Source: a virus (lineage: Duplodnaviria > Caudoviricetes). Taken from it: a stretch of DNA of 64,000 nucleotides. Below the pieces are notes generated by a model. That model did not search any database and was not told where the DNA came from. It saw only the letters and a list, made by a program, of their open reading frames with translations. How positions within the stretch are numbered: position 1 is the first letter of the stretch; every line of letters starts with the position of its first letter. Made by a program: the position numbers and the translations under genes. The stretch spans positions 32,001-96,000 of IMG/VR virus record IMGVR_UViG_3300025872_000041; one strand, written 5' to 3'. Positions 1 through 64,000 of this stretch are shown here, one piece after another.

Positions 1-2
1 CT

Positions 3-2081
3 GGAAATGTGGGGATTGGTACTACTAGTCCTTATTCTAAACTTGAAATAACACCTTCAAGCGTAGCATGGGGAGAGGGTATTGTAATAAATCCAGCAAG
101 TGGATATTCTGCTGTTTTTTATAGACTAGAGGGAGCTCAAGGTAGTAATTATACTGGAACTTGGGCAGTAGGAAAAGCATTTTCTGGAGATGGTGGAGGA
201 GAGTTATTACAAGTAGTAAAAAATGGACTTACGGGAAGTGCTGCCTATAGAGTTGATGCTTCACAACAGTGGAAAACAAATGGTGATTCAATTTTTGGAT
301 TTAACGTAGGAATTGGTACTACAAGCCCCGGAAATAAATTGCACATAGTAGGGGCCGCTAATGGCTCAGATGCAGGTAATATTAGAATAGATTCTACAGA
401 TCAATATGGTGGTTTAGTTATCAATGAAAATACTACATTCAGAACTTTTTTAGGATACGGTAACGCTAATCATATATTTTCAAATGCTCAATCAGACAGC
501 ACCGCTTTAAGAGCAGCTAACTATCTACACTTAGGAGCAAGCTCAGTTGCAACTATAACCATAAATGCTTCTGATAATGTAGGTATTGGTACCACTAGTC
601 CTGCTTATAAGCTAGATGTTGCTACAGGTAATGATAATGCTATTAGAATTTTAAATAGCTCCGGTAGTAACAACAATGGTCTTGCTTTATCTGTAGGTAG
701 TGGCACTCCCTGGTTAGATTTTTACGGTGGTAGGTTTGATATTAAATACAACACCTCACCTGGTAGTTGGAATTCTGGAGCTAATACGTTTTTAAGCATT
801 TTATCATCTGGTAACGTAGGAATAGGTACTACTAATCCATATGAAAAACTTGAAGTGAGTGGAGCAATATCAGCAACGGGTTCTGTTGTTGGTTTATCTG
901 CACAAGGACATTCTACAACACTTGCAGTACAATCAGGAATCAGTTTCTTATATGCAGTTGACTGGGGAGCAGAATTTAAACCATTATCAGTACAAGCTAA
1001 AACTATAAGTTTAGAAACAGGAACTGGCTCAACAACTTCAAGATTATTTATTGATAATTTAGGAAATGTAGGTATTGGTACTATTAGTCCTGGTACAGCT
1101 TTAGCAGTAAACGGTGGTACTGCTGGTCAGGCTACAGTACATATTCAACACACAAGCGCTAGTGGATATTCTGGTATAGACTTTTATGAAAATACAGGAA
1201 CCCATGTTGGAAGTTTATGGCACGCTAATTCGGCAGGGGTAGGTAGTAACCAAAATGCTATGACTTTAGCCGCTAGAACTCCTGGCGATAAAGTTTATAT
1301 TGTAGCAGGGGGATATGATCCAGCAACTTCGGGGGGTATTACTATAGACGCAGGTAACGTAGGAATAGGCACAACAACACCTTCTACTAAATTAGACGTA
1401 AGTGGAGTTATTACAGCTACAGGCGGTAACAGTACTAACTGGAATACTGCGTATGGCTGGGGTAATCATAGTTCAGCAGGTTACGTTCCACAAGCAAGAA
1501 CGCTTACTATTAATGGAACTAGCTATGACTTAAGCGCAAATAGAAGCTGGACAATAGCAACAACAACTCCAGGAGGATCTGATACACAATTCCAATACAA
1601 CAGTTCTGGATCTTTAGCAGGAGCCTCTGCTTTGACTTACAACTCTACTACTAACAGAGTAGGTATTAACCAAGCTTCTCCAGGATATGACTTAGATGTA
1701 AACGGACAAGTAAGAGTACAAGATAAACTTAGAATAGGAACTGGTAACGGAGTAGTACACATGTCTTCTACGGCTACTATTAATCCTAGTGCTACTACTG
1801 TTGTATGGGCTCAAACCGTAAGCGTAGGTATGTGTGCCTTTATTGAGTACTATATTTTAAACAACAACTCACTTACAGACCAAAGAGCTGGTACAATCAT
1901 GGTTACCTGGAATCAATCAGGAACGCCTACAATCGCTCATACGGAAACAACTACCCCTGACATAGGGTCAACTACCTCTGTTAACTTTACAAGCTCTCTA
2001 GTGGGCTCAGATGCAAGAATTAACGCAGTCAACTCAAGTGCTAATCCTTACACGATAGTAATGAGTTATAAATATTTCTAA
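3..2081 (+). CDS. Tail fibre protein, 5'-truncated by the window edge
   Basis: Frame is open from the window start (GNVGIGTTSP at nt 3). It has multiple GNVGIGTT(S/N)P repeats, a Gly/Ser/Thr/Asn-rich composition and an NWNTAYGWGNH motif shared with downstream fibres. Confidence 0.85.
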   Translation, partial: GNVGIGTTSPYSKLEITPSSVAWGEGIVINPASGYSAVFYRLEGAQGSNYTGTWAVGKAFSGDGGGELLQVVKNGLTGSAAYRVDASQQWKTNGDSIFGFNVGIGTTSPGNKLHIVGAANGSDAGNIRIDSTDQYGGLVINENTTFRTFLGYGNANHIFSNAQSDSTALRAANYLHLGASSVATITINASDNVGIGTTSPAYKLDVATGNDNAIRILNSSGSNNNGLALSVGSGTPWLDFYGGRFDIKYNTSPGSWNSGANTFLSILSSGNVGIGTTNPYEKLEVSGAISATGSVVGLSAQGHSTTLAVQSGISFLYAVDWGAEFKPLSVQAKTISLETGTGSTTSRLFIDNLGNVGIGTISPGTALAVNGGTAGQATVHIQHTSASGYSGIDFYENTGTHVGSLWHANSAGVGSNQNAMTLAARTPGDKVYIVAGGYDPATSGGITIDAGNVGIGTTTPSTKLDVSGVITATGGNSTNWNTAYGWGNHSSAGYVPQARTLTINGTSYDLSANRSWTIATTTPGGSDTQFQYNSSGSLAGASALTYNSTTNRVGINQASPGYDLDVNGQVRVQDKLRIGTGNGVVHMSSTATINPSATTVVWAQTVSVGMCAFIEYYILNNNSLTDQRAGTIMVTWNQSGTPTIAHTETTTPDIGSTTSVNFTSSLVGSDARINAVNSSANPYTIVMSYKYF

Positions 2082-2088
2082 TACAAAC

Positions 2089-2110
2089 ATTGTTGGATAG
2101 TGAAAACAAT
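2089..2110 (+). promoter_or_regulatory. Leader hairpin ATTGTT-GGATAGTGAA-AACAAT just before the ATG at 2116
   Basis: Perfect 6-bp inverted repeat around a 10-nt purine-rich loop, ending 5 nt before the start codon. Function is inferred. Confidence 0.35.
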
Positions 2111-2115
2111 AAAAA

Positions 2116-2826
2116 ATGAAGCAAGCTACAATTTACAAAATCACAAACCCTAATGGAAAAGTTTACATAGGTAAAACTATGTGCTTGTCTAGTAGGACTT
2201 CTTGTTACAGAAACTGTAACTGTAAGAAGCAACCCTTAATTTACAATAGTATAAAAAAGTATGGTTGGGAAAACCATACTTTAGAAGTTTTAGAAACATG
2301 TAATCCCGACTTACTTTCTACTAAAGAAATTGAGTATATTACTTTGTTAAATACTTTCTACAAAAACAATCCTTTAGGTATGAACATGACTGCAGGTGGA
2401 GATGGTACTTTTGGTAGAGTAGATACAGAAGAAACTAAATTAAAAAGAAGTAGTCATCACTTAGGGCAGAAAAGATCAGAAGAAACAAAACAACTTATGA
2501 GTTTAGCAAAGAAAGGAAGGGCTCCAAAAAAGTCTAATTATGCTTGCTCTGAAGAAGCCAAGAAAAAAATATCAATAGCTAATAAAAATAAAATTAAACC
2601 TGATAGTTATAAATTAGCATGTTTAAACACTAGAGAAAAGAATCTATTAGAAAATCATGGTGGTATATTGCAAATTAATCCAGTAGATAATTCTGTAATA
2701 AAAGAGTGGGCAACTACCATAAAAAACATAGCTTCTACTTTAAATTATGATGATAGTCATATAGGAAAGTGTATTCGTGGAACTAAGAAGTTAGCATACG
2801 GATTTGTTTGGAAATATAAATACTAA
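2116..2826 (+). mobile_element. Free-standing GIY-YIG homing endonuclease with NUMOD3/NUMOD1-like DNA-binding region
   Basis: N-terminal TIYKITNPNGKVYIGKT (GIY-YIG), conserved E and N (KEIEYI...GMNMTAGGDG), basic SEETK-type repeats and C-terminal IGKCIRG...AYGFVWKY. Confidence 0.9.
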
Positions 2827-2829
2827 AAC

Positions 2830-5800
2830 ATGTCTAATGAATTTATCGTAAAAAACGGACTTATAGTAGGGGGTAACGTAGTTACCTCAGGGACTATTAC
2901 TATTAATGGTGCTCTTGCAGCTACTCAATCTTGGGTTACATCTCAAGCTTATTTAACTTCTGCTAGTTTAAGCGGATATGCTACTCAGTCTTATGTGACT
3001 AGTGCAATAGCTGCCTTAGTAGATGCAGCTCCTGCAGCATTAGATACGCTTAATGAACTTGCAGCAGCACTTGGAGATGACGCTAGCTTCTCTACTACTA
3101 TTACAAATAGTATAGCTAACAAGGTAGCTAAGTCTGGAGACACTATGACAGGTAGTCTATTGTTTGCAAATGTTACAGACAATGTAAGATTACAAAAAGG
3201 AAGTAGCTTTTTAAACTTACGTGATCCTTGGAATAATATACATTTATATAATGCAGGAGATGGAAATTACATAGATTCAAACATACACTATTGGAGATCA
3301 CAAAGTGCATCCTATTGGATGACTTTAAATAATGGAAATTTAGGTATTGGTACTGTCAGTCCTGTATCCCGTTTAGATGTTGATGGAATTATTTCTTCTA
3401 GGGGCATTTTTATTGCCCAGAACAGTGGAACATATAATGTAATATACAACGCTTCAAACAGTGTTACTATGTACTTGGGAGGATCTGGAGATCCAGCAAA
3501 CTACTATGATAATACAACACACAACTTTAGAAGTAGTGGTGGTGGAACTACTTACGCAGTAATTACTAATGGTGGCAACGTAGGAATAGGAACTACTGCT
3601 CCTACACATTTATTAAGCTTGAGTAGGGCTACACAAGCTGCCGCTTATCAATTAAATATAAATAACGTTGGCGGTATTAGTGATGGTAACTTTACGGGAA
3701 TCAGGTTTTCGCAAGATTTAGATGCCGCAACTGAACTTGGAAACATAAAACTTCATTATTACAGCACTGGAGCTACTGACTTATCATTTGGAACACGATA
3801 TTCTCCAACCGCTGTTTACATCCAAAGTGGAGGTAACGTAGGTATTGGAACTACAGCTCCTAATTATAAACTTGATGTAGCTGGTTCTATAAATATATAT
3901 AGCGGCAATAGTTTAAGATGGGGTAGTGGAGATGCTGAGATTATTAATAGTGGATATAATCTTTTATTTAAGACTTATAATGGGTCTGCACTTACTGAAA
4001 AAATGCGTATTACTCCAGGAGGATCTCTTCTACTAGGAGACGTAGCAGTTCCTGCTGAATCGGCATGGTATGGAACTGCTGTATTTGGTAAAAGCGGAAC
4101 TGATAAAGTTATAAGTGGTTATCTATCATCTAGTACTAACGGTGCTGTAATTGGAGGGCATAACTCAGGATTAGGTGCTTGGGCACCTTTTAATGTAGTT
4201 GGTTCAGAATTAAGATTTAGTATTCAAGAAAATAGAGCCGTAACAATTGATGCTGCTAGAAACGTAGGTGTTGGAACTTCTACTCCTTCTGAAAAATTTC
4301 ACGTTAGTGGTGCTGCTATATTTGATGGAGGATCAGGTAACTCTTCTACAGATGCTGTAGTTTACATAACTAAGTCAAATAATAATGACTGGGGATTATA
4401 TGTAAATGCTTCTGGTCTTGACTATGGTATGTATACTAGGGTATCTCCTTCTGCAGGATATGCTATTGGTGTAAATAATGGAACTAATTGGACTACTAGA
4501 ATTACTGGAGATGGTAGAGTTCACTTAAATAATAAAGACACAATAGCTTCATACGATTCTTGGCTTAGACTTAATCAATCTGGAGAATATGGTTCTGGTG
4601 TATACACTCCTGGTATTCTTAGAAACGATGGTGAATTTATTAACTATGGAGGTATTTACGGATACAATACAATAAGAGGAAGAAAGTCACAGACTAACAA
4701 TCTCTACACAAGTGCTGCTCTTTGGACAGAATCTTACGACAACACAACCACAGGTATAGCATTTCATATTAGTGGGGTAGTGGGTAAGTTCCTTGAGATG
4801 CGTACTAACGGTGTTCTTTATTGGGACAACCAAACTGTTATTCACTCAGGAAACATAGGGTCTCAAAACGTTAGTTATGCAAATAATGCAGGCTATGCAT
4901 CAGAATCTGGTCAAGTAACTAATCAAACAGGACAACTTCTTAGGTACGACAATAGAATTATCTCTCCTTCAGAAACTACTGCAGGTTATCTTCAGTTCGG
5001 ATTTACTTCTTGGAATAATGACGGAGGAGCCCCATATGCAGATTATTTGCATATGCGTTCTTACACCGATAGTTCTGGTGGAACAGACAATTTGGTCATG
5101 TTCAAGAAGTCAGGTATTGGAATGCGTATCTATCAGCAAACATTTGGATCTACTACTCCTTATGCTGATTATGTTGACGTATGGACAACTGCTAACTTCA
5201 CTTCAACTAACGTAAGTAACTGGAACACAGCCTTTGGGTGGGGAAATCACGCTTCTGCTGGCTATGCTACTACATCTTATGTAACTACCCAAATCAATAA
5301 CTTAATTAATGGAGCACCAGGAGCACTAGATACTCTAGATGAATTGGCTGCTGCATTAGGAGATGATTCAAACTTTGCTACTACAGTAACTAACAGTATT
5401 GCAGGTAAGGTATCTAAGTCTGGTGATACCATGACTGGTGCTCTTACTCTTAATGCTGGTCTGAATGCATATGCTTCGCCTATTTATGTTAACGAGATTA
5501 GATTTAGAGATACTGCTGGAAGTCCTCAAAGTGATCCTTACTCTATGCGTTGGATAAGTGAAGCTTCTGCTAGAGGTGCAGGTAACAGCTGGCTTGAATT
5601 CCAACTTAACGATGATAACAATGAAGAGATTAGAATTTATGGAAACTCTTGTGTAGGTTATGGTTGTGGTTCTGTTTCTGAAAACCTTTACCATGTATTT
5701 AGAGCAGATGGTTATGCATGGCATGCAGGTAATTTAGTAGTTGTTGGAACTATATCAGCTTCTGGTTACAATTCTGGAAACTGGGATACAGCATATGGTT

Positions 5801-6213
5801 GGGGTAATCATGCCTCAGCAGGATATGCGCTCAACTCTGCTTTAGCAAACTACTTACCCTTAAGTGGAGGATCAATTGGTGGAGCCTTGACTGTTAATGG
5901 AAATTTAACTGTTAATGGAACTATTACAGAAAACTCTTCTATTAAACTAAAAGAAAACGTAGAAACAAGTGAGGGAAATTTAGAAAAGGTAGTAAATTTG
6001 AGACCAGTCACTTACAATAAGATTGGGTCTGAAACTACTGAACTAGGTCTTATTGCAGAAGAAGTTGCTGAGGTGTACCCAGAATTTGTACAATATGATG
6101 AGAACGGAGAACCTATAGGGGTTCACTACTCTCGCTTAACTGCTGCTCTTATAGGTGCAGTAAAGGAATTAACTAATCAAGTCCAAGAATTAAACAAAAA
6201 GATAAATGGCTAA
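2830..6213 (+). CDS. Tail fibre with C-terminal peptidase S74 intramolecular chaperone
   Basis: Two APxALDTLxELAAALGDD repeats, GNVGIGT repeats, and C-terminal SSIKLKENV...LRPVTY...LGLIAEEV...AVKEL followed by a coiled coil. Confidence 0.88.
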   Translation: MSNEFIVKNGLIVGGNVVTSGTITINGALAATQSWVTSQAYLTSASLSGYATQSYVTSAIAALVDAAPAALDTLNELAAALGDDASFSTTITNSIANKVAKSGDTMTGSLLFANVTDNVRLQKGSSFLNLRDPWNNIHLYNAGDGNYIDSNIHYWRSQSASYWMTLNNGNLGIGTVSPVSRLDVDGIISSRGIFIAQNSGTYNVIYNASNSVTMYLGGSGDPANYYDNTTHNFRSSGGGTTYAVITNGGNVGIGTTAPTHLLSLSRATQAAAYQLNINNVGGISDGNFTGIRFSQDLDAATELGNIKLHYYSTGATDLSFGTRYSPTAVYIQSGGNVGIGTTAPNYKLDVAGSINIYSGNSLRWGSGDAEIINSGYNLLFKTYNGSALTEKMRITPGGSLLLGDVAVPAESAWYGTAVFGKSGTDKVISGYLSSSTNGAVIGGHNSGLGAWAPFNVVGSELRFSIQENRAVTIDAARNVGVGTSTPSEKFHVSGAAIFDGGSGNSSTDAVVYITKSNNNDWGLYVNASGLDYGMYTRVSPSAGYAIGVNNGTNWTTRITGDGRVHLNNKDTIASYDSWLRLNQSGEYGSGVYTPGILRNDGEFINYGGIYGYNTIRGRKSQTNNLYTSAALWTESYDNTTTGIAFHISGVVGKFLEMRTNGVLYWDNQTVIHSGNIGSQNVSYANNAGYASESGQVTNQTGQLLRYDNRIISPSETTAGYLQFGFTSWNNDGGAPYADYLHMRSYTDSSGGTDNLVMFKKSGIGMRIYQQTFGSTTPYADYVDVWTTANFTSTNVSNWNTAFGWGNHASAGYATTSYVTTQINNLINGAPGALDTLDELAAALGDDSNFATTVTNSIAGKVSKSGDTMTGALTLNAGLNAYASPIYVNEIRFRDTAGSPQSDPYSMRWISEASARGAGNSWLEFQLNDDNNEEIRIYGNSCVGYGCGSVSENLYHVFRADGYAWHAGNLVVVGTISASGYNSGNWDTAYGWGNHASAGYALNSALANYLPLSGGSIGGALTVNGNLTVNGTITENSSIKLKENVETSEGNLEKVVNLRPVTYNKIGSETTELGLIAEEVAEVYPEFVQYDENGEPIGVHYSRLTAALIGAVKELTNQVQELNKKING

Positions 6214-9200
6214 TTTATTATCCAATACCACAATAGGCGGTTACCAGTCTATACACACAGGTAACATCGGGAGTTATGCTTTAACCAGTCTTCCGTCTCA
6301 TAACCATGACGATAGGTATTTTACTGAGACTGAATCTGATGGAAGATTCCAACCCTTAGAAAACCAAAGAGTATCTACTTCAAGTACTGTAAGATTCTCA
6401 AATACTTATACTACTGCATGGTTTAGAAATGACAACTCTAACACAGGTCTGTATAATGAAAGTACTACAATGCATTGGTCATCACAAGCAAATGGTTATT
6501 GGGATGCATCATCTACGACTGGTTTATCCGCAATTAGATTCTACACAGGAGGTCATGTAAGTGCATTGAGAGGTTATCTTTATGCTAACTCATCAAATGA
6601 AATTGGTTTCTTAAACTCAGCAGGTAACTGGGGACTAAGAATGGACAACAGTTACAATGTTCAAGTATATGGAGCACTAACCGTAGGTAGTGGTACATCG
6701 GCTGATATTTATATGACAGATACGGATGAGACTACTAGACGTATACACACAAACAGCGGTAGAATAGGATTTCTAAATTCTTCTAGTAACTGGGGAGCTT
6801 ATTGTGATAATACTGGTAATTGGTTTAGTGATCATTCTATGCGTGCTCCTATTTTTTATGACTCTCAGGATACTAGTTATTATTTAGATCCTAATGGTAA
6901 TTCACGTGTAGTAAACATTGAAGCAGTAGGGTTTGTTGGTTTTAATGGTAACCAAACAAGAGATAAGTTAAGAGTTTGGGATAGTGGTACTTATACTATT
7001 GGTATGAAAAATGGCTATGATTATGGTCATTTGGGTACTGATGAGTATGCTATGTCATTTCAAATGAATAACAATAGTGGTAGAGGATTCTGGTGGGGGG
7101 ATGAAGCACATAATGATAATCAAGGTGCAGCATCTCTTACAACAGATGGTAGAATGGTTATTGCAAAATCTCTTTCAATTGGTGAAGGAGAGGCTGTAGT
7201 TTCTCCAAGTTCTGTACCATTATATGTTACTGGTACAACTAGTGGTTTAGATGTATTAGCAGTAGACGGAGTAAATGGACGTTTATTTACAGTAACAGAT
7301 GACTTAAGTGACTCTTTGTTTTCAGTAAATACAATTGCAGGTCTTCCTGTAATTGAGGCTTTTGCTGACAATAGAGTTAATATTGGTAAATACGGATCTA
7401 ACTCTATTACAATTTCAGATAGTAAAATTGCTATCAATAGTGATACAGTAGATGCAAACTTCCCATTCTATGTAGGAGACAGAAGTGTAGCAGGTTCTAG
7501 ATACTCTTTGACTAATAAGGGTATGGGCTTTAACCTAGCCGATAACTACGCTCAGCTACAATTATTTGGAGGAAACGGATCTTACATTGATTTTGTAACT
7601 TCTACTGGTCAAGATAGTGGAGGAAGAATTATGTGGAATAGTAGTAATTACTTTATTGTAAGTGGTGATATGTACTTCAATAATACATTGTATACATACA
7701 CTCTGGTCGACCGTGATAATAATAACTACTACCTAAATATGGATGGTACCTCTAGACTGGGTACATTGAATATCAACCAGTTAAGTGTTTACGGAAACAC
7801 TTACTTGGGAGATGGTAACGGAGATGAAGTTCACATCAATGACATTCTTAGAGTAGGAGCAACTGATTCAGGTGATGCACACTTCTACTTTGGTGAAGGT
7901 TCTCAAGCAGGTTCTGATTATGGTTTACATTGGTATTGGGATTCAGGTTACACCTTTACTTGGAATACAAGGAATGCTGGTACAGATACTGCTTTGTTTA
8001 ACTACGTTACAAATGATACTACCTATGTAAACTGGTCTAGGAATTTTAACATGCAGAATCGTGAGGTTAACTACGTTAGTCAACTTCACTTTAATGCGGG
8101 TACTAGATTTATTAATAATGGATCTAACTATTTAAATTTTCAAGTAAATTCAGATAGTTACGGCTCAATTCAAGTTAGAGATCAAAATAGTGTATTAAAA
8201 GGGCATTTAGGTTACTTTGATGCTAATGGATTTGGACTTCTAAACTCTTCAGGTTCTTGGGGTATTAGATTAAATCCTGGTAATGGAGATACTCTTTTAT
8301 ATTCTGGGGGAAACTGGAAATTAACAACTATTTCTGCAGGCATATCAGTTAATGGTAATGTTTATACAAACCAAAACTTTGGAGACGGTTTAGTAGGTGT
8401 TTATTCTTCTACTAGATACCAAGGTGTATTTGCAATGGGTGATGCATACAAGTTAGCTACTGATGGAACTTCTACTGGGTCTCTTTATGGTATAGCATGG
8501 ACACATACAAACGTAGGAGGACAATCTAAACCTGGATTAGATCACCAAGCGTTGTTTGTGACTAATGGTAATACTCAAACAGCTATTGGTACAGGTATCT
8601 GGACTGCAGGACTTATTACTACAACTTCTTATGGAACATCTGCTAACTGGATAGCCGCTTACAACTGGGGAAATCATGCTAGTGCGGGATACTTAACAGG
8701 AATAACATCAGGACAAGTAACAGGTGCTTTAGGGTATACTCCTTACAACTCTAGTAATCCTAATGGATATATTACAGGTTATACAGAAACCAATACTTTT
8801 TTAGGTGATGGAGGTGCTGCAGATACACATCCTGGAACAGACAGAATAATATTTACAGGACAAATTAGTACAGGAGCTGCTCTTTTAGGTATGCCTGCTA
8901 CTGATAATTCTAATGCTATTTTAAATATTAACAGACATCCTGGAGAATACAATAGTCAATTAGGATTCAGTTCTAATGGAAGTATGTATTATAGGAGTTT
9001 TAGTGCAACTGCTATAAATAATTCTCAGGCTTGGAGACAAGTTTGGGATTCGGGTAATCTAACTAATTTAAATCAACTTTCTAATGGTCCAGGCTATGTT
9101 ACTTCTTCTGCCTTAAGTTCTTATGTACCTCTGTCTGGAACTACATTAACGGAAGGAAACTATTTCTACTTTAGAAGTAATAGAGGATCTTACTTGGGAG

Positions 9201-12200
9201 GACTAGACAGTCCTAGTCTTCAAGCATATGCTACAGGTGGTAATGCTGCGTTTATGTCATTCCATAGAGCAGGAAACTATGCTGTAAACTTTGGTTTAGA
9301 TTCTGATAACATAATGCGTATTGGTGGATGGTCTGCTTCTGCAGATCGTTGGGTACTGGATATGAGTGGTAACAATACTGTTGCTGGTTCATTCCGTGCT
9401 CCTATCTTTTATGATTCAAATGATACTAACTACTATCTTGACCCTAATAGTAACTCTAACCTTACTAATTTAAGTATTGTAGGATACCAATCTATTGGAG
9501 GTACCACATCTAATGGACAAAGTAACTTTCAGTGGGATGGAGCAACTTATCAGAATCCTAATCAATGGACTGCCCGTCTTATTCTTAGAAGAGATAACGC
9601 TTCTACAGGAGTAAATGGTTCTATTCCATCTTTAGTAATATTCAACAATAACGGAGGAGATCAAACTACTGCAAGTATGGTATTTGCTTCCAATGAATGT
9701 GTTGTAGGAAGTAACTCAGTAAATTTAGCAGGTATTGTAGCTAAGAAAGAAAGCGTTGGAAACTGCGGAGGATGGTCTTCAGGTTCTTTAAATTTCTTTG
9801 TAAAGAATTTTGCTACTAGAATAGACTCCTTAGCATTGACTCCAGACGGTAATGCAACCTTTAGTGGACTTATATATTCTACTGGATACGGTAACTCTAG
9901 TCAGTGGAATACCGCATTTGGGTGGGGTAACCATGCATCTGCTGGATACCTTACTTCTCTACCTTCGCATAATCACGATGATAGATACTATACAGAAAGT
10001 GAATCAGATGGTAGATATGCATACAAAGCTGGTGCAGCTGGTCAAGATTTCAGCGCTGATAAACTTAGTTCTTATCATTTAAGAAATCATTATGGTGTAA
10101 GTACTAATCATTCTTATGGAATGTACTTTGATAATGATCTATCTCCTGCATATGGAATATATAGAGAAAGTGGATCATGGGATCATCCTTATCCTGATTT
10201 AAGAATTGCATTTCATACAGGAATTAAATTAGGAGCAAATTCCGGCTATCAAGGTATAAAATTTTATACTGACTATGACATGGTTACACAAGTCATGTCT
10301 GTTAATAATGGAAGTGATCCACTTGGGGCAGGTAATGTATATGTTAACAATAGCTTACAGGCTGGAAGTTCATTAAGAGCACCTATTTTTTATGACTCTA
10401 ATGATACTGGTTATTATCTAGATCCTAACAGTAATTCTGTACTGAATGGTGTAGGTACATATAAAATCTGGAATCATAGTCTTGGATCAAACTATTATTT
10501 TGCAAATGGGGATTGGGGTTTTAGACATACCACTCCTTCTGGTTGGATTCAGTTTGGCCCTGCAAATAGTTCTCATGCTCACATTTACACAGATAGACCT
10601 AACTTCTATTTTAATGCAGATCTTTTAGTAAATGGTGCTACTGTAATTACATCATCTAGTATAGGTTCTCAAAGTGTTTCATACGCAACCACTGCAGGTA
10701 GTTTAACAAGCATGAACATTTCCCAGTTTACTAATAATAGTGGATACATAACTGGTATTTCATTTGCGAATGTTTCATCTAAGCCAACTACAATTAGTGG
10801 TTATGGAATTACAGATGCAATTACTACTGCTAATATAGGAAGCCAATCAGTAAGTTACGCAACTACTGCAGGTACAGCAAATGCAGTAGCGTGGGGTAAT
10901 GTATCAAGTAAACCGTCTTTACTTATGTATTATCAAGGATTTACTCTTGATGCAAATACAATGGATGGTAACTCAACTGGATTTACATATTCAGTAAATG
11001 CTCCTTATACAGGACCTATTGCTAGATTCAGTGAGACAGGATATTCACTTCAACTTAACGCTGCCTATAGTGGTAGTGGAACAGGTATTGCCTTTAGAAC
11101 AAGAAATGGCGATGCTGGTTCATTTAACCCTTGGAGAGTACTACTTAACGATGCAAACTATACAGCTTACTCCCCTTCTCTTACAGGATCAGGTGCTTCA
11201 GGTACTTGGGGAATCAATGTTACAGGTAGTGCAGGATCAGTAGCATGGACTAACGTAAGTTCTCGTCCTACTGCCTTGTCTCAGTTCTCCAATGATCTAG
11301 GCAACTATGGTGGATTCTTGACTTCATTGGGATTTAGCTACTCAACTGGGGTAACTGGAAACCATGTTGTTCAACGTGATTCTAATGGTTACATATACGC
11401 TAACCATGTAAATTTCAATACATCTGAGACTGAGAACCCAACAATTAGTAGTTTTATTACTTCTAATGGTGATGGTTGGTCTAGAAAATCAAGTATTGCT
11501 CACGTAAGAAATCAACTTGGAAATTATGGTGGTTGGTTAACCACTTCAGGTAAGGCTGCGGACTCAGAATTATTTGATGGAACTGATTCAATATACTTCG
11601 TTAAAGGTAACGGTGTAAATACACTTGGATATAGAACAACTGGTAATAGTGGTGCTAATTCTGCTGGAGGATTATCTTCTGGGTTCTACGATGGAAGTGG
11701 TATGTCAAATATGCCAACAAGTGATTGGTACCATTTGATTGTAAATGCTCACCATAATAGTTCAACAAGTAACCAATATGAGTTCCATATAGCAACTGCT
11801 TTCTGGAATAAATCAGACTTCTTTGTTAGAAGTATTAGTCCTGGAGATGTAGGACCTTGGAGAACACTTGTACATAATGGAAATATAGGTAGTCAATCAG
11901 TAAGTTATGCTTCTACAGCAGGAAGTGCTACTACTGCAGGAAGTGCAACAATGGCACAACAACTTAGTAAGTTTGGTGACATCTATGGACAAGACTGGAA
12001 TAGTTACTACGTAAGTGGTAAGTTAATTGTATCTAACGCACTAGGACACAGTGGAGCTAACAGACCTAACCTTACCTACGATTACGGTGTAGCTTTATCT
12101 TACGGAGAAACTGGTGGTCCATTATTGCAAATGTACTTCCCAGAAAACTCAGGTAACATTGGTACTATTTTTAGAAAAGGTACTTATAGAACTGGTTGGA

Positions 12201-12805
12201 ATGGAAACTGGAGTACATGGAAAACATTGGTAGAGCAAGAAGGTAACTTGTGTACTATTGTAGGAGGTAACGGAACAGGTTTAGAAGTTCACGGTAATGT
12301 AGGTTACAACCAAGATCCTTTGACTTACTTCTTGATAAGAGGTCAAGCAGACACTAGTTGGAAAGCACTTAAAATACGTCTTACTGGGGATGCTGGAGGT
12401 CAAGACATTGAATTCAGACGTATTGCTGAAAACGGTGCAGACTCAAGAATGTGGTACGTACCTAGAGGCGGAAATACTGTTAACTTTGACTACCCGATTG
12501 TTCAGCCTTCAGATTCTAGACTTAAGGATAACATCACTCCTATCAGTACTCCTGTAGAAAAGATTAAGGCTTTGAGCGGAGTAGAGTTTGATTGGAACTC
12601 AGGTGAGCAAGTAGGCACACATGACGTAGGTCTTATTGCTCAAGATGTTGAGGCAGTACTTCCAGAAGCCGTTACTACTCAAGAAGATGGATACAAGAAC
12701 TTGGCTTACACTAAGATTATTCCTCTCTTGGTAGAAGCAATGAAGGAACAGCAGTCTACCATTGACAGTTTACTTACTCGTATAAAAGCATTAGAGAATA
12801 AATAA
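6206..12805 (+). CDS. Long tail fibre (2199 aa) with C-terminal peptidase S74 chaperone
   Basis: Repeats RAPIFYDSxDTxYYLDPN (x3), SHNHDDRY (x2) and IGSQSVSYA (x3); C-terminal SDSRLKDNI...GVEFDW...VGLIAQDVE...EAMKEQQ. Confidence 0.9.
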   Translation: MANLLSNTTIGGYQSIHTGNIGSYALTSLPSHNHDDRYFTETESDGRFQPLENQRVSTSSTVRFSNTYTTAWFRNDNSNTGLYNESTTMHWSSQANGYWDASSTTGLSAIRFYTGGHVSALRGYLYANSSNEIGFLNSAGNWGLRMDNSYNVQVYGALTVGSGTSADIYMTDTDETTRRIHTNSGRIGFLNSSSNWGAYCDNTGNWFSDHSMRAPIFYDSQDTSYYLDPNGNSRVVNIEAVGFVGFNGNQTRDKLRVWDSGTYTIGMKNGYDYGHLGTDEYAMSFQMNNNSGRGFWWGDEAHNDNQGAASLTTDGRMVIAKSLSIGEGEAVVSPSSVPLYVTGTTSGLDVLAVDGVNGRLFTVTDDLSDSLFSVNTIAGLPVIEAFADNRVNIGKYGSNSITISDSKIAINSDTVDANFPFYVGDRSVAGSRYSLTNKGMGFNLADNYAQLQLFGGNGSYIDFVTSTGQDSGGRIMWNSSNYFIVSGDMYFNNTLYTYTLVDRDNNNYYLNMDGTSRLGTLNINQLSVYGNTYLGDGNGDEVHINDILRVGATDSGDAHFYFGEGSQAGSDYGLHWYWDSGYTFTWNTRNAGTDTALFNYVTNDTTYVNWSRNFNMQNREVNYVSQLHFNAGTRFINNGSNYLNFQVNSDSYGSIQVRDQNSVLKGHLGYFDANGFGLLNSSGSWGIRLNPGNGDTLLYSGGNWKLTTISAGISVNGNVYTNQNFGDGLVGVYSSTRYQGVFAMGDAYKLATDGTSTGSLYGIAWTHTNVGGQSKPGLDHQALFVTNGNTQTAIGTGIWTAGLITTTSYGTSANWIAAYNWGNHASAGYLTGITSGQVTGALGYTPYNSSNPNGYITGYTETNTFLGDGGAADTHPGTDRIIFTGQISTGAALLGMPATDNSNAILNINRHPGEYNSQLGFSSNGSMYYRSFSATAINNSQAWRQVWDSGNLTNLNQLSNGPGYVTSSALSSYVPLSGTTLTEGNYFYFRSNRGSYLGGLDSPSLQAYATGGNAAFMSFHRAGNYAVNFGLDSDNIMRIGGWSASADRWVLDMSGNNTVAGSFRAPIFYDSNDTNYYLDPNSNSNLTNLSIVGYQSIGGTTSNGQSNFQWDGATYQNPNQWTARLILRRDNASTGVNGSIPSLVIFNNNGGDQTTASMVFASNECVVGSNSVNLAGIVAKKESVGNCGGWSSGSLNFFVKNFATRIDSLALTPDGNATFSGLIYSTGYGNSSQWNTAFGWGNHASAGYLTSLPSHNHDDRYYTESESDGRYAYKAGAAGQDFSADKLSSYHLRNHYGVSTNHSYGMYFDNDLSPAYGIYRESGSWDHPYPDLRIAFHTGIKLGANSGYQGIKFYTDYDMVTQVMSVNNGSDPLGAGNVYVNNSLQAGSSLRAPIFYDSNDTGYYLDPNSNSVLNGVGTYKIWNHSLGSNYYFANGDWGFRHTTPSGWIQFGPANSSHAHIYTDRPNFYFNADLLVNGATVITSSSIGSQSVSYATTAGSLTSMNISQFTNNSGYITGISFANVSSKPTTISGYGITDAITTANIGSQSVSYATTAGTANAVAWGNVSSKPSLLMYYQGFTLDANTMDGNSTGFTYSVNAPYTGPIARFSETGYSLQLNAAYSGSGTGIAFRTRNGDAGSFNPWRVLLNDANYTAYSPSLTGSGASGTWGINVTGSAGSVAWTNVSSRPTALSQFSNDLGNYGGFLTSLGFSYSTGVTGNHVVQRDSNGYIYANHVNFNTSETENPTISSFITSNGDGWSRKSSIAHVRNQLGNYGGWLTTSGKAADSELFDGTDSIYFVKGNGVNTLGYRTTGNSGANSAGGLSSGFYDGSGMSNMPTSDWYHLIVNAHHNSSTSNQYEFHIATAFWNKSDFFVRSISPGDVGPWRTLVHNGNIGSQSVSYASTAGSATTAGSATMAQQLSKFGDIYGQDWNSYYVSGKLIVSNALGHSGANRPNLTYDYGVALSYGETGGPLLQMYFPENSGNIGTIFRKGTYRTGWNGNWSTWKTLVEQEGNLCTIVGGNGTGLEVHGNVGYNQDPLTYFLIRGQADTSWKALKIRLTGDAGGQDIEFRRIAENGADSRMWYVPRGGNTVNFDYPIVQPSDSRLKDNITPISTPVEKIKALSGVEFDWNSGEQVGTHDVGLIAQDVEAVLPEAVTTQEDGYKNLAYTKIIPLLVEAMKEQQSTIDSLLTRIKALENK

Positions 12806-12817
12806 TTATATTTGTAT

Positions 12818-13528
12818 ATGGCACTACATCATGGTCCTATAATTCCAGGAATTGTTTTAAATCGTGAATACTACTTAGATCCCGTGTTAGGAAAATCCTA
12901 TAACGGTAGTACCTCTGCTAGTAATCTTGTTGCAAACTCAATTTATAATCCTATTAACGCTACTGCTAATTTAACAAATGGTGCTGAGTTTTCTTCTCTT
13001 GGTGCAGGATCGTTTTTCTTTGATGGTAGTAATGACCAAATTAGATATGATTTAGGAGCTAATACATATAATCCTTTAGGTTTACCTGAAATTTGTACCG
13101 TATATGCTTGGGTATATCCTATATCTTCTACAGGAGGAATATTTTCACACTATAGTGGTGGACCTGTAAATTTAGGATATGAATTAGCGGGTGGAAAGAT
13201 TGGAGTGTATCAGTACTACACTGAATGGAGAGAGTATATTAGTACAGGTCCTTCTGTTCCTTTGAATACTTGGTCTCAGATTGCATGGGTTAGAAACAGT
13301 TCTACTACTATGAATTTATATTTAAATGATAGTTTGAATGGGACTCTAACTGCTGATACTGGTACAGGACAATACTTTGGAGGAGGTAACCAAGGAGTCT
13401 TAGGTTCTTTGTGGGGATGGAGATTTTTTAATGGTTATATTGGTGTGTTTATGATTTATTCTGAGGCACATAATTTATCTAAAGTACAACAGACTTTTAA
13501 CATGTACCGTAGTCGGTATGGTGTATAA
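12818..13528 (+). CDS. LamG/concanavalin A-like lectin domain virion protein
   Basis: FFFDGSND, TVYAWV, WSQIAWVR, LYLN and FNGYIG motifs, and C-terminal QQTFNMYRSRYGV. The ATG at 12818 is preferred over the TTG at 12812. Confidence 0.75.
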   Translation: MALHHGPIIPGIVLNREYYLDPVLGKSYNGSTSASNLVANSIYNPINATANLTNGAEFSSLGAGSFFFDGSNDQIRYDLGANTYNPLGLPEICTVYAWVYPISSTGGIFSHYSGGPVNLGYELAGGKIGVYQYYTEWREYISTGPSVPLNTWSQIAWVRNSSTTMNLYLNDSLNGTLTADTGTGQYFGGGNQGVLGSLWGWRFFNGYIGVFMIYSEAHNLSKVQQTFNMYRSRYGV

Positions 13529-13542
13529 ATACAACTAAAGCA

Positions 13543-14673
13543 ATGCCAACTAAAGTAGGACCTAAAACAGTTAAACAAGGTTTAACATTCTCTTTTAACA
13601 CAAAGGACATTAAGAATTCTTATTTAGGCAAGCCTATTGTAAATTATATATCTACAATAGGAAATCCTGCAGAGGTTATGTCTAGAGGTGAGTTTGGTCA
13701 ATATTATAATCTTGTCCCAATTTTTGAAACATATGGTTTAATACCTTATACTCTTTCTATGGAAATGAAGGGTAATATTTTTGGAGACTGTCTTGTTTAT
13801 ATGCAGAATGGTTCATATACTAAGTATGGATTTGTAGGTCAATGGGTAACTTTAACAACAGAGTGGCAACGTTTTGTATTTCCTAATATTACGCCTTCTG
13901 GTCCAGACGCTACTTGGCAAGCAAATACTCCTGGAGATAACAGAGCAATGCTTGCTACTTATACTATCTATGGTACAGGAAGAAATCCTACAGTTAGAAA
14001 TGTTCAGATAGAAGCAGGACCTTATGTTAGTCCTTTTACAGTAGGAACAAGATCTACAACGGAAGCTTTAAAAGATCTTACTGGTAATACTACAATTACT
14101 CTTACAAATCTTTCTTATAATTCTTCAGGTCAAATTGTTTTTGATGGAACAGATGACTATTTAACACTTTCTTCAGGGTTCTATCCTACAAGCAGTTGTA
14201 GTGTAGAATTTGTTTTTAGACATACCCATAATCTTGTTGGATCTAGATATCTTCTTTATGGTGCCGGAGGAATAGGATTTACAATATTTATGAGAGGAGA
14301 TTGGGCTGGTGATCTTTTATATTTTTTAAGAAGAGTTAATAATAGTGGAAACTATGGTGATTCCGCTTGGGGATATACTACCGGTATATATTATTCAGCT
14401 CCTGCTAATGAAACAATTCATTTTATATTTACACATGAGGCAGGAACTGGACAGTTTAAATGCTATAAGAATGGTGTACTTGTTAGAACAATAGATGGCA
14501 ACTTAAAAGATTCTGGAGGTTTAAATACTACTCAAGCAGTACACTATATAGGAGGAACTCCTGGAGATAACTTTCCAATGACTCTTCCTGTATTTAAAGT
14601 TTATAATAGAGTTCTTCTAGCCTCTGAGGTGGTAGAGAATTTTAATGCAATTAAAACACAACATAATATTTAA
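13543..14673 (+). CDS. LamG-like lectin protein with N-terminal carbohydrate-binding-like domain
   Basis: LTTEWQRF and NVQIEAG (CBM-like), then FDGTDDY...YKNG...KVYNRVL..EVVENFNA; paralogous to its neighbours. Confidence 0.75.
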   Translation: MPTKVGPKTVKQGLTFSFNTKDIKNSYLGKPIVNYISTIGNPAEVMSRGEFGQYYNLVPIFETYGLIPYTLSMEMKGNIFGDCLVYMQNGSYTKYGFVGQWVTLTTEWQRFVFPNITPSGPDATWQANTPGDNRAMLATYTIYGTGRNPTVRNVQIEAGPYVSPFTVGTRSTTEALKDLTGNTTITLTNLSYNSSGQIVFDGTDDYLTLSSGFYPTSSCSVEFVFRHTHNLVGSRYLLYGAGGIGFTIFMRGDWAGDLLYFLRRVNNSGNYGDSAWGYTTGIYYSAPANETIHFIFTHEAGTGQFKCYKNGVLVRTIDGNLKDSGGLNTTQAVHYIGGTPGDNFPMTLPVFKVYNRVLLASEVVENFNAIKTQHNI

Positions 14674-14675
14674 TA

Positions 14676-15962
14676 ATGGGAATAACACAGGGATATGGTC
14701 AGATAGTAAAAGACTCTTTAGTATTATCTATTGACACTAAAGACATGCTTAATTGCTATAAAGGTAAGCCAGGGACAAATATTCTTGGTACACCTGTTCA
14801 ATGGGGAGGTAATGCTAATCTAGTAAACTATGCAAATGGTCAAAGTTACTTTAGCCAAGTCGGACAAGAACAAGCTTATATTCCCCAATTAGGAGAAAAA
14901 ACAGTACAGTATGTTTTAATTAGGAATGACTACAATTGTTGTGGTTGTGGGGACTACTGTTATTGTTGTCCTTCGCTATGGAGGTACGGAGATTGGGGAG
15001 TCCCTATTGAAGCTTCTACTACTTACACTTATTCTATTATTTATAAAACACAATCTGGTTACACACATCCGAATTTTATGTATCATTATCAGTATGGTCC
15101 TTCTGGATACGTTACTGAATATGGAGTACATACAGAAGGGCAAAGAACTCATTTAGGGGATGGTTGGTATTTTGCTTGGAACTACCTAACAACAAGTGCA
15201 AGTACAAGTATGTTTTATCCTGGAATGTGGTACTATCAATATGGAGTTCCAGACAAGGTCTCTTTAGCTGCGGTAAATCTTGTAAAAGGAACAGAGATAC
15301 AAGATCCTAGACAAATGTTTTTACCTTTAGCTACTAGAACAACGACTCAATCTGTACTTGATCTTACAAACAATAGTACTTCTATAACAGTAGTTAATAC
15401 ACCATTTGGCACTAACATGCAACTAGAATTTGATGGAACTAACTCACACGTAGTTATAGAAAATCCATTAGTTTATGCTTCTAATACAAGAAGTTTTGAA
15501 ATGGTCTTTAAAACATATGGGGGATCTATGATGCCTATAGCAGTTATGACAAATGCTTCATCTATTACTTTCTATGAAAGATTCTGGTTAGGTATAGAAA
15601 ACAATAGAGCGCAGTGGCATGGATGGGGATCATCAGATCCTCAAGGATCAAAAGTAGTAACAGATGGTAACTGGCATCATGTTGTCTTTACTTACAATAA
15701 TAGTAATAAACAAATGAAAGTTTACACTGATGGTGTACTTGAAGTTACTGCTACAAATGATACTGAAGGTTCTAATATTTCAGCGTCTTCTGCACAGAGG
15801 TGGTATTTAGGGCATGACCCTATATCGCAACAATGGTATGGAGGTGCACCATCTCAGTTTAATGGGGAGATAGGTGTATTTAAACAATACAATAAGATAC
15901 TTTCAGATTCGGAAGTATTACAAAATTTTAATCACTACAAAACAAGATACAACATTTTTTAA
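14676..15962 (+). CDS. LamG-like lectin protein with Cys-rich insertion
   Basis: FDGTNSH, DGNWHHVVFTY, VYTDG, FNGEIG and YNKILSDSEVLQNFN motifs; contains NCCGCGDYCYCCP. Confidence 0.78.
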   Translation: MGITQGYGQIVKDSLVLSIDTKDMLNCYKGKPGTNILGTPVQWGGNANLVNYANGQSYFSQVGQEQAYIPQLGEKTVQYVLIRNDYNCCGCGDYCYCCPSLWRYGDWGVPIEASTTYTYSIIYKTQSGYTHPNFMYHYQYGPSGYVTEYGVHTEGQRTHLGDGWYFAWNYLTTSASTSMFYPGMWYYQYGVPDKVSLAAVNLVKGTEIQDPRQMFLPLATRTTTQSVLDLTNNSTSITVVNTPFGTNMQLEFDGTNSHVVIENPLVYASNTRSFEMVFKTYGGSMMPIAVMTNASSITFYERFWLGIENNRAQWHGWGSSDPQGSKVVTDGNWHHVVFTYNNSNKQMKVYTDGVLEVTATNDTEGSNISASSAQRWYLGHDPISQQWYGGAPSQFNGEIGVFKQYNKILSDSEVLQNFNHYKTRYNIF

Positions 15963-15964
15963 TT

Positions 15965-16312
15965 ATGACACATTTTATAAATCGCAGATGGCTAATTATT
16001 CCCGCTACAGCAGTAGAAAGCATTAACTTTGATGAGATATTAGAAAACTCTTTAGATACTTTAAGATACTCTGTAGATGGTACGAAAACTTTTATTAAGT
16101 ACAATCTTGTAGAAACTACAGAAACTGAAGTAGAAACTGTTAACTCTGAAACGGGTGAAAAGTTAATTGTAACCGTTCCTGCAGGTATTTACGGTAGACC
16201 TAACATTTATCAAGAAGGTATGAAAGAGTATACTCATGAGGAAATTCTAGAATTGTTATCTACGGATGAATGGAACACAAGTGACAACCCGTTAAGTAAC
16301 TTGACAAAATAA
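15965..16312 (+). CDS. Small acidic hypothetical protein, tail-associated by context
   Basis: Clean ORF starting 2 nt after the previous stop; motifs TLRYSVDGTKTFIKY and YTHEEILELL..EW. Confidence 0.7.
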   Translation: MTHFINRRWLIIPATAVESINFDEILENSLDTLRYSVDGTKTFIKYNLVETTETEVETVNSETGEKLIVTVPAGIYGRPNIYQEGMKEYTHEEILELLSTDEWNTSDNPLSNLTK

Positions 16313-16331
16313 ACTTTATTGAGTATATTTG
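16301..16331 (+). promoter_or_regulatory. Bacteroidota primary-sigma promoter candidate (TTG-N20-TATATTTG)
   Basis: Matches the -33 TTG / -7 TAnnTTTG consensus upstream of the ORF at 16368; overlaps a TATATT-N5-TGTA motif. Confidence 0.5.
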
Positions 16332-16367
16332 TTATGTATACAAATCTAAAATTATAATTTTACAACA

Positions 16368-16874
16368 ATGGCACTTAAAATCACAAAAAGCATTGGTACC
16401 GATAAAGGTATTACCAATGAAGCTTACGTACGTATTGCTGACTACCAAATCTCTAAGAGTGGTAACGCTAACTTCCGTATTCAATTATTCATGAGCGCTG
16501 CAGATGCAGTAGCTTCTCCTAACGCTATGGCTCCTATTGACGGAGGTCAAGCACGTAACCAACAAATTGGTGAGTACTTGTCTATTCCTTTGACTAAGCA
16601 AGTTGAAGAGACTAAGACTCGCACTATGATGCAGCCTGTACAGAAGGACGTAGTTAAGACTCGTACTATCACTAACGAAGCAGGTGAAGAAGTATCAGAA
16701 GAGTACACTGTACAAGAGTACGTAACTGAAGAAGTTACTGAAGAGTACACCGTTACTTTGACTGTTCCTGATTTGTCTTCTGCAGAAGGTGTTGACATTT
16801 TTGCATTTGGTTATAGCCACTTGAAAGCCAAACTTGTCAGTTTATTCTCTGCCGCAAAGGTAGAAGACTGCTAA
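16368..16874 (+). CDS. Hypothetical protein, possibly tail-fibre associated
   Basis: Clean ORF with an A-rich leader and a Glu/Thr/Val-rich internal segment; no family recognised. Confidence 0.75.
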   Translation: MALKITKSIGTDKGITNEAYVRIADYQISKSGNANFRIQLFMSAADAVASPNAMAPIDGGQARNQQIGEYLSIPLTKQVEETKTRTMMQPVQKDVVKTRTITNEAGEEVSEEYTVQEYVTEEVTEEYTVTLTVPDLSSAEGVDIFAFGYSHLKAKLVSLFSAAKVEDC

Positions 16875-16907
16875 TTTGGCATAGTTTAAAGAAAAGTATT
16901 ATATTTG
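16875..16907 (+). promoter_or_regulatory. Bacteroidota primary-sigma promoter (TTTG-N21-TATATTTG)
   Basis: Exact match to the TTTG / TAnnTTTG consensus, 24 nt upstream of the ATG at 16932. Confidence 0.7.
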
Positions 16908-16931
16908 CATAAACCAACTAAATATATAATC

Positions 16932-17213
16932 ATGGCTACCAAATTAACTGAACAAGAAATCGAAGCAATCAAAGGCTTCCAGCAAAAGACTCAAAACGTA
17001 ATTATGGATTTGGGTAAGATCGAACTTCAAATGAATGACTTGCTTTCTGTAAAAGAGAAAGTAAAAGAAGCAATGGCTGAAGTAGTAAAAGAACAGAATG
17101 AGTTCTTCCAATCTATTGAAGCTAACTACGGTAAAGGTCAGATCAATTTGGATACCTTTGAGCACATTGCTGCTGAAGCTCCTGCAGAACCTACTATGTC
17201 TGTAGTAGAGTAA
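16932..17213 (+). CDS. Small coiled-coil protein, possible fibre assembly chaperone
   Basis: The ATG at 16932 is preferred because the TTG at 16905 lies inside the promoter. It has a heptad pattern followed by YGKGQINLDT. Confidence 0.7.
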   Translation: MATKLTEQEIEAIKGFQQKTQNVIMDLGKIELQMNDLLSVKEKVKEAMAEVVKEQNEFFQSIEANYGKGQINLDTFEHIAAEAPAEPTMSVVE

Positions 17214-17237
17214 TCTCTAATTATTTTTAATTTTAAT

Positions 17238-17264
17238 AAAAAGACTCCTTCGGGGGTCTTTTTT
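17238..17264 (+). terminator. Intrinsic terminator, probably bidirectional
   Basis: AAAAAGACTCC-TTCG-GGGGTCTTTTTT: stem, UUCG tetraloop and A/T tracts on both sides. Confidence 0.9.
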
Positions 17265-17286
17265 ATTAGTGATTAATTGTTTATAT

Positions 17287-17302
17287 TATAGTGTACACTA
17301 TA
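17287..17302. repeat. Perfect 16-bp palindrome TATAGTGTACACTATA
   Basis: Self-reverse-complementary and intergenic, overlapping a TATATT-N4-TGTA motif upstream of 17329. Confidence 0.8.
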
Positions 17303-17328
17303 GTCGTGTACTCTTATATTTATAAAAA

Positions 17329-18867
17329 ATGCTTCCCGTAGGTTCAAATTATAAAAGCACAGGATGTTCAGAGGTATCATCTAACTGCGTTATCTGGCAA
17401 GGTCCTAACATTCCTTGTTTAAGTCTTTGTAAAGGAGATACAGTAAGTGAAGTAGTTGCAAAACTGGGTGAACAGTTATGTGATGTTTTAACTGATTGCT
17501 GTATTGATATTGCAACTTTAAACTTATCATGTCTTAGTTTAGGTTCTACACCAGCTAATTCTACAGCTTTAATACAAGCTTTAGTAACTAAAATTTGTAG
17601 TTTACAATCACAGATTAGTGCTATTAGTGTTCCTCCTGCAGCTAATTTAACTTGTTCAGTAGCAGCTTGTTTGCAAGCAGCCGCTGGTGGTGCAACATTA
17701 GGTGTTGTATCATATGCCCAGTTATTAGGAACTAGGCTTTGTACATTAGAAACAACAGTTACTACTTTACAATCTAGTGTAGTTAGTAATAGTAATTCTA
17801 TTACAACTATTAATAACACCCTTTCTTCTTTAAGTACAAACTATGCACCTAAGAATTCTACTTACGTTTGTTTAAGTAGTGGTTCTGCACCATTGACTAC
17901 AATTGTTTCTACTATTGAACAGAAGCTTTGTGATCTACAATCAGTTGTTGGAACTCCGGCTTTATTATCAGCCAGCATTGTTCCTTACTGTGATATCTCT
18001 AATGAGCCTGCTTTAAGTACTACTGGTACTATGGCAAGTGCTTATTCAGATAGATGGAAGACTACTGTATCTACTGTAGCAGATAGCGTAAATAATCTTT
18101 GGATTACAATCTGTGATTTACGTAATGAAATTGAGTCATTAAAAGCATGTTGCACTAAAACTTGTGCTGATATTGATTTAGGTTTCTTATTAGATATGAC
18201 ATCTAGTACAAACTTACGTGTACGGTTAACCGGCACTAGTGTAATTCCTTCAGGTTTTGTACAATGTCCTACACCAGGATCAACTATTACATTATCTGTA
18301 GCATCTCCAGTAAGTAATATTCCTTTTACTGAGACCTACAACTTCCCTAATATTGCTAACTTAATTGGTGGTACTAACTATTATGATTTGAACTTGTCTA
18401 GCACTCAGTTAGATTTGTCTGGTTCTTATCAAGTAGCTATTGCTTATTGTTTCACTGATAACCAAGGTTTGGTTTGTCAGAATACTTTAACCTACAACGT
18501 TACCTCTAATATTAGTTGTCCTACATTATCATTATCTTCTGCTTTATCTGGAACAACCTATACTCTTAGTTATAGCTTTAATAACGTTTACTCGTCTAGC
18601 TCTACTAAGAAATATAGAATCAAATTGTATACTAATGCTGATGCATTGCTTTCACAAAGTACTACTAACATTGCAAATACATATGGTGGAACTATTAGTG
18701 GTACACTTCAAGGTCTTACAGTTGGAACCTACAAGGTAGAAATTTCAATTATTGATGTAGCATCTGGAGTAGATGTAGTTAGCAAAGTTTGTCCTAAACA
18801 AACTACTGTTGTTGGTTCAGGCAGTTGTCCTCCAATAAGCAACCTTAATTCCTTTATAATTAACTAA
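17329..18867 (+). CDS. Cys-rich putative virion protein with coiled-coil segments and a beta-rich C-terminus
   Basis: More than 20 Cys; SSNCVIWQGPNIPCL motif; repeated (K/R)(I/L)CxL heptad starts; Ser/Thr-rich Ig/FN3-like tail. Confidence 0.7.
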   Translation: MLPVGSNYKSTGCSEVSSNCVIWQGPNIPCLSLCKGDTVSEVVAKLGEQLCDVLTDCCIDIATLNLSCLSLGSTPANSTALIQALVTKICSLQSQISAISVPPAANLTCSVAACLQAAAGGATLGVVSYAQLLGTRLCTLETTVTTLQSSVVSNSNSITTINNTLSSLSTNYAPKNSTYVCLSSGSAPLTTIVSTIEQKLCDLQSVVGTPALLSASIVPYCDISNEPALSTTGTMASAYSDRWKTTVSTVADSVNNLWITICDLRNEIESLKACCTKTCADIDLGFLLDMTSSTNLRVRLTGTSVIPSGFVQCPTPGSTITLSVASPVSNIPFTETYNFPNIANLIGGTNYYDLNLSSTQLDLSGSYQVAIAYCFTDNQGLVCQNTLTYNVTSNISCPTLSLSSALSGTTYTLSYSFNNVYSSSSTKKYRIKLYTNADALLSQSTTNIANTYGGTISGTLQGLTVGTYKVEISIIDVASGVDVVSKVCPKQTTVVGSGSCPPISNLNSFIIN

Positions 18868-18869
18868 TC

Positions 18870-19406
18870 ATGAGCTGTAATTGTCAACCAAAACCCTGTG
18901 GCTGTGAGGATACCAAATTGGTATCCCCAGTTACTACTGAATGTGCTATCTCTGAACTATGTGATGAGGTAGTAAGTTTTGAATGCGTTAAATATACCGG
19001 TAATGATATTTATACTATTGATATCAAGAAGAATGAGCGTCTTGATTTAGTAGTAAAAAAATTAGTATTATATTTAACTAATCCAAACTGCTTTAATCCA
19101 CTAGCTACTTGTCAATCAATCAAGAATTTTAATATTAGTAATGTTAAACAAACCGAAGCAACTGTCAGTTATACTGTTCCTGGTGCTCCTGCTACTATTA
19201 CTTCAACTAAATTACAATGGTCTACAGACCCTGCGTTTGTAACGGTTACAGGTTCTCAGTCAATTCTTGTTAGTGCTACGCCTAAGTGGACTATTATTAA
19301 CTTGTCAGCAAACACAACTTATTATGTAAGATTACTTACTAGTACTTCTGGTAGTGCTGATTGCTGTACATCTATCACCTTATCATTTAAAACATTAACA
19401 ACCTAA
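18870..19406 (+). CDS. Cys-rich protein with a C-terminal FN3-like domain
   Basis: N-terminal CNCQPKPCGC; CVKYTG motif paralogous to CVIWQG of the upstream gene; FN3 signature INLSANTTYYVRL. Confidence 0.72.
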   Translation: MSCNCQPKPCGCEDTKLVSPVTTECAISELCDEVVSFECVKYTGNDIYTIDIKKNERLDLVVKKLVLYLTNPNCFNPLATCQSIKNFNISNVKQTEATVSYTVPGAPATITSTKLQWSTDPAFVTVTGSQSILVSATPKWTIINLSANTTYYVRLLTSTSGSADCCTSITLSFKTLTT

Positions 19407-19849
19407 TGGCATCTTTATATTTAACTTTTACTCCTCCTAATCCTATACCAGCTCTTGGTTATTTGGTAAAATACAGAGTTAATTCTCCTCAAGGAGCATG
19501 GCAAAGTATGGTTTTTCCACAATCTAGTGGACCAATTCAGTTAGCAGGATTAACATCAACTGTTTATGATGTTGAAGTATATGCACGTTGTGGTTCTGGC
19601 GAAGACGTAACGCTTAGCTTAGTATCATCTGATACAACTATTGTACAAAGTTGTACTAGTTATACAGTTAATAATCCTACAGGAAGTGCTAAGCTTTTAA
19701 ACTATGAAGCTTGTGGTACAAGTGGTGAAGAAGTTAATTTAAATATTAATGCTGGAACTACTATTTCATTATGTATTGTTACTGGACAGTATACAGCCGC
19801 TTCGGGATTAGTTGTTACCGCAGGTAGTGCTTGCGTACCACCACTTTAA
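19406..19849 (+). CDS. Small FN3-like protein
   Basis: GYLVKYR...W...LAGLTSTVYDVEVYARC pattern; start overlaps the previous stop (TAATG). Confidence 0.68.
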   Translation: MASLYLTFTPPNPIPALGYLVKYRVNSPQGAWQSMVFPQSSGPIQLAGLTSTVYDVEVYARCGSGEDVTLSLVSSDTTIVQSCTSYTVNNPTGSAKLLNYEACGTSGEEVNLNINAGTTISLCIVTGQYTAASGLVVTAGSACVPPL

Positions 19850-19888
19850 TTTGGATAATTAAAAATCATTTACTATATTAATATTGTA

Positions 19889-19958
19889 TAAGTACTAAGA
19901 GGGTTTGTTGGTTTACCCCTCTGATTAGACCCCGGTGTAAAAAGCCGGGGTTTATTTT
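19889..19958 (+). ncRNA. Candidate small RNA: hairpin with a U/G-rich loop followed by a terminator
   Basis: Follows TATATT-N5-TGTA (19874-19888). Stem AGAGGG/CCCTCT (19898-19922) encloses TTTGTTGGTTT, then stem ACCCCGG/CCGGGGT with a T tract. No ORF is present. Confidence 0.45.
19929..19958 (+). terminator. Intrinsic terminator
   Basis: ACCCCGG-TGTAAAAAG-CCGGGGT followed by TTATTTT. Confidence 0.85.
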
Positions 19959-19966
19959 ATAATAAC

Positions 19967-19995
19967 TTGATTATAAACTATTTTTACTACATTTG
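19967..19995 (+). promoter_or_regulatory. Bacteroidota primary-sigma promoter candidate (TTG-N18-TACATTTG)
   Basis: TAnnTTTG lies 16 nt upstream of the ATG at 20012, directly after a terminator. Confidence 0.6.
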
Positions 19996-20011
19996 ATAAA
20001 ACAATTACCGC

Positions 20012-21220
20012 ATGTATTCACAAGAATTAAAAGATAAGGTAGCTAAAAGTAAAGAATGGAAGCTATCTAATATTGAGTGTGCAAGAAGAATTGGTATTAC
20101 TTTAGATGAATATTTAAAGATTAAAAAGTCTCTAGGATTTAAATCTAAAAAATTAAAATACAATTCAGAACATAATGTAGAAAGAATTAATTCGGAGTCT
20201 TATGATTTAGAAAAAGGCACAGGTAAGATAGAGAAATTAGTATCAGTTAATCCTAAAACCCCTGAAGAGATTATAGAGATCTTGGGTATAGATACTACAG
20301 AGTGGAAGTTATCTCAATATTGGAATAAGGAGAGAAGTGATAAATGGTTAGTATCAGCTTTAGTAACTAAAGTAGTAAAGACTAAAGAAGATTATCTAAA
20401 AGACATCATAGAAAACTTTAAACCGGATTATAAACCAGTAGTAGTAAAGAAGCAAAAGAGACACCGATATGTAAGCTGTGTACTATCTATGCAAGATATG
20501 CATATTGGTAAGGATGGTAATGATGATATCATAGAACAGTACTTTGCTTCACTAGAACAACTTACAGAGAGTGTATCTAATAATTACTTTATAGATGATC
20601 TAGTGTATGTTGTAGGTGGTGATATATTAAACATGGATACGTTTAATGGTACTACTACATCAGGTACTCCGGTAGAGAACTCTGATAAAGCCTACAAAGT
20701 ATATGCTGAAGCTTTTGATGCCCTATACCGGGGCATTCGTTTTTTAAAGGAGAGGTGTGAGACATTACATATAATGTTTATACCCGGTAATCATGATAGA
20801 CTATCATCTTATCATCTAGTACATGCTCTCTCTAAAGCTGTACAAGAGGATGGTATAGTATGGCATGCTGATTATGCAGAGAGAAAAGTACTTACGTTTA
20901 ACAATAACTTCTTTGCATTTGAGCACGGAGATGTAAATACTAAGAACTCATTACTAGTTTATGCTACTGAATTTTCAGAGCCCTGGGGTAATACTAAATT
21001 TAGAACTCTATATACTGGACATTATCATAAGAAGAAAACTGTAGAGTATATTACAGAGGATGAAATAACTGGTTTCTCTATTAAGATTATTCCTAGTCTA
21101 TCTAAAACAGACTACTGGCACTACCATAATAAGTTTATTGGTAGTAAGAGAGCTGCCCTTATTGAGGTTCATGACTATGACAATGGTAAGATTGGAGAGT
21201 TTGTTTATAACTGTATTTAA
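20012..21220 (+). CDS. Calcineurin-like metallophosphoesterase with an N-terminal HTH-like segment
   Basis: All five motifs are present: DMH, GGD, GNHD, HGD and GHYH. N-terminal SNIECARRIGIT looks like an HTH. Confidence 0.88.
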   Translation: MYSQELKDKVAKSKEWKLSNIECARRIGITLDEYLKIKKSLGFKSKKLKYNSEHNVERINSESYDLEKGTGKIEKLVSVNPKTPEEIIEILGIDTTEWKLSQYWNKERSDKWLVSALVTKVVKTKEDYLKDIIENFKPDYKPVVVKKQKRHRYVSCVLSMQDMHIGKDGNDDIIEQYFASLEQLTESVSNNYFIDDLVYVVGGDILNMDTFNGTTTSGTPVENSDKAYKVYAEAFDALYRGIRFLKERCETLHIMFIPGNHDRLSSYHLVHALSKAVQEDGIVWHADYAERKVLTFNNNFFAFEHGDVNTKNSLLVYATEFSEPWGNTKFRTLYTGHYHKKKTVEYITEDEITGFSIKIIPSLSKTDYWHYHNKFIGSKRAALIEVHDYDNGKIGEFVYNCI

Positions 21221-21259
21221 TCTGGATTAAATTTTGTATCTTATTAATGTAGTCAAGGT

Positions 21260-21841
21260 ATGAGAGGATATAAAGCACCTGATTTACATGCCTCAAGGCT
21301 GAGAATAAAACCTAAGAGAATCTTAACAAAAGATTTTTTAGCAGAGTTCAAGGAGAGGCATCCTGAGTTTTCTACATTAGATGACAAAACTATCAAGAAG
21401 ATAGTGATGAAGTTTAATGAAAATATTTGGAAAGAGGTAATTGCGTATAGAGATGGAGTTGAGTTACCAGAAAGTCTGGGATACCTGTTCATAGGTACCT
21501 GTACATTTAACCGTGACACTAATGTAAATTATGGTCTATCAGTTAAATACGGTAAAGAAATAAAGAACAGGAATCTAGAGTCAGATTCTAAGTTAGCTAA
21601 GATTTTCTATACAAACTATCAGACCAAATATAAGTTTGCAAACCGTGAGTTATGGGGTTTTCAAGCAGTTAGACAATTCAAGAGATCTGTAGCTAAAGAG
21701 TATCCTGTGTCTTGGCAAAAATATATTGTTGTAGATTCATATAAGAAAGTGTCAGAGATGTTTTCAAAAGCTCTTAGAAAGCAAAGAGTTAAGAAAGAAG
21801 ATAAGGATATACTTAGCTCATATGATGAATTTGAATTTTAA
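21260..21841 (+). CDS. IHF/HU-like DNA-binding protein (crAss-like)
   Basis: Basic protein with helix-helix then DGVELPESLGYLFI (compare HU 'V.L.GFG.F'); sits just ahead of the ring and muzzle genes as in crAss-like phages. Confidence 0.55.
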   Translation: MRGYKAPDLHASRLRIKPKRILTKDFLAEFKERHPEFSTLDDKTIKKIVMKFNENIWKEVIAYRDGVELPESLGYLFIGTCTFNRDTNVNYGLSVKYGKEIKNRNLESDSKLAKIFYTNYQTKYKFANRELWGFQAVRQFKRSVAKEYPVSWQKYIVVDSYKKVSEMFSKALRKQRVKKEDKDILSSYDEFEF

Positions 21842-21846
21842 TAAAA

Positions 21847-22512
21847 ATGGTAACTATTGGAACCGTAGTCTCAAGGGTAAAAAATCAAGTTAAGAGTGTA
21901 AGACAAGATGCATTTCTTACTAATAGGTATGTTTATAATGTTATAATTAAATATGCCCAAGTTCTGATGAGGAGACAAGACTCTCAGAATAAACTATCTA
22001 AATTTAATTCTATTTGGCAAACTTTACCATGTTTAGAGTTAATTGAAATAGATAAGGTTGAAGCATGCTGCGCTGGTATAAAATCTGGGCGCACTATAAT
22101 GCGTACAAAAGATAAACTTCCCACATTCATGGAAGGTTACTGGGGTCCTTTAATTAGATCTGTAACGTCTATAGATGGTAGTCAGGAATTAAATCCTACT
22201 ACACCTGGTGTTTATACCTCTATGACTAAGACTACAGGTTTTAAATATAACAACACTAAGTACTACTGGTTTTTAAACGGTTATTTATATATGCCGAATA
22301 TTAGCTGGGAAGCTTTAAAGATAGAAGGTATTTTTATTCAAGATGTATCTCAGTATACAGATGAAGATACTTGTATTAAAAGAATGGATCATAAGATTAA
22401 TGTTCCTGAATTTTTATTAGCTGAAGCAGAAAAAATGGCTATCCAAGATTTTATTGGAAGATTACAGATTCCTTCAGATTTATCAGATGACAATATTAAC
22501 TTAAACAGATAA
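21847..22512 (+). CDS. Putative tail ring/adaptor protein
   Basis: Size and synteny; N-terminal helices and YYWFLNGYLY beta motif. Confidence 0.5.
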   Translation: MVTIGTVVSRVKNQVKSVRQDAFLTNRYVYNVIIKYAQVLMRRQDSQNKLSKFNSIWQTLPCLELIEIDKVEACCAGIKSGRTIMRTKDKLPTFMEGYWGPLIRSVTSIDGSQELNPTTPGVYTSMTKTTGFKYNNTKYYWFLNGYLYMPNISWEALKIEGIFIQDVSQYTDEDTCIKRMDHKINVPEFLLAEAEKMAIQDFIGRLQIPSDLSDDNINLNR

Positions 22513-22516
22513 GGCA

Positions 22517-23371
22517 ATGCTTACAGAATTAAAATATAAAACCTTTGATGAATTACTTGAAGATGTAAGCGTTGATTTCTCAATGTATTCTTTAGAGGGT
22601 ATGATTGAGCCTCAACAACTTATTAAAGTTGTTCAGAGAATAAATTATGATTTAGGTTTAAGAATATTTAAAACTAAAGAAGAGGTTCTAGACATTGAGA
22701 ATAATCTGGTAAAACTACCAGATGATTTCTATGTAATGAACTATGCTTTACTTTGTGGTCAATACAAAGTTGAACAGCCGGCCATGAGTGGTACTCACGT
22801 TGAGGAAGTTATAATTGACCCGGCAACTGTTACTACTCCATGTGGGGATACTTGTATTACTGATTGTGGTGATCATATGCGTCTTGTACAAAAATTACAG
22901 TATGAGACACGAATATACGATATAAATACACCAATTACATTAACTGGTAACTCTAAAAGTATTTCTTGTGATTGTCCTAATACCTCTTATAAATCACCAT
23001 ACGTTGGTAAACTTAAAGATGGTTTTATATACATGAACTTAGAGACTGGAAAACTATATGTTAACTATCAAGGAGCTTTAGAAGATGAGGATGGTAACTT
23101 ATTAATCTTAGATCACCCAATGATTAATGAGTACTATGAGTATGGTTTAAAGCAAAGAATACTTGAGAATCTTTATATGAATGGAGAGGACGTAATGCAA
23201 AAGTTAAATCTTATTGAACAAAGATTCAGAGGAGCTCGTAACAATGCATTGTCTATTGTAAATACTCCTAACTTTAAAGAGTTATCTAAATTGCATGATA
23301 TGAATAGACGTGCTATGTATGGCAAGTACTACGATCAATTTAAAAGTTACAACTATAATAGTTCTAGATAA
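22517..23371 (+). CDS. Putative tail tubular/ring protein (P22 gp4-like as annotated in crAss-like phages)
   Basis: LDIENNLVKLPDDF and GKLYVNYQG..EDEDGNLLILDHP motifs; immediately precedes the muzzle-sized gene. Confidence 0.6.
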   Translation: MLTELKYKTFDELLEDVSVDFSMYSLEGMIEPQQLIKVVQRINYDLGLRIFKTKEEVLDIENNLVKLPDDFYVMNYALLCGQYKVEQPAMSGTHVEEVIIDPATVTTPCGDTCITDCGDHMRLVQKLQYETRIYDINTPITLTGNSKSISCDCPNTSYKSPYVGKLKDGFIYMNLETGKLYVNYQGALEDEDGNLLILDHPMINEYYEYGLKQRILENLYMNGEDVMQKLNLIEQRFRGARNNALSIVNTPNFKELSKLHDMNRRAMYGKYYDQFKSYNYNSSR

Positions 23372-26300
23372 TGGATGGTAAAACCAGTTTAATTCACACC
23401 GAGCTATATAACAAAGGCTTACTAAAAGATGTAAGTGATGCTTATATTGGTGAGGGATATTGGACACATGCTAGAAATGCTGTAAACAATTCTCCTTCTG
23501 GAGATGTTGGAGTATTAGGTAATGAGCCTAGTAATATAGCTTGTGTAGAAGTACCGTATACTATTATAGGTACTATTTATATAAGTAATGGTAAGTGGGC
23601 TATTTATTCAACCAATGATTTTTCTTCAGAGATTGGTTTGTTTGATGAGAATGGTTGTACATACAATACAATTCATAATGATCCTTTAAACCAGTGTTTT
23701 AAGTTTAATAAGGTTTACCCAATTATTGGGGTATCTAAATATACCTCTGATTGTACTTGGAATCTTTATTGGGATGATGGTAATAATCCATCAAGAACAA
23801 TGAATATTGGTAAGGAGGAAGCTTGGCCTTATAGTCCTTTAAACTGGGAAGGTGTTCCGTATCTTATGAATGACTTAGATCCGGGACCATGTAAAGATGA
23901 AGTATCTAGTGGTGTATTGGATTGTGATAAACTTAGATTAGCAGCGTATGCTAAAACTCCTTGTATTCAAGTAAAGAAGGGTGTTGGTCTAGGTACATTA
24001 CTTAACGGATCATATCAAGCTACAATTGCATATTCTGTAAATGGTATTAAGGTTACAGATTACTTAGCTATTTCTAACGTTCAAGCATTATGGACTCATG
24101 ATAATGTTAATGGTTCTTTAGATATTATCATTAGTGATATAGATACAGACTATGATGAATTTGAATTAGTCTTAATAGGTTTTGTTAATCAACAAGCTGT
24201 AGCAAGAAAGATTGGTTATTATTCTACTCAAACAACTACTATATCTTTAGATGCTGTTGATCCAACATTAGCAACAGTTCCTTTAGAACAAATACCTTTA
24301 CGTACCCCAGCATATGAGAAATCAGCGGGTATGTATAATGTAAATGATTATTTAATTAGAGTTGGTCCTACTACATATGAAGACTTTAATTATCAACCTC
24401 TAGCTAATAATATTACAGCAAAGTGGGTGGGTGTAGAATACCCAGCTGATTATTATTATAAAGGCGGAAATAAACCAACATTTTTAAGAGATGAAGTATA
24501 TAGTTTCTTTATACGATGGATTTATGATACCGGTGATAAATCATCTAGCTATCATATTCCAGGACGTGCTCCAAAGCCCGGAGAACTTAATAATAATTCT
24601 AGCCCTGATCACATTATAGATTTTGGTCAAGAGCAAGAATGGCAAGTAAATAATACAGCTACAATTCTACCTGCTTCTGGAACAACAGATGATGGTGGTC
24701 TTATTAAGTATTCTGGTGAGCTAGCTTATTGGGAATCTACTGAGAAGTATCCTGATAATAAACCAGAGATCTGGGGAGATCTTTGTGCTGAAAACATTAG
24801 ACATCATAAGATGCCTGATGATATTGTAATACCTAATTATAATCCTACTACTAATAGTATTATTATTTTAGGTGTTGAGTTTTCTAATATAGAATTTCCT
24901 GTAGATCAAAACAATCAATACATTACTAGTATTATAGGTTATGAGATTTTAAGGGGTACTAGAGAGGGTAACCGTACTATTATTGCTAAGGGTCTTATTA
25001 ATAACATGCGGGAGTATGATATACCCGATAAGATTGCAGGTGATAAAGTTACAACTGGTTTATATGTAAACTATCCTTATAACTTCTTAGACCATGATCC
25101 ATTCTTAGGTAGAGATAAAGCTACTTTAGATAGACCCGGTAATAGAAGTGTACAAACTAAGGGTGGAGCATTTAGAGATAAAGATAAATATGATAGCACT
25201 GGATTAAGTAATGTAGATGTTACATTATTTGATGGTGTTAAAAGAGATATCTTTTCTTTTCATTCACCTGAGACAACATTTAGAAATCCTTTCTTATCTG
25301 CCACAGAATTAAAAGTTTATGGTGAAGTATATGGTAATGTAATTGGTAGATTTATTCCGGTTGAGAATCATCCTAAAGATAAATTTATAACAGATACAGC
25401 TGTGATACTTTCTTCATTAGCTGGTGTTGCTATTGGTGTGACTGCAGCTAATGCTGCTAATGGAAATGCTTTGGATCAAGGTAAAGCTGCTATTATGACA
25501 GTTGCTTTAGGTAGTATTATAGGAACACCAGTAGCAGGTGCTTCAGGCGCAGTAGTAGGAGCATTTGCTGGCGCAGCTGCTTATGCAATAGGTCGAGCAT
25601 TTTTACTATCTTATTATTGGTTAGAATCAACAAGAAACATAGTTGAAATTATAGAATCTATTGGTAAAAAAAGACAGTTTGCTTATCAGTATGTATCACA
25701 TGGTTTTTATAATAATCTTATAAAAGCTGCTGTTGGTAGCAGAAGAAGGGGTATTAAAAACTCTTTATATCTTGATCCTGTTGTTCAGGAATATGATAAC
25801 ATATATAGAATTAATAATCTTTATAGAGCAAACACTGTTGTTTTAACTACTGAAAGAACAATTAATGATCCAATAACTAAAGACAATACATTATTTACTA
25901 TTGGTCATATTGCACGCTCACAAAATGGCAGACCCGATTTAAGTGTTTATGGTGTTGATGATAAAGGTAATCCTTTTAATGCTAAAGATATCTGGAAAGA
26001 ACCAGAGGCATATACTCAAACATCTGTTACCTCTGCTCATTATGCTGCTTTAAAAATTAAGAATGATAATCTGTATGGTCAACTAGATGGTATTAGACAA
26101 ATACCTGTAGGGTGTATAAACCTTTGGACTATTAATAAAGCTCTTAAAGCTACCTCTGGTTTAGTGTTTGGTGGAGATATGTATGTAAACCGCTACACTG
26201 AAAAATCTACATTCTTCTATTTTACACAGTGGATGCAGAATTTACCAGATAGCACAGAGTGGGATTATAGATTATACAACATGCTTCCTTATCCAAGATA

Positions 26301-28110
26301 TTGGATGAATACTGGAAAGTATAATGTTGGTGATTTATTAGATATTGTTTTTGAGCCAACTAGTGATAGCATTCTACCTAATGATTATCATCATTTAGAT
26401 AGAAGAATGACTTCTGGATTTTTGATGGTTAGGTTTGCTTATATGTATTTGTTTAATTCTGGCGTTAGAGATTTCTATGTAGAGTCAGAAATTAACTTAG
26501 CATATAGAGATTATGATGATAATCCTGGTAAGAGACACTACGATTTTAGAACATATAGTAACTATGAGCAGTTGTTTAGTGCTCCATACATTAAAGATAC
26601 AAACTACTATAAGTATGATTACTCTTTAAGTATTAGTAAACATGTATCAAACTTTGTTTCATGGGGTAATCTTCAACCAAGAATATATGATCCTAATAAT
26701 GTAAGTTGCTTTACCTCTTATGAGACAAGAGTTATTTATTCTTTACAACAACAGTATGAATTAAGAAAAGATAACTGGAGACAGTTCTTAGCAAATAACT
26801 ATTACGACTTTAATTCTAAGGTTGTAACTATGAGAAACTTTGGTAAAACTGGTGCAGTTATTATGTTCAATGATAGCTCTCCTATTTTATTTCAAGGTGC
26901 AGAAACTTTAGATCTTAATGGTGGAACTAAATTAACTATTGGTGATGGTCAGTTATTTAATGGTCAACCATTACAAAATGTAATAAATGTAGATCCTGAG
27001 TTTGAATATGGTAGTTGTCAGAATAGATTATCTGTAATCAATACTCCAGCAGGTTTATTCTATGCAAGCCAAAACCAAGGAAAGGTATTTTCTTTTGGTC
27101 AAGGAATACAAGACATTTCTAAGTCTGGTATGAAGTGGTGGTTTTCACAATACAGTCCTTATGCTGTTCTTGAAGATTTTCCTGATCTAGATCCTATAGT
27201 ATTAGATAATACAATTATTGGGGTTGGATTACAAACTACTTATGATAACATAAATGAGATTCTTTATTTCTGTAAGAAAGACTATAAATTAAAACCTGAG
27301 TTTAAAGGTAAATTTAAAGCCGGAGCACAGAACAAACTCATATCTACAGAGTATGCAGGATTAATAATTAATTTAGGTGATCCTACATATTTTGATGATG
27401 TATCATGGACTGTTAGTTATGATCCTAAAGCAAAAGCATTTATATCTTTTCATGACTGGCATCCAGATTTAGTAATGGCTAGTAAGACATACTATATGAC
27501 AGTTAAGAATAATACTATTTGGAAACATAACTTAGTATGTAACTCTTTCTGTAATTACTATGGTGTTGATTATCCATTTGAGATTGAGTATGTACAGAAC
27601 CAAGGTCAAACCGTTACAACAACTAGATCAGTAGAGTATATTCTAGAATGTTATAAGTATTCTCCTAACTGTTTAGATTATCATCACTTATTAGATGAAA
27701 ATTTTGATCGGGCTATTGTATATAATACAGAACAAATTTCTGGGGACTTAGTATTAAACTTATCTCCTAAGAATAATCCTTATTTAATTAATAACTATCC
27801 TTTAGTAAATGCTAGTAATATTGATATCTTATTTTCTAAAGAAGAACAGAAATATAGATTTAATCAATTCTGGGATATTACTAATGACCGTGGTGAATTT
27901 ACTGGAACTTTTGTACCCATGTGGACTACTGAACCTAACGGTTATATTAGGAATATTAATGCAACTTACGTAAATTATAATAAGGGAGCTACACAAAGAA
28001 AGAAGTTTAGGCATTATATTAATAAGGTTGTATTAAAGAAGCTTATTTCCGGGTCATCTAAATTCTTATTAAAACTCTCCAACAATAAACTACTTGCATC
28101 ATTTAGATAA
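23371..28110 (+). CDS. Tail stabilisation/muzzle protein (P22 gp10-like, crAss-type)
   Basis: 1579 aa, beta-rich; N-terminal KGLLKD...HARNAV...LGNEPSN, FLRDEVYSFFI, GGDMYVNRY and WTVSYDP...ISFHDWHP; synteny with ring and cargo genes. Confidence 0.75.
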   Translation: MDGKTSLIHTELYNKGLLKDVSDAYIGEGYWTHARNAVNNSPSGDVGVLGNEPSNIACVEVPYTIIGTIYISNGKWAIYSTNDFSSEIGLFDENGCTYNTIHNDPLNQCFKFNKVYPIIGVSKYTSDCTWNLYWDDGNNPSRTMNIGKEEAWPYSPLNWEGVPYLMNDLDPGPCKDEVSSGVLDCDKLRLAAYAKTPCIQVKKGVGLGTLLNGSYQATIAYSVNGIKVTDYLAISNVQALWTHDNVNGSLDIIISDIDTDYDEFELVLIGFVNQQAVARKIGYYSTQTTTISLDAVDPTLATVPLEQIPLRTPAYEKSAGMYNVNDYLIRVGPTTYEDFNYQPLANNITAKWVGVEYPADYYYKGGNKPTFLRDEVYSFFIRWIYDTGDKSSSYHIPGRAPKPGELNNNSSPDHIIDFGQEQEWQVNNTATILPASGTTDDGGLIKYSGELAYWESTEKYPDNKPEIWGDLCAENIRHHKMPDDIVIPNYNPTTNSIIILGVEFSNIEFPVDQNNQYITSIIGYEILRGTREGNRTIIAKGLINNMREYDIPDKIAGDKVTTGLYVNYPYNFLDHDPFLGRDKATLDRPGNRSVQTKGGAFRDKDKYDSTGLSNVDVTLFDGVKRDIFSFHSPETTFRNPFLSATELKVYGEVYGNVIGRFIPVENHPKDKFITDTAVILSSLAGVAIGVTAANAANGNALDQGKAAIMTVALGSIIGTPVAGASGAVVGAFAGAAAYAIGRAFLLSYYWLESTRNIVEIIESIGKKRQFAYQYVSHGFYNNLIKAAVGSRRRGIKNSLYLDPVVQEYDNIYRINNLYRANTVVLTTERTINDPITKDNTLFTIGHIARSQNGRPDLSVYGVDDKGNPFNAKDIWKEPEAYTQTSVTSAHYAALKIKNDNLYGQLDGIRQIPVGCINLWTINKALKATSGLVFGGDMYVNRYTEKSTFFYFTQWMQNLPDSTEWDYRLYNMLPYPRYWMNTGKYNVGDLLDIVFEPTSDSILPNDYHHLDRRMTSGFLMVRFAYMYLFNSGVRDFYVESEINLAYRDYDDNPGKRHYDFRTYSNYEQLFSAPYIKDTNYYKYDYSLSISKHVSNFVSWGNLQPRIYDPNNVSCFTSYETRVIYSLQQQYELRKDNWRQFLANNYYDFNSKVVTMRNFGKTGAVIMFNDSSPILFQGAETLDLNGGTKLTIGDGQLFNGQPLQNVINVDPEFEYGSCQNRLSVINTPAGLFYASQNQGKVFSFGQGIQDISKSGMKWWFSQYSPYAVLEDFPDLDPIVLDNTIIGVGLQTTYDNINEILYFCKKDYKLKPEFKGKFKAGAQNKLISTEYAGLIINLGDPTYFDDVSWTVSYDPKAKAFISFHDWHPDLVMASKTYYMTVKNNTIWKHNLVCNSFCNYYGVDYPFEIEYVQNQGQTVTTTRSVEYILECYKYSPNCLDYHHLLDENFDRAIVYNTEQISGDLVLNLSPKNNPYLINNYPLVNASNIDILFSKEEQKYRFNQFWDITNDRGEFTGTFVPMWTTEPNGYIRNINATYVNYNKGATQRKKFRHYINKVVLKKLISGSSKFLLKLSNNKLLASFR

Positions 28111-31100
28111 TGGCAAAGAAAAAACCTATAGTATCTCCTTTAGGTCAGTGGGCTTATCCCGGTGAAGTTACAATCATACCCTCTTCTAACATAACAATGA
28201 AGGGGGTTAATTATCCTGTATTAGGTGTAGATGATTTAGGTAACAGCCAGATGATGATGCCAGGTCAAGATTATAATTTTGCTGGACAATATGTAACTGA
28301 GTATCCTCAGATGCAGTTTGGTGGTATGTCTAAAAGAAAGATAGACAAAATTCTTAATCAGAACAAAGATTTAAACTTTGTTCAAAGAATGTATCAATCT
28401 AATACACCAAGTATAATTATACCCGGTCAGAAATATCCTTCTACACATTTTATGGAAAGCTCTGATGGTCGTGTATATCCTACAGTTGTACAAATGCCTG
28501 ATGGTAGTTTACAATACTTAGGAGATAATGCATATGATTATGCAAATCAGACCGGTCAGTATATTGAGTTTCCTAATGATAGGCAAGCTAGAAGATTTGC
28601 TAAGAGTTATAAAAAAGGAACCGGGGTATTACAAGAGTTTGGTAAAGGTGGTTTAAGACAGTGGTTTGCTGAAGAGTGGACCGATGTTAAGACCGGTAAA
28701 CCTTGTGGTAGGTCAGGTGATGAGAAAGGTTCTAGACCTTATCCTGCATGCAGACCTAAGAAGCGGGTAAATGAAACAACCCCCAAGACTACATCAGAGA
28801 TGTCATCTGCAGAGAAGGCTAAGTTTAAAAGAGAGAAAACATCTGGTAAGCGTATAGACTATAATCATAAGCGTAGACAAGATGGTGGTGAAACAGGATG
28901 GTTAGATGAATATCAAACTGGTGGTAGTGAACAGAATCCTGAAAGAATGCAGGGTATTGATATCAAGCGTAAAAAGAAAAATGTAAGCGATAGTCCTAGA
29001 TATCAGTATGATGATAAAGGTAATTTATTATATACTCCAGAATTAAGTATATGGCCATACGCATCAGATGGTAGTTCAAGAGATGAATTTTTAGTAAATC
29101 CTAAATTATCTGTTCAGAATTTAAATCCGACTTTAGAAGAATTTATAAATGTTGCTTCTCCATATTATCCGATAGATAATAAGTTAGTAACGGATCCAAA
29201 AATTAATTTACAATCCTCTAATTATCAAAGATCTCTAGAACAAGAATATGTTTTACCACAGATAGTTGGTAAGTCATTTGGTAATTTACCTATAGTTAAA
29301 GATGATGGATATTCTCCAAATAGAAGATGGGTCTCTAATTTAAGAGCTAAAGATACTGGTGCAAAATTTGGTAAAGATTCTTATGCCTATGTTTTAAAAA
29401 CTAATCCAAATAATTTAGTAGATTATTCTACAAAAAAGGCTATTGAAGCTGCAGTATCTTCAAATGATGAAGATTTTTATGATTATTTAGCAAAAAATAA
29501 TTATTCACCTAATATGGTGCAGCAACTTGAAAAAAACCGTCCTGATCAAATCTGGAATCGTGCGGAACAAATGCGGGTTGAAATGCGTAATAATCCAGAA
29601 ATAATGTCTTGGGCTAATCTGCATAATGTGGATTTGGGATATAAAGAAAAAGGAAAAGGTGATGATTCTTTTGCTTCTAAAATTCCGGAATCTATTTATG
29701 CAAATAGATTAGTAAGAGCAGGATTACCTACAAATAGACCTGACTATGAATATAAACCGATGGAAACTTATATAGTACAAGATCCTTCTAAGTTTGATCT
29801 TGCTGGTTATTTTCCAATGGGTTCTATAGTAAAAGATGCTGAGCAAAAAGTACTTAATAAAAAAATACCAGGAAAATTAAAAAGAGAATATATCTATAGT
29901 AATAGTCCAGAATATTTTGAAAAAGAAGCTTATATAAAAGATGAGATGGCAAGAAGAATGGGTATTAATCCAAGTGCTTTTGATTCTGGAGAGTATCTTA
30001 TTCACTATAATCAATCACCTATAACAGAATATACACCAGGTAAGAAATATGGTGGATGGTTAGAAGAGTATCAACGTGGTGGAACATTACCTCCTATATA
30101 TACATCTAATCCAAGAAAAGTACAATTTTATCAGGATAGTTTAAATTTATATAATAAATATCAACCATCCTTTGATAAATATAAAAACTGGACTAGACTA
30201 AATAATATACAAACTGCTTCTTTACAAGGTAATGATTTATTTAATCAGCATTGGGGTCCTTTTAAACCTAAAGGTCCTTCTCCTTATAATGAGCATATAG
30301 TAATAAAACCTGTAGAAGAAATGATGCATCATTATCTAAGACCTCGTGGGGGTCCAGGTAATTTTACTCATCTTACTGAAAGACCAGGAAATAATTATTT
30401 AGAAACTAAACTATCTGATTATCTTACACCTAATTCAAGAGAAACTCGTCTTTGGCATGCAGTTGATAATAATGGTAGGTACTTACCACTGGGTGTTGGT
30501 ATAACTCCTTCTCAAAAAAGAAGTAATGATGCTAGAAGAAGTAGAACGTGGCCTGTTAGTGTAACTAAAAAAGATTTTCTAGATTTAGGATTAACTGGTG
30601 TTACTCCAGATTTAAATTCTGTTTTTAGATTTAAAAAACCAGTACAACCTTATATTTTAACAAATCCAGAAATTACTCCTAAAGTAGTAGAACCAGTTTC
30701 AGTAGTAGAACCACCTAAGCCTTCTTTATTTGTATCTAATATAGATAGGGACATGTATACTCCCGGTGGAGGAATGGCTAGAGAATATAACATTGGTGTT
30801 ACATTACAAGATGGCAACCGGAAATCATTCAGAACTGAAAAAGAATTTCAGGATTGGAAGGCTGCAAATAACTTAGATATTAGTAAAGCTAAAGTAACTG
30901 AAGGTAGAGGTTATAGTTATGACTATCCAGAAAATAAGAAGTATGGTGGATGGTTGAATAAATATCAAACAGGTGGTTGGGCTGGTTGGACACCTAATGT
31001 AGGTAAGCCATATATGAGAACTAGTCCTGCAGGTAATGCCGGCTACACTGATAATACTAGAGTAGTTAATCAGAATACAAATGTTAGTGCAGAGAATAGA

Positions 31101-33914
31101 AAAGCAGCGGAAGCAGCTGAATATGCTAAACGTGTAGGTAGTATTAGTCAGGGTAAAACTAAATCTGCTTATGAAAAAGCAAGAGAAGCTAGTTCATTAG
31201 TAGCACAAGCAGAACAACGTAAAGGTTCTGCTGATCCTTTAGACTATGTATTAGATATGGTTAATCCGGCTACGTATGGATTTGCCGGAGCTGATCTAAT
31301 AGGTAATACTGCAATGGGTGTAAACAACTTAGCTAAAGGTAATTTTAGTGAAGCTGCTGGTAATGCTTTTGATGCTGGTATGAATGCTTTGTATTTATTG
31401 CCTGCAAAAGGTGTTGCTAAAGCTATTGCAAGTCCTATGGCATTTAGACCTGTAGAAGGTATGATGTATAGAGGTCTTGGTAAAGAAGGTTTTAGAGATG
31501 CTATAGAGTCAGGTGTATTTAGACCTAAACAACTTAATTATTCTCCCGGTAGATCTCTTGCTGAAAAAGCTAACTCTCCAAAACAATTTAGTAGTACATA
31601 TTATGCACCAAGTAAAAAATTTGGAGTTGTAGAAAGATATGGTTCAGATTATGTAGCTGAAGTACCTTATAATGAAGCTGATTTTTTTAGAAGGTATAGT
31701 AAAAGAAATGATTGGAGTTATTCTACTCCAAGACAAATTCCTATTACTGAAGGAAGAATATTAAAGAAAGATTGGTTACTAGGATATAAACCAATAGATG
31801 TTTCTAATGCACAATCTTCTATGAATCTATCTAAAATGGATGGTAGCTATTTAGTTCGTGAACTTTTAGGAGAAGCAATTAAAGGTAATCAAAATAGAAA
31901 AGCAATTGCTGAAGGAAATGCTTGGTTAAAAAATTGGATTGATGATCCAATAACTCAAACTAAGATAGATACTGATTTAGGTTGGATTCCACAAAGAAGT
32001 AATATTTTAAAAGATAAATTTAGCTTAGGCTATGAACAAGCTAAATCATTTACACCTGTTTCAAAAGAATATCCTTTTTCAGAACAATTAAACGATTATT
32101 TTATTCGTGTTAAACCCCATATACATTCTGGTAATAGTGGTGTAAGTTATTTACACAGTAGAGATCCCTATTCAAGATCAATATCAGAACAATTTAATGA
32201 TCCTAGATTAAAAGCTAGTTGGATTAGTAGAAATCCTAGTATATCTAAACCAGTAAGAAGATCTACTACTGTTCATGAAGGAACTCATGACTGGACCTCT
32301 GATTTTTTATTGAGAGAATCAGGACAAATGGGTGACATAAGAAATTTATATTCAGATGATATTAGAAATCTCAGTGATCAATGGAAAAGTTTAAGAAATA
32401 GCGGTATTAATCCTTCTGAAGTAATGGGTCGTGAAAATGCTACTTTAGGTTATTTAGCAGATCCAACTGAAGTACATGCTAGAATTATGGAATTAAGGCA
32501 ACTTATGAAAATGACTCCGGAACAATCTGTAATGGTTACTCCTGAAAAAGCTGCTGATATAATAACAAAAGTACAAAACCCAAAAAATGCAAAATTTGTA
32601 GATCCTAGATTTCTTGATGTTATAGATAAAGATCCTAAAAAATTAGCAACTTTATTTAATAGACTATGGGCGGTTCCTGCTGTAGCTACAGCATCTCAAT
32701 TACTAGAACAAAAGAATGGTGGTTGGTTAGATACATATCAAGATGGTGGAGAGAATCTTCCAGAGTTAAATTCTAAAATAGATATTGCTAACTTCTATAA
32801 GAATCCTTTAAGTGAGAAGTATGGTATCTACCAGGATCCTACAGATAATACATACAAGTATTATTCAAAGTCTGCAGAGGAACCAAACATCCCATTAAAA
32901 ACATTTGATTTTACTAATCTGGGTAATATTGCAAGAAGAATTGATAAAAAGGAAATAACTACTCCACAACCAATTAAGTATAATTCTAAAATGATAGATT
33001 ATGCAGCTGATCAGGATTACTTAACAGCATTGGCTACTGAAGAATTTCCTATTATTCCACCATCTTTTAAAGATGTTTTAAGTAATATTCCTAAATTAGA
33101 AACAATAAATACTATTCCTAAACCTAAAGCGTTACCTAATAAACAACCTGCAGTCAATAACGCTTTTACATTTGATAGCAATTATTGGAATAGTGCTGAT
33201 GTACAAGCTGAGGTTTTTAATAGACAATTAAAAGATAATAAATGGTATGGTGAGTTTGATAAACGTGGTGATAATGTATTAAATAGAACTGATGTAAAAA
33301 GAAATTATGACTCTGAAGTTTTCTTACAGAATTTAGCAACTCCAAATTCTGTAGTTATAGATATTGGATCTGCTTTAGGTAACAATAATCCAAAACTTGC
33401 AGGGGTATCTGTATATGAATTAGCTTCTAATCCTAAAATAAAAAGTAAGAATATTAAAGTTATAGCAACAGATATTCCTTCAGAAGTAAAAGGATTTGAA
33501 GAATTAAAAAGACGCGGTAATAGTGTGTATCCTATTGATTATGCTCAAGTACCAGAAACATTTAATACTCCTGTAAGAGATATTTTAAAAGCTAAAAATC
33601 TAGAGAATGTTAAAGATGTATATCTTAGAGCTGCTAATAGTATAGATTTGCTTATGAATGTACAGGAAACTAGTGAACATTTTAAACATATAAGTAGTAC
33701 TTTAAAAGATAAAAACGTAACTTACTTATATAACAATACCATATTATATAAACCAGCTGGTTCTACTAAATTTAAAAAATTAGGTAATTTAAATAATAGT
33801 GCTTTTGATCATAGATCACCAAGTTGGAAAAATAATCCTAATAGAAATCATTATACACTCTTACCAACTAATAAAACCGGTGGTGAAACGGGTTGGCTTA
33901 ATAAATACAAATAA
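28110..33914 (+). CDS. Modular (polyvalent) putative virion cargo polyprotein with GGWLxxYQxGG linkers
   Basis: Five GG(ETG)WLxxY linkers plus QFGG and GKGG separate unrelated modules, including a zincin HEGTH, an ART-like YRG segment and a methyltransferase-like DIGSALG segment. Confidence 0.75.
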   Translation: MAKKKPIVSPLGQWAYPGEVTIIPSSNITMKGVNYPVLGVDDLGNSQMMMPGQDYNFAGQYVTEYPQMQFGGMSKRKIDKILNQNKDLNFVQRMYQSNTPSIIIPGQKYPSTHFMESSDGRVYPTVVQMPDGSLQYLGDNAYDYANQTGQYIEFPNDRQARRFAKSYKKGTGVLQEFGKGGLRQWFAEEWTDVKTGKPCGRSGDEKGSRPYPACRPKKRVNETTPKTTSEMSSAEKAKFKREKTSGKRIDYNHKRRQDGGETGWLDEYQTGGSEQNPERMQGIDIKRKKKNVSDSPRYQYDDKGNLLYTPELSIWPYASDGSSRDEFLVNPKLSVQNLNPTLEEFINVASPYYPIDNKLVTDPKINLQSSNYQRSLEQEYVLPQIVGKSFGNLPIVKDDGYSPNRRWVSNLRAKDTGAKFGKDSYAYVLKTNPNNLVDYSTKKAIEAAVSSNDEDFYDYLAKNNYSPNMVQQLEKNRPDQIWNRAEQMRVEMRNNPEIMSWANLHNVDLGYKEKGKGDDSFASKIPESIYANRLVRAGLPTNRPDYEYKPMETYIVQDPSKFDLAGYFPMGSIVKDAEQKVLNKKIPGKLKREYIYSNSPEYFEKEAYIKDEMARRMGINPSAFDSGEYLIHYNQSPITEYTPGKKYGGWLEEYQRGGTLPPIYTSNPRKVQFYQDSLNLYNKYQPSFDKYKNWTRLNNIQTASLQGNDLFNQHWGPFKPKGPSPYNEHIVIKPVEEMMHHYLRPRGGPGNFTHLTERPGNNYLETKLSDYLTPNSRETRLWHAVDNNGRYLPLGVGITPSQKRSNDARRSRTWPVSVTKKDFLDLGLTGVTPDLNSVFRFKKPVQPYILTNPEITPKVVEPVSVVEPPKPSLFVSNIDRDMYTPGGGMAREYNIGVTLQDGNRKSFRTEKEFQDWKAANNLDISKAKVTEGRGYSYDYPENKKYGGWLNKYQTGGWAGWTPNVGKPYMRTSPAGNAGYTDNTRVVNQNTNVSAENRKAAEAAEYAKRVGSISQGKTKSAYEKAREASSLVAQAEQRKGSADPLDYVLDMVNPATYGFAGADLIGNTAMGVNNLAKGNFSEAAGNAFDAGMNALYLLPAKGVAKAIASPMAFRPVEGMMYRGLGKEGFRDAIESGVFRPKQLNYSPGRSLAEKANSPKQFSSTYYAPSKKFGVVERYGSDYVAEVPYNEADFFRRYSKRNDWSYSTPRQIPITEGRILKKDWLLGYKPIDVSNAQSSMNLSKMDGSYLVRELLGEAIKGNQNRKAIAEGNAWLKNWIDDPITQTKIDTDLGWIPQRSNILKDKFSLGYEQAKSFTPVSKEYPFSEQLNDYFIRVKPHIHSGNSGVSYLHSRDPYSRSISEQFNDPRLKASWISRNPSISKPVRRSTTVHEGTHDWTSDFLLRESGQMGDIRNLYSDDIRNLSDQWKSLRNSGINPSEVMGRENATLGYLADPTEVHARIMELRQLMKMTPEQSVMVTPEKAADIITKVQNPKNAKFVDPRFLDVIDKDPKKLATLFNRLWAVPAVATASQLLEQKNGGWLDTYQDGGENLPELNSKIDIANFYKNPLSEKYGIYQDPTDNTYKYYSKSAEEPNIPLKTFDFTNLGNIARRIDKKEITTPQPIKYNSKMIDYAADQDYLTALATEEFPIIPPSFKDVLSNIPKLETINTIPKPKALPNKQPAVNNAFTFDSNYWNSADVQAEVFNRQLKDNKWYGEFDKRGDNVLNRTDVKRNYDSEVFLQNLATPNSVVIDIGSALGNNNPKLAGVSVYELASNPKIKSKNIKVIATDIPSEVKGFEELKRRGNSVYPIDYAQVPETFNTPVRDILKAKNLENVKDVYLRAANSIDLLMNVQETSEHFKHISSTLKDKNVTYLYNNTILYKPAGSTKFKKLGNLNNSAFDHRSPSWKNNPNRNHYTLLPTNKTGGETGWLNKYK

Positions 33915-33919
33915 CTAAA

Positions 33920-36436
33920 ATGAAAGATAAATTTTTACAAATGGCTGGTGTTAATTCTGAGGAAGAATTCTATTCTATGTTTCCTACAGAAGAAGCATTC
34001 TTTCAAGCTTATCCTGAAGCCAGAGAAATGAAAAAGGGTGGTAATGTACCCACTAATCCAGAACTATATTCTCGTGTTAAATCTGAGGCTAAATCTAAAT
34101 TTGATAGATGGCCTTCAGCTTATGGTTCTGCATGGCTTGTTAAGACTTACAAGAGCCGTGGTGGTGGATATAGAAAAGCTCAAACCGGTGGTGCTATGGG
34201 ACAAGAAATGTTTCAGTATCCTAACTATGAATCTCTTGGTAGCTACTTTGATAAAGTAAATGAGTATAATAAAAATAATATTCAAGAGCCTGTTGGTGAT
34301 TTCTTAAAAAATACTGCAATGGCTATAGGTCAAGGAATGGATAATGGTGAAGGAAATGGTGAAGATAAAATGAAAATGGCTAATCTTGCTATGAATTTTA
34401 TGGGTATGCCAGCTATGGGTATGGGTGGTGTAGGTATGATGATGCGTGATAACTATTATGATGAAGGTGGTGAAATGGCAATGGGTCAGATAATGGCTAT
34501 GAATGATAAGATTGCTAGATTACAAAACTTTATTAATGCTGAGTCAGAAGTTGAACCCTGGGTAGCTAGTAAATTAACTTTAGCTGATGATTATATTTCT
34601 TCTGTTGCTGATTACATGCAATTTAATGAGGGTTCTCAAGAAGAAGGAGAGGAAGAAGAGGAAGACATTGACATGAACATGGGTGAGATGGAAGAGATGA
34701 AGATGGGTGGTATTCCTCAGCGTTATAAGAACCGGGGATTTACTAAAGTAGGTGCTAAAAGAAAATCTGATAGAGCTGGTAAGAAATGGATGGTATTAGC
34801 TAAGAAAGGTGACAAGTATAAAATTGTACATGGTGGTTACACTGGTATGAAAGATTTTAGTCAACATGGTTCTGAGAAGCGTAAAGATAATTTCTGGAAT
34901 AGAATGGGTGGTAAGAACTCAGCTAAGGCTACAGATCCATTCTCTCCTTTATACTGGCACAAGCGTTTTGGTACTTGGGCTAAAGGTGGTGAAATGATGC
35001 CTCCTGAGATTGCACGTGCACGTTTTGCAGCTGCCGGTAACTTAGATAAATTAGATGATTATGGTTATGCTATGGGTGGATATATTCCTGAAATGGCTGC
35101 TGGTGGTTGGGCACAACAAGCTGCTATTGCCATTGCAATGAAAAAAGCTGGTAAGAAACCTAAGTCTGCAAAAGGTGGTGAACCACAAAATGCTGGCTTC
35201 CAAGCATTACCTCCTTATGTACAAGCTAAGATCTTATCTAATATGGCAGAAGGAGGAACTTATGGTTCTGCTCCTATTAATACATTCATGTCTCCTGGTA
35301 TTGATAATGATCCTAGGTTTGAACAATATTATAATCAACAGATACAACAATTTAATAAAGCTGGTGTAAAACAAGTACCATCACGTAATGATATTTATTC
35401 TTACTATCAGTCTTCTAATCCTCAATCAGCCGTAGATCAAACAGGACGTATGATTTTTAATTCTGCACCAGGAACTATTTCTAGCTCAACTACATTTACA
35501 CAAGCTGTAGATCCTAAAACAGGTAAAGTATTAAATCAAGGTTCTAACTTAGAAAAGGCTGCATTTGATCAACAAGCTCGTAGATTTCAAGAAGGTGGTC
35601 CTGCTTTAACAGAAGAGCAAAAAGCTGCGGCTGCTGAAGCTGCTGCTAAGAAAAAGAAACGTAATGATACTATGACTGGTATTGGTTTAGGTATTGGAAC
35701 TGCTGCTGGTGTTATTGCTTCTGAAATCAGAGCTGCTCGTAAGCAGAGAGGTTATGAAGAGTTTATGAATTCTAATGATCCAAGACTTGGTACTGGTCAA
35801 ACTCCATCAAATAAAGAACTTCGTAAAATGGGTAGAAGAATGTATGGTGGTGATATAGATATGTATGGTGGTCAAATGGATATGGATGCTATGTATAATA
35901 TGATGAAGGGTGGTTCTACATTTAGTGGAAATGCATGGTATGGTAAAGGTGGACAACCTTGTTATGAATGTGGTGGTAATGTATATCAAGAAGGTGGACA
36001 ACAAGATGAGGTTATGCAAGCTATTCAGATGTATGCTGAGATGACTCAAACGGATCCTGAGCAACTTATGGCAGAACTACAATCTTTACCTCCTTTGGAG
36101 CAACAAGAGGTTATTCAAAAGATTATGCAAGCTATTCAAGAAGCACAAACTGGTCAAATGAAGAACGGTGGTATCTATATTAATCCAGCTAACAAAGGTA
36201 AGTTTACTGAGTCAGCTAATAGAGCCGGTATGGGTGTGCAAGAGTTTGCTAGAAAGGTACTTGCAAATAAAGAGGACTATAGTGCAACACAAGTAAAAAG
36301 AGCTAACTTTGCTAGAAACGCTGCTAATTGGAAGAAACAATTTGGCGGCATGACTCAAGGTGCAGAATTAGAATTACATCCTGATGAGATTCAAGCATTG
36401 ATTGATCAGGGTTATGGTATTGAGTATTTAGATTAA
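33920..36436 (+). CDS. Met/Gly-rich polyprotein of short modules separated by xxxGG motifs
   Basis: About 16 motifs (MKKGG, AQTGG, YDEGG, MKMGG, WAKGG, YAMGG, MAAGG, SAKGG, MAEGG, FQEGG, MYGG x2, YQEGG, MKNGG, KQFGG and others). Confidence 0.75.
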   Translation: MKDKFLQMAGVNSEEEFYSMFPTEEAFFQAYPEAREMKKGGNVPTNPELYSRVKSEAKSKFDRWPSAYGSAWLVKTYKSRGGGYRKAQTGGAMGQEMFQYPNYESLGSYFDKVNEYNKNNIQEPVGDFLKNTAMAIGQGMDNGEGNGEDKMKMANLAMNFMGMPAMGMGGVGMMMRDNYYDEGGEMAMGQIMAMNDKIARLQNFINAESEVEPWVASKLTLADDYISSVADYMQFNEGSQEEGEEEEEDIDMNMGEMEEMKMGGIPQRYKNRGFTKVGAKRKSDRAGKKWMVLAKKGDKYKIVHGGYTGMKDFSQHGSEKRKDNFWNRMGGKNSAKATDPFSPLYWHKRFGTWAKGGEMMPPEIARARFAAAGNLDKLDDYGYAMGGYIPEMAAGGWAQQAAIAIAMKKAGKKPKSAKGGEPQNAGFQALPPYVQAKILSNMAEGGTYGSAPINTFMSPGIDNDPRFEQYYNQQIQQFNKAGVKQVPSRNDIYSYYQSSNPQSAVDQTGRMIFNSAPGTISSSTTFTQAVDPKTGKVLNQGSNLEKAAFDQQARRFQEGGPALTEEQKAAAAEAAAKKKKRNDTMTGIGLGIGTAAGVIASEIRAARKQRGYEEFMNSNDPRLGTGQTPSNKELRKMGRRMYGGDIDMYGGQMDMDAMYNMMKGGSTFSGNAWYGKGGQPCYECGGNVYQEGGQQDEVMQAIQMYAEMTQTDPEQLMAELQSLPPLEQQEVIQKIMQAIQEAQTGQMKNGGIYINPANKGKFTESANRAGMGVQEFARKVLANKEDYSATQVKRANFARNAANWKKQFGGMTQGAELELHPDEIQALIDQGYGIEYLD

Positions 36437-36440
36437 TACA

Positions 36441-39400
36441 ATGAAAAAGAAAGTAAGGGTTAAGAGCTTACCTAAAGCTCAAACTGGTATGCAACCACCT
36501 ATGGTTTTAACACCAGAGCAGAAAACCATATGGTTAAAAAATCAAGGTATGTTTGGTACTCCAACTACTTTTGAAAATCCATTTGAATTAAGCAATCCTA
36601 GTTTTATTTATAATACTAAAAAACCTGCTACATCTGGTGAGTTTGTAAAATCTCCGGGTATGGGTCCTATTGGTGCAGATGATTATTATGCAAACTTAGC
36701 CCAACAGAATATTGCTGCTCCAGCAGGTACCAGATTTGATAAAGACTTTGGTTATGCTCCGGGTACTGCAATGCCTTCTGATTTTGTTAAAAAACCTAAA
36801 GAAAAAGGTAATCCTTATGTTGGTCCTATGCTATTAGCAGGAACGGATATATTCCGTGGTTTAGCAAATCAAATAGATAATAGATTTGCAAAGCGTGATT
36901 TAAGAGATCAATTTTTATCAGATAATTTAACATACGCAAGAGAGGAGAGTAACTCTGGTAATAGAGGTGACTATAACTTTAATGAATTTGGTTTTGGTCC
37001 TAGTTTTAGGCCAGATGATTATATAAAAGGTGATTACAATAAAATTGCCCAAATGGGTGGAGAAATGAAAAGAAAAGTAAAAATTACAAGTTTACCACAA
37101 GCTGGATATGGTGGTAGTCAGAATCAAAATGCAGTTAACCAGTTATATGGTAACTCAGCTTATATGGTTAATAAGTTTTCTGGAGCAGAACAAAAAGAAC
37201 CAGAAGCTGATTATAATCAGACACTAGGTCCTGATCCTAGATCTATCTCTGTACTAGAAGCAGAGAAAGGAGAGACATTAATACGTAAAGGTACTAATAC
37301 TGCAATTCCTGAATTCTTTAAGATTGGTGGTAAGCGTCACTCTCAAGGTGGTACACCTTTATCTGGAGAAAAAGCTACTCCAGATAGTTTTATTTATTCG
37401 GATACTAAATCTATGAAGATTAAAGATCCTGCTATCTTAGAATCTTTTGGTTTTGCTGCTAAGAAAGGTGGTTATACCCCAGCTAAAATTTCTAAGAAGT
37501 TTGATCTTAATAATAAAGAATTGCGTGAAGGTTTATATTCTGATAGTGATCCATTACGTAAAAAGACATCTGTTATGATGGCTGATAATTATATTTCTAA
37601 CTTAGGTAAGTTAGCTCTTGTACAAGAATCACAGAAAGGATTTCCTCAAGGTGTTCCACAGATTGCTATGCCGTACATGAATAAAGTAGGATTAGATCCT
37701 GCACAGTTCTTACCACCATCTCCTGAACAAGGTATGATGATGGCTATGTATGGTGGTATTCCTAAAGCTCAAATTGGACAGAGTGTTGATCCAACCGGTA
37801 TGTCTAATGTTCCTGTAAATAACTTACCTCAGTATGAAATTGATTTGTTAAAATTTAAACAAAGAGCTCTTGATCAAAATCAACAATTACCATCTACTCA
37901 AGAATATATGAAGGCACGTGAACAATATAATCGTGCTAAGATGGAAAACTCTAGTATCTTTAATCCATTTAATTGGGATGATTATATTAACTATGGTCTT
38001 ACCGGTCAGTTTGAAAATATGGGTGATTCTTATTCTAAATATAATGGTGAAGGTCCTATGACTACTACTATTAGATATGGTACTGATCCTGTATTTATGG
38101 CAAGTGCAGCAGCTCCAGTTGGAAAGGTATTAGGTGCTGTTGGTAAAAGATTAGGAACAATAGGAGCAGGATCACCAGCTATTGATTTTTTAAAAACTGC
38201 ATCAGTTCCAGATATATTAGAAGCTAGTGGTATAGCATTAAAAGATATACCTAGTAATTTAACTTCTATTGCTGATGTAACAATACCAATTATTCAAAAA
38301 TTAGCAGCTCCTGGTGCTTTAGCATTTCTTATTTCATCAGCTAATAATAATGAACAATTAACTAATGAACAACAAGTAGCTTTATTAAAAAGACTAGATA
38401 CCGCAGCAGTAAATGAATTAATGGAATCTCCTGTTGCTTCTAAAATTTCTAGCGATACTTTAATAGAAGCAAGTAAAGAAAATCCTAATATTGATGTTGC
38501 TAAAATACCAGAAGTAACTATTAAAGCTAAAACTAAAGGTGATACAACTAAATCTAGTACAGGATATACTGCACCAGACGGATCTAAGGTTGTATTTGAA
38601 TATGGTGGTGAATCATTATATCAAGCTGGTGGAGAAAAAGGAACATTTTTAGCAAAACATACTGATGCTTCAGGAAAAGAATATAGTTCTTATTTGAAAG
38701 GTGATAAAGTTGTATTAGTAGATAGTAATAATGAAGTAGTTAGTACTAGACCCGCTACAGAAAAAGATAAACCAGCTATTCAAACTTACGATACAGAAGA
38801 AGAAAAACTTTTAAAGAGTATTGCTCCAAATGTTATTCTACCCAAAGATTATGTAGAAGGAAATCAACCAGGTAAAGTTGCAAAAATTCCTGGAACCTTT
38901 GGAAGATTTGATAAAGCTAGTGCAGATAAAAACTGGTCATGGTATAATAAACCTATAGATTGGACAAATCAATCACAGGTTGGTGCAGCTCAATTAGCAT
39001 ATAATAGAGAGATGACCAACCGATTTATAAAAGCTGGTTATACTCCTGAAGAAGCTGCAAGGTATGTTAAAACAATTGGTTTTGATGAAACTAAAAAATC
39101 AGGTGTTCCAAATGCTTATGATGAAAAAGCTGGTAAATATGTTGAAACAAGAGTTGTATTTGATGTTCCACAAAAACCAAAAAAACCAGATACTCCCAGA
39201 GATCCTCTTGATCCAGGTGAATTAATTCCTCCACCAATTCCAAGAAGACCTATTGGTTTTTATCCTCAAGATGTATTAAATACTGCAGCTGCTGTTGGTG
39301 ATTTAGCAAGTATTAATAGATACTATCCTAGAATGGCACAATTTACTGCTGAACCTATGGAGCCTACATTTTATGATCCTAATAGAGAGTTAGCTGCTAA

Positions 39401-40001
39401 TGCTGAGATGGCTAATATTGCTGCAGCTAATTTAGCGCAGTTTACTGGACCACAAGCTTTCAATACAAGATTCTCTGAGGTACAAGGTAAAGGTTTAGCC
39501 AATGCTGCTAATATCTTAGGTAGATATAATAACTTAAACGTTGGTGTAGCTAATCAGTTTGAACAAGCTAACAAGCAATTAATCAATGAAGCTAACTTTA
39601 GAAATCAGTTAGCCGCTAATGACTTCTACGATAAGACAGTTACTACTAATCAGCAATATGATAATGCTAGAAGAGCTGGTAGAAGAGAGGCTGTAGATTA
39701 TGTAAATGCTGCATTAGAAAATAGATTTATTACAGATCAAATGAATAGTCTATATCCTAATTTCTTTGTTGATCCAGCAGCTCTTAAAACTTATTATACT
39801 CCAGGTAGAAAAATTACAGCTTCACAAAAGGCTAAAGATTTAAAACAGTATTTTCTTGATATGGGTATTGATACTACTAATCCTACAGTTCAAGCTGCTA
39901 TGGTTAGAGGTATTATGGGTGATGTAGATGTAGATGAGCGTGGTAATATCTTAGCAGCACAATCTGCAATGTCTAACAGAAGAAAAACTAAGGGCTCTTA
40001 A
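36441..40001 (+). CDS. Putative virion cargo/ejection protein
   Basis: LEAEKGE...GGKRHSQGGTPL motif, further xxxGG linkers, and an Asn/Gln/Ala-rich helical C-terminus; lies between the muzzle and RNAP genes. Confidence 0.65.
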   Translation: MKKKVRVKSLPKAQTGMQPPMVLTPEQKTIWLKNQGMFGTPTTFENPFELSNPSFIYNTKKPATSGEFVKSPGMGPIGADDYYANLAQQNIAAPAGTRFDKDFGYAPGTAMPSDFVKKPKEKGNPYVGPMLLAGTDIFRGLANQIDNRFAKRDLRDQFLSDNLTYAREESNSGNRGDYNFNEFGFGPSFRPDDYIKGDYNKIAQMGGEMKRKVKITSLPQAGYGGSQNQNAVNQLYGNSAYMVNKFSGAEQKEPEADYNQTLGPDPRSISVLEAEKGETLIRKGTNTAIPEFFKIGGKRHSQGGTPLSGEKATPDSFIYSDTKSMKIKDPAILESFGFAAKKGGYTPAKISKKFDLNNKELREGLYSDSDPLRKKTSVMMADNYISNLGKLALVQESQKGFPQGVPQIAMPYMNKVGLDPAQFLPPSPEQGMMMAMYGGIPKAQIGQSVDPTGMSNVPVNNLPQYEIDLLKFKQRALDQNQQLPSTQEYMKAREQYNRAKMENSSIFNPFNWDDYINYGLTGQFENMGDSYSKYNGEGPMTTTIRYGTDPVFMASAAAPVGKVLGAVGKRLGTIGAGSPAIDFLKTASVPDILEASGIALKDIPSNLTSIADVTIPIIQKLAAPGALAFLISSANNNEQLTNEQQVALLKRLDTAAVNELMESPVASKISSDTLIEASKENPNIDVAKIPEVTIKAKTKGDTTKSSTGYTAPDGSKVVFEYGGESLYQAGGEKGTFLAKHTDASGKEYSSYLKGDKVVLVDSNNEVVSTRPATEKDKPAIQTYDTEEEKLLKSIAPNVILPKDYVEGNQPGKVAKIPGTFGRFDKASADKNWSWYNKPIDWTNQSQVGAAQLAYNREMTNRFIKAGYTPEEAARYVKTIGFDETKKSGVPNAYDEKAGKYVETRVVFDVPQKPKKPDTPRDPLDPGELIPPPIPRRPIGFYPQDVLNTAAAVGDLASINRYYPRMAQFTAEPMEPTFYDPNRELAANAEMANIAAANLAQFTGPQAFNTRFSEVQGKGLANAANILGRYNNLNVGVANQFEQANKQLINEANFRNQLAANDFYDKTVTTNQQYDNARRAGRREAVDYVNAALENRFITDQMNSLYPNFFVDPAALKTYYTPGRKITASQKAKDLKQYFLDMGIDTTNPTVQAAMVRGIMGDVDVDERGNILAAQSAMSNRRKTKGS

Positions 40002-40055
40002 ATCTTAGAGGTTTAATAGTTTAACTTTATATTTGTTATATTTATAATATAGATA

Positions 40056-42617
40056 ATGGCTAGTTACATTCAAGGTCTTACCGATTATATACCAAAGGCT
40101 GAACCTTACAAACCTAATTTTGATTTTCTTAATACGGTTTTAGCAACAAGACAGGCTAGGTATGATAGCGCACTTAATCAATTAAGTGGCGCTTATGGTA
40201 GTATTGTATATGCTGATCTTACAAGAGATGATAATAGAGAAGCAAGAGATAATTTCTTGAAGAACTCTGAAAAAGCTATTCAGCAAATTACATCTTTAGA
40301 TCTCTCTGATCCTGCTAATGTACAATTAGCTCAGCAAGTATTCCAACCTTTTGTAGATGATAAAAAGATGCAGTATGACATCATGTTTACTAAAGGTATT
40401 AAACAAGGCCAACAACAAGCTGAAATATTTAAAAACTCTCTTGATCCAGAAATTAGTTCTAAATATTGGGATGCTGGGATTAGAGGTTTGCAGTATAGAC
40501 AATTAGAATTTAAAAGTGCATCTCAAGATAAAGCCTATAAAATGGCCATGCCTAAGTATGTTCCTTATGTAAATATCATGAATAAAGCCAGAGAACTGGT
40601 TGGTGATGATTTTAAAAACATTAAGATAGAACAAACTATAGGTGGATATGATGTTACTACTACCGGTGGTGAAGCTGCTAAACCAGTTATTGCTCAATAT
40701 CTTAGTATGGCATTAGCTGATGATCCTTCTGTAAAAGCATATGCAAATGAGTTAGCATATGTAAATTCTATGAGTGCCATTACACAGTTAGCTGAACAAA
40801 AATTCAATGGTGATATAGATCAAGCTGCTGCAGAATATTATGTTACAAATGCTGATACATTTCTTAAGAATGATAGAAATAGATTAGAGGATCTTGAAGA
40901 TGGTTATTCACAATATCAAGCTAAAGTAGATATATATGAGTCTAGATTAAATCGTGGTGGTAGATTGACTCCAAAAGAACAACAAGAGTATCAAGCAACT
41001 GTTGCAAAAAGAGATGGTTTTGAAAAAGCTAAAACTAATCTTTCTGATAGAATATCTCAAATTGTTACTGCTATTAATGATGAGGATATAGATTTGTTAT
41101 CTAGAGCTATTAGATCTTCTGATGCTAGTTCTTATATTTCTAATGAAATTGGTAAAGCAACTGAAGTAGAAGCCTATAGAAATTACCAGATAGAAAAAGA
41201 AGCTAATGCTTATTCAAAGATTAATTATGAAAAAGCTTTAGATTTTTCTTATTGGACTAAGAAAGAAAAGATTCAACAAGACTTTCAGCGTGAGATGAAG
41301 ATGCTAGAGACTGGTGGCTTTGATGATTTTACTACTGGTGCTGTTAAAACTGAAGCTAGTACAGAAGATGCGTTTGTTTCAGATAGAGCTGAGTTTAATA
41401 ATAGCTGGAAAGGATTTGGTAACAGTGTATATGAATTAACTAATTCTATTTCTAGTATTAATGATGCTAAGTTAAATAGTGCAGTAGGTAATGTTTTAAA
41501 AAGCGCTGGTGTTAACATGGCTACTTTAAAACAGGGTAATGTATCATTAACCTCTCTTAATAAAATCTTTAATGGTATTCAAGATATGATTAAAGCTGAT
41601 CCTTCTTTAGCCAAGAATTTAGCACCCGCTTTAATTACAGCTAATGATAAGCGTCAATTGGCTTATAGTAATATTAGTGCATTAAATACTAATAACAGAG
41701 TTATTGCTGCTAATATGAAAGCTTCTGGAAATTACATTCCAACATTTGTTGATTATGTATTTGCTAAAGATGGTTCTTTAAGAGATGCTAAATCAGCTTA
41801 CGCAACAGCTCTTGCTACTAATCCTAATATTGATGCTGATGACTTTATGGATGACTATGAAGATTTTATAGAAGATTATCAAGAAAAATATATTGATCTC
41901 TCTAAAAATCAAGCTGGTTATAAAGTTGTAGGTACGGCTGGTCCTGGTAGTTATATTAGTAATAATATTCAAGGTATTGCTGACTTTACTAAACCGTCTT
42001 CTAAATTAACTTTAGGATTAAGATCTGCATTAAGTGATGTTTTAAACTCTGATTCTAGAATTGCAATTGGTACACCTGCTGATGTAGCTTCTGCTAGTGA
42101 TCGTGTATTTAATAATATTGAAGACAATCAAGTACTTAGAGGTTATCTAAATACATTAGTATCTGATGCTAGAGCTAATAAGCAGAGTGTTAGTTATTCT
42201 TATCAGTCACGTGCTTTAGGTAATCAAGGTTATCAATCTTTAACAGTTAGACCTGGTGCATCAGATCCTACATTAAAAGCTCTTAAAGAGGCTGGTAGTA
42301 TTAGTGATGCTGACTATAATAGAATTATTAGTACTGGTGTAACTGCAATTATTTCCGCAGCTCAAGCAACTAACCTTATTTCTTCTAGATTACAGAAGGA
42401 TGAGAGACAAGTGATTTTAGATAATGTTGGTACATATAGATATATTAATCCTAACGGAAATATAGATATGACCTTTACAAAGAATCCAAATGGCAGTATT
42501 ACTGCTACAGGTACTATGTATGATAGTAGAAAAGGAATGACTGATATATTTACTCAGAATAATCTGAATAACATTAGCTTCAGCAATCTCCTTAATAGTT
42601 TTGATGCAATTAGATAA
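40056..42617 (+). CDS. Putative virion cargo/ejection protein, helical with coiled coil
   Basis: N-terminal PYKPNFDFL...RQARYD followed by long helical regions; directly upstream of the virion RNAP. Confidence 0.6.
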   Translation: MASYIQGLTDYIPKAEPYKPNFDFLNTVLATRQARYDSALNQLSGAYGSIVYADLTRDDNREARDNFLKNSEKAIQQITSLDLSDPANVQLAQQVFQPFVDDKKMQYDIMFTKGIKQGQQQAEIFKNSLDPEISSKYWDAGIRGLQYRQLEFKSASQDKAYKMAMPKYVPYVNIMNKARELVGDDFKNIKIEQTIGGYDVTTTGGEAAKPVIAQYLSMALADDPSVKAYANELAYVNSMSAITQLAEQKFNGDIDQAAAEYYVTNADTFLKNDRNRLEDLEDGYSQYQAKVDIYESRLNRGGRLTPKEQQEYQATVAKRDGFEKAKTNLSDRISQIVTAINDEDIDLLSRAIRSSDASSYISNEIGKATEVEAYRNYQIEKEANAYSKINYEKALDFSYWTKKEKIQQDFQREMKMLETGGFDDFTTGAVKTEASTEDAFVSDRAEFNNSWKGFGNSVYELTNSISSINDAKLNSAVGNVLKSAGVNMATLKQGNVSLTSLNKIFNGIQDMIKADPSLAKNLAPALITANDKRQLAYSNISALNTNNRVIAANMKASGNYIPTFVDYVFAKDGSLRDAKSAYATALATNPNIDADDFMDDYEDFIEDYQEKYIDLSKNQAGYKVVGTAGPGSYISNNIQGIADFTKPSSKLTLGLRSALSDVLNSDSRIAIGTPADVASASDRVFNNIEDNQVLRGYLNTLVSDARANKQSVSYSYQSRALGNQGYQSLTVRPGASDPTLKALKEAGSISDADYNRIISTGVTAIISAAQATNLISSRLQKDERQVILDNVGTYRYINPNGNIDMTFTKNPNGSITATGTMYDSRKGMTDIFTQNNLNNISFSNLLNSFDAIR

Positions 42618-42636
42618 TAAATTAAATTTGTTCTAA

Positions 42637-45600
42637 ATGGAAGAATTTGACAATGCAATTCCACCACTAGGTGTTGAACCCGGTTTGCCTTCTAACTTTG
42701 AAGGATCAGATGCTTTTCAAGCAAGTATTGCGCCAACTAATGAGCCGTTAATATCTGTAACTGATACCTATGCTGTTCCTGGAGTTCCAGTACCTTCAGC
42801 ATTTGGTAGCGTTGCTGTAGATTATGATCCTAGTAATCCTTTTGATGTTGCTAAACAAGCATTGACAAAACCTATTACTGAATCTGATGTTGCATTTGAG
42901 ACTTCAAAAGAAAAATATTTTCAGCCTGGGTATCAGCAAACAAACTTTGATAGATACTATAATGATAGTGATAACTTCTATAAGCTAGGATTTAATCCAT
43001 TAGCTAATAACGAAGCATTATATAATCAGAATAGAAGTTGGTATCAAGATTTATTTAGAGCAGCTGGTGGTATTCCTTCATTAGGATTATCTGTTGTTCA
43101 ATCAGGATATAGAAGTCTTGCCGATATGGCAACTGGTGATTTCTCTATGACTGATGAAACTGGTGCTAGAGAGTTCTCCCAGATTATGGCAGAACGCGGC
43201 AGCACTAGAGGTGGTGTATCTGGTTTTGCTTCTAATTTAGTTTTACAATCAGGATTTGTTGCAGGTATTGCAGCAGATTACTTAGCTACTGAAGCATTAC
43301 TTGCTGGTGCTGTAGGTTTATCTGAAGGTATGGCTCTTCCTGCAGCTCTTGCTGCTAGTGCTTCTAAAACAGCTGGTACTATTAGATCCATTTCTGCATT
43401 GTTTGATGCTAATACTGCTAGACAAGCTTACAATACAATTAAAGCTATGGATGTGGCTGCTATTGGTAGAGGTGCATTAAATGTAGCTGAAGCAACTGCT
43501 AAGAATATTGTTCCTAATACATTTAAGAATGTTAAGAGTTTCATTACTGCAGAAAGCCCTGTATTAGGATTAGCTAATTCAGTAAGAGGTGTTGCTGACT
43601 TTGTAAGAGATATGAAGCAGATTAGCTATGCTACTGCTGAAGCTTCTATGGAAGGCGGAGGAGTTAAAAATGATTTTATTGATAAACATATTAATCAATA
43701 CATTACTGAGAATGGAGTATATCCAGATCAAGATGTATTAAATAAGATTTATGAGAAGGCATCAGATGCTGGTTTTACAACTGGTATGATAAATGCACCC
43801 CTTATTCTTCTTACAAACAATATCACTTTTGATAACTTGTACAAAGGTCGTAAAAGCACATTAGGTAAAACAGCTTCAGGTATTGTAGAGGAAAGTAAAT
43901 TAACTGGAAAAACTTTAAGATTCTCAGAAAGAACCGGACAGTTTGAGACTATGGGTATAAGACAATCTTTTGCTGAAAGCATAAGAGGTCTTAAAACTCC
44001 AAAAACGTACATGCAGTTTGCTGGTGGTTATTTCTCTAAAAACTTATCTGAAGGTCTTCAGGAAATTTCTCAAGAGATTATTTCTGGAGCATCTACAGAT
44101 TACTATGAAAGATTATATGATACTCCAGAAGCTGGAGGTGTAGTAGCTTACTTAGCAGATGCTTATGATAATCTTAAAGATCAAGCATCAGCACAAGGTA
44201 TTGAAGTATTTGCTTCAGGATTTTTAATGGGAGGTCTTACCGGTATTTCTACTGCTGTAGCTAACAGAGCTTATGGTAGTAGTAAAAATATTATTGGTAA
44301 GATAGCACAAGCTAAGAACCCAGAAGAGTATAGAAAAGCTGTAGAAGAAGAGAGCGCTAGATTTAATAAGATTGCTGATGAATTAAATGATGCCATTAAT
44401 AATGGTAATAAAGTTCTTGCTCTTGATATAGATAATTTATTATTACAAATCAGAGGAGGTACTGATATGGTTAATGCTAGAAAATCATTTGATGAAAAAG
44501 CATTCCATGATATTAAAGACATAACTCGTTTTAATAGTATCTATACAGCTCTTCAAACTGACAAATATGATTTCTTAATTAAGAAATTACAGGACATGCA
44601 GCAAATGACCGGTGCAGAATTAAAAGAGGCATTTAGTTTAGCTGATGATGTTACAGATGATGAGGCCAAAAAAGTATTAGATATTACTATTGATAGAGCT
44701 GGTCAAATTAAAGATCAGTATGAGCAGTTCTCTGCATTTAAGAATCCTTTTAATCCTAATACTTATAGATCTGCTAATACTCCAGAATCCATTATTGGAT
44801 TTATTAATGAGTTACAAAGTTATAAAGGATTTGAAGAGGCCCGCAAAACTGCAGTATTTAGTTTACATGGTTTAGAACAAGCTAAGACACGTATGGCTGA
44901 TTTAACTAAACAGATGTCATCTATTGGTGGTGTTGCTGATTTAGGTTACTCTGATGTTACAGCTACCTTAAGTATTGCAGGTATTGATAATGAAATAAAC
45001 TTATTAACTGCAGAGATTGAATCTAGTAAAGATATAACTGATCCGGGTCTTATTGAGATTAATGATAATAAAAAGAAGAAGTTAAAAGCTTTAGAATCTT
45101 TAAAAACTAATCTTGCCCGTGTTGAAAATATTAATGATCCTGTAGAAGTAAGAAAGACTTCTTATTTAAAGAAAGCTTTTAATGACTACATGAAGGTTCT
45201 TTTAGATGAGAAAGGTACTGAACTCAGTCCTGCAGATCTAAATGAAGCATATAGAATCTTTACTGATTATTATGCACTCAATTATGATAAGACAAACTTT
45301 AATAAAGTCTTGGCTGACTTATATGATCCTAATAACTTTATTAAGCTTGCTGAAAGAGAGCGTACTTTAGTTGTTGCAAGAGATAAAAGAAGAGCTGAGT
45401 TCTTTAAGAAAGCATTTAAAAAATATGCTGAGACATCTAAGATTGGTATATTTTTAAAAGCTTTAGCTACTGGTGGATTTGTTATTGATCTTAAGTATCT
45501 TAAAGCTTTAGATACTAATACATTTGATGAGCTTAAAGAACTTATTTTAAATGATCCGGATATTAAGTTTAGAGATCTAAATAGTAATAAGTTATTTGGT

Positions 45601-48600
45601 AAAGAAGATCCAAGATTTCAAAATATTAAATCTTTTGTATCTGACTTTGAAGTAAAAACAAAAGCTGAAGTAAAACAAACACCATCTGATACTAGTAAAC
45701 CCAAAGAGGCATCTCAATTTTCTACAGATACTACAGAAGAGGAAGAAGAACTTGGTTCAGAAGATATCACAGATGTAAGTGAATTTACACAAACTATTGT
45801 ACGTAGAGCATATGATGATTACTTAAAGGCTTTAAAAGAAGCAGACATACCTGTATCATTTGAAGAGTTTGCAACAAGTAAAAAAGCTGTTAGTATTATT
45901 AATGCTCTAACAGAGTTAGAAGCAGCTTATGATGCTATTACGGAAACTAAACCTGAGTTTACTGAATGGTTAAGAGTAAATGCAAGAACCCCTGTAGTAT
46001 TTGATGTACTAGATAAAAATGGTGTAACTTTCTCAGATATCTTTATTCAACAAAGAGATGAGAATCAATATATTACTACAGCATTAGAAGAAGGTGAAAG
46101 TATTGTATCTTCTGGATATAATGGGGTTTTTATAACTAAACTTGTAGGATCTATTGAAGGCGGAGAAGGTGTAGATATTTATTTTGTAAAGTTAAACGAT
46201 GGCACTATGGCCATTGATGCTACTAATAAGCCTGATGAACTAATTGATTTTGAAATAGATATTTATACAAGTTTAGAGAAAGCTCAAAAAGCTCAAAAAG
46301 CAATTGGTGATTATTTAGCTAATAATAAAAAACAATTTGTATTTGACAATACTCCATTAGTTAATGGTCAGATTATATCTGATAATAAAAATAATGAATA
46401 TGTAGTTTTATCTTATCCTTCAGAAATTGCTGCTGGCTCTAATCTTAAACTTAAAAACTTAAAGACCGGAGCTATTCTAACTACTAAATCTTTTACAGGA
46501 TTTAAATTAGAGAGAGTACCTGTTGAAAAGAAAGAATATGCTTCAAGATTTGATTCTACTAGTGTATTAGATAGAGCTTGGGGTAAAAGAATGGAGAATG
46601 AATCTCAGAAAGATGCAACAGCACGTCTAAGTAATTTATTAAGAGATACTCCTATTGAAGAATTACTTAGTGGTCTTAGTATTAGATTTACTAATCTTAA
46701 TAAATCTCCTGAGAGATATGATTATCTTAGGTTACCAGATCAGAAAGAAAATCAATCGTTTGGTTTATTTACTGATTCTTATGCAATTGCATTAGTATTT
46801 AATGGTGAAGAGATTGGTTATTTACCTAATCCTACATCTTTCCAATTCTTAGATGTAAATGGTAATCCTATCTCTTATGATAGAATAAATGCTGATAGAG
46901 TTAAGCAAGCTTTCTATTTAAAGAATGGTAGATACAATCAAGCAGTTGCTGATATAAAAGCTAGTTATAAGAATAAAATTGCTTTATTAAATTATTTAAA
47001 ATCTAAACTTGGCAAAAATACATCTGTAGAAATTCCTTATTCAGATCTTAAGAAGGTTGCAAATATCAATATTGGTTTAGGATCTTATGAGTTCTTATCT
47101 CGTGATGAAGAAAGACCTAAGTTTTCTGGATTAACTTATAATACTATTAATGGTGGTATCTATGTAATTGATAGAAAAAATAAATATAAGAATGGTTCTA
47201 TTGTAACAGTAGAAGGTTCTCCTATTACAGATATTGATCCTGATTTATTAGAGTCAACCATTAAAGAAGTTGATGCTGCTAGGTATAAAAACGGTTATGA
47301 TACTTTACTTAACTATGGTAGATATGTAGCTGTTGTCAAACTACCTAATGGTAAAGTTAGATTTGTTGAGTTAACTACACCAGAACTTTCTTCTGAAGAG
47401 TTAAATACTTTAGCTGCTAGCATTAAAGAAAGAATTGAGTTAACTAAGAAAGAGAATATAGATGACGAGGGTAAACCATTAGCTCAGGAATATAATGATG
47501 TATGGAATGAAGATAATATTGGTAGTAAACTATTTATTTCTTTACCATTAAAAGATAGAGGTAAGTTTCTAGATATTTATGTTAGTCCTAACGGATCTTT
47601 AGTTTTAGACTTTGTAAATAAAAATTCTAGAGCTGATAAAATAACTCGTAAGAAAATTATTAATGACCCTCAGTTTAATACATTCTCTGAATTACTTACT
47701 TTACTAAATACTGCTATTAAAGAACATGATGCTGATGTAAAGTTACCAGCTAATAAAATGGATATTGTCCTTACTGGTAGATCATTTAAAGCAACTTTAC
47801 CAATGAACATTGATACATTACAGGTTCTAGATATGGAAGCTAGTGTAGGTGTTAATGTGGTTAAAGATGTATCTGTATATGTAGATATGCTTGAGCCAGC
47901 TTCTGATGTTCAAGCACAACCGTTATTACCAAAAACTCCAGATGATGTATTAGATATAGATACTTCTAATATTGATTTTAGTTCTGCTCCTCCTGATGCA
48001 AATATAAATCCAGAGTTATTAAGAGGTGTTGCACCTGTTCAAGTAAGTTCTGGAGATGCTCTAAGTAAAGTATTAGCTGCTCAAAAATCCATTCCTCAGC
48101 AGATTAAGCAGTTACAAGCTGAAGCTGATACTAAAACTGATGAAGTAAAAAAAGTATTATTAGCTCAAAGAGTTGCTGAGAAAGGTGAATTAACTACTGC
48201 TGATAAAAAAGAGATTAGGACAAAAGCTGAAAACTCTCCAGAAGTATTAGCTATTAAAGCTCAAATTAAAATCTTAACTGATTCTCTAGCATTAAAAGCA
48301 GTAAATACTGGTTACACTGAATCTGATGTAACTAATTTAACTGAGTTCTTAACCTGGGTACAAAATAATCTTCCGGACTTTGTGACTGTAGAAGATTTAA
48401 ATACTCTTAAGAATAACTTATATAAAGATGGTAAGACTGTGGGTGCATTTGTATCTTCATTGTCTAACATAGCTGGTAATGTAGAAGTAAATGGTACTAT
48501 ATATACATCCGCTAGTTCTCCATTTAAATATCATGAAGCTTTTCACGCAGTATTCCGTTTATTATTAAATGATGCTCAGATATCTAGATACTTAACAATT

Positions 48601-51600
48601 GCTAAAAAAGAGTTAAGAGATCAGTTGCGTAAAGAAGGTAAGTCATTCTCTTTAGCTAAAGAAGAGATGCGCTTATTAAATCCTCTTTATGCAGCAATGA
48701 GTGAGTCTCAGTTAGAAGAGAGAATGTATGAAGAGTACCTTGCTGATAAGTTTGATGCTTGGAAGCTTAATAAAAAAACAGAGACTAGTCATGTAAACAA
48801 AAGTTTATTTGCTAAAATTGTTGAGTTAATCAAGAAAATATTTAGCAGATTTACTAAGAACGAATTAAACTCTTTGTTTGATAATATTGATGCCGGTAAG
48901 TATAGAAATAGTAAAGTAGTCACTAATAGATTTACAAACTCTCCATTTGATATAAGCGAGCCAGTACTTAAAGCTATTAAGATTGGTACAGATATAATTG
49001 AAGATTCTACATTTTCTGCTGAAGGTGAAGTTAATTACATTAGAGTAGATAAGTACTTACCTGAACAAGAAGGTACTAGGTTAGCTGCAACTGTAGCTGC
49101 TCTCTATAATAACAAACTTAAAGATGCAGATAAGCAAACTAATACTGATGAGTTATTAGATTCTGTATTGGATAGTTATGAAGAACTTTATGATCCAGAG
49201 TTAGATCAGTATGTTGATTTAGATACTGCAACTTTTAACAAATTAAAAGAATATAAAGCTATATTTAGCAAAACTGAAAATAGAGAAATTCTTAAGGAGG
49301 CAGTACGTGAACATTTAGCTATTTTAAGTATTAAAGAAACTAATGAGCAAGATGCTTCAGATGATACTATAGATGAGTTAGGAGAAAGAGGTAAGCAGAA
49401 TTATACCGAGGGTGCTGCTAGTGTAGGTGGTTTTGGTAGTTTATCTAAGTTTTTAAGATCTTGGATATCTACTATTACATATCAAGCAGCTGATGAATTT
49501 GGTAATGTACAGTTCTTAGATGGTACACCTTATATCCAATCAGTGGATGGTTCTACAGTATATAATGGTATTCTTAAAGCAATTGCTGGAACTGAAGATA
49601 TTGAGGAGGTTCTTTTAAAACTTAATTTATATAAAGAAAGAAACTTTGAGTCTGGTAAAGTTATTGAAGAATTCTTTATTCAGACTGGAGTAACATTTGA
49701 TGAAGAAGGTAATCTTGATCTCTCTAATATTAAAAATAGTTATTTGTTCCAATCTTTTACAAAAGGTTTTGGTCAGTATGCTATTGACTATTTATTTATT
49801 AATAAGGATCTTAAAAAAGAGATTGCAAATATTATCTCTGCAAATAGAAAAGATTCTGGTAAAGTACAGTTTGATCAATGGTCACAAGCATACAGTAATG
49901 CTTATGAAAGTAAATTAACTCCAGAATTAAAAGCTAAAGCCAAAGTTGTTTTAACTAAGATTATGGGAGCAATGGCACCAACTAAGAAATATACTGATGA
50001 TGAATTAATCCAGCTAACTAATAAGTTATCTGTAGAATTAATGGAAGTATTGGGTATTTCTTTAAGTGGTATGTATTTATCTTATTCTATTGCAAGTATT
50101 ATAAATAATCTTACTCCTCAGCAAATTAAACTATTTAAAATATACTCTAATGTAACACCTATTACTAGAGGTGATATTGATGCTTTATATGGTTTAGTAG
50201 ATAGCGAAGAAAATCCTTTTATAAATATTCAATATGAAACAACTGTAGATGCTGAAACAGGAGAGGTTACTCAAGAAACAGAAGTACTAGAAGGTGGTGC
50301 TACTACACGTTTATATAATATGGCAAAAGCTAATGCTATATTTGATGAGTCTGTATATGCTACTAGCTGGAAAAATGCAGAAGGTCAATTAGTATATGTA
50401 CACCAATTACCATCATATCACTTAGTTAAGATAAATGAGATTAAGAAAGTCGGTGGTATTGAAGACTTATTAAAAGATCCATTCTTAGCAAATAACTATT
50501 TATTAAATGATCCAAATTTCTTAGCATCTCTTGATTTACTTACAGTTAAAAGAATAGATGGGCAAAAAGTAAGTAGTCTTAATGAGACAGAAGATGGTGA
50601 TGTAATTGAAAACAAACAACTTGAGGTTAACAGACGTGAGGGAACTACATATGGTAGTTTTACTCCTGAAGAATTTATTGTTAGTTTACTTGATTTATAT
50701 TCTGCCGGAGATGTACAAGAAAGAAATAAAGTTAAGTTTGGTATATCTACTCATCTTATTCGTGTTCTAGAAGCATCTAGTACCGGTAACGTAATTAATT
50801 TACCTGTAATTAAAGCCGCTGCTAAAGTATCTGGTAAAAATACTTTAACCAAACAAGCACAAGATGCATTACTTGGTTTTGTAGAACAAGAATATAATCG
50901 TATTCAAAGAGTAGCTAATGGTGAATTTACAGATGAGATTTATGATTTTAATACTGGTAAGATGCGCGGTCTTACATTATTTAAGACTGGTAAACTAATA
51001 AGTGAGGATTTAAAGAATGAATTAGAAGCACAAGCTCAAGAGAATTTACCTATAAGTGAACAACAAAAAGCACAGATTAAAAAAGAGATGACTCAGTCTA
51101 TGCTTAATGATGTAAATTTCTTAATCACTTTGTTAGATGAAGATAATATTTTACAAGTAGAAGATGGTAAAGTAACTAAATCTGCATTAGCATCTTTTGT
51201 AACTAAAGGTTTTACTAATAAAGATAAAAAGAAATCTACTGATAAAACTAAAAACAGTATATTTAATTTAGCAAAAGATGATTACAGATATAATCTTTTA
51301 CAGATCTATGTAAATGATTTTATTAATACTACTGCTATTAACCAATTAATGCATGGTGATCATGCTATATCATTTAAGGATGCTGTAGATGAAATTAAAC
51401 GTGCTAAAGGATCTAATGCTACTGGTTCTAATATTGAAGCAGTTATAACTGATGAAAAACTAGGTATCAAGCATGCATTTAAAACTGCTCATGTAGTTAC
51501 TATTTCAGATCCTTTATTTCAAGCTAAATATGCAGGTGGTAAAGGAGAAAAAGCAAATGCTCAGATGTGGATGAGTGTAAAAGCTTTACGTTATACATTA

Positions 51601-54600
51601 TTTGGTTTAGGTAAACTATCTCCTATTCAAGCTGAGTTATTAAACAAAATTGAAAATGGTGAAACAGTAACTGGTGATTTCTTCTTTGGTGATGAAAAAC
51701 ATAAAGGTGCTGTCTCATTTGATGCTGCTACTAATTCTATTAAGTTAGTATATTTTGATGGTCAAACATATATTAAGACATCTGGTTTTGTACTAACTAA
51801 AGAGTTTACTTCTTATGGTAAAAACTTTGATCAAGCTTTACCTGGTAAAGAACCATTACACAATTTACGTAAGACTCTTGAAGCTTATGAAGCAAATAAA
51901 GAAACTGTAAGTTTAGCAATTCCAGTATCTGCATCTAAAGGTAAAAAGATAAATGTAGCTAGTGATGTAAATAGTATTACAGATGCTAATTTTATTGAGA
52001 CTAGCACTAAATATTGGAGATTACAATTAGAGAATCCTTCTAATAAAATAATAATTACAGATACAACTCAAATTAAAACAATTCTTACAGCAGAACAAGA
52101 TGATGAGACGCTAGTTAATTTTATGGGTACTGATATTTCGGTTGGAGATCTTAAAAAGATTTATCAAAATGCATCTATTAACCGAGTTAAGATTAATTAT
52201 ATTGGTAAAAGAAATGCAATCTTTACTTTAGATTCAGGATTAGAAGAAGTTAAAAAATCTATTGCAGCTGGAACAGTAACTCCTAAACTTGCAGCATTCC
52301 AAAAATATGCTATTGAGACATTAAAATCTTCAGCAGGTGATGCTCAAATGATTGAGTTCTTTGAACTAGATGAGCAAGGAGAGCCCAAGTATGATCTTAA
52401 CTCACCTATTACTATTGATAAGTTTGTTGAGTTGTTCTTATCATATTTCTCTAAAGGTGTCTTATCTGAAAAAGTTCCAGGACATGCTGTAGCATTGGTA
52501 TCTGATTATGGTGTAAAGCAACTTAAAAAAGTACTAGAGTTGGATGAGAATGGTCAACCAAAGAGATGGGAGATTGTAAGAGTTGAGGAATTTAAACTTA
52601 ATCCTTCTAAGTATGGTACACCTAAAACTCAAGCTGATCTAGAAAATAGAACATTTAATGATTTACAAGTAGGTGATTATTATGTAGATGACTTAAGACA
52701 TAACGTACCTGAGTATGATGAAAATGGTAATATTACTGGATACTTTACTGAGTTTATTATGCCAGCTCACTTTAAAGAGTTATTAAGTTTTATTAAGCCC
52801 GGTGATAAAATACCAGATGCTGTAGCTAAGATGTTCGGTGTACGTATTCCTTCACAGGATAAACACTCTGCAGTAGCTCTCAAACTTGTAGATTTTATGC
52901 CAGTATATTATGGATCATCTGCAGTATTTCCACAAGAACTTATTGAGATATCTGGAGCTGACTTTGATATTGATAAACTCTATATAGCCATTCAAGAATG
53001 GTTAGTAGAGAATGGTAAATTTGTAGCCTATGGTAGTGGAACTACTAAGACAGAAAAATTTAATCAGTTTGTAAAATATCAATTTAGTAAGAATAAAGAA
53101 TTTAGAAAGATATATAATGATTATTATAAGGCTTTTGAAAAAGAAGCTAAAGAATTTAAAGAGTATGCTGCTGATTATTTAGATGAGTTAGATATTATTG
53201 ATGAGAATGCTACTACTTTAGATTTTAATAAAAAAGAAATTATTCAAGCAGCTTTACAATATTTAAATCTTCCATCCACTGCAGATGAGTATAATACTAA
53301 AGTAGAAAAGTTAGGATATGAACCTTATCAAGGAGCCCTTAATAATGTAATTGTAAATGGACGTATTGCTTTATTAAATAATTCTGCTATGGTTACTGCA
53401 AAAGAAGGAGAGATTCCTAAAGCATTTCAGGTAGCTACTGTACAACCCCTTATTGATATAGTTAAAAGCTTCACTGAGCAGTTTCCTGAACTTAAAGATC
53501 AATTAGAAGAAGGTAAATATAATATTGATACTCTACTTGGTAAGTACTATGCGTTTAGAAATAATAAAGAAGGTGCTAGAAACATTGGACCAGCGGTTAA
53601 CTCTTTACTTGTTTATTCATTATTAAATGCTAATAATATTGATATTAGAAAAGCAAGTACTTATACAGATGAAACAGGTGAGAAGATAGATCTTACTAAT
53701 TTAAGATTTAAGCTTAATGGTAAAGAGTTTGATACATATAGTGAGACTAAAGCTTATGATCCAAAAACTGGAAAATATGATGGTAAGAGAATAGCTGATA
53801 TTCTATCTGCTTTAGTATCAGCTATGACAGATAACGCTAAAGAACGTCTTGCTGCTAAATTAAATCTTAATATAGATTCATTAGGTGTTGTAGCTAATAT
53901 GGTAGCCCAGGGTGTATCATTAGAGGATAGCTTACTATTCATCAATCAACCGGCAATACGTAAGTTCTATAAAACTTTAAGAACAAATAAATCTTCATAT
54001 GCTACAGATGCTGAAAGAAAAACAGGAAAAAATACTATTATTAAAAATCTAATAGAAGGTTATGATGTAAAAGAAATTCCTACTAATATTACAACAGAAG
54101 ATCTTATTGCTGGCATTAAAAGAAATACTCCTGAAATTCAAGTATATGTACTTAATAGTTTTAAAACTTTAAATCTGCAAGCAGATACTTTTATGAATAT
54201 ATCTGCAGTATTAAAAGTAAATAAGGGATTACCTAAAGATCTTACAGAGTTTGATGAAATCTATGATAAGGCTGTAGATTTAGGTTTAGAGATGACAGAT
54301 AAAGAGTTTGAGACTAGCTCAATACCATTTGATATTCGTCCTTTATTACGTAATCAGAATACAACTTTTGGATTTAACTTTACTGTATATAGAGAGATTA
54401 GATCTCTAACCGGTAGTGTTATGTTAAATCGTACACCTGTAGTTAATAGGATGCGTGATATAGTATTAGCAAATACAGAGGTTAACTTTAGAGACCGTCA
54501 AAACTTTAAAAAGTCATTAGACCAAAACTTAATTTCTTTCTTTGCTATTAAAGCTTATCTTAATATTTTAAATAAAGGCGGTTACAAAAGAGCTTTAGCT

Positions 54601-56295
54601 TCTTTAAATAACGGTATGATCTATGATCAAGTTGCAAGTACATTACCAGAAAGCATGGACAACGTAACTGACGTAGTTAAGAAGTTAAGAGAGTTAAGTC
54701 CTAAGAACTATTTTGTAAATAAATTCTTATTTGCAATTACTGCGGCTAACAAATCTAATAAAGATGGTATTAATAAAGTAGACTTTAATAACTGGACTAA
54801 GTTAAGTAAGTTACAGGTTAATAAAATTCAGTATAGCTTTATGGAGTTATATACTGATGAATTAACCAGACCTTATGCAATTGACTTATTTCATTACTTA
54901 CTTGTTAAAGATGGTGGTCAGTTTAAGTCTGGATCTTTTATTAGGATTATGCCAAACTTTATGTTTGAGATGATTCTTAATTCTTCTAAAGCTGCAGTTA
55001 ATGCATTAAAAGGAAGTGCTGATGATGCTTTTGTTAGAAAGACATTTGGTGCAAATATTAATGAATTGTACAATGAGTTTGTTAGAGGATTTTTACAAAG
55101 TTCTAATACAACGTTCTTTACAAAAACAATTAAAACTAATATTGCTAAGAATAATGAACTTAAAGAATTAAAGAAAGAATTAAAACTTTCAAATGATGTA
55201 CAATCACCAATTACAGTAAATGATAAGGGTATTGAAATTAATGTATTTAAAAATACATCATTTGAGAAAGAGTTAATTCCTTTAGGTGATGTGTCTAACT
55301 ATAAAGGTGATGAGATGATAGTTGACCAGAATGGTAATTATCAGATTGTACAACCTATGATTGCATTACCTGGAGAATCTAGGTTATCTGAAGAAGGTAA
55401 ACAGATTTATAGATATAATTTAAAATTTTTAAGAGCTGCAGGTTTAGTACAAGAAAGTAAAGATGGTAAAACACAAATAGGTTTTCCATTAGTATTTAAA
55501 AGAGTTGAGTATGTTAATTTTGATAAACAGACTACTTTCTATAGATTAAAAACTATAAAGAGAGATAGAGCTAAACAAGAAGAAAACTTAGCTGATCTTA
55601 TTCAACCGGGTGATATGTATGCATTTGGTGTATCTGCACAGTATGAAAAGTTTGATCCAATTGGTTCTAGAAAACAATTTGCTGCGGGCTTTGTAATTCC
55701 TGGAACATTACCTACAAGTAAGAATATCTTTAAAGATAGAAGAAATAAAAATGTAGGTAATAATCCTGGTGCATTACCTGATACTAGTAATATTGATGCA
55801 CTTGTTGAAGCTCAAATAGCTAACATAGAAAAACAGTTAGGTAATGTAGATATCAGTAAAGCTCCAGCTAATGTATCAAGTACTCTAGCTTCTAATGGTA
55901 TTACTGTTAAAACTGAAGGTAAGAAGATTAAATATGAGAAAGATGGTAAACCATTTGAAACCACTGCTAAATCACCTGAAGAATTAGCTAATACTTTAAC
56001 TCCTAAACCTCAAGAACAAACTGAAGAATTTGGAGATATTGATGCTATGATAGCAAGTGCTCCGGCAGCAGCGTTTAATGTATCTATAGGAGCAATTCTT
56101 AAAGCTAAAGCAGAGTACCCAGTACTTAATGAGTTCTATATGAATGAGCTTACAGATGAACAAAAAGAAAAAATAAAACAAGATTTAAATATTACCTCAT
56201 TTGTTAATTTTGTAGAACAGTACAAAGATTACGTAAATACTAGTGGTGGTAATCAAAATAGTTTTGTAGAACAAATAAAAAAATGTTATTTATAA
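42637..56295 (+). CDS. Giant virion-associated DNA-dependent RNA polymerase polyprotein (crAss-like, 4552 aa)
   Basis: Catalytic-loop motif GADFDIDK (52954-52977) preceded by GVRIPSQ, as in phi14:2 gp66-type RNAP; internal zincin HEAFH (48532-48546) with downstream EEYLAD; hydrophobic N-terminal segment. Confidence 0.92.
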   Translation: MEEFDNAIPPLGVEPGLPSNFEGSDAFQASIAPTNEPLISVTDTYAVPGVPVPSAFGSVAVDYDPSNPFDVAKQALTKPITESDVAFETSKEKYFQPGYQQTNFDRYYNDSDNFYKLGFNPLANNEALYNQNRSWYQDLFRAAGGIPSLGLSVVQSGYRSLADMATGDFSMTDETGAREFSQIMAERGSTRGGVSGFASNLVLQSGFVAGIAADYLATEALLAGAVGLSEGMALPAALAASASKTAGTIRSISALFDANTARQAYNTIKAMDVAAIGRGALNVAEATAKNIVPNTFKNVKSFITAESPVLGLANSVRGVADFVRDMKQISYATAEASMEGGGVKNDFIDKHINQYITENGVYPDQDVLNKIYEKASDAGFTTGMINAPLILLTNNITFDNLYKGRKSTLGKTASGIVEESKLTGKTLRFSERTGQFETMGIRQSFAESIRGLKTPKTYMQFAGGYFSKNLSEGLQEISQEIISGASTDYYERLYDTPEAGGVVAYLADAYDNLKDQASAQGIEVFASGFLMGGLTGISTAVANRAYGSSKNIIGKIAQAKNPEEYRKAVEEESARFNKIADELNDAINNGNKVLALDIDNLLLQIRGGTDMVNARKSFDEKAFHDIKDITRFNSIYTALQTDKYDFLIKKLQDMQQMTGAELKEAFSLADDVTDDEAKKVLDITIDRAGQIKDQYEQFSAFKNPFNPNTYRSANTPESIIGFINELQSYKGFEEARKTAVFSLHGLEQAKTRMADLTKQMSSIGGVADLGYSDVTATLSIAGIDNEINLLTAEIESSKDITDPGLIEINDNKKKKLKALESLKTNLARVENINDPVEVRKTSYLKKAFNDYMKVLLDEKGTELSPADLNEAYRIFTDYYALNYDKTNFNKVLADLYDPNNFIKLAERERTLVVARDKRRAEFFKKAFKKYAETSKIGIFLKALATGGFVIDLKYLKALDTNTFDELKELILNDPDIKFRDLNSNKLFGKEDPRFQNIKSFVSDFEVKTKAEVKQTPSDTSKPKEASQFSTDTTEEEEELGSEDITDVSEFTQTIVRRAYDDYLKALKEADIPVSFEEFATSKKAVSIINALTELEAAYDAITETKPEFTEWLRVNARTPVVFDVLDKNGVTFSDIFIQQRDENQYITTALEEGESIVSSGYNGVFITKLVGSIEGGEGVDIYFVKLNDGTMAIDATNKPDELIDFEIDIYTSLEKAQKAQKAIGDYLANNKKQFVFDNTPLVNGQIISDNKNNEYVVLSYPSEIAAGSNLKLKNLKTGAILTTKSFTGFKLERVPVEKKEYASRFDSTSVLDRAWGKRMENESQKDATARLSNLLRDTPIEELLSGLSIRFTNLNKSPERYDYLRLPDQKENQSFGLFTDSYAIALVFNGEEIGYLPNPTSFQFLDVNGNPISYDRINADRVKQAFYLKNGRYNQAVADIKASYKNKIALLNYLKSKLGKNTSVEIPYSDLKKVANINIGLGSYEFLSRDEERPKFSGLTYNTINGGIYVIDRKNKYKNGSIVTVEGSPITDIDPDLLESTIKEVDAARYKNGYDTLLNYGRYVAVVKLPNGKVRFVELTTPELSSEELNTLAASIKERIELTKKENIDDEGKPLAQEYNDVWNEDNIGSKLFISLPLKDRGKFLDIYVSPNGSLVLDFVNKNSRADKITRKKIINDPQFNTFSELLTLLNTAIKEHDADVKLPANKMDIVLTGRSFKATLPMNIDTLQVLDMEASVGVNVVKDVSVYVDMLEPASDVQAQPLLPKTPDDVLDIDTSNIDFSSAPPDANINPELLRGVAPVQVSSGDALSKVLAAQKSIPQQIKQLQAEADTKTDEVKKVLLAQRVAEKGELTTADKKEIRTKAENSPEVLAIKAQIKILTDSLALKAVNTGYTESDVTNLTEFLTWVQNNLPDFVTVEDLNTLKNNLYKDGKTVGAFVSSLSNIAGNVEVNGTIYTSASSPFKYHEAFHAVFRLLLNDAQISRYLTIAKKELRDQLRKEGKSFSLAKEEMRLLNPLYAAMSESQLEERMYEEYLADKFDAWKLNKKTETSHVNKSLFAKIVELIKKIFSRFTKNELNSLFDNIDAGKYRNSKVVTNRFTNSPFDISEPVLKAIKIGTDIIEDSTFSAEGEVNYIRVDKYLPEQEGTRLAATVAALYNNKLKDADKQTNTDELLDSVLDSYEELYDPELDQYVDLDTATFNKLKEYKAIFSKTENREILKEAVREHLAILSIKETNEQDASDDTIDELGERGKQNYTEGAASVGGFGSLSKFLRSWISTITYQAADEFGNVQFLDGTPYIQSVDGSTVYNGILKAIAGTEDIEEVLLKLNLYKERNFESGKVIEEFFIQTGVTFDEEGNLDLSNIKNSYLFQSFTKGFGQYAIDYLFINKDLKKEIANIISANRKDSGKVQFDQWSQAYSNAYESKLTPELKAKAKVVLTKIMGAMAPTKKYTDDELIQLTNKLSVELMEVLGISLSGMYLSYSIASIINNLTPQQIKLFKIYSNVTPITRGDIDALYGLVDSEENPFINIQYETTVDAETGEVTQETEVLEGGATTRLYNMAKANAIFDESVYATSWKNAEGQLVYVHQLPSYHLVKINEIKKVGGIEDLLKDPFLANNYLLNDPNFLASLDLLTVKRIDGQKVSSLNETEDGDVIENKQLEVNRREGTTYGSFTPEEFIVSLLDLYSAGDVQERNKVKFGISTHLIRVLEASSTGNVINLPVIKAAAKVSGKNTLTKQAQDALLGFVEQEYNRIQRVANGEFTDEIYDFNTGKMRGLTLFKTGKLISEDLKNELEAQAQENLPISEQQKAQIKKEMTQSMLNDVNFLITLLDEDNILQVEDGKVTKSALASFVTKGFTNKDKKKSTDKTKNSIFNLAKDDYRYNLLQIYVNDFINTTAINQLMHGDHAISFKDAVDEIKRAKGSNATGSNIEAVITDEKLGIKHAFKTAHVVTISDPLFQAKYAGGKGEKANAQMWMSVKALRYTLFGLGKLSPIQAELLNKIENGETVTGDFFFGDEKHKGAVSFDAATNSIKLVYFDGQTYIKTSGFVLTKEFTSYGKNFDQALPGKEPLHNLRKTLEAYEANKETVSLAIPVSASKGKKINVASDVNSITDANFIETSTKYWRLQLENPSNKIIITDTTQIKTILTAEQDDETLVNFMGTDISVGDLKKIYQNASINRVKINYIGKRNAIFTLDSGLEEVKKSIAAGTVTPKLAAFQKYAIETLKSSAGDAQMIEFFELDEQGEPKYDLNSPITIDKFVELFLSYFSKGVLSEKVPGHAVALVSDYGVKQLKKVLELDENGQPKRWEIVRVEEFKLNPSKYGTPKTQADLENRTFNDLQVGDYYVDDLRHNVPEYDENGNITGYFTEFIMPAHFKELLSFIKPGDKIPDAVAKMFGVRIPSQDKHSAVALKLVDFMPVYYGSSAVFPQELIEISGADFDIDKLYIAIQEWLVENGKFVAYGSGTTKTEKFNQFVKYQFSKNKEFRKIYNDYYKAFEKEAKEFKEYAADYLDELDIIDENATTLDFNKKEIIQAALQYLNLPSTADEYNTKVEKLGYEPYQGALNNVIVNGRIALLNNSAMVTAKEGEIPKAFQVATVQPLIDIVKSFTEQFPELKDQLEEGKYNIDTLLGKYYAFRNNKEGARNIGPAVNSLLVYSLLNANNIDIRKASTYTDETGEKIDLTNLRFKLNGKEFDTYSETKAYDPKTGKYDGKRIADILSALVSAMTDNAKERLAAKLNLNIDSLGVVANMVAQGVSLEDSLLFINQPAIRKFYKTLRTNKSSYATDAERKTGKNTIIKNLIEGYDVKEIPTNITTEDLIAGIKRNTPEIQVYVLNSFKTLNLQADTFMNISAVLKVNKGLPKDLTEFDEIYDKAVDLGLEMTDKEFETSSIPFDIRPLLRNQNTTFGFNFTVYREIRSLTGSVMLNRTPVVNRMRDIVLANTEVNFRDRQNFKKSLDQNLISFFAIKAYLNILNKGGYKRALASLNNGMIYDQVASTLPESMDNVTDVVKKLRELSPKNYFVNKFLFAITAANKSNKDGINKVDFNNWTKLSKLQVNKIQYSFMELYTDELTRPYAIDLFHYLLVKDGGQFKSGSFIRIMPNFMFEMILNSSKAAVNALKGSADDAFVRKTFGANINELYNEFVRGFLQSSNTTFFTKTIKTNIAKNNELKELKKELKLSNDVQSPITVNDKGIEINVFKNTSFEKELIPLGDVSNYKGDEMIVDQNGNYQIVQPMIALPGESRLSEEGKQIYRYNLKFLRAAGLVQESKDGKTQIGFPLVFKRVEYVNFDKQTTFYRLKTIKRDRAKQEENLADLIQPGDMYAFGVSAQYEKFDPIGSRKQFAAGFVIPGTLPTSKNIFKDRRNKNVGNNPGALPDTSNIDALVEAQIANIEKQLGNVDISKAPANVSSTLASNGITVKTEGKKIKYEKDGKPFETTAKSPEELANTLTPKPQEQTEEFGDIDAMIASAPAAAFNVSIGAILKAKAEYPVLNEFYMNELTDEQKEKIKQDLNITSFVNFVEQYKDYVNTSGGNQNSFVEQIKKCYL

Positions 56296-56298
56296 GAG

Positions 56299-59200
56299 AT
56301 GGCTTGTCATAATAGAAACTTACCAGAATATAAAGCCCTGATGGGTGTATACAATAACAATCTTATTGTAGATAGTATTATTGATAACTATCAACTCAAA
56401 GAAAATACAGACAACTTTCCAAGTATTGCAGAGGCAGAAGATATTGTAAAAGCTAATCAAGTAAAGTTTAGTCTCAAAAAAAAACAATATGCTGATGCAG
56501 TGATAGGAAATCTAAGACAGAGAAGAATGATTTCCTCTGTTACTATAGATGGTAAACTTAGATACTTTGTTACTGGTACTATAGAAGGTATGCGGGAAAT
56601 AGATCCTGCTGTTCTTAGAAATAATAAACAAAGAATTATTAACTACCTAAACTATAACAGAGTACCGGCTGAAACATATGATTTTAGAACTACAGAGAAT
56701 AGTATAGAGTTCATCATTAAAGAAAACATGTTTACTCCAGTTGATGTAATTGGAGAATCTGAGAATACTAATAATGCTATTGATGTACTAGAATACTTAT
56801 CTGCTGTTTTACCAGATGTAAGTTATGAGATTGTAACTGTAGAAGAAGCTAAAAAGATCTATGATAAGTTACCAGTTAAACCGAATTTAAACTTTGATAA
56901 GATTAAGAGTTTTTATTATCAGAACACAGCATACATAATTAAAAGTAGAGTTACTACCGAGACAGCCATTGAAGAGATGCTGCACCCTGTAGTAGATGCT
57001 TTATTTGTAGGTAGACCTGATATTTTTGGTAAATTACTTATTGAAGCTAGACAAGCATTTCCTGTTTTAACACAGCAGATTAAAGATAGTTATACCGGAC
57101 AAAAGGGATTCTTTGAGAAGTACAGAGATGTGGAGTTAGTAACTCAAGCATTAACTAGACACTTTAAAAAAGAATATGAGAATCAACCAGGTAACTCTTT
57201 TAAAAGTGCCATTAGAGAATTTATAGAATGGTTTGCAGAATTAGTTAATGATATCTATAAAGCAATTACAGGAAATGAATTAAATATTAGTGCACAAGAT
57301 TTAAAAGAAAACGTTACACTTACTGATATTGCTAAGTTATTAAATACTAAAGAGTTAAGATTTAGCACAGGACCTATTGCAAGTAATGTTCAGGCTACAG
57401 TTAAATTAAGTATTGATAAGAATGATCCTGAGTATATCAGAAAAGAGGCCAGTAAAAAAGCTGCTAAGAATAGAGCAGTAAATAATTTACAGAGAGATAT
57501 AGTAGATGTTCTATATAATACTCCAATGTTCTTAGATGAAGAAACACATACATATACCAATCTAGAAACCGGAGAAGAATATAAGTCTATGACCTCCGCT
57601 ATTAAAGGTGGTCTTAATGATCCAGATAATCTATATGAAATGAATAGATTATTTGGTAAAGACTTTGACAAGATTCTTCAAGATATTATAGATGGTAAAA
57701 CATTTGATGAGGCGCTAGAAAGTGTAACTGTATTAGATCCGGCTTTAGCTGAGGATGCATATGATTCACTTAGTGCATATGTAGCTACTCTTACATTAGA
57801 TGGTTCTGTAATTTTACCACAAGTTATTCTTGCTGATGATCAATCTAAAATTGCCGGCTCATTAGATATCCTTATTATTAAACCAGATGGGTCATTGTAT
57901 ATTGTAGATTTAAAAGTATCCAAGACAAGTATAAAAGATCCCGGTTATTATGAGATTGCATATCCTACAAATGAAGGTTCTTTACTACAGGGACAAAGAT
58001 TAACTACTAAGCAACAGCAAAGTATCCAAGTAATGGGTTATGCTAAGCTAGCTAATATCAATGGTTTCCCAGTATCTGGTGTATCTACGTATCATTATAA
58101 CTTAGATATAGAAGGTAAGGGTAAAGACCAAAAGGTAAAGAGCTTTAGAGTAGAAGGAGTAGTGCAGCATAATGAGACAGAAAACTTAACTTATGTAGAT
58201 AGAATTATTCCTACAGATCCTTTTAAGAATACTCTTAATGACTTAAAGATAAAGAACGGTTACAACGTAACTAATGATCCTAATTTTATAAGTCCTGAAG
58301 ATGAGAAATCAGAAGTGGGCCTAACTGATGAGCAATATACAAATGTTGCTTTATTTATGAAGGATGTGGTTTCACAGTTAGTAAAACGTAATGATGCCTT
58401 ACAAAGTATTATTGATTCATCTAAACAGATTAAACCTAAAAAACAAACTGTAGATAAAATTAATAGTCTAATTGCTATACTTAGTACAGAGATTAATAGC
58501 GGTAAAGCAGATATAGCATTAGGAAGATTCTTAAATAGTTCTAAAGAAGAGTTGGAAAACTTTATTAAGTATGCCTCTAATCCTAAGTCAGTATCTAAAG
58601 AAGATTATATTTCTGTAGTACTTATGTTTAGTAAGTTTATGGAAACCTATAGAGGTATCCGTAATCTTAGTTTAAGTAATGTTGTTAATCCCGGTCAAAG
58701 AGAGATTGCAATTGCAGTAACAGATTTATTAAACATTGCTGATAGTACAATTGATCAAGCTATAGAAAATTTTACTATTAATTTTATTAGAACCAATTCT
58801 ACTAGAAACTTTACAGAAGAAGATTTAAAAAACATCATCAAAGAAACTACAGATATTTCTATGGCTGATGCACAGCTTGGTGATTTAGCAACTAGTACAG
58901 ATACTATCTTAGCTCTTATTGATAAAGTATATAAGAGAGAAAAACAAAAGATTGAAGATGATGTACAAGAGTTTAGTGAAAGAGCAATTACTTTAGGTAA
59001 TAGATTAGCTTCATTATCTGGCGGAGCACCTAACTATGATTTTATGTTGGTGTATGATAAAGATGGAAAATTTACCGGTAGATATGTACAAAAGATTGGT
59101 TATCAATACTATAAGAAGTTCTATGAGTTAAGAAATAAACTTGTAGACAATAATGGTAACTGGTTAGAATATATAAACATACCTAATTTAGATGACGCTA

Positions 59201-61587
59201 AAGTTGAAGATATTAAGTTTAACCAAGAACTTTTCTTAAATAGACAAGCTTATAGTGAGTTTACTAGAGCTGAAAAAATAGTTAATAATAAACCAGAAGA
59301 TGGTGACTATCATAAATACACCGATGACTTTAAAAAGATCCGGGATAAGTATGAAGAGTATAGAAACTATAGCTGGAGAAAAAAACGTGGTGTATCAGAT
59401 GCAGAATATGCAGCTTATAAGAATAAATACTATAACTATTCTGAGTATGTAACTGCACAAAAAGAGAAAGATGGTAGTTATTTTGGTGCTACTACAGTTA
59501 GAAAAGGATGGTTTGTAAAGCCAGAGTTTAAAGAAGTGCGTGACATTGCTAGTACAGGTGAAAATATGCTTGATGAAAAGTATATCAAGATTATGAATCC
59601 TACTACAGAACTAGAGAGAGCACAGAAAGATTTCTATGATTTTTGGTTACAAGAATTTGAAAACGGAGCTCTTAAGATGTTACCTCCTTCAGTTAAGAGA
59701 GACATGACTGGTAAGTTACCAAGACAAAAACAAAACTTCTTAAATAAATTAAAAGAGAATCCTGCAAGCGCTACTACACTTTTAACTAAATCTATATCTA
59801 CCTGGTTTAAAAGCTTTACAGATGCGGGTTATCAGAAGGTAGTTCTTACAGATGAGGAGGGTAATGTTATTGAAACACCTCCTATTTTCTTTACAGGTAA
59901 GCTTAAAAGTCAGTTCACTATAGATAAGATTAAATCTGAGATAGAAGCATTACAAACTGAGTTTAGAGATGGTAAAGTATCTACAACTAAGTACAGAGAG
60001 AAGTTAAAAGAGTTAGAGCAGCAACTTAAAAGAAATGAAGCAATGCTTAGTAAAGATGAACTTAACACTGATCTGGTAGATAGTTTAATTAAGTTTAGAG
60101 CAATGGCTTCTAACTACCAACACTTAAGTAATGCTGAAGATACAATCTTTGCATTAAAGAGAGTTGTTGAGAATAGAGAATATGTACAATCTCAAAATGT
60201 ATTGGTGCGTACATCTACAGGTACAAAGGCTAAAACTGTATCAGGATCAGAGAGTAGAACAGCTACTAGATTAAAGAAATGGTTAAAGATGGTTTATTAT
60301 CAAGAGCAAGAGTTTGATAAAACTACTGCAGATAATATAATAAACAAGATACTTAATGCAACATCATTATCATATGTAGGATTTAACATCTTTGGTAATA
60401 TAAATAACTATGCTATGGGTAGAATAAACAACGGTATAGAAACCGGTGGTGGTTTATTCTATGATAAGAAAGCTATGCTTAGAGCTGTAGGTGTTTACAA
60501 TAGTGAATATTTACCTGGAACATTTAAAGGTTTAGCTACAAGTAAAGGTTACTATGGTGAAAAAGATCCTCAATCTAAATATGAAGCATTACTTTATCTA
60601 TATAGAATGGTAGATAGTGTGGCTCAAAGAGAGGTACAACAGAAAGGTGGTTTAATGGAATGGGGCTATGTTTTACAAGATGCTGCGGAAACAAACGTAC
60701 AGAGTAAAGTAGGTATGGCTATTCTTATGTCTAAGCAAATTATAAATGATAAAGGTGAATCTCTTTCTATATATGATGCTTATGACTTTGATCCTAATAC
60801 TGGTAAGTTATCTTTAAAGCCTGGATTTGAGTTATCAGATAATGAACGTTATGATATTAGAAATAATATTCGTGAAGTAAACAAACAGATTCATGGTAAC
60901 TATTCTTCTGAAGATAGAGCTGCTTTACAAGATTATAGTATTGGTAAACTTGTATTTCAGTTTCACAAGTGGGTATATCCAGCATTTAAAGCAAGATTTA
61001 AAAGAGAGTACTATGATGAAAACTTAGGTTGGATTGAAGGAAGATACCGGACATTTGCTAATTTTATGGCACATATTAAATCTGCCAGAGGTGATATCTT
61101 TACTAGGATAAGAGATGCAAAAGAAAGTTTAAGAGAAGATCAAGTTAAAAACTTAAATCGTATAGCAACTGAGCTCACATTTATCTTATCTTCATTTGCA
61201 ATTGCTCATATCATATCTTCATTAATTGCAGGTATGGACTTTGATGATGATGATAAAGAGCTTAAGAGATTATTAAATGCTATGGCTTATCAAGCAGATA
61301 GACAGACTTCAGAATTAACAAGTTTTATTAGTCCAACTAATGCCTATATGTTAATGAAGAGCCCTATTGCATCATCTAAATTATTAGGTGAATTAGGAGA
61401 AGCTGTAGGAGATACATTTGCTTTTCCTTATAACTATGCCTTTGATGAAGAAAGTTTGTATTACAAACAAGGTGCTAGAAAAGGTGAGTTAAAACTTAAT
61501 AAACAATGGTCAGATGCATTACCTGTTCTTTATACTATTAACAGGTGGCAGTCATATGATAATGTTACAGACTTCTATGTAAAATAA
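56299..61587 (+). CDS. Large cargo protein with a degenerate zincin and a PD-(D/E)XK nuclease domain
   Basis: IEEMLHP (HExxH variant, 56968-56988); IAGSLDIL...IVDLK...QVMGY (57850-58041); helical C-terminus with GWIEGRYRT and hydrophobic helices. Confidence 0.75.
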   Translation: MACHNRNLPEYKALMGVYNNNLIVDSIIDNYQLKENTDNFPSIAEAEDIVKANQVKFSLKKKQYADAVIGNLRQRRMISSVTIDGKLRYFVTGTIEGMREIDPAVLRNNKQRIINYLNYNRVPAETYDFRTTENSIEFIIKENMFTPVDVIGESENTNNAIDVLEYLSAVLPDVSYEIVTVEEAKKIYDKLPVKPNLNFDKIKSFYYQNTAYIIKSRVTTETAIEEMLHPVVDALFVGRPDIFGKLLIEARQAFPVLTQQIKDSYTGQKGFFEKYRDVELVTQALTRHFKKEYENQPGNSFKSAIREFIEWFAELVNDIYKAITGNELNISAQDLKENVTLTDIAKLLNTKELRFSTGPIASNVQATVKLSIDKNDPEYIRKEASKKAAKNRAVNNLQRDIVDVLYNTPMFLDEETHTYTNLETGEEYKSMTSAIKGGLNDPDNLYEMNRLFGKDFDKILQDIIDGKTFDEALESVTVLDPALAEDAYDSLSAYVATLTLDGSVILPQVILADDQSKIAGSLDILIIKPDGSLYIVDLKVSKTSIKDPGYYEIAYPTNEGSLLQGQRLTTKQQQSIQVMGYAKLANINGFPVSGVSTYHYNLDIEGKGKDQKVKSFRVEGVVQHNETENLTYVDRIIPTDPFKNTLNDLKIKNGYNVTNDPNFISPEDEKSEVGLTDEQYTNVALFMKDVVSQLVKRNDALQSIIDSSKQIKPKKQTVDKINSLIAILSTEINSGKADIALGRFLNSSKEELENFIKYASNPKSVSKEDYISVVLMFSKFMETYRGIRNLSLSNVVNPGQREIAIAVTDLLNIADSTIDQAIENFTINFIRTNSTRNFTEEDLKNIIKETTDISMADAQLGDLATSTDTILALIDKVYKREKQKIEDDVQEFSERAITLGNRLASLSGGAPNYDFMLVYDKDGKFTGRYVQKIGYQYYKKFYELRNKLVDNNGNWLEYINIPNLDDAKVEDIKFNQELFLNRQAYSEFTRAEKIVNNKPEDGDYHKYTDDFKKIRDKYEEYRNYSWRKKRGVSDAEYAAYKNKYYNYSEYVTAQKEKDGSYFGATTVRKGWFVKPEFKEVRDIASTGENMLDEKYIKIMNPTTELERAQKDFYDFWLQEFENGALKMLPPSVKRDMTGKLPRQKQNFLNKLKENPASATTLLTKSISTWFKSFTDAGYQKVVLTDEEGNVIETPPIFFTGKLKSQFTIDKIKSEIEALQTEFRDGKVSTTKYREKLKELEQQLKRNEAMLSKDELNTDLVDSLIKFRAMASNYQHLSNAEDTIFALKRVVENREYVQSQNVLVRTSTGTKAKTVSGSESRTATRLKKWLKMVYYQEQEFDKTTADNIINKILNATSLSYVGFNIFGNINNYAMGRINNGIETGGGLFYDKKAMLRAVGVYNSEYLPGTFKGLATSKGYYGEKDPQSKYEALLYLYRMVDSVAQREVQQKGGLMEWGYVLQDAAETNVQSKVGMAILMSKQIINDKGESLSIYDAYDFDPNTGKLSLKPGFELSDNERYDIRNNIREVNKQIHGNYSSEDRAALQDYSIGKLVFQFHKWVYPAFKARFKREYYDENLGWIEGRYRTFANFMAHIKSARGDIFTRIRDAKESLREDQVKNLNRIATELTFILSSFAIAHIISSLIAGMDFDDDDKELKRLLNAMAYQADRQTSELTSFISPTNAYMLMKSPIASSKLLGELGEAVGDTFAFPYNYAFDEESLYYKQGARKGELKLNKQWSDALPVLYTINRWQSYDNVTDFYVK

Positions 61588-61588
61588 T

Positions 61589-61604
61589 GGGGGATTTCTC
61601 CCCC
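61589..61604. terminator. Hairpin between convergent genes, likely a bidirectional terminator
   Basis: GGGGGA-TTTC-TCCCCC flanked by the complementary GTAAAAT / ATTTTAC. Confidence 0.7.
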
Positions 61605-61610
61605 TACATT

Positions 61611-61766
61611 TTACTTGTGAGTAAATAGTATTGATACCGTAACAAAAATTATCCCAAAAGATAATCTTGTTGCTTCAATCATTTTACCATTATCCTCATA
61701 GTTGAGGACATCTACATTTACTCCTAAGAGTACATCTTGTTTTGGAAGGAAGTTTATACCTATCAT
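61611..61766 (-). CDS. Small 51-aa protein with a hydrophobic C-terminus (not in the ORF track)
   Basis: Hand translation gives MIGINFLPKQDVLLGVNVDVLNYEDNGKMIEATRLSFGIIFVTVSILFTHK*. It fills the intergenic gap, with a -7 promoter element upstream and a terminator downstream. Confidence 0.7.
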   Translation of the reverse strand: MIGINFLPKQDVLLGVNVDVLNYEDNGKMIEATRLSFGIIFVTVSILFTHK

Positions 61767-61778
61767 ATGTATGTTATT

Positions 61779-61786
61779 CAAATCTA
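61779..61786 (-). promoter_or_regulatory. Bacteroidota -7 element TAGATTTG on the minus strand
   Basis: Reverse complement of CAAATCTA, 12 nt upstream of the minus-strand ATG; no clear -33 element. Confidence 0.55.
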
Positions 61787-61873
61787 ATTAATTTTCACTA
61801 TATTATATATGTAGTACCCTAAAAACCATCTAGGGCTGCATCCCGAATCAACTGCGGTAAAAAATAATACCGT

Positions 61874-62122
61874 ATGAAACTATTAAACTTTATTGGAGGT
61901 CTTTTCAAGGATGAAAAAGGCTCCGTTTCTATGAAGCGCTTGTGTGGCTTAGTCTGCACTATTACTCTTTGCGCTACTTTGTATGCTAACTCTTTTACTG
62001 AGGCTCACTTTGCACCATCTGTACCATTGGTAGATGCTGTTGCTTTGTTGGCTTTTGGTTGTTTAGGTTTGACTTCTGTTGAGAAAATCATGAAGAAGCC
62101 AGAAGCTAATACTGAAGAGTAA
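61874..62122 (+). CDS. Putative holin (two transmembrane helices)
   Basis: 82 aa; SMKR followed by two hydrophobic segments and a charged C-terminus; directly upstream of the endolysin candidate. Confidence 0.65.
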   Translation: MKLLNFIGGLFKDEKGSVSMKRLCGLVCTITLCATLYANSFTEAHFAPSVPLVDAVALLAFGCLGLTSVEKIMKKPEANTEE

Positions 62123-62132
62123 TTTACTGTTT

Positions 62133-62155
62133 ACTATAAACTATAAACTATAAAC
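62133..62155 (+). repeat. Tandem repeat (ACTATAA) x3 in the endolysin leader
   Basis: ACTATAA ACTATAA ACTATAA AC, read directly from the sequence. Confidence 0.8.
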
Positions 62156-62159
62156 AATT

Positions 62160-62747
62160 ATGAGCTATACTAGAGAACAAATTGAAGCTGCTGTAAAAGC
62201 AAAAGGTTATAAGTACTTCGAGAATGGAGACTTTAACGTAAACATTATTGGTGTCCGTAATTCCTCTACTGGTAACAAAGTAACCAATGTATTTGATGAT
62301 CATTTAACTCTTTCTTATAAAGAGAATGGTGAGTGGAAATTTAAAATTTGGCCTGCTACCACTGATCCTGGAACCAAGGGTGTTAAAGAATTTCACAACG
62401 CTGCTGGAGTTGCACGTTTAGTGCCTGGTCAATATTCAGGTTCACACCATGTAGGTTTGCACCAAGGTAAATATGAGGCCCTTAAGCAGAAGGCAAATGT
62501 AAAAGTTTACCGTGATGCTAACAAAGACATGACTTATGATGAATCTAAGATACAAGAAGGGATCTTCGGTATTAACATTCACAAAGCTGGTGCAGATTCT
62601 ACTTACGTGGAAAACTGGTCTGAGGGTTGCCAAGTGTTCAAGAAGTCTGCGGACTTTGATGCATTTATGGCTATCTGTAAGAAAGCTGCTACACTGGGTG
62701 GTAACTCTTTTACCTATACTCTTATCGAGTCTAAAGATATTAAATAA
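62160..62747 (+). CDS. Putative endolysin with an L,D-transpeptidase (YkuD)-like His/Cys active site
   Basis: GINIH-x12-SEGCQV matches the H...S.GC motif; adjacent to the holin; no signal peptide. Confidence 0.65.
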   Translation: MSYTREQIEAAVKAKGYKYFENGDFNVNIIGVRNSSTGNKVTNVFDDHLTLSYKENGEWKFKIWPATTDPGTKGVKEFHNAAGVARLVPGQYSGSHHVGLHQGKYEALKQKANVKVYRDANKDMTYDESKIQEGIFGINIHKAGADSTYVENWSEGCQVFKKSADFDAFMAICKKAATLGGNSFTYTLIESKDIK

Positions 62748-62750
62748 TCT

Positions 62751-63200
62751 ATGAAGGGGTTAATTATTAACCTCTTTTTATTCTTAGCCGTCCCTTGTTT
62801 TGCTCAAATCAAAATTGACAAAGCTGGGGACGGTTGGGATTTAAAAGTTGATTCAGCAATTCAACTAATAAAGAAGGTAGACATAGATAAGTATAAGATG
62901 CTTGATACAAATTGTACTCAGGTATCTTTTATGATAAGTCCCTATTCTTCTTGCCAACTAGAGAATGGTAAAGGTCATATCTACATAGCTGTAGATGATA
63001 TTAAACTAAACTCTATAAATAATATTGCTGTAGTTCTAGTACATGAAAGCCTACATCTTTATATAGCAAAAAAAGGTATAGAGATGATTCCTGAAAAGGA
63101 GGAGACATTTTGTTACATGTATGAATTGAGCTTTATAAAAAACTTAGAAAATCCAGAGCCTTGGCTCACAGAACACGCTATTAACAACATAAAAAAATGA
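62751..63200 (+). CDS. Secreted zincin-like metallopeptidase
   Basis: Signal peptide ending CFA/Q; HESLH (63042-63056) with a downstream EE. Confidence 0.7.
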   Translation: MKGLIINLFLFLAVPCFAQIKIDKAGDGWDLKVDSAIQLIKKVDIDKYKMLDTNCTQVSFMISPYSSCQLENGKGHIYIAVDDIKLNSINNIAVVLVHESLHLYIAKKGIEMIPEKEETFCYMYELSFIKNLENPEPWLTEHAINNIKK

Positions 63201-64000
63201 AAAAATTTATCTCTTCACTTGTAACTACTTTGTTTGCAACCGTAATGTTTGCGCAAAGTTCTAGCACATCTCCAGGTACAGGCCACTGGGTTGTGATTGA
63301 TTCTGGCTACCAAGTTGCTACTACTACTGTAGGACAGACAGTAGCACCTTTACATTTTTACAATACCTCTACTTCTGAGAAGATCACCGGTATGCAGTTC
63401 CGTGTATTCTACGATAACACTGCATTTACTGCTGTAGTTCCTTCTTTAAAGATCTCTAGTACAGATCAGTATCTTCAGTACGTAGATAGTAATGCACAAG
63501 GATTCTTGACTGTAACTTTAGCTTACACTGGATCTAATGCTACTTTTAACTACTCTAATGGAGCTACATTTGATTTAACCTTCACACACGCAGGAAGTGC
63601 AGTATGGAACAACTTAGATTCTATTAAGACTTTGAAAGTTGCGGGTGTTAAATCATTTGCAAACAAAGCTGCTACTAACTGGGGTAACGATACTACATTA
63701 GTAGTTTACTCTTACGGTGGTCGCTTCAACCAAAAAGTATTACGCTTTGCTGCTAAGTTTAAGAACGTAACAGGTTCTGATGCTAAGAACTTGTGGGTGT
63801 CTTTAGAAAAGAAATCTCCTAGCGGATCTTGGACTCAAGTAGAAGCTAAAGCAACTAACTCTACTGGTGTTGTAGTATTCCGTAAATTCTTAGATACTAC
63901 TTACTGGGATGTACGTATGGTAGTCAAAGGAGATACAATGACTCCTGGTAACGTATTCTCTACTGCAGATGCACAGAAGATTAACCAATCTATCTTAGCA
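63197..64000 (+). CDS. Secreted cohesin-like beta-sandwich protein, 3'-truncated (not in the ORF track)
   Basis: ATGA overlap with the previous stop; signal peptide MKKFISSLVTTLFATVMFA/Q; ITGMQFRVFYDNTAF is cohesin-like; STADAQKI at the edge is dockerin-like; the frame stays open to the window end. Confidence 0.7.
   Translation, partial: MKKFISSLVTTLFATVMFAQSSSTSPGTGHWVVIDSGYQVATTTVGQTVAPLHFYNTSTSEKITGMQFRVFYDNTAFTAVVPSLKISSTDQYLQYVDSNAQGFLTVTLAYTGSNATFNYSNGATFDLTFTHAGSAVWNNLDSIKTLKVAGVKSFANKAATNWGNDTTLVVYSYGGRFNQKVLRFAAKFKNVTGSDAKNLWVSLEKKSPSGSWTQVEAKATNSTGVVVFRKFLDTTYWDVRMVVKGDTMTPGNVFSTADAQKINQSILA

Follow-up and report, generated by a model that had tools for sequence, protein, structure and literature searches.

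What is the role of a small hairpin that stands just before a terminator, at the junction between the tail-fibre genes of a phage and a block that encodes tail ring proteins and giant virion proteins? The window, that is, the whole stretch of 64,000 nt that was analysed, corresponds to bases 32001-96000 of a 114,558-bp virus record, and the same sequence is present in public runs labelled freshwater or lake water. Pfam matches to CrAss_Ring_2 and CrAss_Ring_1 were found at 21847-23371 and to the Crassvirus major capsid protein at genome 21596-23215 (positions are those of the window unless marked as genome), and a family B DNA polymerase is encoded on the opposite strand; the source genome is a freshwater crAss-like phage. 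The junction contains the following features:

19406-19849, + strand: 147-aa ORF with a weak tail-fibre match, 5' of hairpin 1
19873-19895, + strand: block CTATATTAATATTGTATAAGTAC, directly 5' of hairpin 1, conserved in the relatives L002-L008
19898-19922, + strand: hairpin 1, defined from sequence and fold, with a 6-bp stem (AGAGGG at 19898-19903, CCCTCT at 19917-19922) and the 13-nt loop TTTGTTGGTTTAC (19904-19916)
19926-19954, + strand: intrinsic terminator with an 11-bp stem, six G-C pairs and a 7-nt loop, its T-run reaching about 19959
19966-19995, + strand: Bacteroidetes-type promoter candidate (CTTG, 18 nt, TACATTTG), read from the sequence, for the 402-aa gene with its ATG at 20012
20012-21220, + strand: gene of a 402-aa calcineurin-like metallophosphatase (phrog_704, E = 1.6e-46; weak Pfam match)

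Hairpin 1, the terminator and the promoter candidate are all housed in the 162-nt gap between the 147-aa ORF and the 402-aa gene, and no ORF of at least 30 aa was found on either strand over 19850-20004. A sequence-only reading of this DNA had described a hairpin and a terminator in an ORF-free stretch, and its statements about the sequence were all confirmed. Three bases separate hairpin 1 from the terminator, which is a G+C-rich stem-loop with a U-run behind it on the transcribed strand, and the loop of hairpin 1 is unpaired in the centroid fold. Taken alone, hairpin 1 is matched in folding by 29 of 200 shuffled sequences; the whole 92-nt stretch has a fold z-score of -3.2. The promoter-like motif that had been placed 5' of hairpin 1 does exist, although as a sigma-70 promoter it is a 9/12 match and no better. 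The CTATATTAATATTGTATAAGTAC block is kept in L002-L008 despite a differing upstream gene and is similar both to a repeated motif, TATATTATA..GTAC, and to the TATATTAAAGTATAAC block found 5' of the scaffold-like genes in relatives; as a possible phage promoter, it would give rise to a stand-alone small RNA in the window's subclade. In its own right, the motif TATATTATA(T/G)..GTAC precedes four transcription units (17282-17300, 19873-19895 and 61799-61820 in the window, and genome 20290-20312) and may represent a phage-specific promoter class, and in relatives TATATTAAAGTATAAC recurs 5' of the scaffold-like gene.

The metatranscriptome evidence (X15-X18) consists of assembled contigs, which are mute on RNA ends and levels and may reflect DNA carry-over. 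Two X15 contigs span 19231-19901 and 19876-20613, the second of which bridges the terminator, and the break at 19876 is the point of strain divergence 5' of the conserved block. The X16 contigs stop at 19738 and resume at 19980, leaving the element uncovered. At some distance from the junction, a 168-aa ORF (16368-16874, + strand) with no family match has strong host-type promoter matches on its 5' side (16301-16358) and the highest contig depth of the examined stretch in three RNA libraries, a contig-derived value that is to be taken as a hint.

Downstream of hairpin 1 are found ORFs of 1579-4552 aa. Past the ring proteins, a single ORF of 4552 aa (42637-56295, + strand) is surrounded by others of 838-1934 aa, and the position of this region matches that of the phi14:2 block holding the virion RNA polymerase. 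On the tail-fibre side, a GIY-YIG-type homing endonuclease ORF (2116-2826, + strand; phrog_314, E = 2.4e-35) separates two large tail-fibre genes. In phi14:2, a Cellulophaga phage, the metallophosphatase g075 is in the place equivalent to that of the 402-aa gene and heads the block that extends as far as g066, the virion RNA polymerase. The 402-aa protein and g075 share 21% identity over 119 residues (E = 0.016), and since they are only weakly alike, the labels 'middle' for the downstream block and 'late' for the upstream block are synteny-based. The Bacteroidetes promoter consensus is TAnnTTTG. The layout of the candidate at 19966-19995 resembles that of the phi14:2 P075 region (TTG, 20 nt, TACTTTTG), and the promoter passages of the phi14:2 preprint (bioRxiv 10.1101/2020.03.07.982082) map the g075 promoter as a 'middle' one that is used by the host RNA polymerase and report no common early motif; in the preprint the words 'hairpin' and 'terminator' were looked for and not found. 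The gap 5' of g075 in phi14:2 has neither a hairpin nor a terminator. A DNA search of the phage collection with 19300-20700 gave no match, and a protein search of that collection returned relatives below 30% identity only.

Closer relatives were obtained by searching IMG/VR with the 402-aa protein, which gave 108, of which 80 were retained; one locus came without its upstream region, and 79 were examined. The hairpin is at the same junction in 78 of these 79 loci. In 77 of them a convincing hairpin with the loop motif lies at most 450 nt upstream of the 402-aa gene, in L046 it is about 600 nt upstream, and in L078 it is doubtful. The neighbouring proteins go down to 45-50% identity among these relatives, while the loop core TTTGTTGGTTT hardly varies: TTGTTGGTT is found in 69/79 loops and GTTGGTT in 74/79. 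There are 46 distinct hairpins with 23 distinct inner stems (AGAGGG, GGAGG, GTCAGG, GTCGGAG, GTTACG and ACAATAG are examples), and 11 loop positions are nearly invariant. One clade has an extra lower stem, which likewise covaries.

Since MAFFT alignments of the element (A1 and A2) put the stems out of register, RNAalifold detected the terminator only, and the stems were therefore anchored on the loop by a script and a small covariance model was built from three sequences. The model was run on 69 of 81 sources, with 12 duplicate or truncated loci excluded, and gave 44 matches at E <=1, including two off-target sites and the doubtful L078, which were aligned by fitting to the model; 28 of the 69 junction hairpins escaped it, bulged stems being frequent among these. 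Over 34 distinct rows, 90.5% of the cells are in a standard pair compared to 48.4% in shuffled alignments, and the covariation score is 1.03 compared to 0.24, with none of 500 shuffles reaching the observed value in either case; the slid-register controls scored 0.22 at most. Double, compensatory changes were observed in all six modelled stem pairs of hairpin 1 and, in the relatives' alignment, in all eight predicted pairs of the terminator. Internal G.T pairs outnumber A.C pairs in the hairpin stems (7 vs 2), which is consistent with a folded + strand RNA. Thus the conserved loop and covarying stem for which a search among relatives had been advised were both found, and the invariant, unpaired loop core on covarying stems is a conserved exposed seed of the kind that base-pairing small RNAs have.

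The hairpin has a single canonical copy, always at this junction, in every one of 16 genomes that are nearly complete to complete, and in G010, a record with terminal repeats, it is located mid-genome (position 64,023 of 127,227), which does not suggest a packaging or end function. In the relatives the hairpin is always 3-20 nt 5' of a terminator, and in most of them it begins 0-20 nt past the upstream stop codon, i.e. in the 3'UTR; none of the other terminators in these genomes has such a hairpin. The loop TTTCTA (usually ..TG TTTCTA CA..) recurs in many intrinsic terminators of G005, G008, G009, G010, G011, G013 and G017, on quite different stems and in 1-4 intergenic copies per genome listed. 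The terminator that adjoins hairpin 1 belongs to this set where a match was found, and the TTTCTA loop is absent from the window's genome and from G004. Known RNA families did not account for the element: Rfam gave no match at the gathering threshold in the whole window (the best sub-threshold match had 19.9 bits against a threshold of 50, and the weak E-value matches were terminator-driven), and ARAGORN found no tRNA or tmRNA.

The other half of the question is whether the loop has a partner. The 8-mer AAACCAAC, complementary to the loop, had been suggested for counting in leaders against background, and it turned out to be over-represented there and conserved 5' of orthologous ATGs. The 16 hairpin genomes have 43 sense-intergenic AAACCAAC sites, which places it first among 56 8-mers of the same composition, ahead of AACCAACA (26), AACCAAAC (18) and ACCAACAA (15), although these counts are over related genomes and hence not independent; AACCAACA and ACCAACAA are themselves pieces of the loop complement. 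In the sense intergenic DNA of the window's own genome AAACCAAC is also first among the 56 permutations. The base after AAACCAA in the sense intergenic DNA of the hairpin genomes is C in 43 cases, G in 6, T in 26 and A in 47; AAACCAA is one among several A-rich words that are enriched in leaders, and A-rich leaders can pair with any U-rich loop. In the reverse orientation, GTTGGTTT has 23 occurrences, mostly the hairpins themselves. There are no AAACCAAC sites in phi14:2, which has no hairpin, none in the intergenic DNA of the hairpin genomes G004 and G011, and the leader of the adjoining downstream 402-aa gene does not contain the loop-complement motif.

The leader in which the complement is best conserved is that of the scaffold-like gene that comes after the portal gene, for which at least 591 relatives were found. 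AAACCAAC is present in 69/80 of its loci and 59/68 distinct leaders, an exact match of 11-14 nt to the complement of the loop consensus is present in 51/68, and the four commonest 8-mers of these leaders tile AAAACCAACAA, so that conserved complementary sites, as expected for the targets of a base-pairing small RNA, do exist in start regions. The distance from motif to ATG is 0-6 nt in 61 of 63 occurrences, with a mode of 4. The scaffold-like leader of the window's genome has AACCAAC only. From these comparisons the scaffold-like gene, which is outside the window, would be the main conserved target, and the gene at 16932 described below would be one of several that are less conserved.

Two perfect complements of the loop, each of 11 nt, are found in the sense intergenic DNA of the window's genome, one at genome 23759, 16 nt 5' of the ATG of a 337-aa gene that is two genes downstream of the major capsid gene, and the other at genome 106715 (minus strand), upstream of the DNA polymerase gene and directly before a terminator. 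At the latter site (G000:C1:106665-106734, minus strand) the complement 5' of a terminator mirrors the hairpin-terminator pair, an arrangement also seen in G006, G007 and the distant G013. Matches of 9 nt are found at window 16910 and genome 12267. Such matches also arise by chance, since three of 10-11 nt lie antisense in coding DNA of the same genome. In distant relatives, motif sites recur 5' of orthologues: the 337-aa gene, the polymerase region, the glycosyltransferase cassette and several small genes.

Two leaders within the window had been singled out by the sequence-only reading:

16875-16931, + strand: host-type promoter and leader of a 93-aa gene (ATG 16932), candidate target, with TTTGG at 16875-16879, the -7 box TATATTTG at 16900-16907 and TAAACCAAC at 16910-16918
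61817-61835, + strand: leader hairpin with the arms CCCUA and UAGGG around the loop AAAACCAUC (61822-61830), 5' of an 82-aa gene at 61874

In the first of these, TAAACCAACTAA at 16910-16921 follows the Bacteroidetes-type -7 box TATATTTG directly and ends 10 nt before the ATG at 16932, and its 11/12 match to the loop complement was found as had been claimed. The same layout (-7 box, 2-4 nt, AAAACCAACA, ATG) is found in relatives in front of a different gene. In relatives, the first gene of the glycosyltransferase cassette lies 1.6-3.7 kb 5' of the hairpin, and its leader has ACCAAC in 8/8 loci with the hairpin downstream vs 0/72 homologues in other phages, which also have no hairpin, a contrast that is no independent test because the eight loci are closest mutual relatives. 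The cassette itself, in L105 (4001-6947) and seven relatives, is formed by four genes between the tail genes and the hairpin, encoding an unknown 306-aa protein, a GT2 glycosyltransferase, an FkbM methyltransferase and a GT2/GT7 glycosyltransferase. In the window, unrelated genes take the place of the cassette, and homologues of the 306-aa gene are found in many unrelated phage contigs.

The second leader, of 86 nt, has a fold z-score of -3.7, and since 6 nt of its AAAACCAUC loop are complementary to the loop of hairpin 1, a kissing contact between the two hairpins is possible. The loop is as had been described, whereas the name holin given to the 82-aa gene is position-based only, its sole basis being that the gene precedes an endolysin-like gene. 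As a separate observation, TAAACCAAC is found 36-40 nt 5' of hairpin 1 and on the same strand in L003 (2840-2848), in L008 (589-596) and in the duplicate L004; given that it is so near upstream, the loop could be masked in cis in those three. Four other close relatives have AAACCATC at that upstream place, and the window has neither TAAACCAAC nor AAACCATC.

If loop and leaders do pair, a change in one should at times be followed by the other, and loop variants are rare among the relatives. L076 has the variant loop TTTTATTGGTTTTT, and its own scaffold leader, which reads AAAACCAATAAAACCAACATAAATG, contains a 13-nt perfect complement of the variant, AAAACCAATAAAA, adjoining a canonical copy. 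The L038-type variant, at an edge position of the loop, has no matching leader change, and for the G-to-C loop variants L059 and L067 no compensating leader change was found in the contig fragments examined. Loop-target covariation therefore amounts to one case, L076, and is suggestive.

The window taken by itself is less telling. Allowing one mismatch at most, the 12-mer occurs 4 times in the window against 0.82 expected (3 of 100 shuffles reach 4), and for AAACCAAC the count is 5 where 2.24 would be expected, which 8 of 100 shuffles also attain; the window-only matches are not beyond chance, and their significance derives from the comparison with relatives. The duplex between the loop and the leader of the 16932 gene has a predicted energy of -11.0 kcal/mol, second best of 91 genome start regions. 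Across those 91 regions, the best duplexes of this genome (-12.9 and -11.0 kcal/mol) were equalled by 25 of 200 shuffled loops, and three regions reach -9 kcal/mol or below, a number that 157 of 200 shuffled loops also reach.

In light of these results, we propose that hairpin 1 is part of a short RNA, derived from a 3' end or made from its own promoter, whose loop would pair with AAAACCAACAA leaders and control their translation, a proposal that we hold to be about evenly balanced between right and wrong. Hairpin 1 and the terminator would form the 3' end of transcripts that leave the tail-fibre gene block. In most relatives the hairpin begins so soon after the stop codon that the RNA would come from the 3' end of the upstream transcript. 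The window's subclade might in addition make a free-standing RNA of about 65 nt from the 19873-19895 block, as had been suggested from the sequence alone, given that this block is conserved and resembles a repeated promoter-like motif. The exposed U/G-rich loop UUUGUUGGUUU, with YUNR-type turns, would then pair with the A/C-rich leader element AAAACCAACAA of its putative targets, namely the scaffold-like gene, the 337-aa gene, the first cassette gene (here the 93-aa gene at 16932) and the site upstream of the DNA polymerase gene. According to PMC6847099, Bacteroidetes do not use Shine-Dalgarno sequences, and it is the structure of the mRNA around the start site that tunes initiation. A duplex in the start region should thus matter in a host phylum where accessibility, and not Shine-Dalgarno pairing, tunes initiation, and one of 9-14 bp at -3 to -16 should alter the translation or the stability of the target mRNAs. 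Repression would be the default guess for the sign of the effect, with stabilisation or activation as alternatives.

Pairing between two RNAs would be the simplest account of two complementary sequences that are separately conserved, and is the likeliest one; like the pairing itself, the accumulation of a short RNA and the sign and timing of its effect are inferred. The sequence-only reading had likewise suggested a small RNA, expressed late, that pairs with initiation regions to silence or retime other genes, a reading that is partly supported: the conserved loop, the covarying stem and the conserved leader complement speak in favour, whereas the duplex energies in this genome do not.

The alternative that best withstands these data, although we consider it unlikely, is that of a cis RNA element whose loop is bound by a conserved protein, of phage or host origin; this protein would decide what becomes of the upstream transcript at the junction, be it through read-through into the ~40-kb virion-gene block (nut/boxB- or LoaP-like), better termination or protection of the 3' end. 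It would account for the single copy at one fixed junction, always 3-20 nt before a terminator and in most relatives in a 3'UTR, 0-20 nt past the stop codon, as well as for a free stem with an invariant loop, which is typical of protein-recognised hairpins; genes of 1579-4552 aa do come after the junction, and the duplex statistics in the phage's own genome are not significant. The leader match would then be a by-product of U-rich vs A-rich composition, which leaves unexplained why the leaders of several orthologues conserve the exact complement, with its C-C-A-A-C core, more than any other element and why it is absent in phi14:2. Moreover, the following operon needs no read-through, given the promoter candidate 3' of the terminator, and no candidate loop-binding protein was identified. 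The element is like lambda nut (boxB) in that a small hairpin, its loop conserved and its stem free to vary, lies 5' of a terminator at the entry of a long operon. Of the features of a nut/boxB-type site, the position just 5' of a terminator is the one found here: unlike for lambda, no N-like or NusG-like partner was identified, and the next operon apparently has its own promoter after the terminator. We know of no conserved complement of nut sites elsewhere in the genome.

It is also possible, but clearly less probable, that AAACCAAC/GTTGGTTT acts as DNA, either as a double-stranded site of a phage DNA-binding protein or as part of a promoter or initiator, with opposite orientations at the leaders and at the junction, or as inverted repeats that bound a swappable accessory cassette. 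The leader copies keep a tight distance from an upstream TATATTA..GTATAAC block, so that the leader motif may lie at or near the transcription start; in the window and eight relatives a leader copy is found 1.6-3.7 kb 5' of the hairpin, on the same strand, around the variable cassette; and an N-terminal stretch of the 402-aa protein appears by eye to be helix-turn-helix-like, a putative assignment. The covarying stems with their seven G.T and two A.C pairs, however, indicate a folded single strand and not a duplex site, the minus strand of the hairpin copy has no promoter context, tandem leader copies are variably spaced (8 to 11 nt), and as for the cassette, no recombinase was seen in it and the site is asymmetric.

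A more speculative version of the pairing, to which we give very little credence, is that leader element and hairpin RNA together form a phage-borne substitute for the Shine-Dalgarno interaction, in which the RNA would dock in trans on the ribosome or on an initiation factor and recruit, as an adaptor, the mRNAs that have the element; it would be an activator and not a silencer. AAAACCAACAA would then occupy the Shine-Dalgarno position (0-6 nt ahead of the ATG, with 4 as the mode) on the phage mRNAs in heaviest demand, and GUUGGUUU would be the sequence of interest in the host 16S rRNA or in the rRNAs of candidate hosts.

That hairpin 1 is simply the weaker second stem of an ordinary tandem terminator, aiding termination or RNA stability with a loop conserved by descent, is scarcely tenable, for even though hairpin 1 alone is not unusually stable and the adjoining terminator is a normal member of the phage's set, which in one clade has the TTTCTA loop genome-wide, the loop of hairpin 1 keeps 11 near-invariant positions while the stem has been replaced 23 times and the neighbours are at 45-50% identity, such hairpins are missing from all other terminators of these genomes, and AAACCAAC is enriched and conserved in leaders.

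Several other candidates were dropped. A pseudoknot between the 5' part of the loop and the A-rich linker is sterically unlikely and composition-driven, the resemblance to a tRNA D-loop comes without a tRNA-like fold, and an integron attC core, an IHF site or a DGR hairpin have no supporting features, the motif being in the loop and not in the stem. A stop-codon read-through signal was set aside as the distance from the stop codon varies. An immunity RNA of the P1 c4 or P4 CI type would have a tRNA-like fold, whereas ARAGORN found nothing and the element has two plain hairpins. Hairpin promoters of the N4 type are expected in several copies 5' of early genes, with genes rather than a terminator following, whereas hairpin 1 is a single copy, mid virion-gene block, with the terminator directly after it.

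A base-pairing RNA of this sort would have counterparts in other phages. Phage antisense RNAs that pair with start regions include P22 sar, lambda OOP, P1/P7 c4 and the P4 CI RNA, and the targets of c4 and CI are repeated within the same genome. As in these four, a short phage-encoded RNA is predicted here with a loop complementary to sites near the phage's own start codons. Unlike them, hairpin 1 is not encoded opposite its target and belongs to a lytic crAss-like phage of a Bacteroidetes host; unlike c4 and CI, the RNA would have two hairpins and no tRNA-like cloverleaf, ARAGORN and Rfam being blank.

There is also a likeness to the small RNAs derived from 3'UTRs, such as DicF, CpxQ and OppZ/CarZ, the latter with autoregulation. 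Here too the RNA would be formed by a seed and the operon's own intrinsic terminator, most relatives have no room for a promoter between stop codon and hairpin, and one candidate target, the first cassette gene, lies in the region just upstream. The seed of hairpin 1 differs from those of DicF, CpxQ and OppZ/CarZ in that it is in a hairpin loop and not in a linear 5' region, and Bacteroidetes hosts are not, to our knowledge, users of Hfq. Base-pairing small RNAs of Bacteroides, e.g. GibS, do pair with A-rich start regions in this phylum, which does not use Shine-Dalgarno pairing and is not known to use Hfq, but hairpin 1 is phage-encoded and of a different family, without a match in Rfam.

In the literature on crAss-like phages that we searched, no RNA regulator and no such element were found. 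Our data thus reveal, across a large clade of crAss-like phages, a well-defined RNA element that is new, and regulation of AAAACCAACAA leaders by base pairing is its most probable role, at a confidence that we would place midway between doubt and certainty. In abundance, crAss-like phages rank with the foremost phages known. A compact, clearly delimited and highly conserved RNA with a matching leader element on scaffold and other genes makes post-transcriptional control in this group directly testable, and likewise the choice of start sites where the host does without Shine-Dalgarno pairing. Being present once per genome, the hairpin can also serve to mark the boundary of the two gene blocks in this clade, whose metagenomic members number in the hundreds.

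Follow-up and report, generated by a model that had tools for sequence, protein, structure and literature searches.

[quoted passage not shown] It contains three adjacent genes, referred to here as cargo-1, cargo-2, and cargo-3, whose positions and lengths are as originally predicted (Table 1). Cargo-1 is directly downstream of the muzzle gene, and the three genes are flanked by the muzzle gene and by relatives of crAss001 gp47, gp49, and gp50. Products of the corresponding crAss001 gene block were found in virions, according to the text of PMC10172136.

Table 1. Features of the three cargo genes and the preceding muzzle gene, in window coordinates
Feature	Position	Strand	Description
Muzzle gene (context)	23371..28110	+	PF25731 crAss_MUZ, E 6.4e-33; motif-free (0 pattern matches, 5 Gly-Gly)
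Cargo-1	28110..33914	+	1934 aa; constant N-terminal module, then variable cassettes parted by GG-WLxxYQ-x-GG joints
Constant module m3	28110..28319	+	aa 1-70, ending QMQF-GG
DUF5872 C-terminal half	28581..28850	+	aa 158-247; PF19197, E 1.6e-11, profile positions 36-113 of 116
Joint 1	28884..28925	+	GG-ETG-WLDEYQT-GG, aa 259-272
Joint 2	30051..30083	+	GG-WLEEYQR-GG, aa 648-658
Joint 3	30945..30977	+	GG-WLNKYQT-GG, aa 946-956; HSPs to L008 stop at aa 956 and 958
Zincin-like metallopeptidase cassette	31836..32672	+	aa ~1243-1521
Joint 4	32718..32750	+	GG-WLDTYQD-GG, aa 1537-1547
Last cassette	32751..33878	+	aa 1548-1923
C-terminal tail	33879..33911	+	GG-ETG-WLNKYK, then stop codon; a joint cut short at the protein end
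Cargo-2	33920..36436	+	838 aa, 22 Gly-Gly sites
DUF5872 N-terminal half	34049..34177	+	cargo-2 aa 44-86, between GG40 and GG81; PF19197, E 2.4e-8, profile positions 1-43
DUF5754	34760..34906	+	cargo-2 aa 281-329, between GG263 and GG330, GG305 inside; PF19058, E 9.5e-7
Cargo-2 C-terminal module	36167..36433	+	aa 750-838, starts at GG750
Cargo-3	36441..40001	+	1186 aa; 8 Gly-Gly sites, all within the first 731 aa; C-terminal part conserved

Architecture of the cargo proteins

Module m3 is the sole part common to all cargo-1 relatives. Residues 1-73 are 76%–90% identical in L001, L004, L005, and L006, and 57 of the 70 tag-bearing loci have a match to m3, mostly at aa 7-72. The sharper unit within cargo-1 is GG-WLxxYQ-x-GG, present as four internal copies and a truncated copy that forms the C-terminal tail. 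HSPs to relatives stop around joint 1 (aa 261, 272, and 289), and those to L002, L005, and L008 start near joint 4 (aa 1522-1534), where AF2 pLDDT is below 50. The DUF5872 half in this protein is entered via an FGK-GG site (aa 180-181).

The zincin-like cassette contains HEGTH at aa 1389-1393 (32274-32288), with Glu 1454 as the third ligand, and the H, E, H, and E residues are near-invariant across 35 aligned sequences. In the AF2 model, 10-residue blocks over model residues 151-420 have mean pLDDT values of 86-98. The best five matches to this model by VIA-align were M13-type zinc metallopeptidases, and eight of the top ten (ranks 1-7 and 9) were zinc metallopeptidases with middling Z scores of 6.4-4.6; rank 8 was an unannotated lipoprotein and rank 10 a thermolysin (Z < 5). 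Foldseek returned nothing at E <= 0.001. The last cassette is possibly a class I SAM methyltransferase, a lead given by atlas feature scores of 0.88-0.91 to methyltransferase-named clusters; it had no Pfam match at E <= 1.

Mini-modules follow one another along cargo-2, a protein with abundant Met, Gly, and Gln and, around aa 585-601, a hydrophobic segment rich in Gly and Ala. Its AF2 model (mean pLDDT 38.9) consists mostly of short helices of low confidence, and 931 homologues were identified at E <= 1e-5. Its C-terminal module is also present in cargo-1 proteins from gut Crassvirales, among them crAss001 gp45 (BLASTP of gp45 350-437 against cargo-2 aa 721-817, E 3.7e-5), with tblastn matches in 20 phage records and further matches to cr108_1 (E 4e-19) and cr127_1 (E 1e-16). 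Cargo-3 may be the counterpart of crAss001 C1 (gp45); in a profile-profile comparison, its aa 309-400 matched gp45 473-544 weakly (probability 7.9%, E 0.0044).

Enrichment and conservation of the glycine-glycine motif

A short motif ending in Gly-Gly had been predicted to occur in more than 25 copies in the three ORFs. Its strict form, [MYFAK][AQKE]xGG, matches 7, 11, and 5 times in the 1934-, 838-, and 1186-aa proteins, respectively. The total of 23 matches in 3,958 aa of cargo falls below the predicted number, and the marked excess stands. Residue shuffles gave means of 0.55, 1.24, and 0.62 (~2.4 summed) and attained the observed counts in 0, 0, and 3 of 5000, figures that flatter the pattern because it was fitted by eye to these same sequences. 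Only four matches occur in the genome's other 80 non-nested ORFs (31,627 aa), which supports enrichment independently of the by-eye fitting. Confinement to cargo genes is thus borne out, with no matches in the flanking muzzle gene or 853-aa ORF, and the pattern recurs in relatives. Seven distinct related loci have 2-11 matches per cargo gene and 0-1 in flanking genes, the exception being the 702-aa cargo-1 of L001, with 0. Among 150 representatives, 461 matches were found versus 70.5 expected.

The three ORFs contain 43 Gly-Gly dipeptides. The motif is commoner than Gly content predicts; for the dipeptide alone, enrichment is clear only in the 838-aa ORF (22 versus 10.1 expected, 0/5000 shuffles), marginal in the 1934-aa ORF (13 versus 8.3, 258/5000), and absent in the 1186-aa ORF (8 versus 6.9, 1893/5000). 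Gly-Gly pairs 6-13 residues apart number 4, 6, and 2 in the 1934-, 838-, and 1186-aa proteins versus 0.27, 0.89, and 0.31 expected. Sequence context and Gly-Gly pairing are the non-random features common to all three ORFs. The minimal joint is x-x-Gly-Gly, with an aromatic residue or Met favoured at -1 or -3 and Gln or Lys at -2; the residue following Gly-Gly shows no conservation.

Across 121 cargo-2 homologues, identity is 0.94 at Gly-Gly sites versus 0.78 at other residues and 0.79 at other Gly, and 17 of the 22 Gly-Gly sites are fully invariant, although the homologues behind these and the gap statistics are 53%–95% identical to the query, which makes invariance less telling than in a deeper set. 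Gap junctions fall within 2 aa of a Gly-Gly in 335 of 446 cases versus 19% expected, a statistic that may be inflated if MAFFT draws gap ends to conserved Gly-Gly anchors. Of the 36 distinct gap blocks, 20 have a Gly-Gly no more than 2 aa away and 25 have one no more than 3 aa away.

Module exchange and terminal copies in relatives

Relatives differ by whole modules. L001 and L006 lack aa 447-747 of the 838-aa protein, between GG445 and GG750, and one module is relocated in both. The whole DUF5872 N-terminal-half module of cargo-2 is missing from L005, with the gap spanning Gly-Gly to Gly-Gly. In the 1934-aa protein, aa 74-173 are an insertion between two Q-x-F..GG sites. Compared with seven relatives, cargo-1 ranges in length from 509 to 1986 aa and carries differing cassettes between the same joints, including YkuD, LysM, and SET domains in homologues. 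Module content therefore varies while joints persist, with swaps and indels seen at the joints, and homologues are not collinear across them. Placement of the motif at borders of unrelated segments, also predicted, largely holds; the exceptions are GG305, which is within DUF5754, and, in cargo-1, the border where the ART-like part meets the zincin-like cassette, at which no Gly-Gly is present.

The gene after the muzzle gene ends in GGWL[ND]KY[KQ] in 67 ORFs of distant crAss-like phages, from 70 viral loci, and a stop codon directly ends all 70 viral tag matches. A GGWLxKY[KQ] ending is present in 48 of the 150 representatives. The tagged gene follows a muzzle homologue in 39 loci (~22%–32% identical to the muzzle of this phage) and precedes a cargo-2 homologue in 42. 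At the N-terminus, WLxx[YF] followed by Gly-Gly occurs in 27 of 43 complete tagged ORFs, as a copy of ~12 aa ending in Gly-Gly. The WLxKY core is thus found at N-termini, C-termini, and internal joints, with Gly-Gly always on the protein-body side. Cargo-1 has five of the genome's six Gly-Gly-flanked copies and the RNAP-related cargo proteins lack the core, so it is no general packaging signal. The originally suggested role as a capsid-loading tag is putative and compatible with these data.

Role of the joints and comparison with known systems

Our preferred reading, to which we give about even credence, is that the products of the three genes are virion cargo (ejection) proteins in which the joints are uncleaved hinge and docking elements and also points of module exchange. 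The modular virion payload originally predicted is supported by gene-block position, motif confinement, and module variation with joints kept. The proteins would resemble beads on a string, with small modules or entire enzyme cassettes linked by short peptides under protein-level selection. In cargo-1, the full joint places a six-residue amphipathic core between two proposed Gly-Gly hinges, and the same core sits at the C-terminal end and, in many of the relatives, at the N-terminal end as well. The joints would stay uncleaved in the particle, a suggestion carried over by analogy from one distant relative, crAss001 gp45, through the text of its paper. Gly-Gly pairs acting as hinges would allow the chain to adopt an extended state for storage and for its passage through the portal and tail, and the WLxKY core may be a small docking handle for a putative repeated site inside the particle.

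Fitting a pattern by eye to low-complexity sequence rich in Gly, Met, and Lys could yield a motif with no specific meaning, and this pattern was indeed defined only after the sequences were read, with Gly-Gly showing no excess by Gly content in the 1186-aa ORF and a marginal one in the 1934-aa ORF. That explanation has almost no credence left, being already contradicted by the composition-keeping shuffles, the frequency of paired Gly-Gly, the near-invariance of Gly-Gly across 121 homologues, the recurrence in 150 representatives, and the 67 ORFs of distant phages that carry exact copies at their termini. It is also very improbable that the joints are kept as a DNA-level recombination or microhomology site (GGTGG and flanks) that drives shuffling, with the peptide a tolerated by-product. 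Every cassette, first and last included, is flanked by joints, indels fall exactly at them, and GGTGG[T/A] encodes 40 of the 43 cargo Gly-Gly within the window, with GGT as the first codon in 40/43 versus 176/236 for single Gly of the same genes. Conservation, however, is in amino acids rather than bases. In 92 distinct GGWLxxY copies, even the most frequent 21-mer is seen only 10 times, Gly codons are mixed (GGT 49%, GGA 23%, GGC 22%), and Asp, Lys, Tyr, and Glu codon use is similar to the rest of the same ORFs; the x positions differ between copies within one gene. The amino acids whose codons differ from the same-ORF background in these copies are Gly (GGC 0.22 versus 0.04), Leu (TTA 0.74 versus 0.51), and Asn (AAC 0.45 versus 0.25).

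A plain hinge needs neither invariant Gly-Gly nor a conserved WLxKY, so something must recognise the peptide, and a protease is one candidate. The proteins would then be polyproteins that a protease of the phage or its host cleaves just after Gly-Gly or next to it, either inside the particle or once injected. Cleavage would free the cassettes and remove the WLxKY peptides, the terminal copies coming off as a short leader and tail. We consider this unlikely, though it is consistent with invariant Gly-Gly and preferred upstream residues, with joints that fall in low-confidence (AF2) linkers, and with the resemblance of the N-terminal copy to a short leader. HExxH domains are present in cargo-1 of this phage, L004, and L008; the one in this phage has a conserved active-site signature and a predicted zincin-like fold, and the text of Iyer et al. 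2017 (PMC5512222) proposes that zincin-like peptidases process polyvalent proteins. The original prediction of a protease site nevertheless finds little support. A six-frame search of the whole genome identified no Peptidase_C39, C48, C5, or S78 at E <= 1, and no such peptidase is among the 25 PHROG families listed, out of 75, for 36 virion-block ORFs. The search for a zincin did succeed, but this sole HExxH domain is a variable cassette, and HExxH is missing from all cargo genes in five of the eight joint-bearing phages compared (L001, L002, L005, L006, and L009), which retain joints. Conservation is also absent at the residue after Gly-Gly. In crAss001, gp45 residues 425-552 are described in the text of PMC10172136 as one compact portal-bound domain by cryo-EM, and by sequence this domain spans GG427-428, GG434-435, and GG447-448, with GG-WLNTQ-GG at 427-435. 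The same text describes residues 214-245 as a tail-barrel-bound helix, proposes that the chain bridges 420 A, and in its main part mentions neither cleavage nor proteolysis. Both resolved pieces sit in Gly-Gly-bounded segments (209-210/263-264 and 427-428/562-563).

Several known systems share features with the cargo proteins. T4 and giant phages of the phiKZ/SPN3US type have head-packed, ejected internal proteins in which a short recurring motif marks processing points, and T4 internal proteins are guided into the head by a short targeting sequence at the N-terminus. These systems have an identified essential prohead protease with sites ending in Glu, whereas the searches in this phage turned up no such protease, its motif centres on Gly-Gly, and processing is putative. 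Double-glycine leaders (C39) and Gly-Gly-specific viral cysteine proteases also have Gly-Gly at a putative processing point, and the leaders resemble the N-terminal copy of relatives as short segments ending in Gly-Gly; here, C39, C48, and C5 are missing from the genome by the search above and copies are mostly internal or C-terminal. In polymorphic toxins (CdiA, Rhs), a short conserved peptide borders constant and exchangeable parts and falls where recombination exchanges cassettes, as at the cassette borders of cargo-1. Those proteins are bacterial and secreted with one variable C-terminal domain, whereas cargo-1 is a phage virion protein with serial cassettes and the motif at both ends.

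A further comparison is with crAss001 C1 (gp45; Bayfield et al. 2023, PMC10172136; PDB 7QOG and related), whose gene is also just after the muzzle gene. It is Gly-rich, with 20 Gly-Gly in 842 aa (gp46 has 1), including GG-WLNTQ-GG, and shares the small module that is terminal in cargo-2. Unlike the three genes and 3,958 aa studied here, it is a single protein without enzyme cassettes, and overall sequence similarity does not extend beyond that module; cargo-3 matches the portal-binding domain weakly. Like cargo-1, the polyvalent proteins found in phages and conjugative elements (Iyer, Burroughs, Anand, de Souza, Aravind 2017, PMC5512222) are very large, mosaic, multi-domain proteins thought to travel with DNA, and their many enzymatic domains include zincin-like peptidases. 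For the phage studied here, this likeness is drawn from the zincin-like cassette, the YkuD, LysM, and SET domains of homologues, and atlas leads, scoring below 0.9, to ART-PolyVal and LPD23 clusters. The main text of that paper mentions neither linkers, glycine, nor crAss, and thus describes no conserved junction peptide, and its Pfam models had no match to cargo-1 at E <= 1. Cargo-1 also differs in its regular architecture, in which a constant module is followed by cassettes that lie between identical joints, with further copies of the joint at the termini.

If the joints are uncleaved hinge and docking elements, the constant 70-aa module probably gives incorporation into the particle, and the payload would be the cassettes, here the zincin-like domain and the possible methyltransferase and in relatives the YkuD, LysM, and SET domains. 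Modules would be gained, lost, moved, and swapped at joints because an in-frame junction there would always give a working protein, and as exchange points the joints would thus make cargo-1 a plug-in payload carrier.

The cargo locus and its Gly-Gly joints

The three cargo genes of this crAss-like phage, coding for proteins of 1934 (cargo-1), 838 (cargo-2), and 1186 aa (cargo-3), are positioned between the muzzle gene and RNAP-related genes, as the original prediction stated and as expected for a protein like gp45, the C1 cargo protein of Bacteroides phage crAss001. The window covers bases 32001-96000 of the 114,558-bp record of this virus. The muzzle gene matches its Pfam family and lies downstream of a 915-aa portal ORF (phrog_6547, E 7e-90). 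On the other side of the cargo genes, a 4552-aa ORF resembles crAss001 gp47 (E 1e-6) and gp50 (E 3e-20), and a 1762-aa ORF resembles gp49 (E 3e-32); the RNAP relation of both ORFs is based on these BLASTP matches, and neither has a PHROG family at 1e-5. With the muzzle upstream and the gp47, gp50, and gp49 matches downstream, the three ORFs therefore sit where crAss001 has its cargo proteins, which were found in virions by mass spectrometry according to the accessible text of PMC10172136. Solely from this cargo-block synteny and the crAss001 virion mass spectrometry, we infer that the cargo travels in the virion with the DNA. A megablast search of the 12-kb region against a phage collection returned no match. 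The single 4552-aa ORF joins gp47-like and gp50-like regions, and related loci carry separate ORFs at this position (~1306–1470 aa, then 979 aa or more), so that genes of the virion RNAP block seem to have been fused or split.

Coordinates of the cargo genes and associated features in the window and in related loci (L numbers)
Feature	Location	Remark
Muzzle gene	23371-28110	1579-aa ORF; Pfam PF25731, E 6e-33
Cargo-1	28110-33914	1934-aa ORF
Cargo-2	33920-36436	838-aa ORF
Cargo-3	36441-40001	1186-aa ORF
Joint units GG-(ETG)-WLxxYQ-x-GG	aa 259-272, 648-658, 946-956, 1537-1547	cargo-1
DUF5872, C-half	28581-28850	cargo-1
DUF5872, N-half	34049-34177	cargo-2
Met-rich stretch	34300-34700	cargo-2, aa about 130-260
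GG-I-x-I-N-P-A-N-K-G-K-F-T module	window 36167-36433; L013 8101-9930; L014 5995-7725; L015 3988-6516
4552-aa ORF	42637-56295	gp47-like region, aa 1954-2093; gp50-like region, aa 3108-3809
Cys-rich N-termini of tagged ORFs	L026, L042, L052, L070, L072, L076, L080, L082, L085

The pattern [MYFAK][AQKE]xGG, which describes the short joints between modules, had been noted more than 25 times in the three ORFs. It is present in each, but the count is 23 (7, 11, and 5 in cargo-1 to cargo-3) among 43 Gly-Gly dipeptides. Composition-preserving shuffles gave 0.55, 1.24, and 0.62 expected matches, and 0, 0, and 3 of 5000 shuffles reached the observed counts. Because the pattern had been derived from these very sequences, independent contrasts were given more weight than the shuffles. 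The remaining 80 ORFs (31,627 aa) hold 4 matches versus 23 in 3,958 aa of cargo. The muzzle and the 853-aa ORF have none, in agreement with the earlier remark that these flanking genes lack a comparable pattern, and the cargo-versus-flank contrast was repeated in seven distinct related loci. An excess of Gly-Gly over that expected from Gly content is clear only in the 838-aa ORF (22 versus 10.1) and is not seen in the 1186-aa ORF (8 versus 6.9); what is non-random in all three ORFs is the sequence context and the pairing of Gly-Gly. Pairs spaced 6–13 residues apart number 4, 6, and 2, versus 0.27, 0.89, and 0.31 expected.

A longer joint unit occurs four times in cargo-1, and the C-terminus of this protein is a truncated copy, GG-ETG-WLNKYK. 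Joints in the 838-aa and 1186-aa proteins are simpler (x-x-GG), and some are paired. Genome-wide there are six copies of Gly-Gly-flanked WLxx[YF], five of them within cargo-1.

Module exchange between joints

A search with the 838-aa protein identified 931 homologues at E ≤ 1e-5. When the best 120 of these were aligned with the query, identity was 0.94 at Gly-Gly versus 0.78 at other residues and 0.79 at other Gly, and 17 of the 22 Gly-Gly sites were invariant. Junctions of internal gaps (at least 8 columns) fall within 2 aa of Gly-Gly in 335 of 446 cases, compared to 19% expected. When the 36 distinct gap blocks are counted instead, 20 are no more than 2 aa and 25 no more than 3 aa away. Both sets of figures may be inflated by alignment anchoring. 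Two relatives lack aa 447–747, a stretch located between GG445 and GG750; one lacks the DUF5872 half-domain, with the gap running from Gly-Gly to Gly-Gly; and one module is relocated in two relatives. The architecture of cargo-1 varies across eight phages through the exchange of cassettes, the modules between joints. Its length in relatives ranges from 509 to 1986 aa; the N-terminal module of 70 aa is constant and the tail is retained, but the cassettes between the joints differ. Module content thus varies between homologues while the joints persist. The related claim that the motif marks segment boundaries stands insofar as module changes sit at joints, but some borders have no Gly-Gly and GG305 lies inside DUF5754.

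DUF5754 and a split DUF5872 are both present in the cargo. The two DUF5872 halves are found in two genes in reversed order, each bounded by Gly-Gly, and they meet at Gly-Gly in the family model. One cassette is a predicted zincin-like metallopeptidase, with HExxH and a Glu near-invariant in 35 sequences. The predicted structure is confident, and VIA-align ranks zinc metallopeptidases in its first five places, with middling Z scores (5.7–6.4). There was no match for this model in the PDB at E ≤ 0.001 using Foldseek, no Pfam model of the hallmark domains of polyvalent proteins, such as the zincin-like MPTase or ART, matched in 30 homologues at 1e-4, and eight Gly-Gly-bounded pieces searched against Pfam (E ≤ 1) had a single match, at chance level. 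Homologues carry YkuD, LysM, and SET domains, and leads point to a methyltransferase as the last cassette. Atlas links to ART-PolyVal and LPD23 clusters (0.79–0.81) are likewise leads only; an ART-like stretch was not confirmed, having pLDDT near 50, no Pfam match, and an atlas lead below 0.9. A phmmer search of a 583-aa cassette against PDB sequences found nothing. With a mean pLDDT of 38.9, the AF2 model of the 838-aa protein (50 sequences) could not serve for a fold search, although it may hint at disorder. This protein also contains a Met-rich, Gly-/Glu-rich low-complexity stretch followed by a Glu run; each of the seven orthologues in the alignment retains the Met-rich stretch.

Terminal copies of the joint in related phages

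At E ≤ 0.001, a search with the 583-aa cassette identified 479 relatives, proteins of 152–2617 aa in which its sub-modules take different positions. Among the 150 representatives listed there are 461 pattern matches versus 70.5 expected, and 114 copies of GG..WLxxY are spread over 58 proteins. In 48 of these 150, GG-WLxKY[KQ] forms the C-terminus. We searched viral contigs for DNA encoding this tail tag (GGWL[ND]KY[KQ] and a stop) and identified 70 loci, every one with a true stop. These contain 540 ORFs of at least 60 aa, of which 67 are tagged; 43 tagged ORFs are complete (129–2042 aa), and in 27 of these the protein starts with a head tag as well, WLxx[YF] followed by Gly-Gly. A muzzle homologue (about 22%–32% identical) lies upstream in 39 loci and the cargo-2 N-terminus just downstream in 42. 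Whether the WLxKY core is N-terminal, internal, or C-terminal, Gly-Gly is always on the side of the protein body.

The same scan of 185,579 prokaryote genomes yielded three matches, two of them chance occurrences in ORFs of 8–9 aa. The third is a 703-aa ORF with head and tail tags on a 13-kb contig (L090; GC 0.33) from a Schleiferiaceae MAG. Possibly this contig is a fragment of a phage that was binned with the MAG, and it would then hint, at best faintly, at Flavobacteriales hosts.

The constant 70-aa module, N-terminal in this phage, directly precedes the C-terminal tag in many distant relatives (L019–L088), and one relative of 193 aa is little beyond head tag, 70-aa module, and tail tag. 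In some cargo-1 relatives the WLxKY head is replaced by a Cys-x-Cys-Gly-His-Ser-Trp ... Cys-His-Ile-Cys-Gly-Lys N-terminus followed by Gly-Gly, a segment that looks like a zinc ribbon.

Known systems, cleavage, and cargo delivery

Among known systems, polyvalent proteins and the C1 cargo protein of crAss001 come closest. As described in the accessible text of Iyer et al. 2017 (PMC5512222), polyvalent proteins are single polypeptides of phages or conjugative elements with 2–15 unrelated domains and a mosaic, fast-changing architecture. Cargo-1 shares this mosaic multi-domain architecture, but the Pfam models named there had no match in it at E ≤ 1. The 838-aa protein and gp45 have one module in common (aa 721–817 versus gp45 350–437, E 3.7e-5). 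Cargo-3 and gp45-type proteins were weakly matched by hhalign in the portal-binding domain at 425–552 (probability 7.9%, E 0.0044, 72 columns). Joints occur in simpler form in gut Crassvirales; gp45 has 20 Gly-Gly, including GG-WLNTQ-GG, gp46 has just one, and cr108_1 and cr127_1 have cargo-1 proteins that resemble gp45 in this trait. Three Crassvirales families share the GG-I-x-I-N-P-A-N-K-G-K-F-T module (about 55–90 aa) in their cargo-1 proteins, but its place differs. In gp45 and cr108_1 it lies in the middle of the protein, and a cr127_1 protein with the annotation putative endolysin/lysozyme has it at the extreme N-terminus.

According to the original prediction the motif is a protease site and/or a capsid-loading tag, with a C39-, C48-, or C5-like enzyme or a zincin as the protease to look for. 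A candidate was found for the zincin alone, the cassette in cargo-1, and HExxH is missing from the cargo genes of five of the eight phages that retain joints. In six frames of the 114,558-bp phage genome there was no match at E ≤ 1 for Peptidase C39 (PF03412; a control search had matches in 7 of 14 genomes), for which a host enzyme is possible, nor for the Gly-Gly-specific cysteine proteases adenain C5 (PF00770) and Ulp/SENP C48 (PF02902). Double-glycine leader systems require a cognate C39 domain and carry their motif at the end of the leader, whereas all 23 matches here are internal, the WLxKY tail copy of this phage is C-terminal, and N-terminal copies occur in relatives alone. With respect to prohead-protease-processed internal proteins (T4, HK97, and phiKZ types), the search in six frames covered the S78 family (PF04586) of prohead proteases and had no match. 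PHROG matches of 36 ORFs comprised 75 families, and the 25 of them that were inspected, a non-exhaustive set, included no prohead protease. The residue following Gly-Gly is variable. Additionally, the accessible text of PMC10172136 describes gp45 425–552 as a single compact portal-bound domain, and its sequence spans GG427-428, GG434-435, and GG447-448. There, gp45 214–245 is reported to bind the tail barrel, and one chain was proposed to bridge 420 Å between the two pieces; both lie in Gly-Gly-bounded segments, and the motif marks the start of the portal-bound one. The accessible text of PMC6235969 lists bands from 15 kDa to more than 300 kDa.

A signal in the nucleotide sequence, rather than the peptide, was also considered as the explanation for the joints. 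Cargo Gly-Gly is encoded by GGTGG[T/A] in 40 of 43 cases (28110-40001), and GGT encodes 75% of single Gly in cargo genes versus 59% in the window's other ORFs; the GGTGG pentamer is also contained in the E. coli Chi site. However, codon use in 92 motif copies was background-like for four residue types (and different for Gly, Leu, and Asn), and the DNA-signal idea was set aside after this comparison. The GGTGG bias is absent from the wider set of motif copies. The protease searches, the absence of HExxH in five phages, the variable residue after Gly-Gly, the gp45 domain, and the conservation of the joints therefore favor an uncleaved hinge-plus-handle, to which we give roughly even chances, over cleavage at Gly-Gly, which appears rather unlikely. 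Recognition of some kind is indicated by the invariance of Gly-Gly, the conserved WLxKY core, and the constant body-facing position of Gly-Gly. WLxKY is not a general cargo signal, since RNAP-related cargo proteins do not have it. As in encapsulin-like cargo loading, a short conserved terminal peptide and a flexible spacer are found here, with a putative role in loading that would involve binding to the inner surface of the shell or portal. Tentatively, GG-WLxKY-GG could be the address label of a large crAss-like clade, with cassettes between two labels loaded, carried, and injected.

The motif was not found in searchable papers, and the accessible parts of a Crassvirales review and of PMC10172136 make no mention of glycine joints or cargo cleavage; a regular joint peptide, its terminal copies, and an array of cassettes between joints are absent from searchable texts. 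These features touch the question of how crAss-like phages choose, pack, and eject large protein cargo, for which the only structure, that of crAss001, resolves parts of a single cargo protein in the tail as well as in the head (accessible text of PMC10172136). The joint peptide is a concrete handle on this question because it marks module borders, caps a variable cargo protein, and survives in distant phages, even where muzzle identity is down to about a quarter. Mutation, reporter fusion, and proteome searches can all be applied to it, and if it proves to be a loading signal, foreign proteins could be packed into phage particles with its help. The fast-evolving cassette locus, with its predicted peptidase, possible methyltransferase, and cell-wall enzymes, likely holds host-takeover or anti-defence functions. 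If the address label is true, a repeated site in the particle interior, or else a processing enzyme, would recognize it as a six-residue handle. Cargo-1 would then be a natural array of plug-and-play cassettes for protein delivery, with the arms race between phage and host recorded in its diversity.

Follow-up and report, generated by a model that had tools for sequence, protein, structure and literature searches.

The 1934-aa protein ORF1934 of a freshwater crAss-like phage (genome of 114,558 bp) is assembled from mutually dissimilar cassettes ending in copies of one short peptide, here termed the tag, and among its relatives these cassettes occur in differing orders and numbers, with homology breakpoints concentrated at the tags. 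The tag is conserved as a peptide, whereas its DNA is no more alike than the peptide and the codon usage of the gene predict. The explanation put forward here, to which we give slightly better than even credence, is that ORF1934 would be a cargo protein in the C1 position, that its tag-ended cassettes would carry a handle or spacer kept by selection on the peptide, and that recombination would take place at the tags. The features discussed are collected in Table 1, where positions are those of the window, the whole stretch of 64,000 nucleotides that was analysed.

Table 1. Genes, modules, cassettes and tags in and around ORF1934 (positions in the window)
Feature	Position	Strand	Evidence or remark
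Tail ring protein 2 gene	21847..22512	+	Pfam CrAss_Ring_2, E 3.5e-18
Tail ring protein 1 gene	22517..23371	+	Pfam CrAss_Ring_1, E 1.9e-15
Muzzle protein gene, 1579 aa	23371..28110	+	Pfam crAss_MUZ, E 6.4e-33; phrog_37948, E 5e-59
ORF1934, modular protein, 1934 aa, cargo C1 position (putative)	28110..33914	+	gene order
Module A, aa 1-69, conserved head of the family	28110..28316	+	internal in some relatives
Degenerate seam PQMQFGG, aa 66-72	28305..28325	+	relatives without aa ~76-173; contig joint 28301>28641, run X8
Module B, aa 73-175	28326..28634	+	present or absent among relatives
Degenerate seam EFGKGG, aa 176-181	28635..28652	+	relatives, contigs, tag instances
Module C, DUF5872-type	28653..28874	+	PF19197, E 1.6e-11, match aa 158-247
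Tag 1, RQDGGETGWLDEYQTGG	28875..28925	+	W codon 28899
Cassette 2, about 370-372 aa, no known family	28926..30041	+	no Pfam match
Tag 2, KKYGGWLEEYQRGG	30042..30083	+	W codon 30057
Cassette 3, about 282-284 aa, no known family	30084..30935	+	no Pfam match
Tag 3, KKYGGWLNKYQTGG	30936..30977	+	W codon 30951
Cassette 4, 577 aa, composite of three parts	30978..32708	+	parts found separately in relatives
Part 4b, aa ~1095-1235, mobile domain	31392..31814	+	elsewhere in P0013, P0054, P0079, P0094
Part 4c, predicted zincin-type metallopeptidase domain, aa 1226-1524	31785..32681	+	motif, AF2, VIA-wide
Tag 4, QKNGGWLDTYQDGG	32709..32750	+	W codon 32724
Cassette 5, about 371-373 aa	32751..33869	+	second half methyltransferase-like (predicted)
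Terminal tag, NKTGGETGWLNKYK and stop	33870..33914	+	W codon 33894
ORF838, next cargo-type gene, 838 aa	33920..36436	+	DUF5872 and DUF5754

Gene context and composition of ORF1934

The stop codon of the muzzle gene and the start codon of ORF1934 overlap in TAATG, and the order ring 2, ring 1, muzzle, ORF1934 is the same as that of crAss001 gp43-44-45; from gene order alone we infer that ORF1934 is a cargo protein. The next gene, ORF838, starts 6 bases past ORF1934, contains 22 GG sites, is 39% identical to aa 350-437 of crAss001 gp45 (E 2e-5) and, in 21 of 153 relatives, is joined to ORF1934-type modules in a fusion. It belongs to the same modular system as ORF1934, and 3' of it lie ORFs of 1186, 853 and 4552 aa. 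A PHROGs search found no family for ORF1934, a PDB sequence search gave no match for either ORF1934 or ORF838, and tblastn against cultured phage records returned DUF5872 matches only (5 records, none of them crAss-like). Neither an S78 nor a ClpP prohead protease was found in the genome of the phage itself.

The first 258 aa of ORF1934 are three modules (A, B and C) joined by degenerate seams. DUF5872 is the only Pfam content of the protein, cassettes 2-5 giving no match even at E<=5. These cassettes measure 370, 282, 577 and 371 aa, in agreement with the sizes given in an earlier note on this DNA, and they are mutually dissimilar as it had described, with no BLASTP similarity among them at E<=1e-3 and no off-diagonal HSP in the self-comparison. 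Cassette 4 is divided into parts at about aa 957-1100, 1100-1230 (4b, ~1095-1235 in Table 1) and 1226-1536 (4c), of which 4b has an atlas score of 0.85 to a Tox-ART-HYD1 cluster, a weak lead towards an ADP-ribosyltransferase.

Part 4c contains the motifs HEGTH (32274-32288) and PTEVH (32463-32477), and its H-E-x-x-H, E and H residues are invariant in 23 aligned sequences (H165, E166, H169, E230 and H232 in A1 numbering). Zinc metallopeptidases dominate the VIA-wide list for its AF2 model (pLDDT 82.9), the top matches being PepO (Z 6.3, rmsd 6.6, 200 aligned), ECE-1 (Z 6.2) and PPEP-2 (Z 5.6), although a Z of at most 6.3 is not decisive by itself. With the same model, no PDB entry passed E<=1e-3 in Foldseek, the fold emerging from the VIA-wide comparison only. 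With its HExxH, a downstream third ligand and a predicted zincin fold, part 4c is, on motif and model, a zincin-type metallopeptidase domain. A related-loci search with this part returned one locus only, located on the same contig as locus L001. In cassette 5, a glycine-rich VIDIGSALG (33354-33380) was read by eye, the atlas lead to methyltransferases scores 0.89-0.91, and the top Foldseek matches of a low-confidence AF2 model (pLDDT 57.9) are also methyltransferases (E 7e-4 to 4e-3, prob 0.98); the second half of this cassette is probably a Rossmann-fold methyltransferase.

The tag and its distribution

The tag has the form GG-(0-3 residues)-W-L-x-x-Y-[Q/K], followed by x-G-G where another cassette comes next and otherwise by the stop codon. 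All five linkers reported in the earlier note lie where it had placed them, their DNA is similar as it had observed, and the protein does end within one of them (...GGETGWLNKYK-stop). In the six frames of the window, GW[LI]xxY[QK] has 5 matches, all in ORF1934, and the matching DNA pattern occurs 5 times forward and 0 times in reverse in the whole 114,558-bp genome (0 in the reversed control), whereas 20,000 shuffles of the protein gave a mean of 0.001 copies and a maximum of 1. A sixth, tag-like peptide that has no glycines, KDWLLGYKP (aa 1222, W codon 31773), closes the middle part of cassette 4. Tag 4 is disordered in the AF2 model (pLDDT about 30), where WLDT forms a helix of 4 residues; where zincin domain and tag 4 were modelled together the tag lies outside the active site, which is no evidence either way on cleavage.

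The family defined by matches to the first 262 aa of ORF1934 at E<=1e-3 comprises 4312 proteins. An exact-pattern scan of viral contigs found 48 stretches, all in open frames of 153-1343 aa, and the W-L tail forms the end of 18 of the 20 distinct closed ORFs among them. The exact pattern also occurs in 50 stretches of 596 Gb of cellular genomes, which is the chance level; one of the 50 has a phage-like context by reading, and in none is the pattern repeated. Common in viral contigs, the tag does not exceed chance in cellular genomes, and the idea that it mimics a host peptide was rejected at this chance-level occurrence. The 132 distinct tag instances comprise 9 that are N-terminal (right after the initiator Met), 43 that are C-terminal and 80 that are internal, with natural C-termini exactly at tag position +5/+6. 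A search of published papers, covering the text without supplements, found no occurrence of the tag motif strings.

Cassette shuffling among relatives

In 32 close relatives, 89 segments from 12 families occur in differing orders, and tag number varies too, so that the picture of relatives with the same cassettes in the same order, against which the earlier note had set its claim of exchange, was not found. P0015 is 94.9% identical to ORF1934 over Q174-662, which includes cassette 2, and is unrelated thereafter, cassette 2 is C-terminal in P0023, and cassette 3 comes directly after DUF5872 in P0029. P0016 is 89.5% identical over Q1500-1934, a region placed there behind other cassettes. Homology breakpoints map to the linkers, a point that the earlier note had proposed to check: among 1398 internal HSP ends, drawn from related and therefore non-independent sequences, 37.6% lie <=10 aa from a tag against a null mean of 3.9% (5.4% at most in 500 randomisations), and after merging in 10-aa bins the proportion this close to a tag is 20.6% of 407.

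In locus L002 the junction is nucleotide-exact: it passes from tag 1 on its left side to tag 3 on its right, crossing over within TATCAAAC, and its right flank is identical to the window. A perfect tag is restored at junctions, one of which lies in an 8-base identical run. The linkers are also where contigs from other metagenome studies break or join, a signal that had been proposed as a check (four runs from four studies, with uncovered parts and depth differences between bins not counted). A 1282-base contig of run X8 matches cassette 2 at its end as far as the YQ of tag 2, with 5 differences over 405 bases, and then runs on into other sequence. Loose contig ends lie at 28891, 30074, 30942 and 33879; joints were found at 30064>33904 and 32720>33891 and back-joints at 30967>28941 and 32750>28941, some contig joints having short sides (21-30 bases) that could simply come from a relative whose tag looks like a different tag of the window. 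The joints 29818>29990 and 29895>33915 do not start at a tag.

Comparison with known systems

In polymorphic toxins such as CdiA and Rhs, the variable module lies at the C-terminus, is exchanged by recombination and has a short conserved motif at its border. The analogy with these loci drawn in the earlier note stands in part: a conserved motif likewise borders the variable modules of ORF1934, but there is neither an immunity gene nor an orphan cassette downstream, the next gene being ORF838. ORF1934 also differs in having several variable modules in series instead of one terminal toxin, and delivery would be by the phage particle rather than by a secretion system. The internal proteins of phage T4 carry an N-terminal capsid targeting sequence of about 10 residues that sends unrelated proteins to the capsid and is removed by the prohead protease. 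As a short end peptide on unrelated proteins it may serve, by analogy, as a functional model for the tag, although the T4 sequence is N-terminal only and the tags described here are N-terminal, internal and C-terminal.

The cargo protein C1 (gp45) of crAss001 has been proposed to be divided in storage between tail and capsid and to be ejected from N to C after partial unfolding, with aa 425-552 forming one resolved portal-bound domain (Bayfield et al. 2023, PMC10172136; PDB 7QOG, 7QOI, 7QOJ, 7QOL, 8CKB). Like ORF1934, gp45 is a GG-punctuated chain (20 GG sites in 842 aa, with AYGG just before the tail-barrel helix 214-245) encoded directly after the muzzle gene. It carries AFGGWLNTQGG at aa 425-435, inside the resolved segment 425-552, and the contiguity of this domain provides an uncut precedent for the tag. 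However, this is a single GGWL peptide without the Y-Q part, there is no terminal tag, BLASTP between gp45 and ORF1934 found no significant similarity (best E 0.36), and the parts of PMC10172136 considered here report no enzyme cassettes and describe no cassette exchange.

Polyvalent proteins of phages and conjugative elements combine many unrelated domains in a virion-gene setting, are thought to be delivered with the DNA and commonly contain a zincin-like metallopeptidase, according to the parts of the source considered (Iyer, Burroughs, Anand, de Souza and Aravind 2017, PMC5512222). ORF1934 resembles them in uniting unrelated domains (DUF5872, a predicted zincin fold and a methyltransferase-like fold) in one polypeptide within the virion block and in its predicted zincin-like metallopeptidase domain. 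No shared boundary tag is described for them, the words 'linker', 'glycine' and 'crAss' being absent from the text of PMC5512222, and processing by peptidases is a hypothesis of that paper, whereas most tagged proteins here have no peptidase motif. In T-even gp38 adhesins, conserved glycine-rich motifs alternate with hypervariable segments in one frame, as tags and cassettes do in ORF1934 (Trojet et al. 2011, PMC3157838, citing Tetart et al. 1996, 1998). In gp38 neither the number nor the order of the motifs changes, and together they have been proposed as the structural core of one small domain, whereas the tags are predicted disordered hinges between whole unrelated domains and vary in number and order (32 relatives).

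Alternative explanations

The earlier note had held that the linkers act as microhomology for cassette exchange. Exchange at the linkers is supported, one junction being exact to the nucleotide, but their being kept as microhomology only is not, because the tag is conserved as a peptide and is placed at termini. The five linkers share a codon identity of 0.60 (39 of 65), which equals that obtained from the peptide and the codon bias of the ORF (0.62 +/- 0.08, P = 0.62), so the similarity at synonymous positions is no greater than expected from codon bias, and the peptide is kept where the DNA has diverged, in relatives of 40-60% identity, and across very distant relatives, also at the extreme N- and C-termini. 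We therefore regard it as very improbable that the peptide is functionless and the linkers are maintained for their DNA, even though exchange there is real and terminal tags would offer a 3' anchor to replace the last cassette. In comparisons among related, non-independent sequences, pairs that have only the upstream flank in common (169) show an identity of 0.68 at tag positions +2/+3, against 0.38 where only the downstream flank is in common (43 pairs) and 0.33 where neither is (2296 pairs); judged from these pairs, the tag travels with the upstream cassette. Codon identity at the null level, retention of the peptide in distant relatives and this co-variation together argue for selection on the tag peptide. 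Recombination at the tag may be a consequence of peptide conservation, possibly exploited, and the tag breakpoints could also come from selection for intact modules, the DNA of the tag having no mechanistic role.

Selection of this kind is central to a quite improbable alternative in which the tags are neutral flexible spacers for an unfolded chain in the tail, and in-frame joins at borders are those that survive random illegitimate recombination. Predicted disorder in the tag region and the lack of DNA conservation beyond the peptide agree with it, as do modules bounded by seams that have no W-L core (FGG, GKGG) or no glycines (aa ~1100). However, near-invariance of W, L and Y in thousands of diverged proteins would not be expected of a spacer, and neither would a place at free N- and C-termini; the regeneration of a perfect tag at junctions, including the one in an 8-base identical run, also tells against it. 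Another explanation, which we consider unlikely, takes the tags as sites of polyprotein processing, cleaved, for example after Y-Q/K or at G-G, either inside the particle or following injection, with the cassettes freed as separate effectors; the protease would belong to the phage or the host and may be the zincin of cassette 4. A zincin-type domain with invariant HExxH, E and H is present in the same protein, and processing of polyvalent proteins by peptidase domains has been proposed by Iyer et al. 2017 (PMC5512222); moreover, the natural C-termini at +5/+6 are compatible with cleavage, ...WLNKYK mimicking a processed end, and a P-side recognition site would likewise go with the upstream cassette, as the tag does. 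Against this, HExxH is missing altogether from 31 of 53 tag-bearing proteins and this zincin type occurs in only 9, while tags after the initiator Met (9) and at C-termini (43) leave nothing to release. The related gp45 peptide is found inside a contiguous resolved segment, and the words 'cleav' and 'proteoly' are absent from the text of the same paper (PMC10172136). Because the zincin peptidase is conserved in the same protein, processing at the tags nevertheless keeps some probability.

Proposed role of the tag

According to the explanation favoured here, that of a peptide-selected handle or spacer, ORF1934 would be carried in the particle and ejected. It would be built like beads on a string, with three small N-terminal modules (A, B and DUF5872) and then four large cassettes, namely two of no known function, a composite ending in a predicted zincin-type metallopeptidase and a probable methyltransferase, each bearing a tag at its own C-terminal end. 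The tag would form a helix of one to two turns that presents W, L and Y on the same face and lies between glycine hinges, and would most likely stay uncut, acting as a handle or spacer that holds, orders or threads the modules in the particle. It would also be the sole sequence common to unrelated cassettes, and its low-degeneracy codons, together with the strong codon bias of the phage, would produce runs of 8-20 identical bases. Because of these runs, in-frame recombination, either between co-infecting relatives or within the gene, would resolve at the tags, mostly in the Y-Q-x-G-G half, and units of a cassette with its own tag would be gained, lost or reordered. A more far-reaching version, tentative and in our judgement doubtful, sees W-L-x-x-Y-(Q/K) as the universal address tag of one large crAss-like branch, whose docking to a conserved virion component would load the modules or keep them in order for ejection and which would double as an in-frame recombination joint.

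Significance

The cargo of crAss-like phages amounts to several megadaltons of protein, and a tag common to thousands of otherwise unrelated cargo modules would offer a handle on how cargo is chosen, packed and ejected, as well as on the function of cargo genes. The tag predicts where modules start and end in unannotated giant genes, and as a possible packaging or ejection signal it can be put to the test. The system also shows how injected enzymes, such as the predicted peptidase and methyltransferase as well as cell-wall hydrolases, may be naturally re-sorted. If the address-tag reading were true, sets of injected effectors would be assembled and exchanged in a plug-and-play manner, and if the tag suffices for loading, phage particles could be used to bring chosen proteins into laboratory strains.

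Tags of ORF1934

The earlier note had divided the 1934-residue product of ORF1934 by five copies of a glycine-flanked linker (here, the tag) into cassettes unlike one another, and both observations hold. The pattern G-W-[LI]-x-x-Y-[QK] recovers all five copies, the only matches in the six frames of the window, and the last runs straight into the stop codon. In the whole 114,558-bp phage record (CheckV completeness 96%) the DNA form of the pattern has five forward and no reverse matches, its reversed control has none, and 20,000 shuffles of ORF1934 contain on average 0.001 copies (maximum 1). BLASTP among the cassettes found no mutual similarity at E<=1e-3. Nine of the 13 GG dipeptides of the protein lie within the tags; of the remaining four, cassette 3 contains two and the other two make up degenerate seams (aa 71 and 180). 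A sixth W-L-x-x-Y-K peptide, the glycine-less KDWLLGYKP (aa 1222), closes the middle part of cassette 4, a mobile domain termed 4b. The ending DWLxGYK on this domain recurs in the relatives P0013, P0079, P0151 and P0154.

Genomic setting

Three genes 5' of ORF1934 match the Pfam families CrAss_Ring_2, CrAss_Ring_1 and crAss_MUZ, and the stop of the muzzle gene overlaps the ORF1934 start. According to the available part of PMC10172136, gp45 and gp46 of crAss001 are the cargo proteins C1 and C2; C1 is bound to the tail barrel through a helix (214-245) and to the portal through a domain (425-552), and its ejection is proposed to run N to C after partial unfolding. By this comparison ORF1934 occupies the C1 position of the crAss-like gene order. 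Similarity between ORF1934 and gp45 is not significant (E 0.36); the next gene, ORF838 (DUF5872 and DUF5754), shares 39% identity with aa 350-437 of gp45, and parts of the ORF1934 and ORF838 types are fused in a single protein in 21 of 153 relatives. At least half of the sampled words of the ORF1934 gene are present in 20 runs from 12 studies, 17 of them labelled as freshwater, lake-water or aquaculture metagenomes and the remainder unlabelled; the phage is environmental.

ORF838 shows the N-part of DUF5872 and DUF5754 and has 22 GG sites (2.6 per 100 aa); it ends in ...QALIDQGYGIEYLD. By reading, at least 12 of 150 family representatives finish with a tail like it (...QGYEFEII), perhaps another conserved end tag. 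Elsewhere in the window, the position at which crAss001 has its RNA-polymerase-associated cargo giants is taken by a 4552-aa ORF without a Pfam or PHROG match, perhaps a fusion of these proteins. Between a 692-aa ORF and the genes for tail fibres lies a 236-aa ORF that carries a NUMOD3 motif (E 1e-6), probably a homing-endonuclease-like insert. Two ORFs of the tail-fibre type (1127 and 2199 aa) both terminate in a Peptidase_S74 intramolecular chaperone domain.

Cassette exchange among relatives

Four distinct orthologues of ORF1934 in viral contigs (1099, 1810, 509 and 1391 residues) each carry one to four tags. When 32 close relatives are cut at the tags they carry, the 89 resulting segments fall into 12 families (F0 and so on), and relatives do not keep the same cassettes in the same order: ORF1934 reads F0|F2|F3|F1|F5, P0016 F0|F3|F4|F5, P0023 F0|F9|F1|F2 and locus L001 F0|F1|F3. 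Tags are the exact points at which identity changes. P0015 is 94.9% identical to ORF1934 over residues 174-662 and unrelated beyond the YQ of tag 2. Cassette 3 is attached directly to DUF5872 and its tag in P0029, cassette 4 to the DUF5872 tag in P0036 and locus L002, and in P0016 and P0033 cassette 5 with the terminal tag is the sole part in common with ORF1934. Homology breakpoints do map to the linkers: 37.6% of the 1398 internal HSP ends in 31 proteins (>=50% identity, >=80 aa; ends not independent) fall no more than 10 residues from a tag, against a null mean of 3.9% and maximum of 5.4% in 500 randomisations. Merged to 10-aa bins, 20.6% of 407 do so. Ends also peak at a second distance from a tag, about 90-100 residues, which matches the degenerate seams in the N-terminal part.

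Metagenome contigs also break at tags. Logan contigs from four runs, each belonging to a different study, were aligned to 27110-34914; the loose ends and joints listed for them are in the table. Among the joints and back-joints listed within ORF1934, five of nine have both ends in or adjoining a tag, although several sides measure just 21-30 bases and such joints may merely reflect a relative's tag resembling another tag of the window. A 1282-base contig of run X8 follows the window over 29670-30074 with 5 differences in 405 bases, stops matching at the YQ of tag 2, and goes on for 877 bases of different sequence that at first reads like the P0015 cassette after tag 2. In run X5 summed contig depth is several-fold higher at tag-holding bins than inside cassettes, a measure that cannot rank the parts; tag-adjacent sequence may be common to many relatives.

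Features of the window discussed in the text (joints, loose ends: among those listed for Logan contigs)
Feature	Position	Remark
236-aa ORF	2116-2826	NUMOD3
Tail-fibre-type ORF	2830-6213	1127 aa
Tail-fibre-type ORF	6206-12805	2199 aa
ORF1934	28110..33914 (+)	
Tag 1	28875-28925	
Tag 2	30042-30083	
Tag 3	30936-30977	
KDWLLGYKP	31773-31799	
Tag 4	32709-32750	
Terminal tag	33870-33914	
ORF838	33920-36436 (+)	
4552-aa ORF	42637-56295	
Loose end	28305-28641	degenerate seams
Loose end	28891	tag 1
Loose end	29875-29927	inside cassette 2
Loose end	30074	tag 2
Loose end	30942	tag 3
Loose end	32582	47 residues before tag 4
Loose end	33879	terminal tag
Joint	28892>30942	tag to tag
Joint	30064>33904	tag to tag
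Joint	32720>33891	tag to tag
Back-joint	30967>28941	tag to tag
Back-joint	32750>28941	tag to tag
Joint	28301>28641	between degenerate seams; 2 contigs, side 70
Joint	32874>33879	one end at terminal tag or stop
Joint	29895>33915	one end at terminal tag or stop
Joint	29818>29990	neither end at tag
X5 high-depth bin	28676-28936	DUF5872 and tag 1
X5 high-depth bin	30764-31024	tag 3
X5 high-depth bin	32591-32851	tag 4
X5 high-depth bin	33896-34156	gene end

Peptide and DNA

The linkers had been proposed to act as DNA microhomology, a proposal that stands in part. Exchange does occur at tags, as the HSP ends indicate and as the DNA of L002 illustrates, where tag 1 on the left gives way to tag 3 on the right inside TATCAAAC, after which 30 bases match the window exactly. 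However, codons at identical residues of the five tags agree in 39 of 65 cases (0.60), against 0.62 +/- 0.08 (P = 0.62) expected from the peptide and the codon usage of ORF1934, which is strongly biased (GGT 73%, TTA 68%, TAT 92%); the DNA likeness thus follows from the peptide and this bias. At the variable positions +2/+3 of the tag, agreement is 0.68 in pairs with only the upstream flank in common (n=169), 0.38 with only the downstream flank (n=43) and 0.33 with neither (n=2296), and position +6 is intermediate (0.35, 0.44 and 0.16). The unit of exchange is therefore a cassette with its own C-terminal tag, with crossovers mostly in the Y-Q-x-G-G half, consistent with a protein that has a tag at its end.

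Distribution of the tag

Exact GGWLxxYQxGG occurs in 48 stretches of viral contigs, each within an open frame of 153-1343 aa and usually preceded by K/N-rich residues; a GG..WLxKY-type tail ends 18 of the 20 distinct ORFs closing inside the locus. Bacterial and archaeal genomes (596 Gb) contain 50 stretches, most in short or broken frames and none with a second copy; by reading, one alone (L066, a Bacteroidia bin) has a phage-like context. Among viruses the tag peptide is widespread, and it is specific to them. A phmmer search of the full library with residues 1-262 of ORF1934 found 4312 proteins at E<=1e-3, and 43 of the best 150 have a W-L tail within their last 14 residues. Among 132 distinct instances in P0001-P0180 and ORF1934, nine directly follow the initiator Met, 43 are C-terminal and 80 internal; L (0.97) and Y (0.92) are conserved, W being invariant by construction of the pattern. 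ORFs starting M-x-W-L-x-x-Y occur at four viral loci, where the preceding ORF has no terminal tag. One 519-aa relative in a viral contig (L018, ORF 1581-3140, reverse complement) is tagged N-terminally (MDWLNQYREGG), internally (GGWLQQYQQGG) and C-terminally (GWLNKYK).

Cassette contents

Part 4c of cassette 4 (aa 1226-1524) has an HExxH motif, an E and an H, all invariant in 23 aligned sequences, and a confident model (pLDDT 82.9). Foldseek with this model found no match; against 48,161 representative chains the list is almost wholly zinc metallopeptidases, led by scores modest taken alone (PepO Z 6.3, ECE-1 6.2, neprilysin 5.7, PPEP-2 5.6, thermolysin 4.3). The low-confidence model of cassette 5 (pLDDT 57.9) matches nearly only SAM-dependent methyltransferases in Foldseek (E 7e-4, probability 0.98), with which an atlas lead agrees, and part 4b has a weak ADP-ribosyltransferase lead alone (0.85). 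Cassettes 2 and 3 matched no Pfam family. Pfam domains in 29 long relatives (SLT 5, LysM 3, Amidase_2 2, YkuD 1, PG_binding_1 1, DUF5872 23, DUF5754 5) show that the family combines cell-wall and other enzymes, as expected for ejected proteins.

Role of the tag

ORF1934 works like a polyvalent protein (PMC5512222) set in the crAss C1 position (PMC10172136), and the exchange at its tags resembles that at conserved glycine-containing motifs in T-even gp38 adhesins (PMC3157838), as far as the available parts of these papers describe. The likeness to polymorphic toxin loci drawn by the earlier note extends only to a conserved motif bordering variable modules; ORF1934 is not such a locus, since neither an immunity gene nor orphan cassettes lie downstream. 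The tag motif strings were not found in the literature searched, and 'linker', 'glycine' and 'crAss' are absent from the available text on polyvalent proteins (PMC5512222).

It is possible that the tags are cleavage sites at which ORF1934 is processed, given its zincin and the peptidase processing of polyvalent proteins proposed in the available part of Iyer et al. 2017 (PMC5512222). However, HExxH is absent from 31 of 53 tag-bearing proteins and a 4c-type zincin is present in only nine, so that tags and peptidase motifs are not linked; tags also stand at free N- and C-termini, S78 and ClpP prohead proteases were not found in the phage genome, and the related peptide AFGGWLNTQGG of gp45 (aa 425-435) lies inside the contiguous resolved segment 425-552 described in the available part of PMC10172136. 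A mere spacer, in turn, does not explain the near-invariant W, L and Y or the terminal copies. For tag 4, the model shows disorder and a helix of four residues. Because of these points against cleavage and a mere spacer, the favoured reading is that the tag would be an uncut handle or ordering element set between glycine hinges. That recombination takes place there would follow from this, and may itself benefit the phage.
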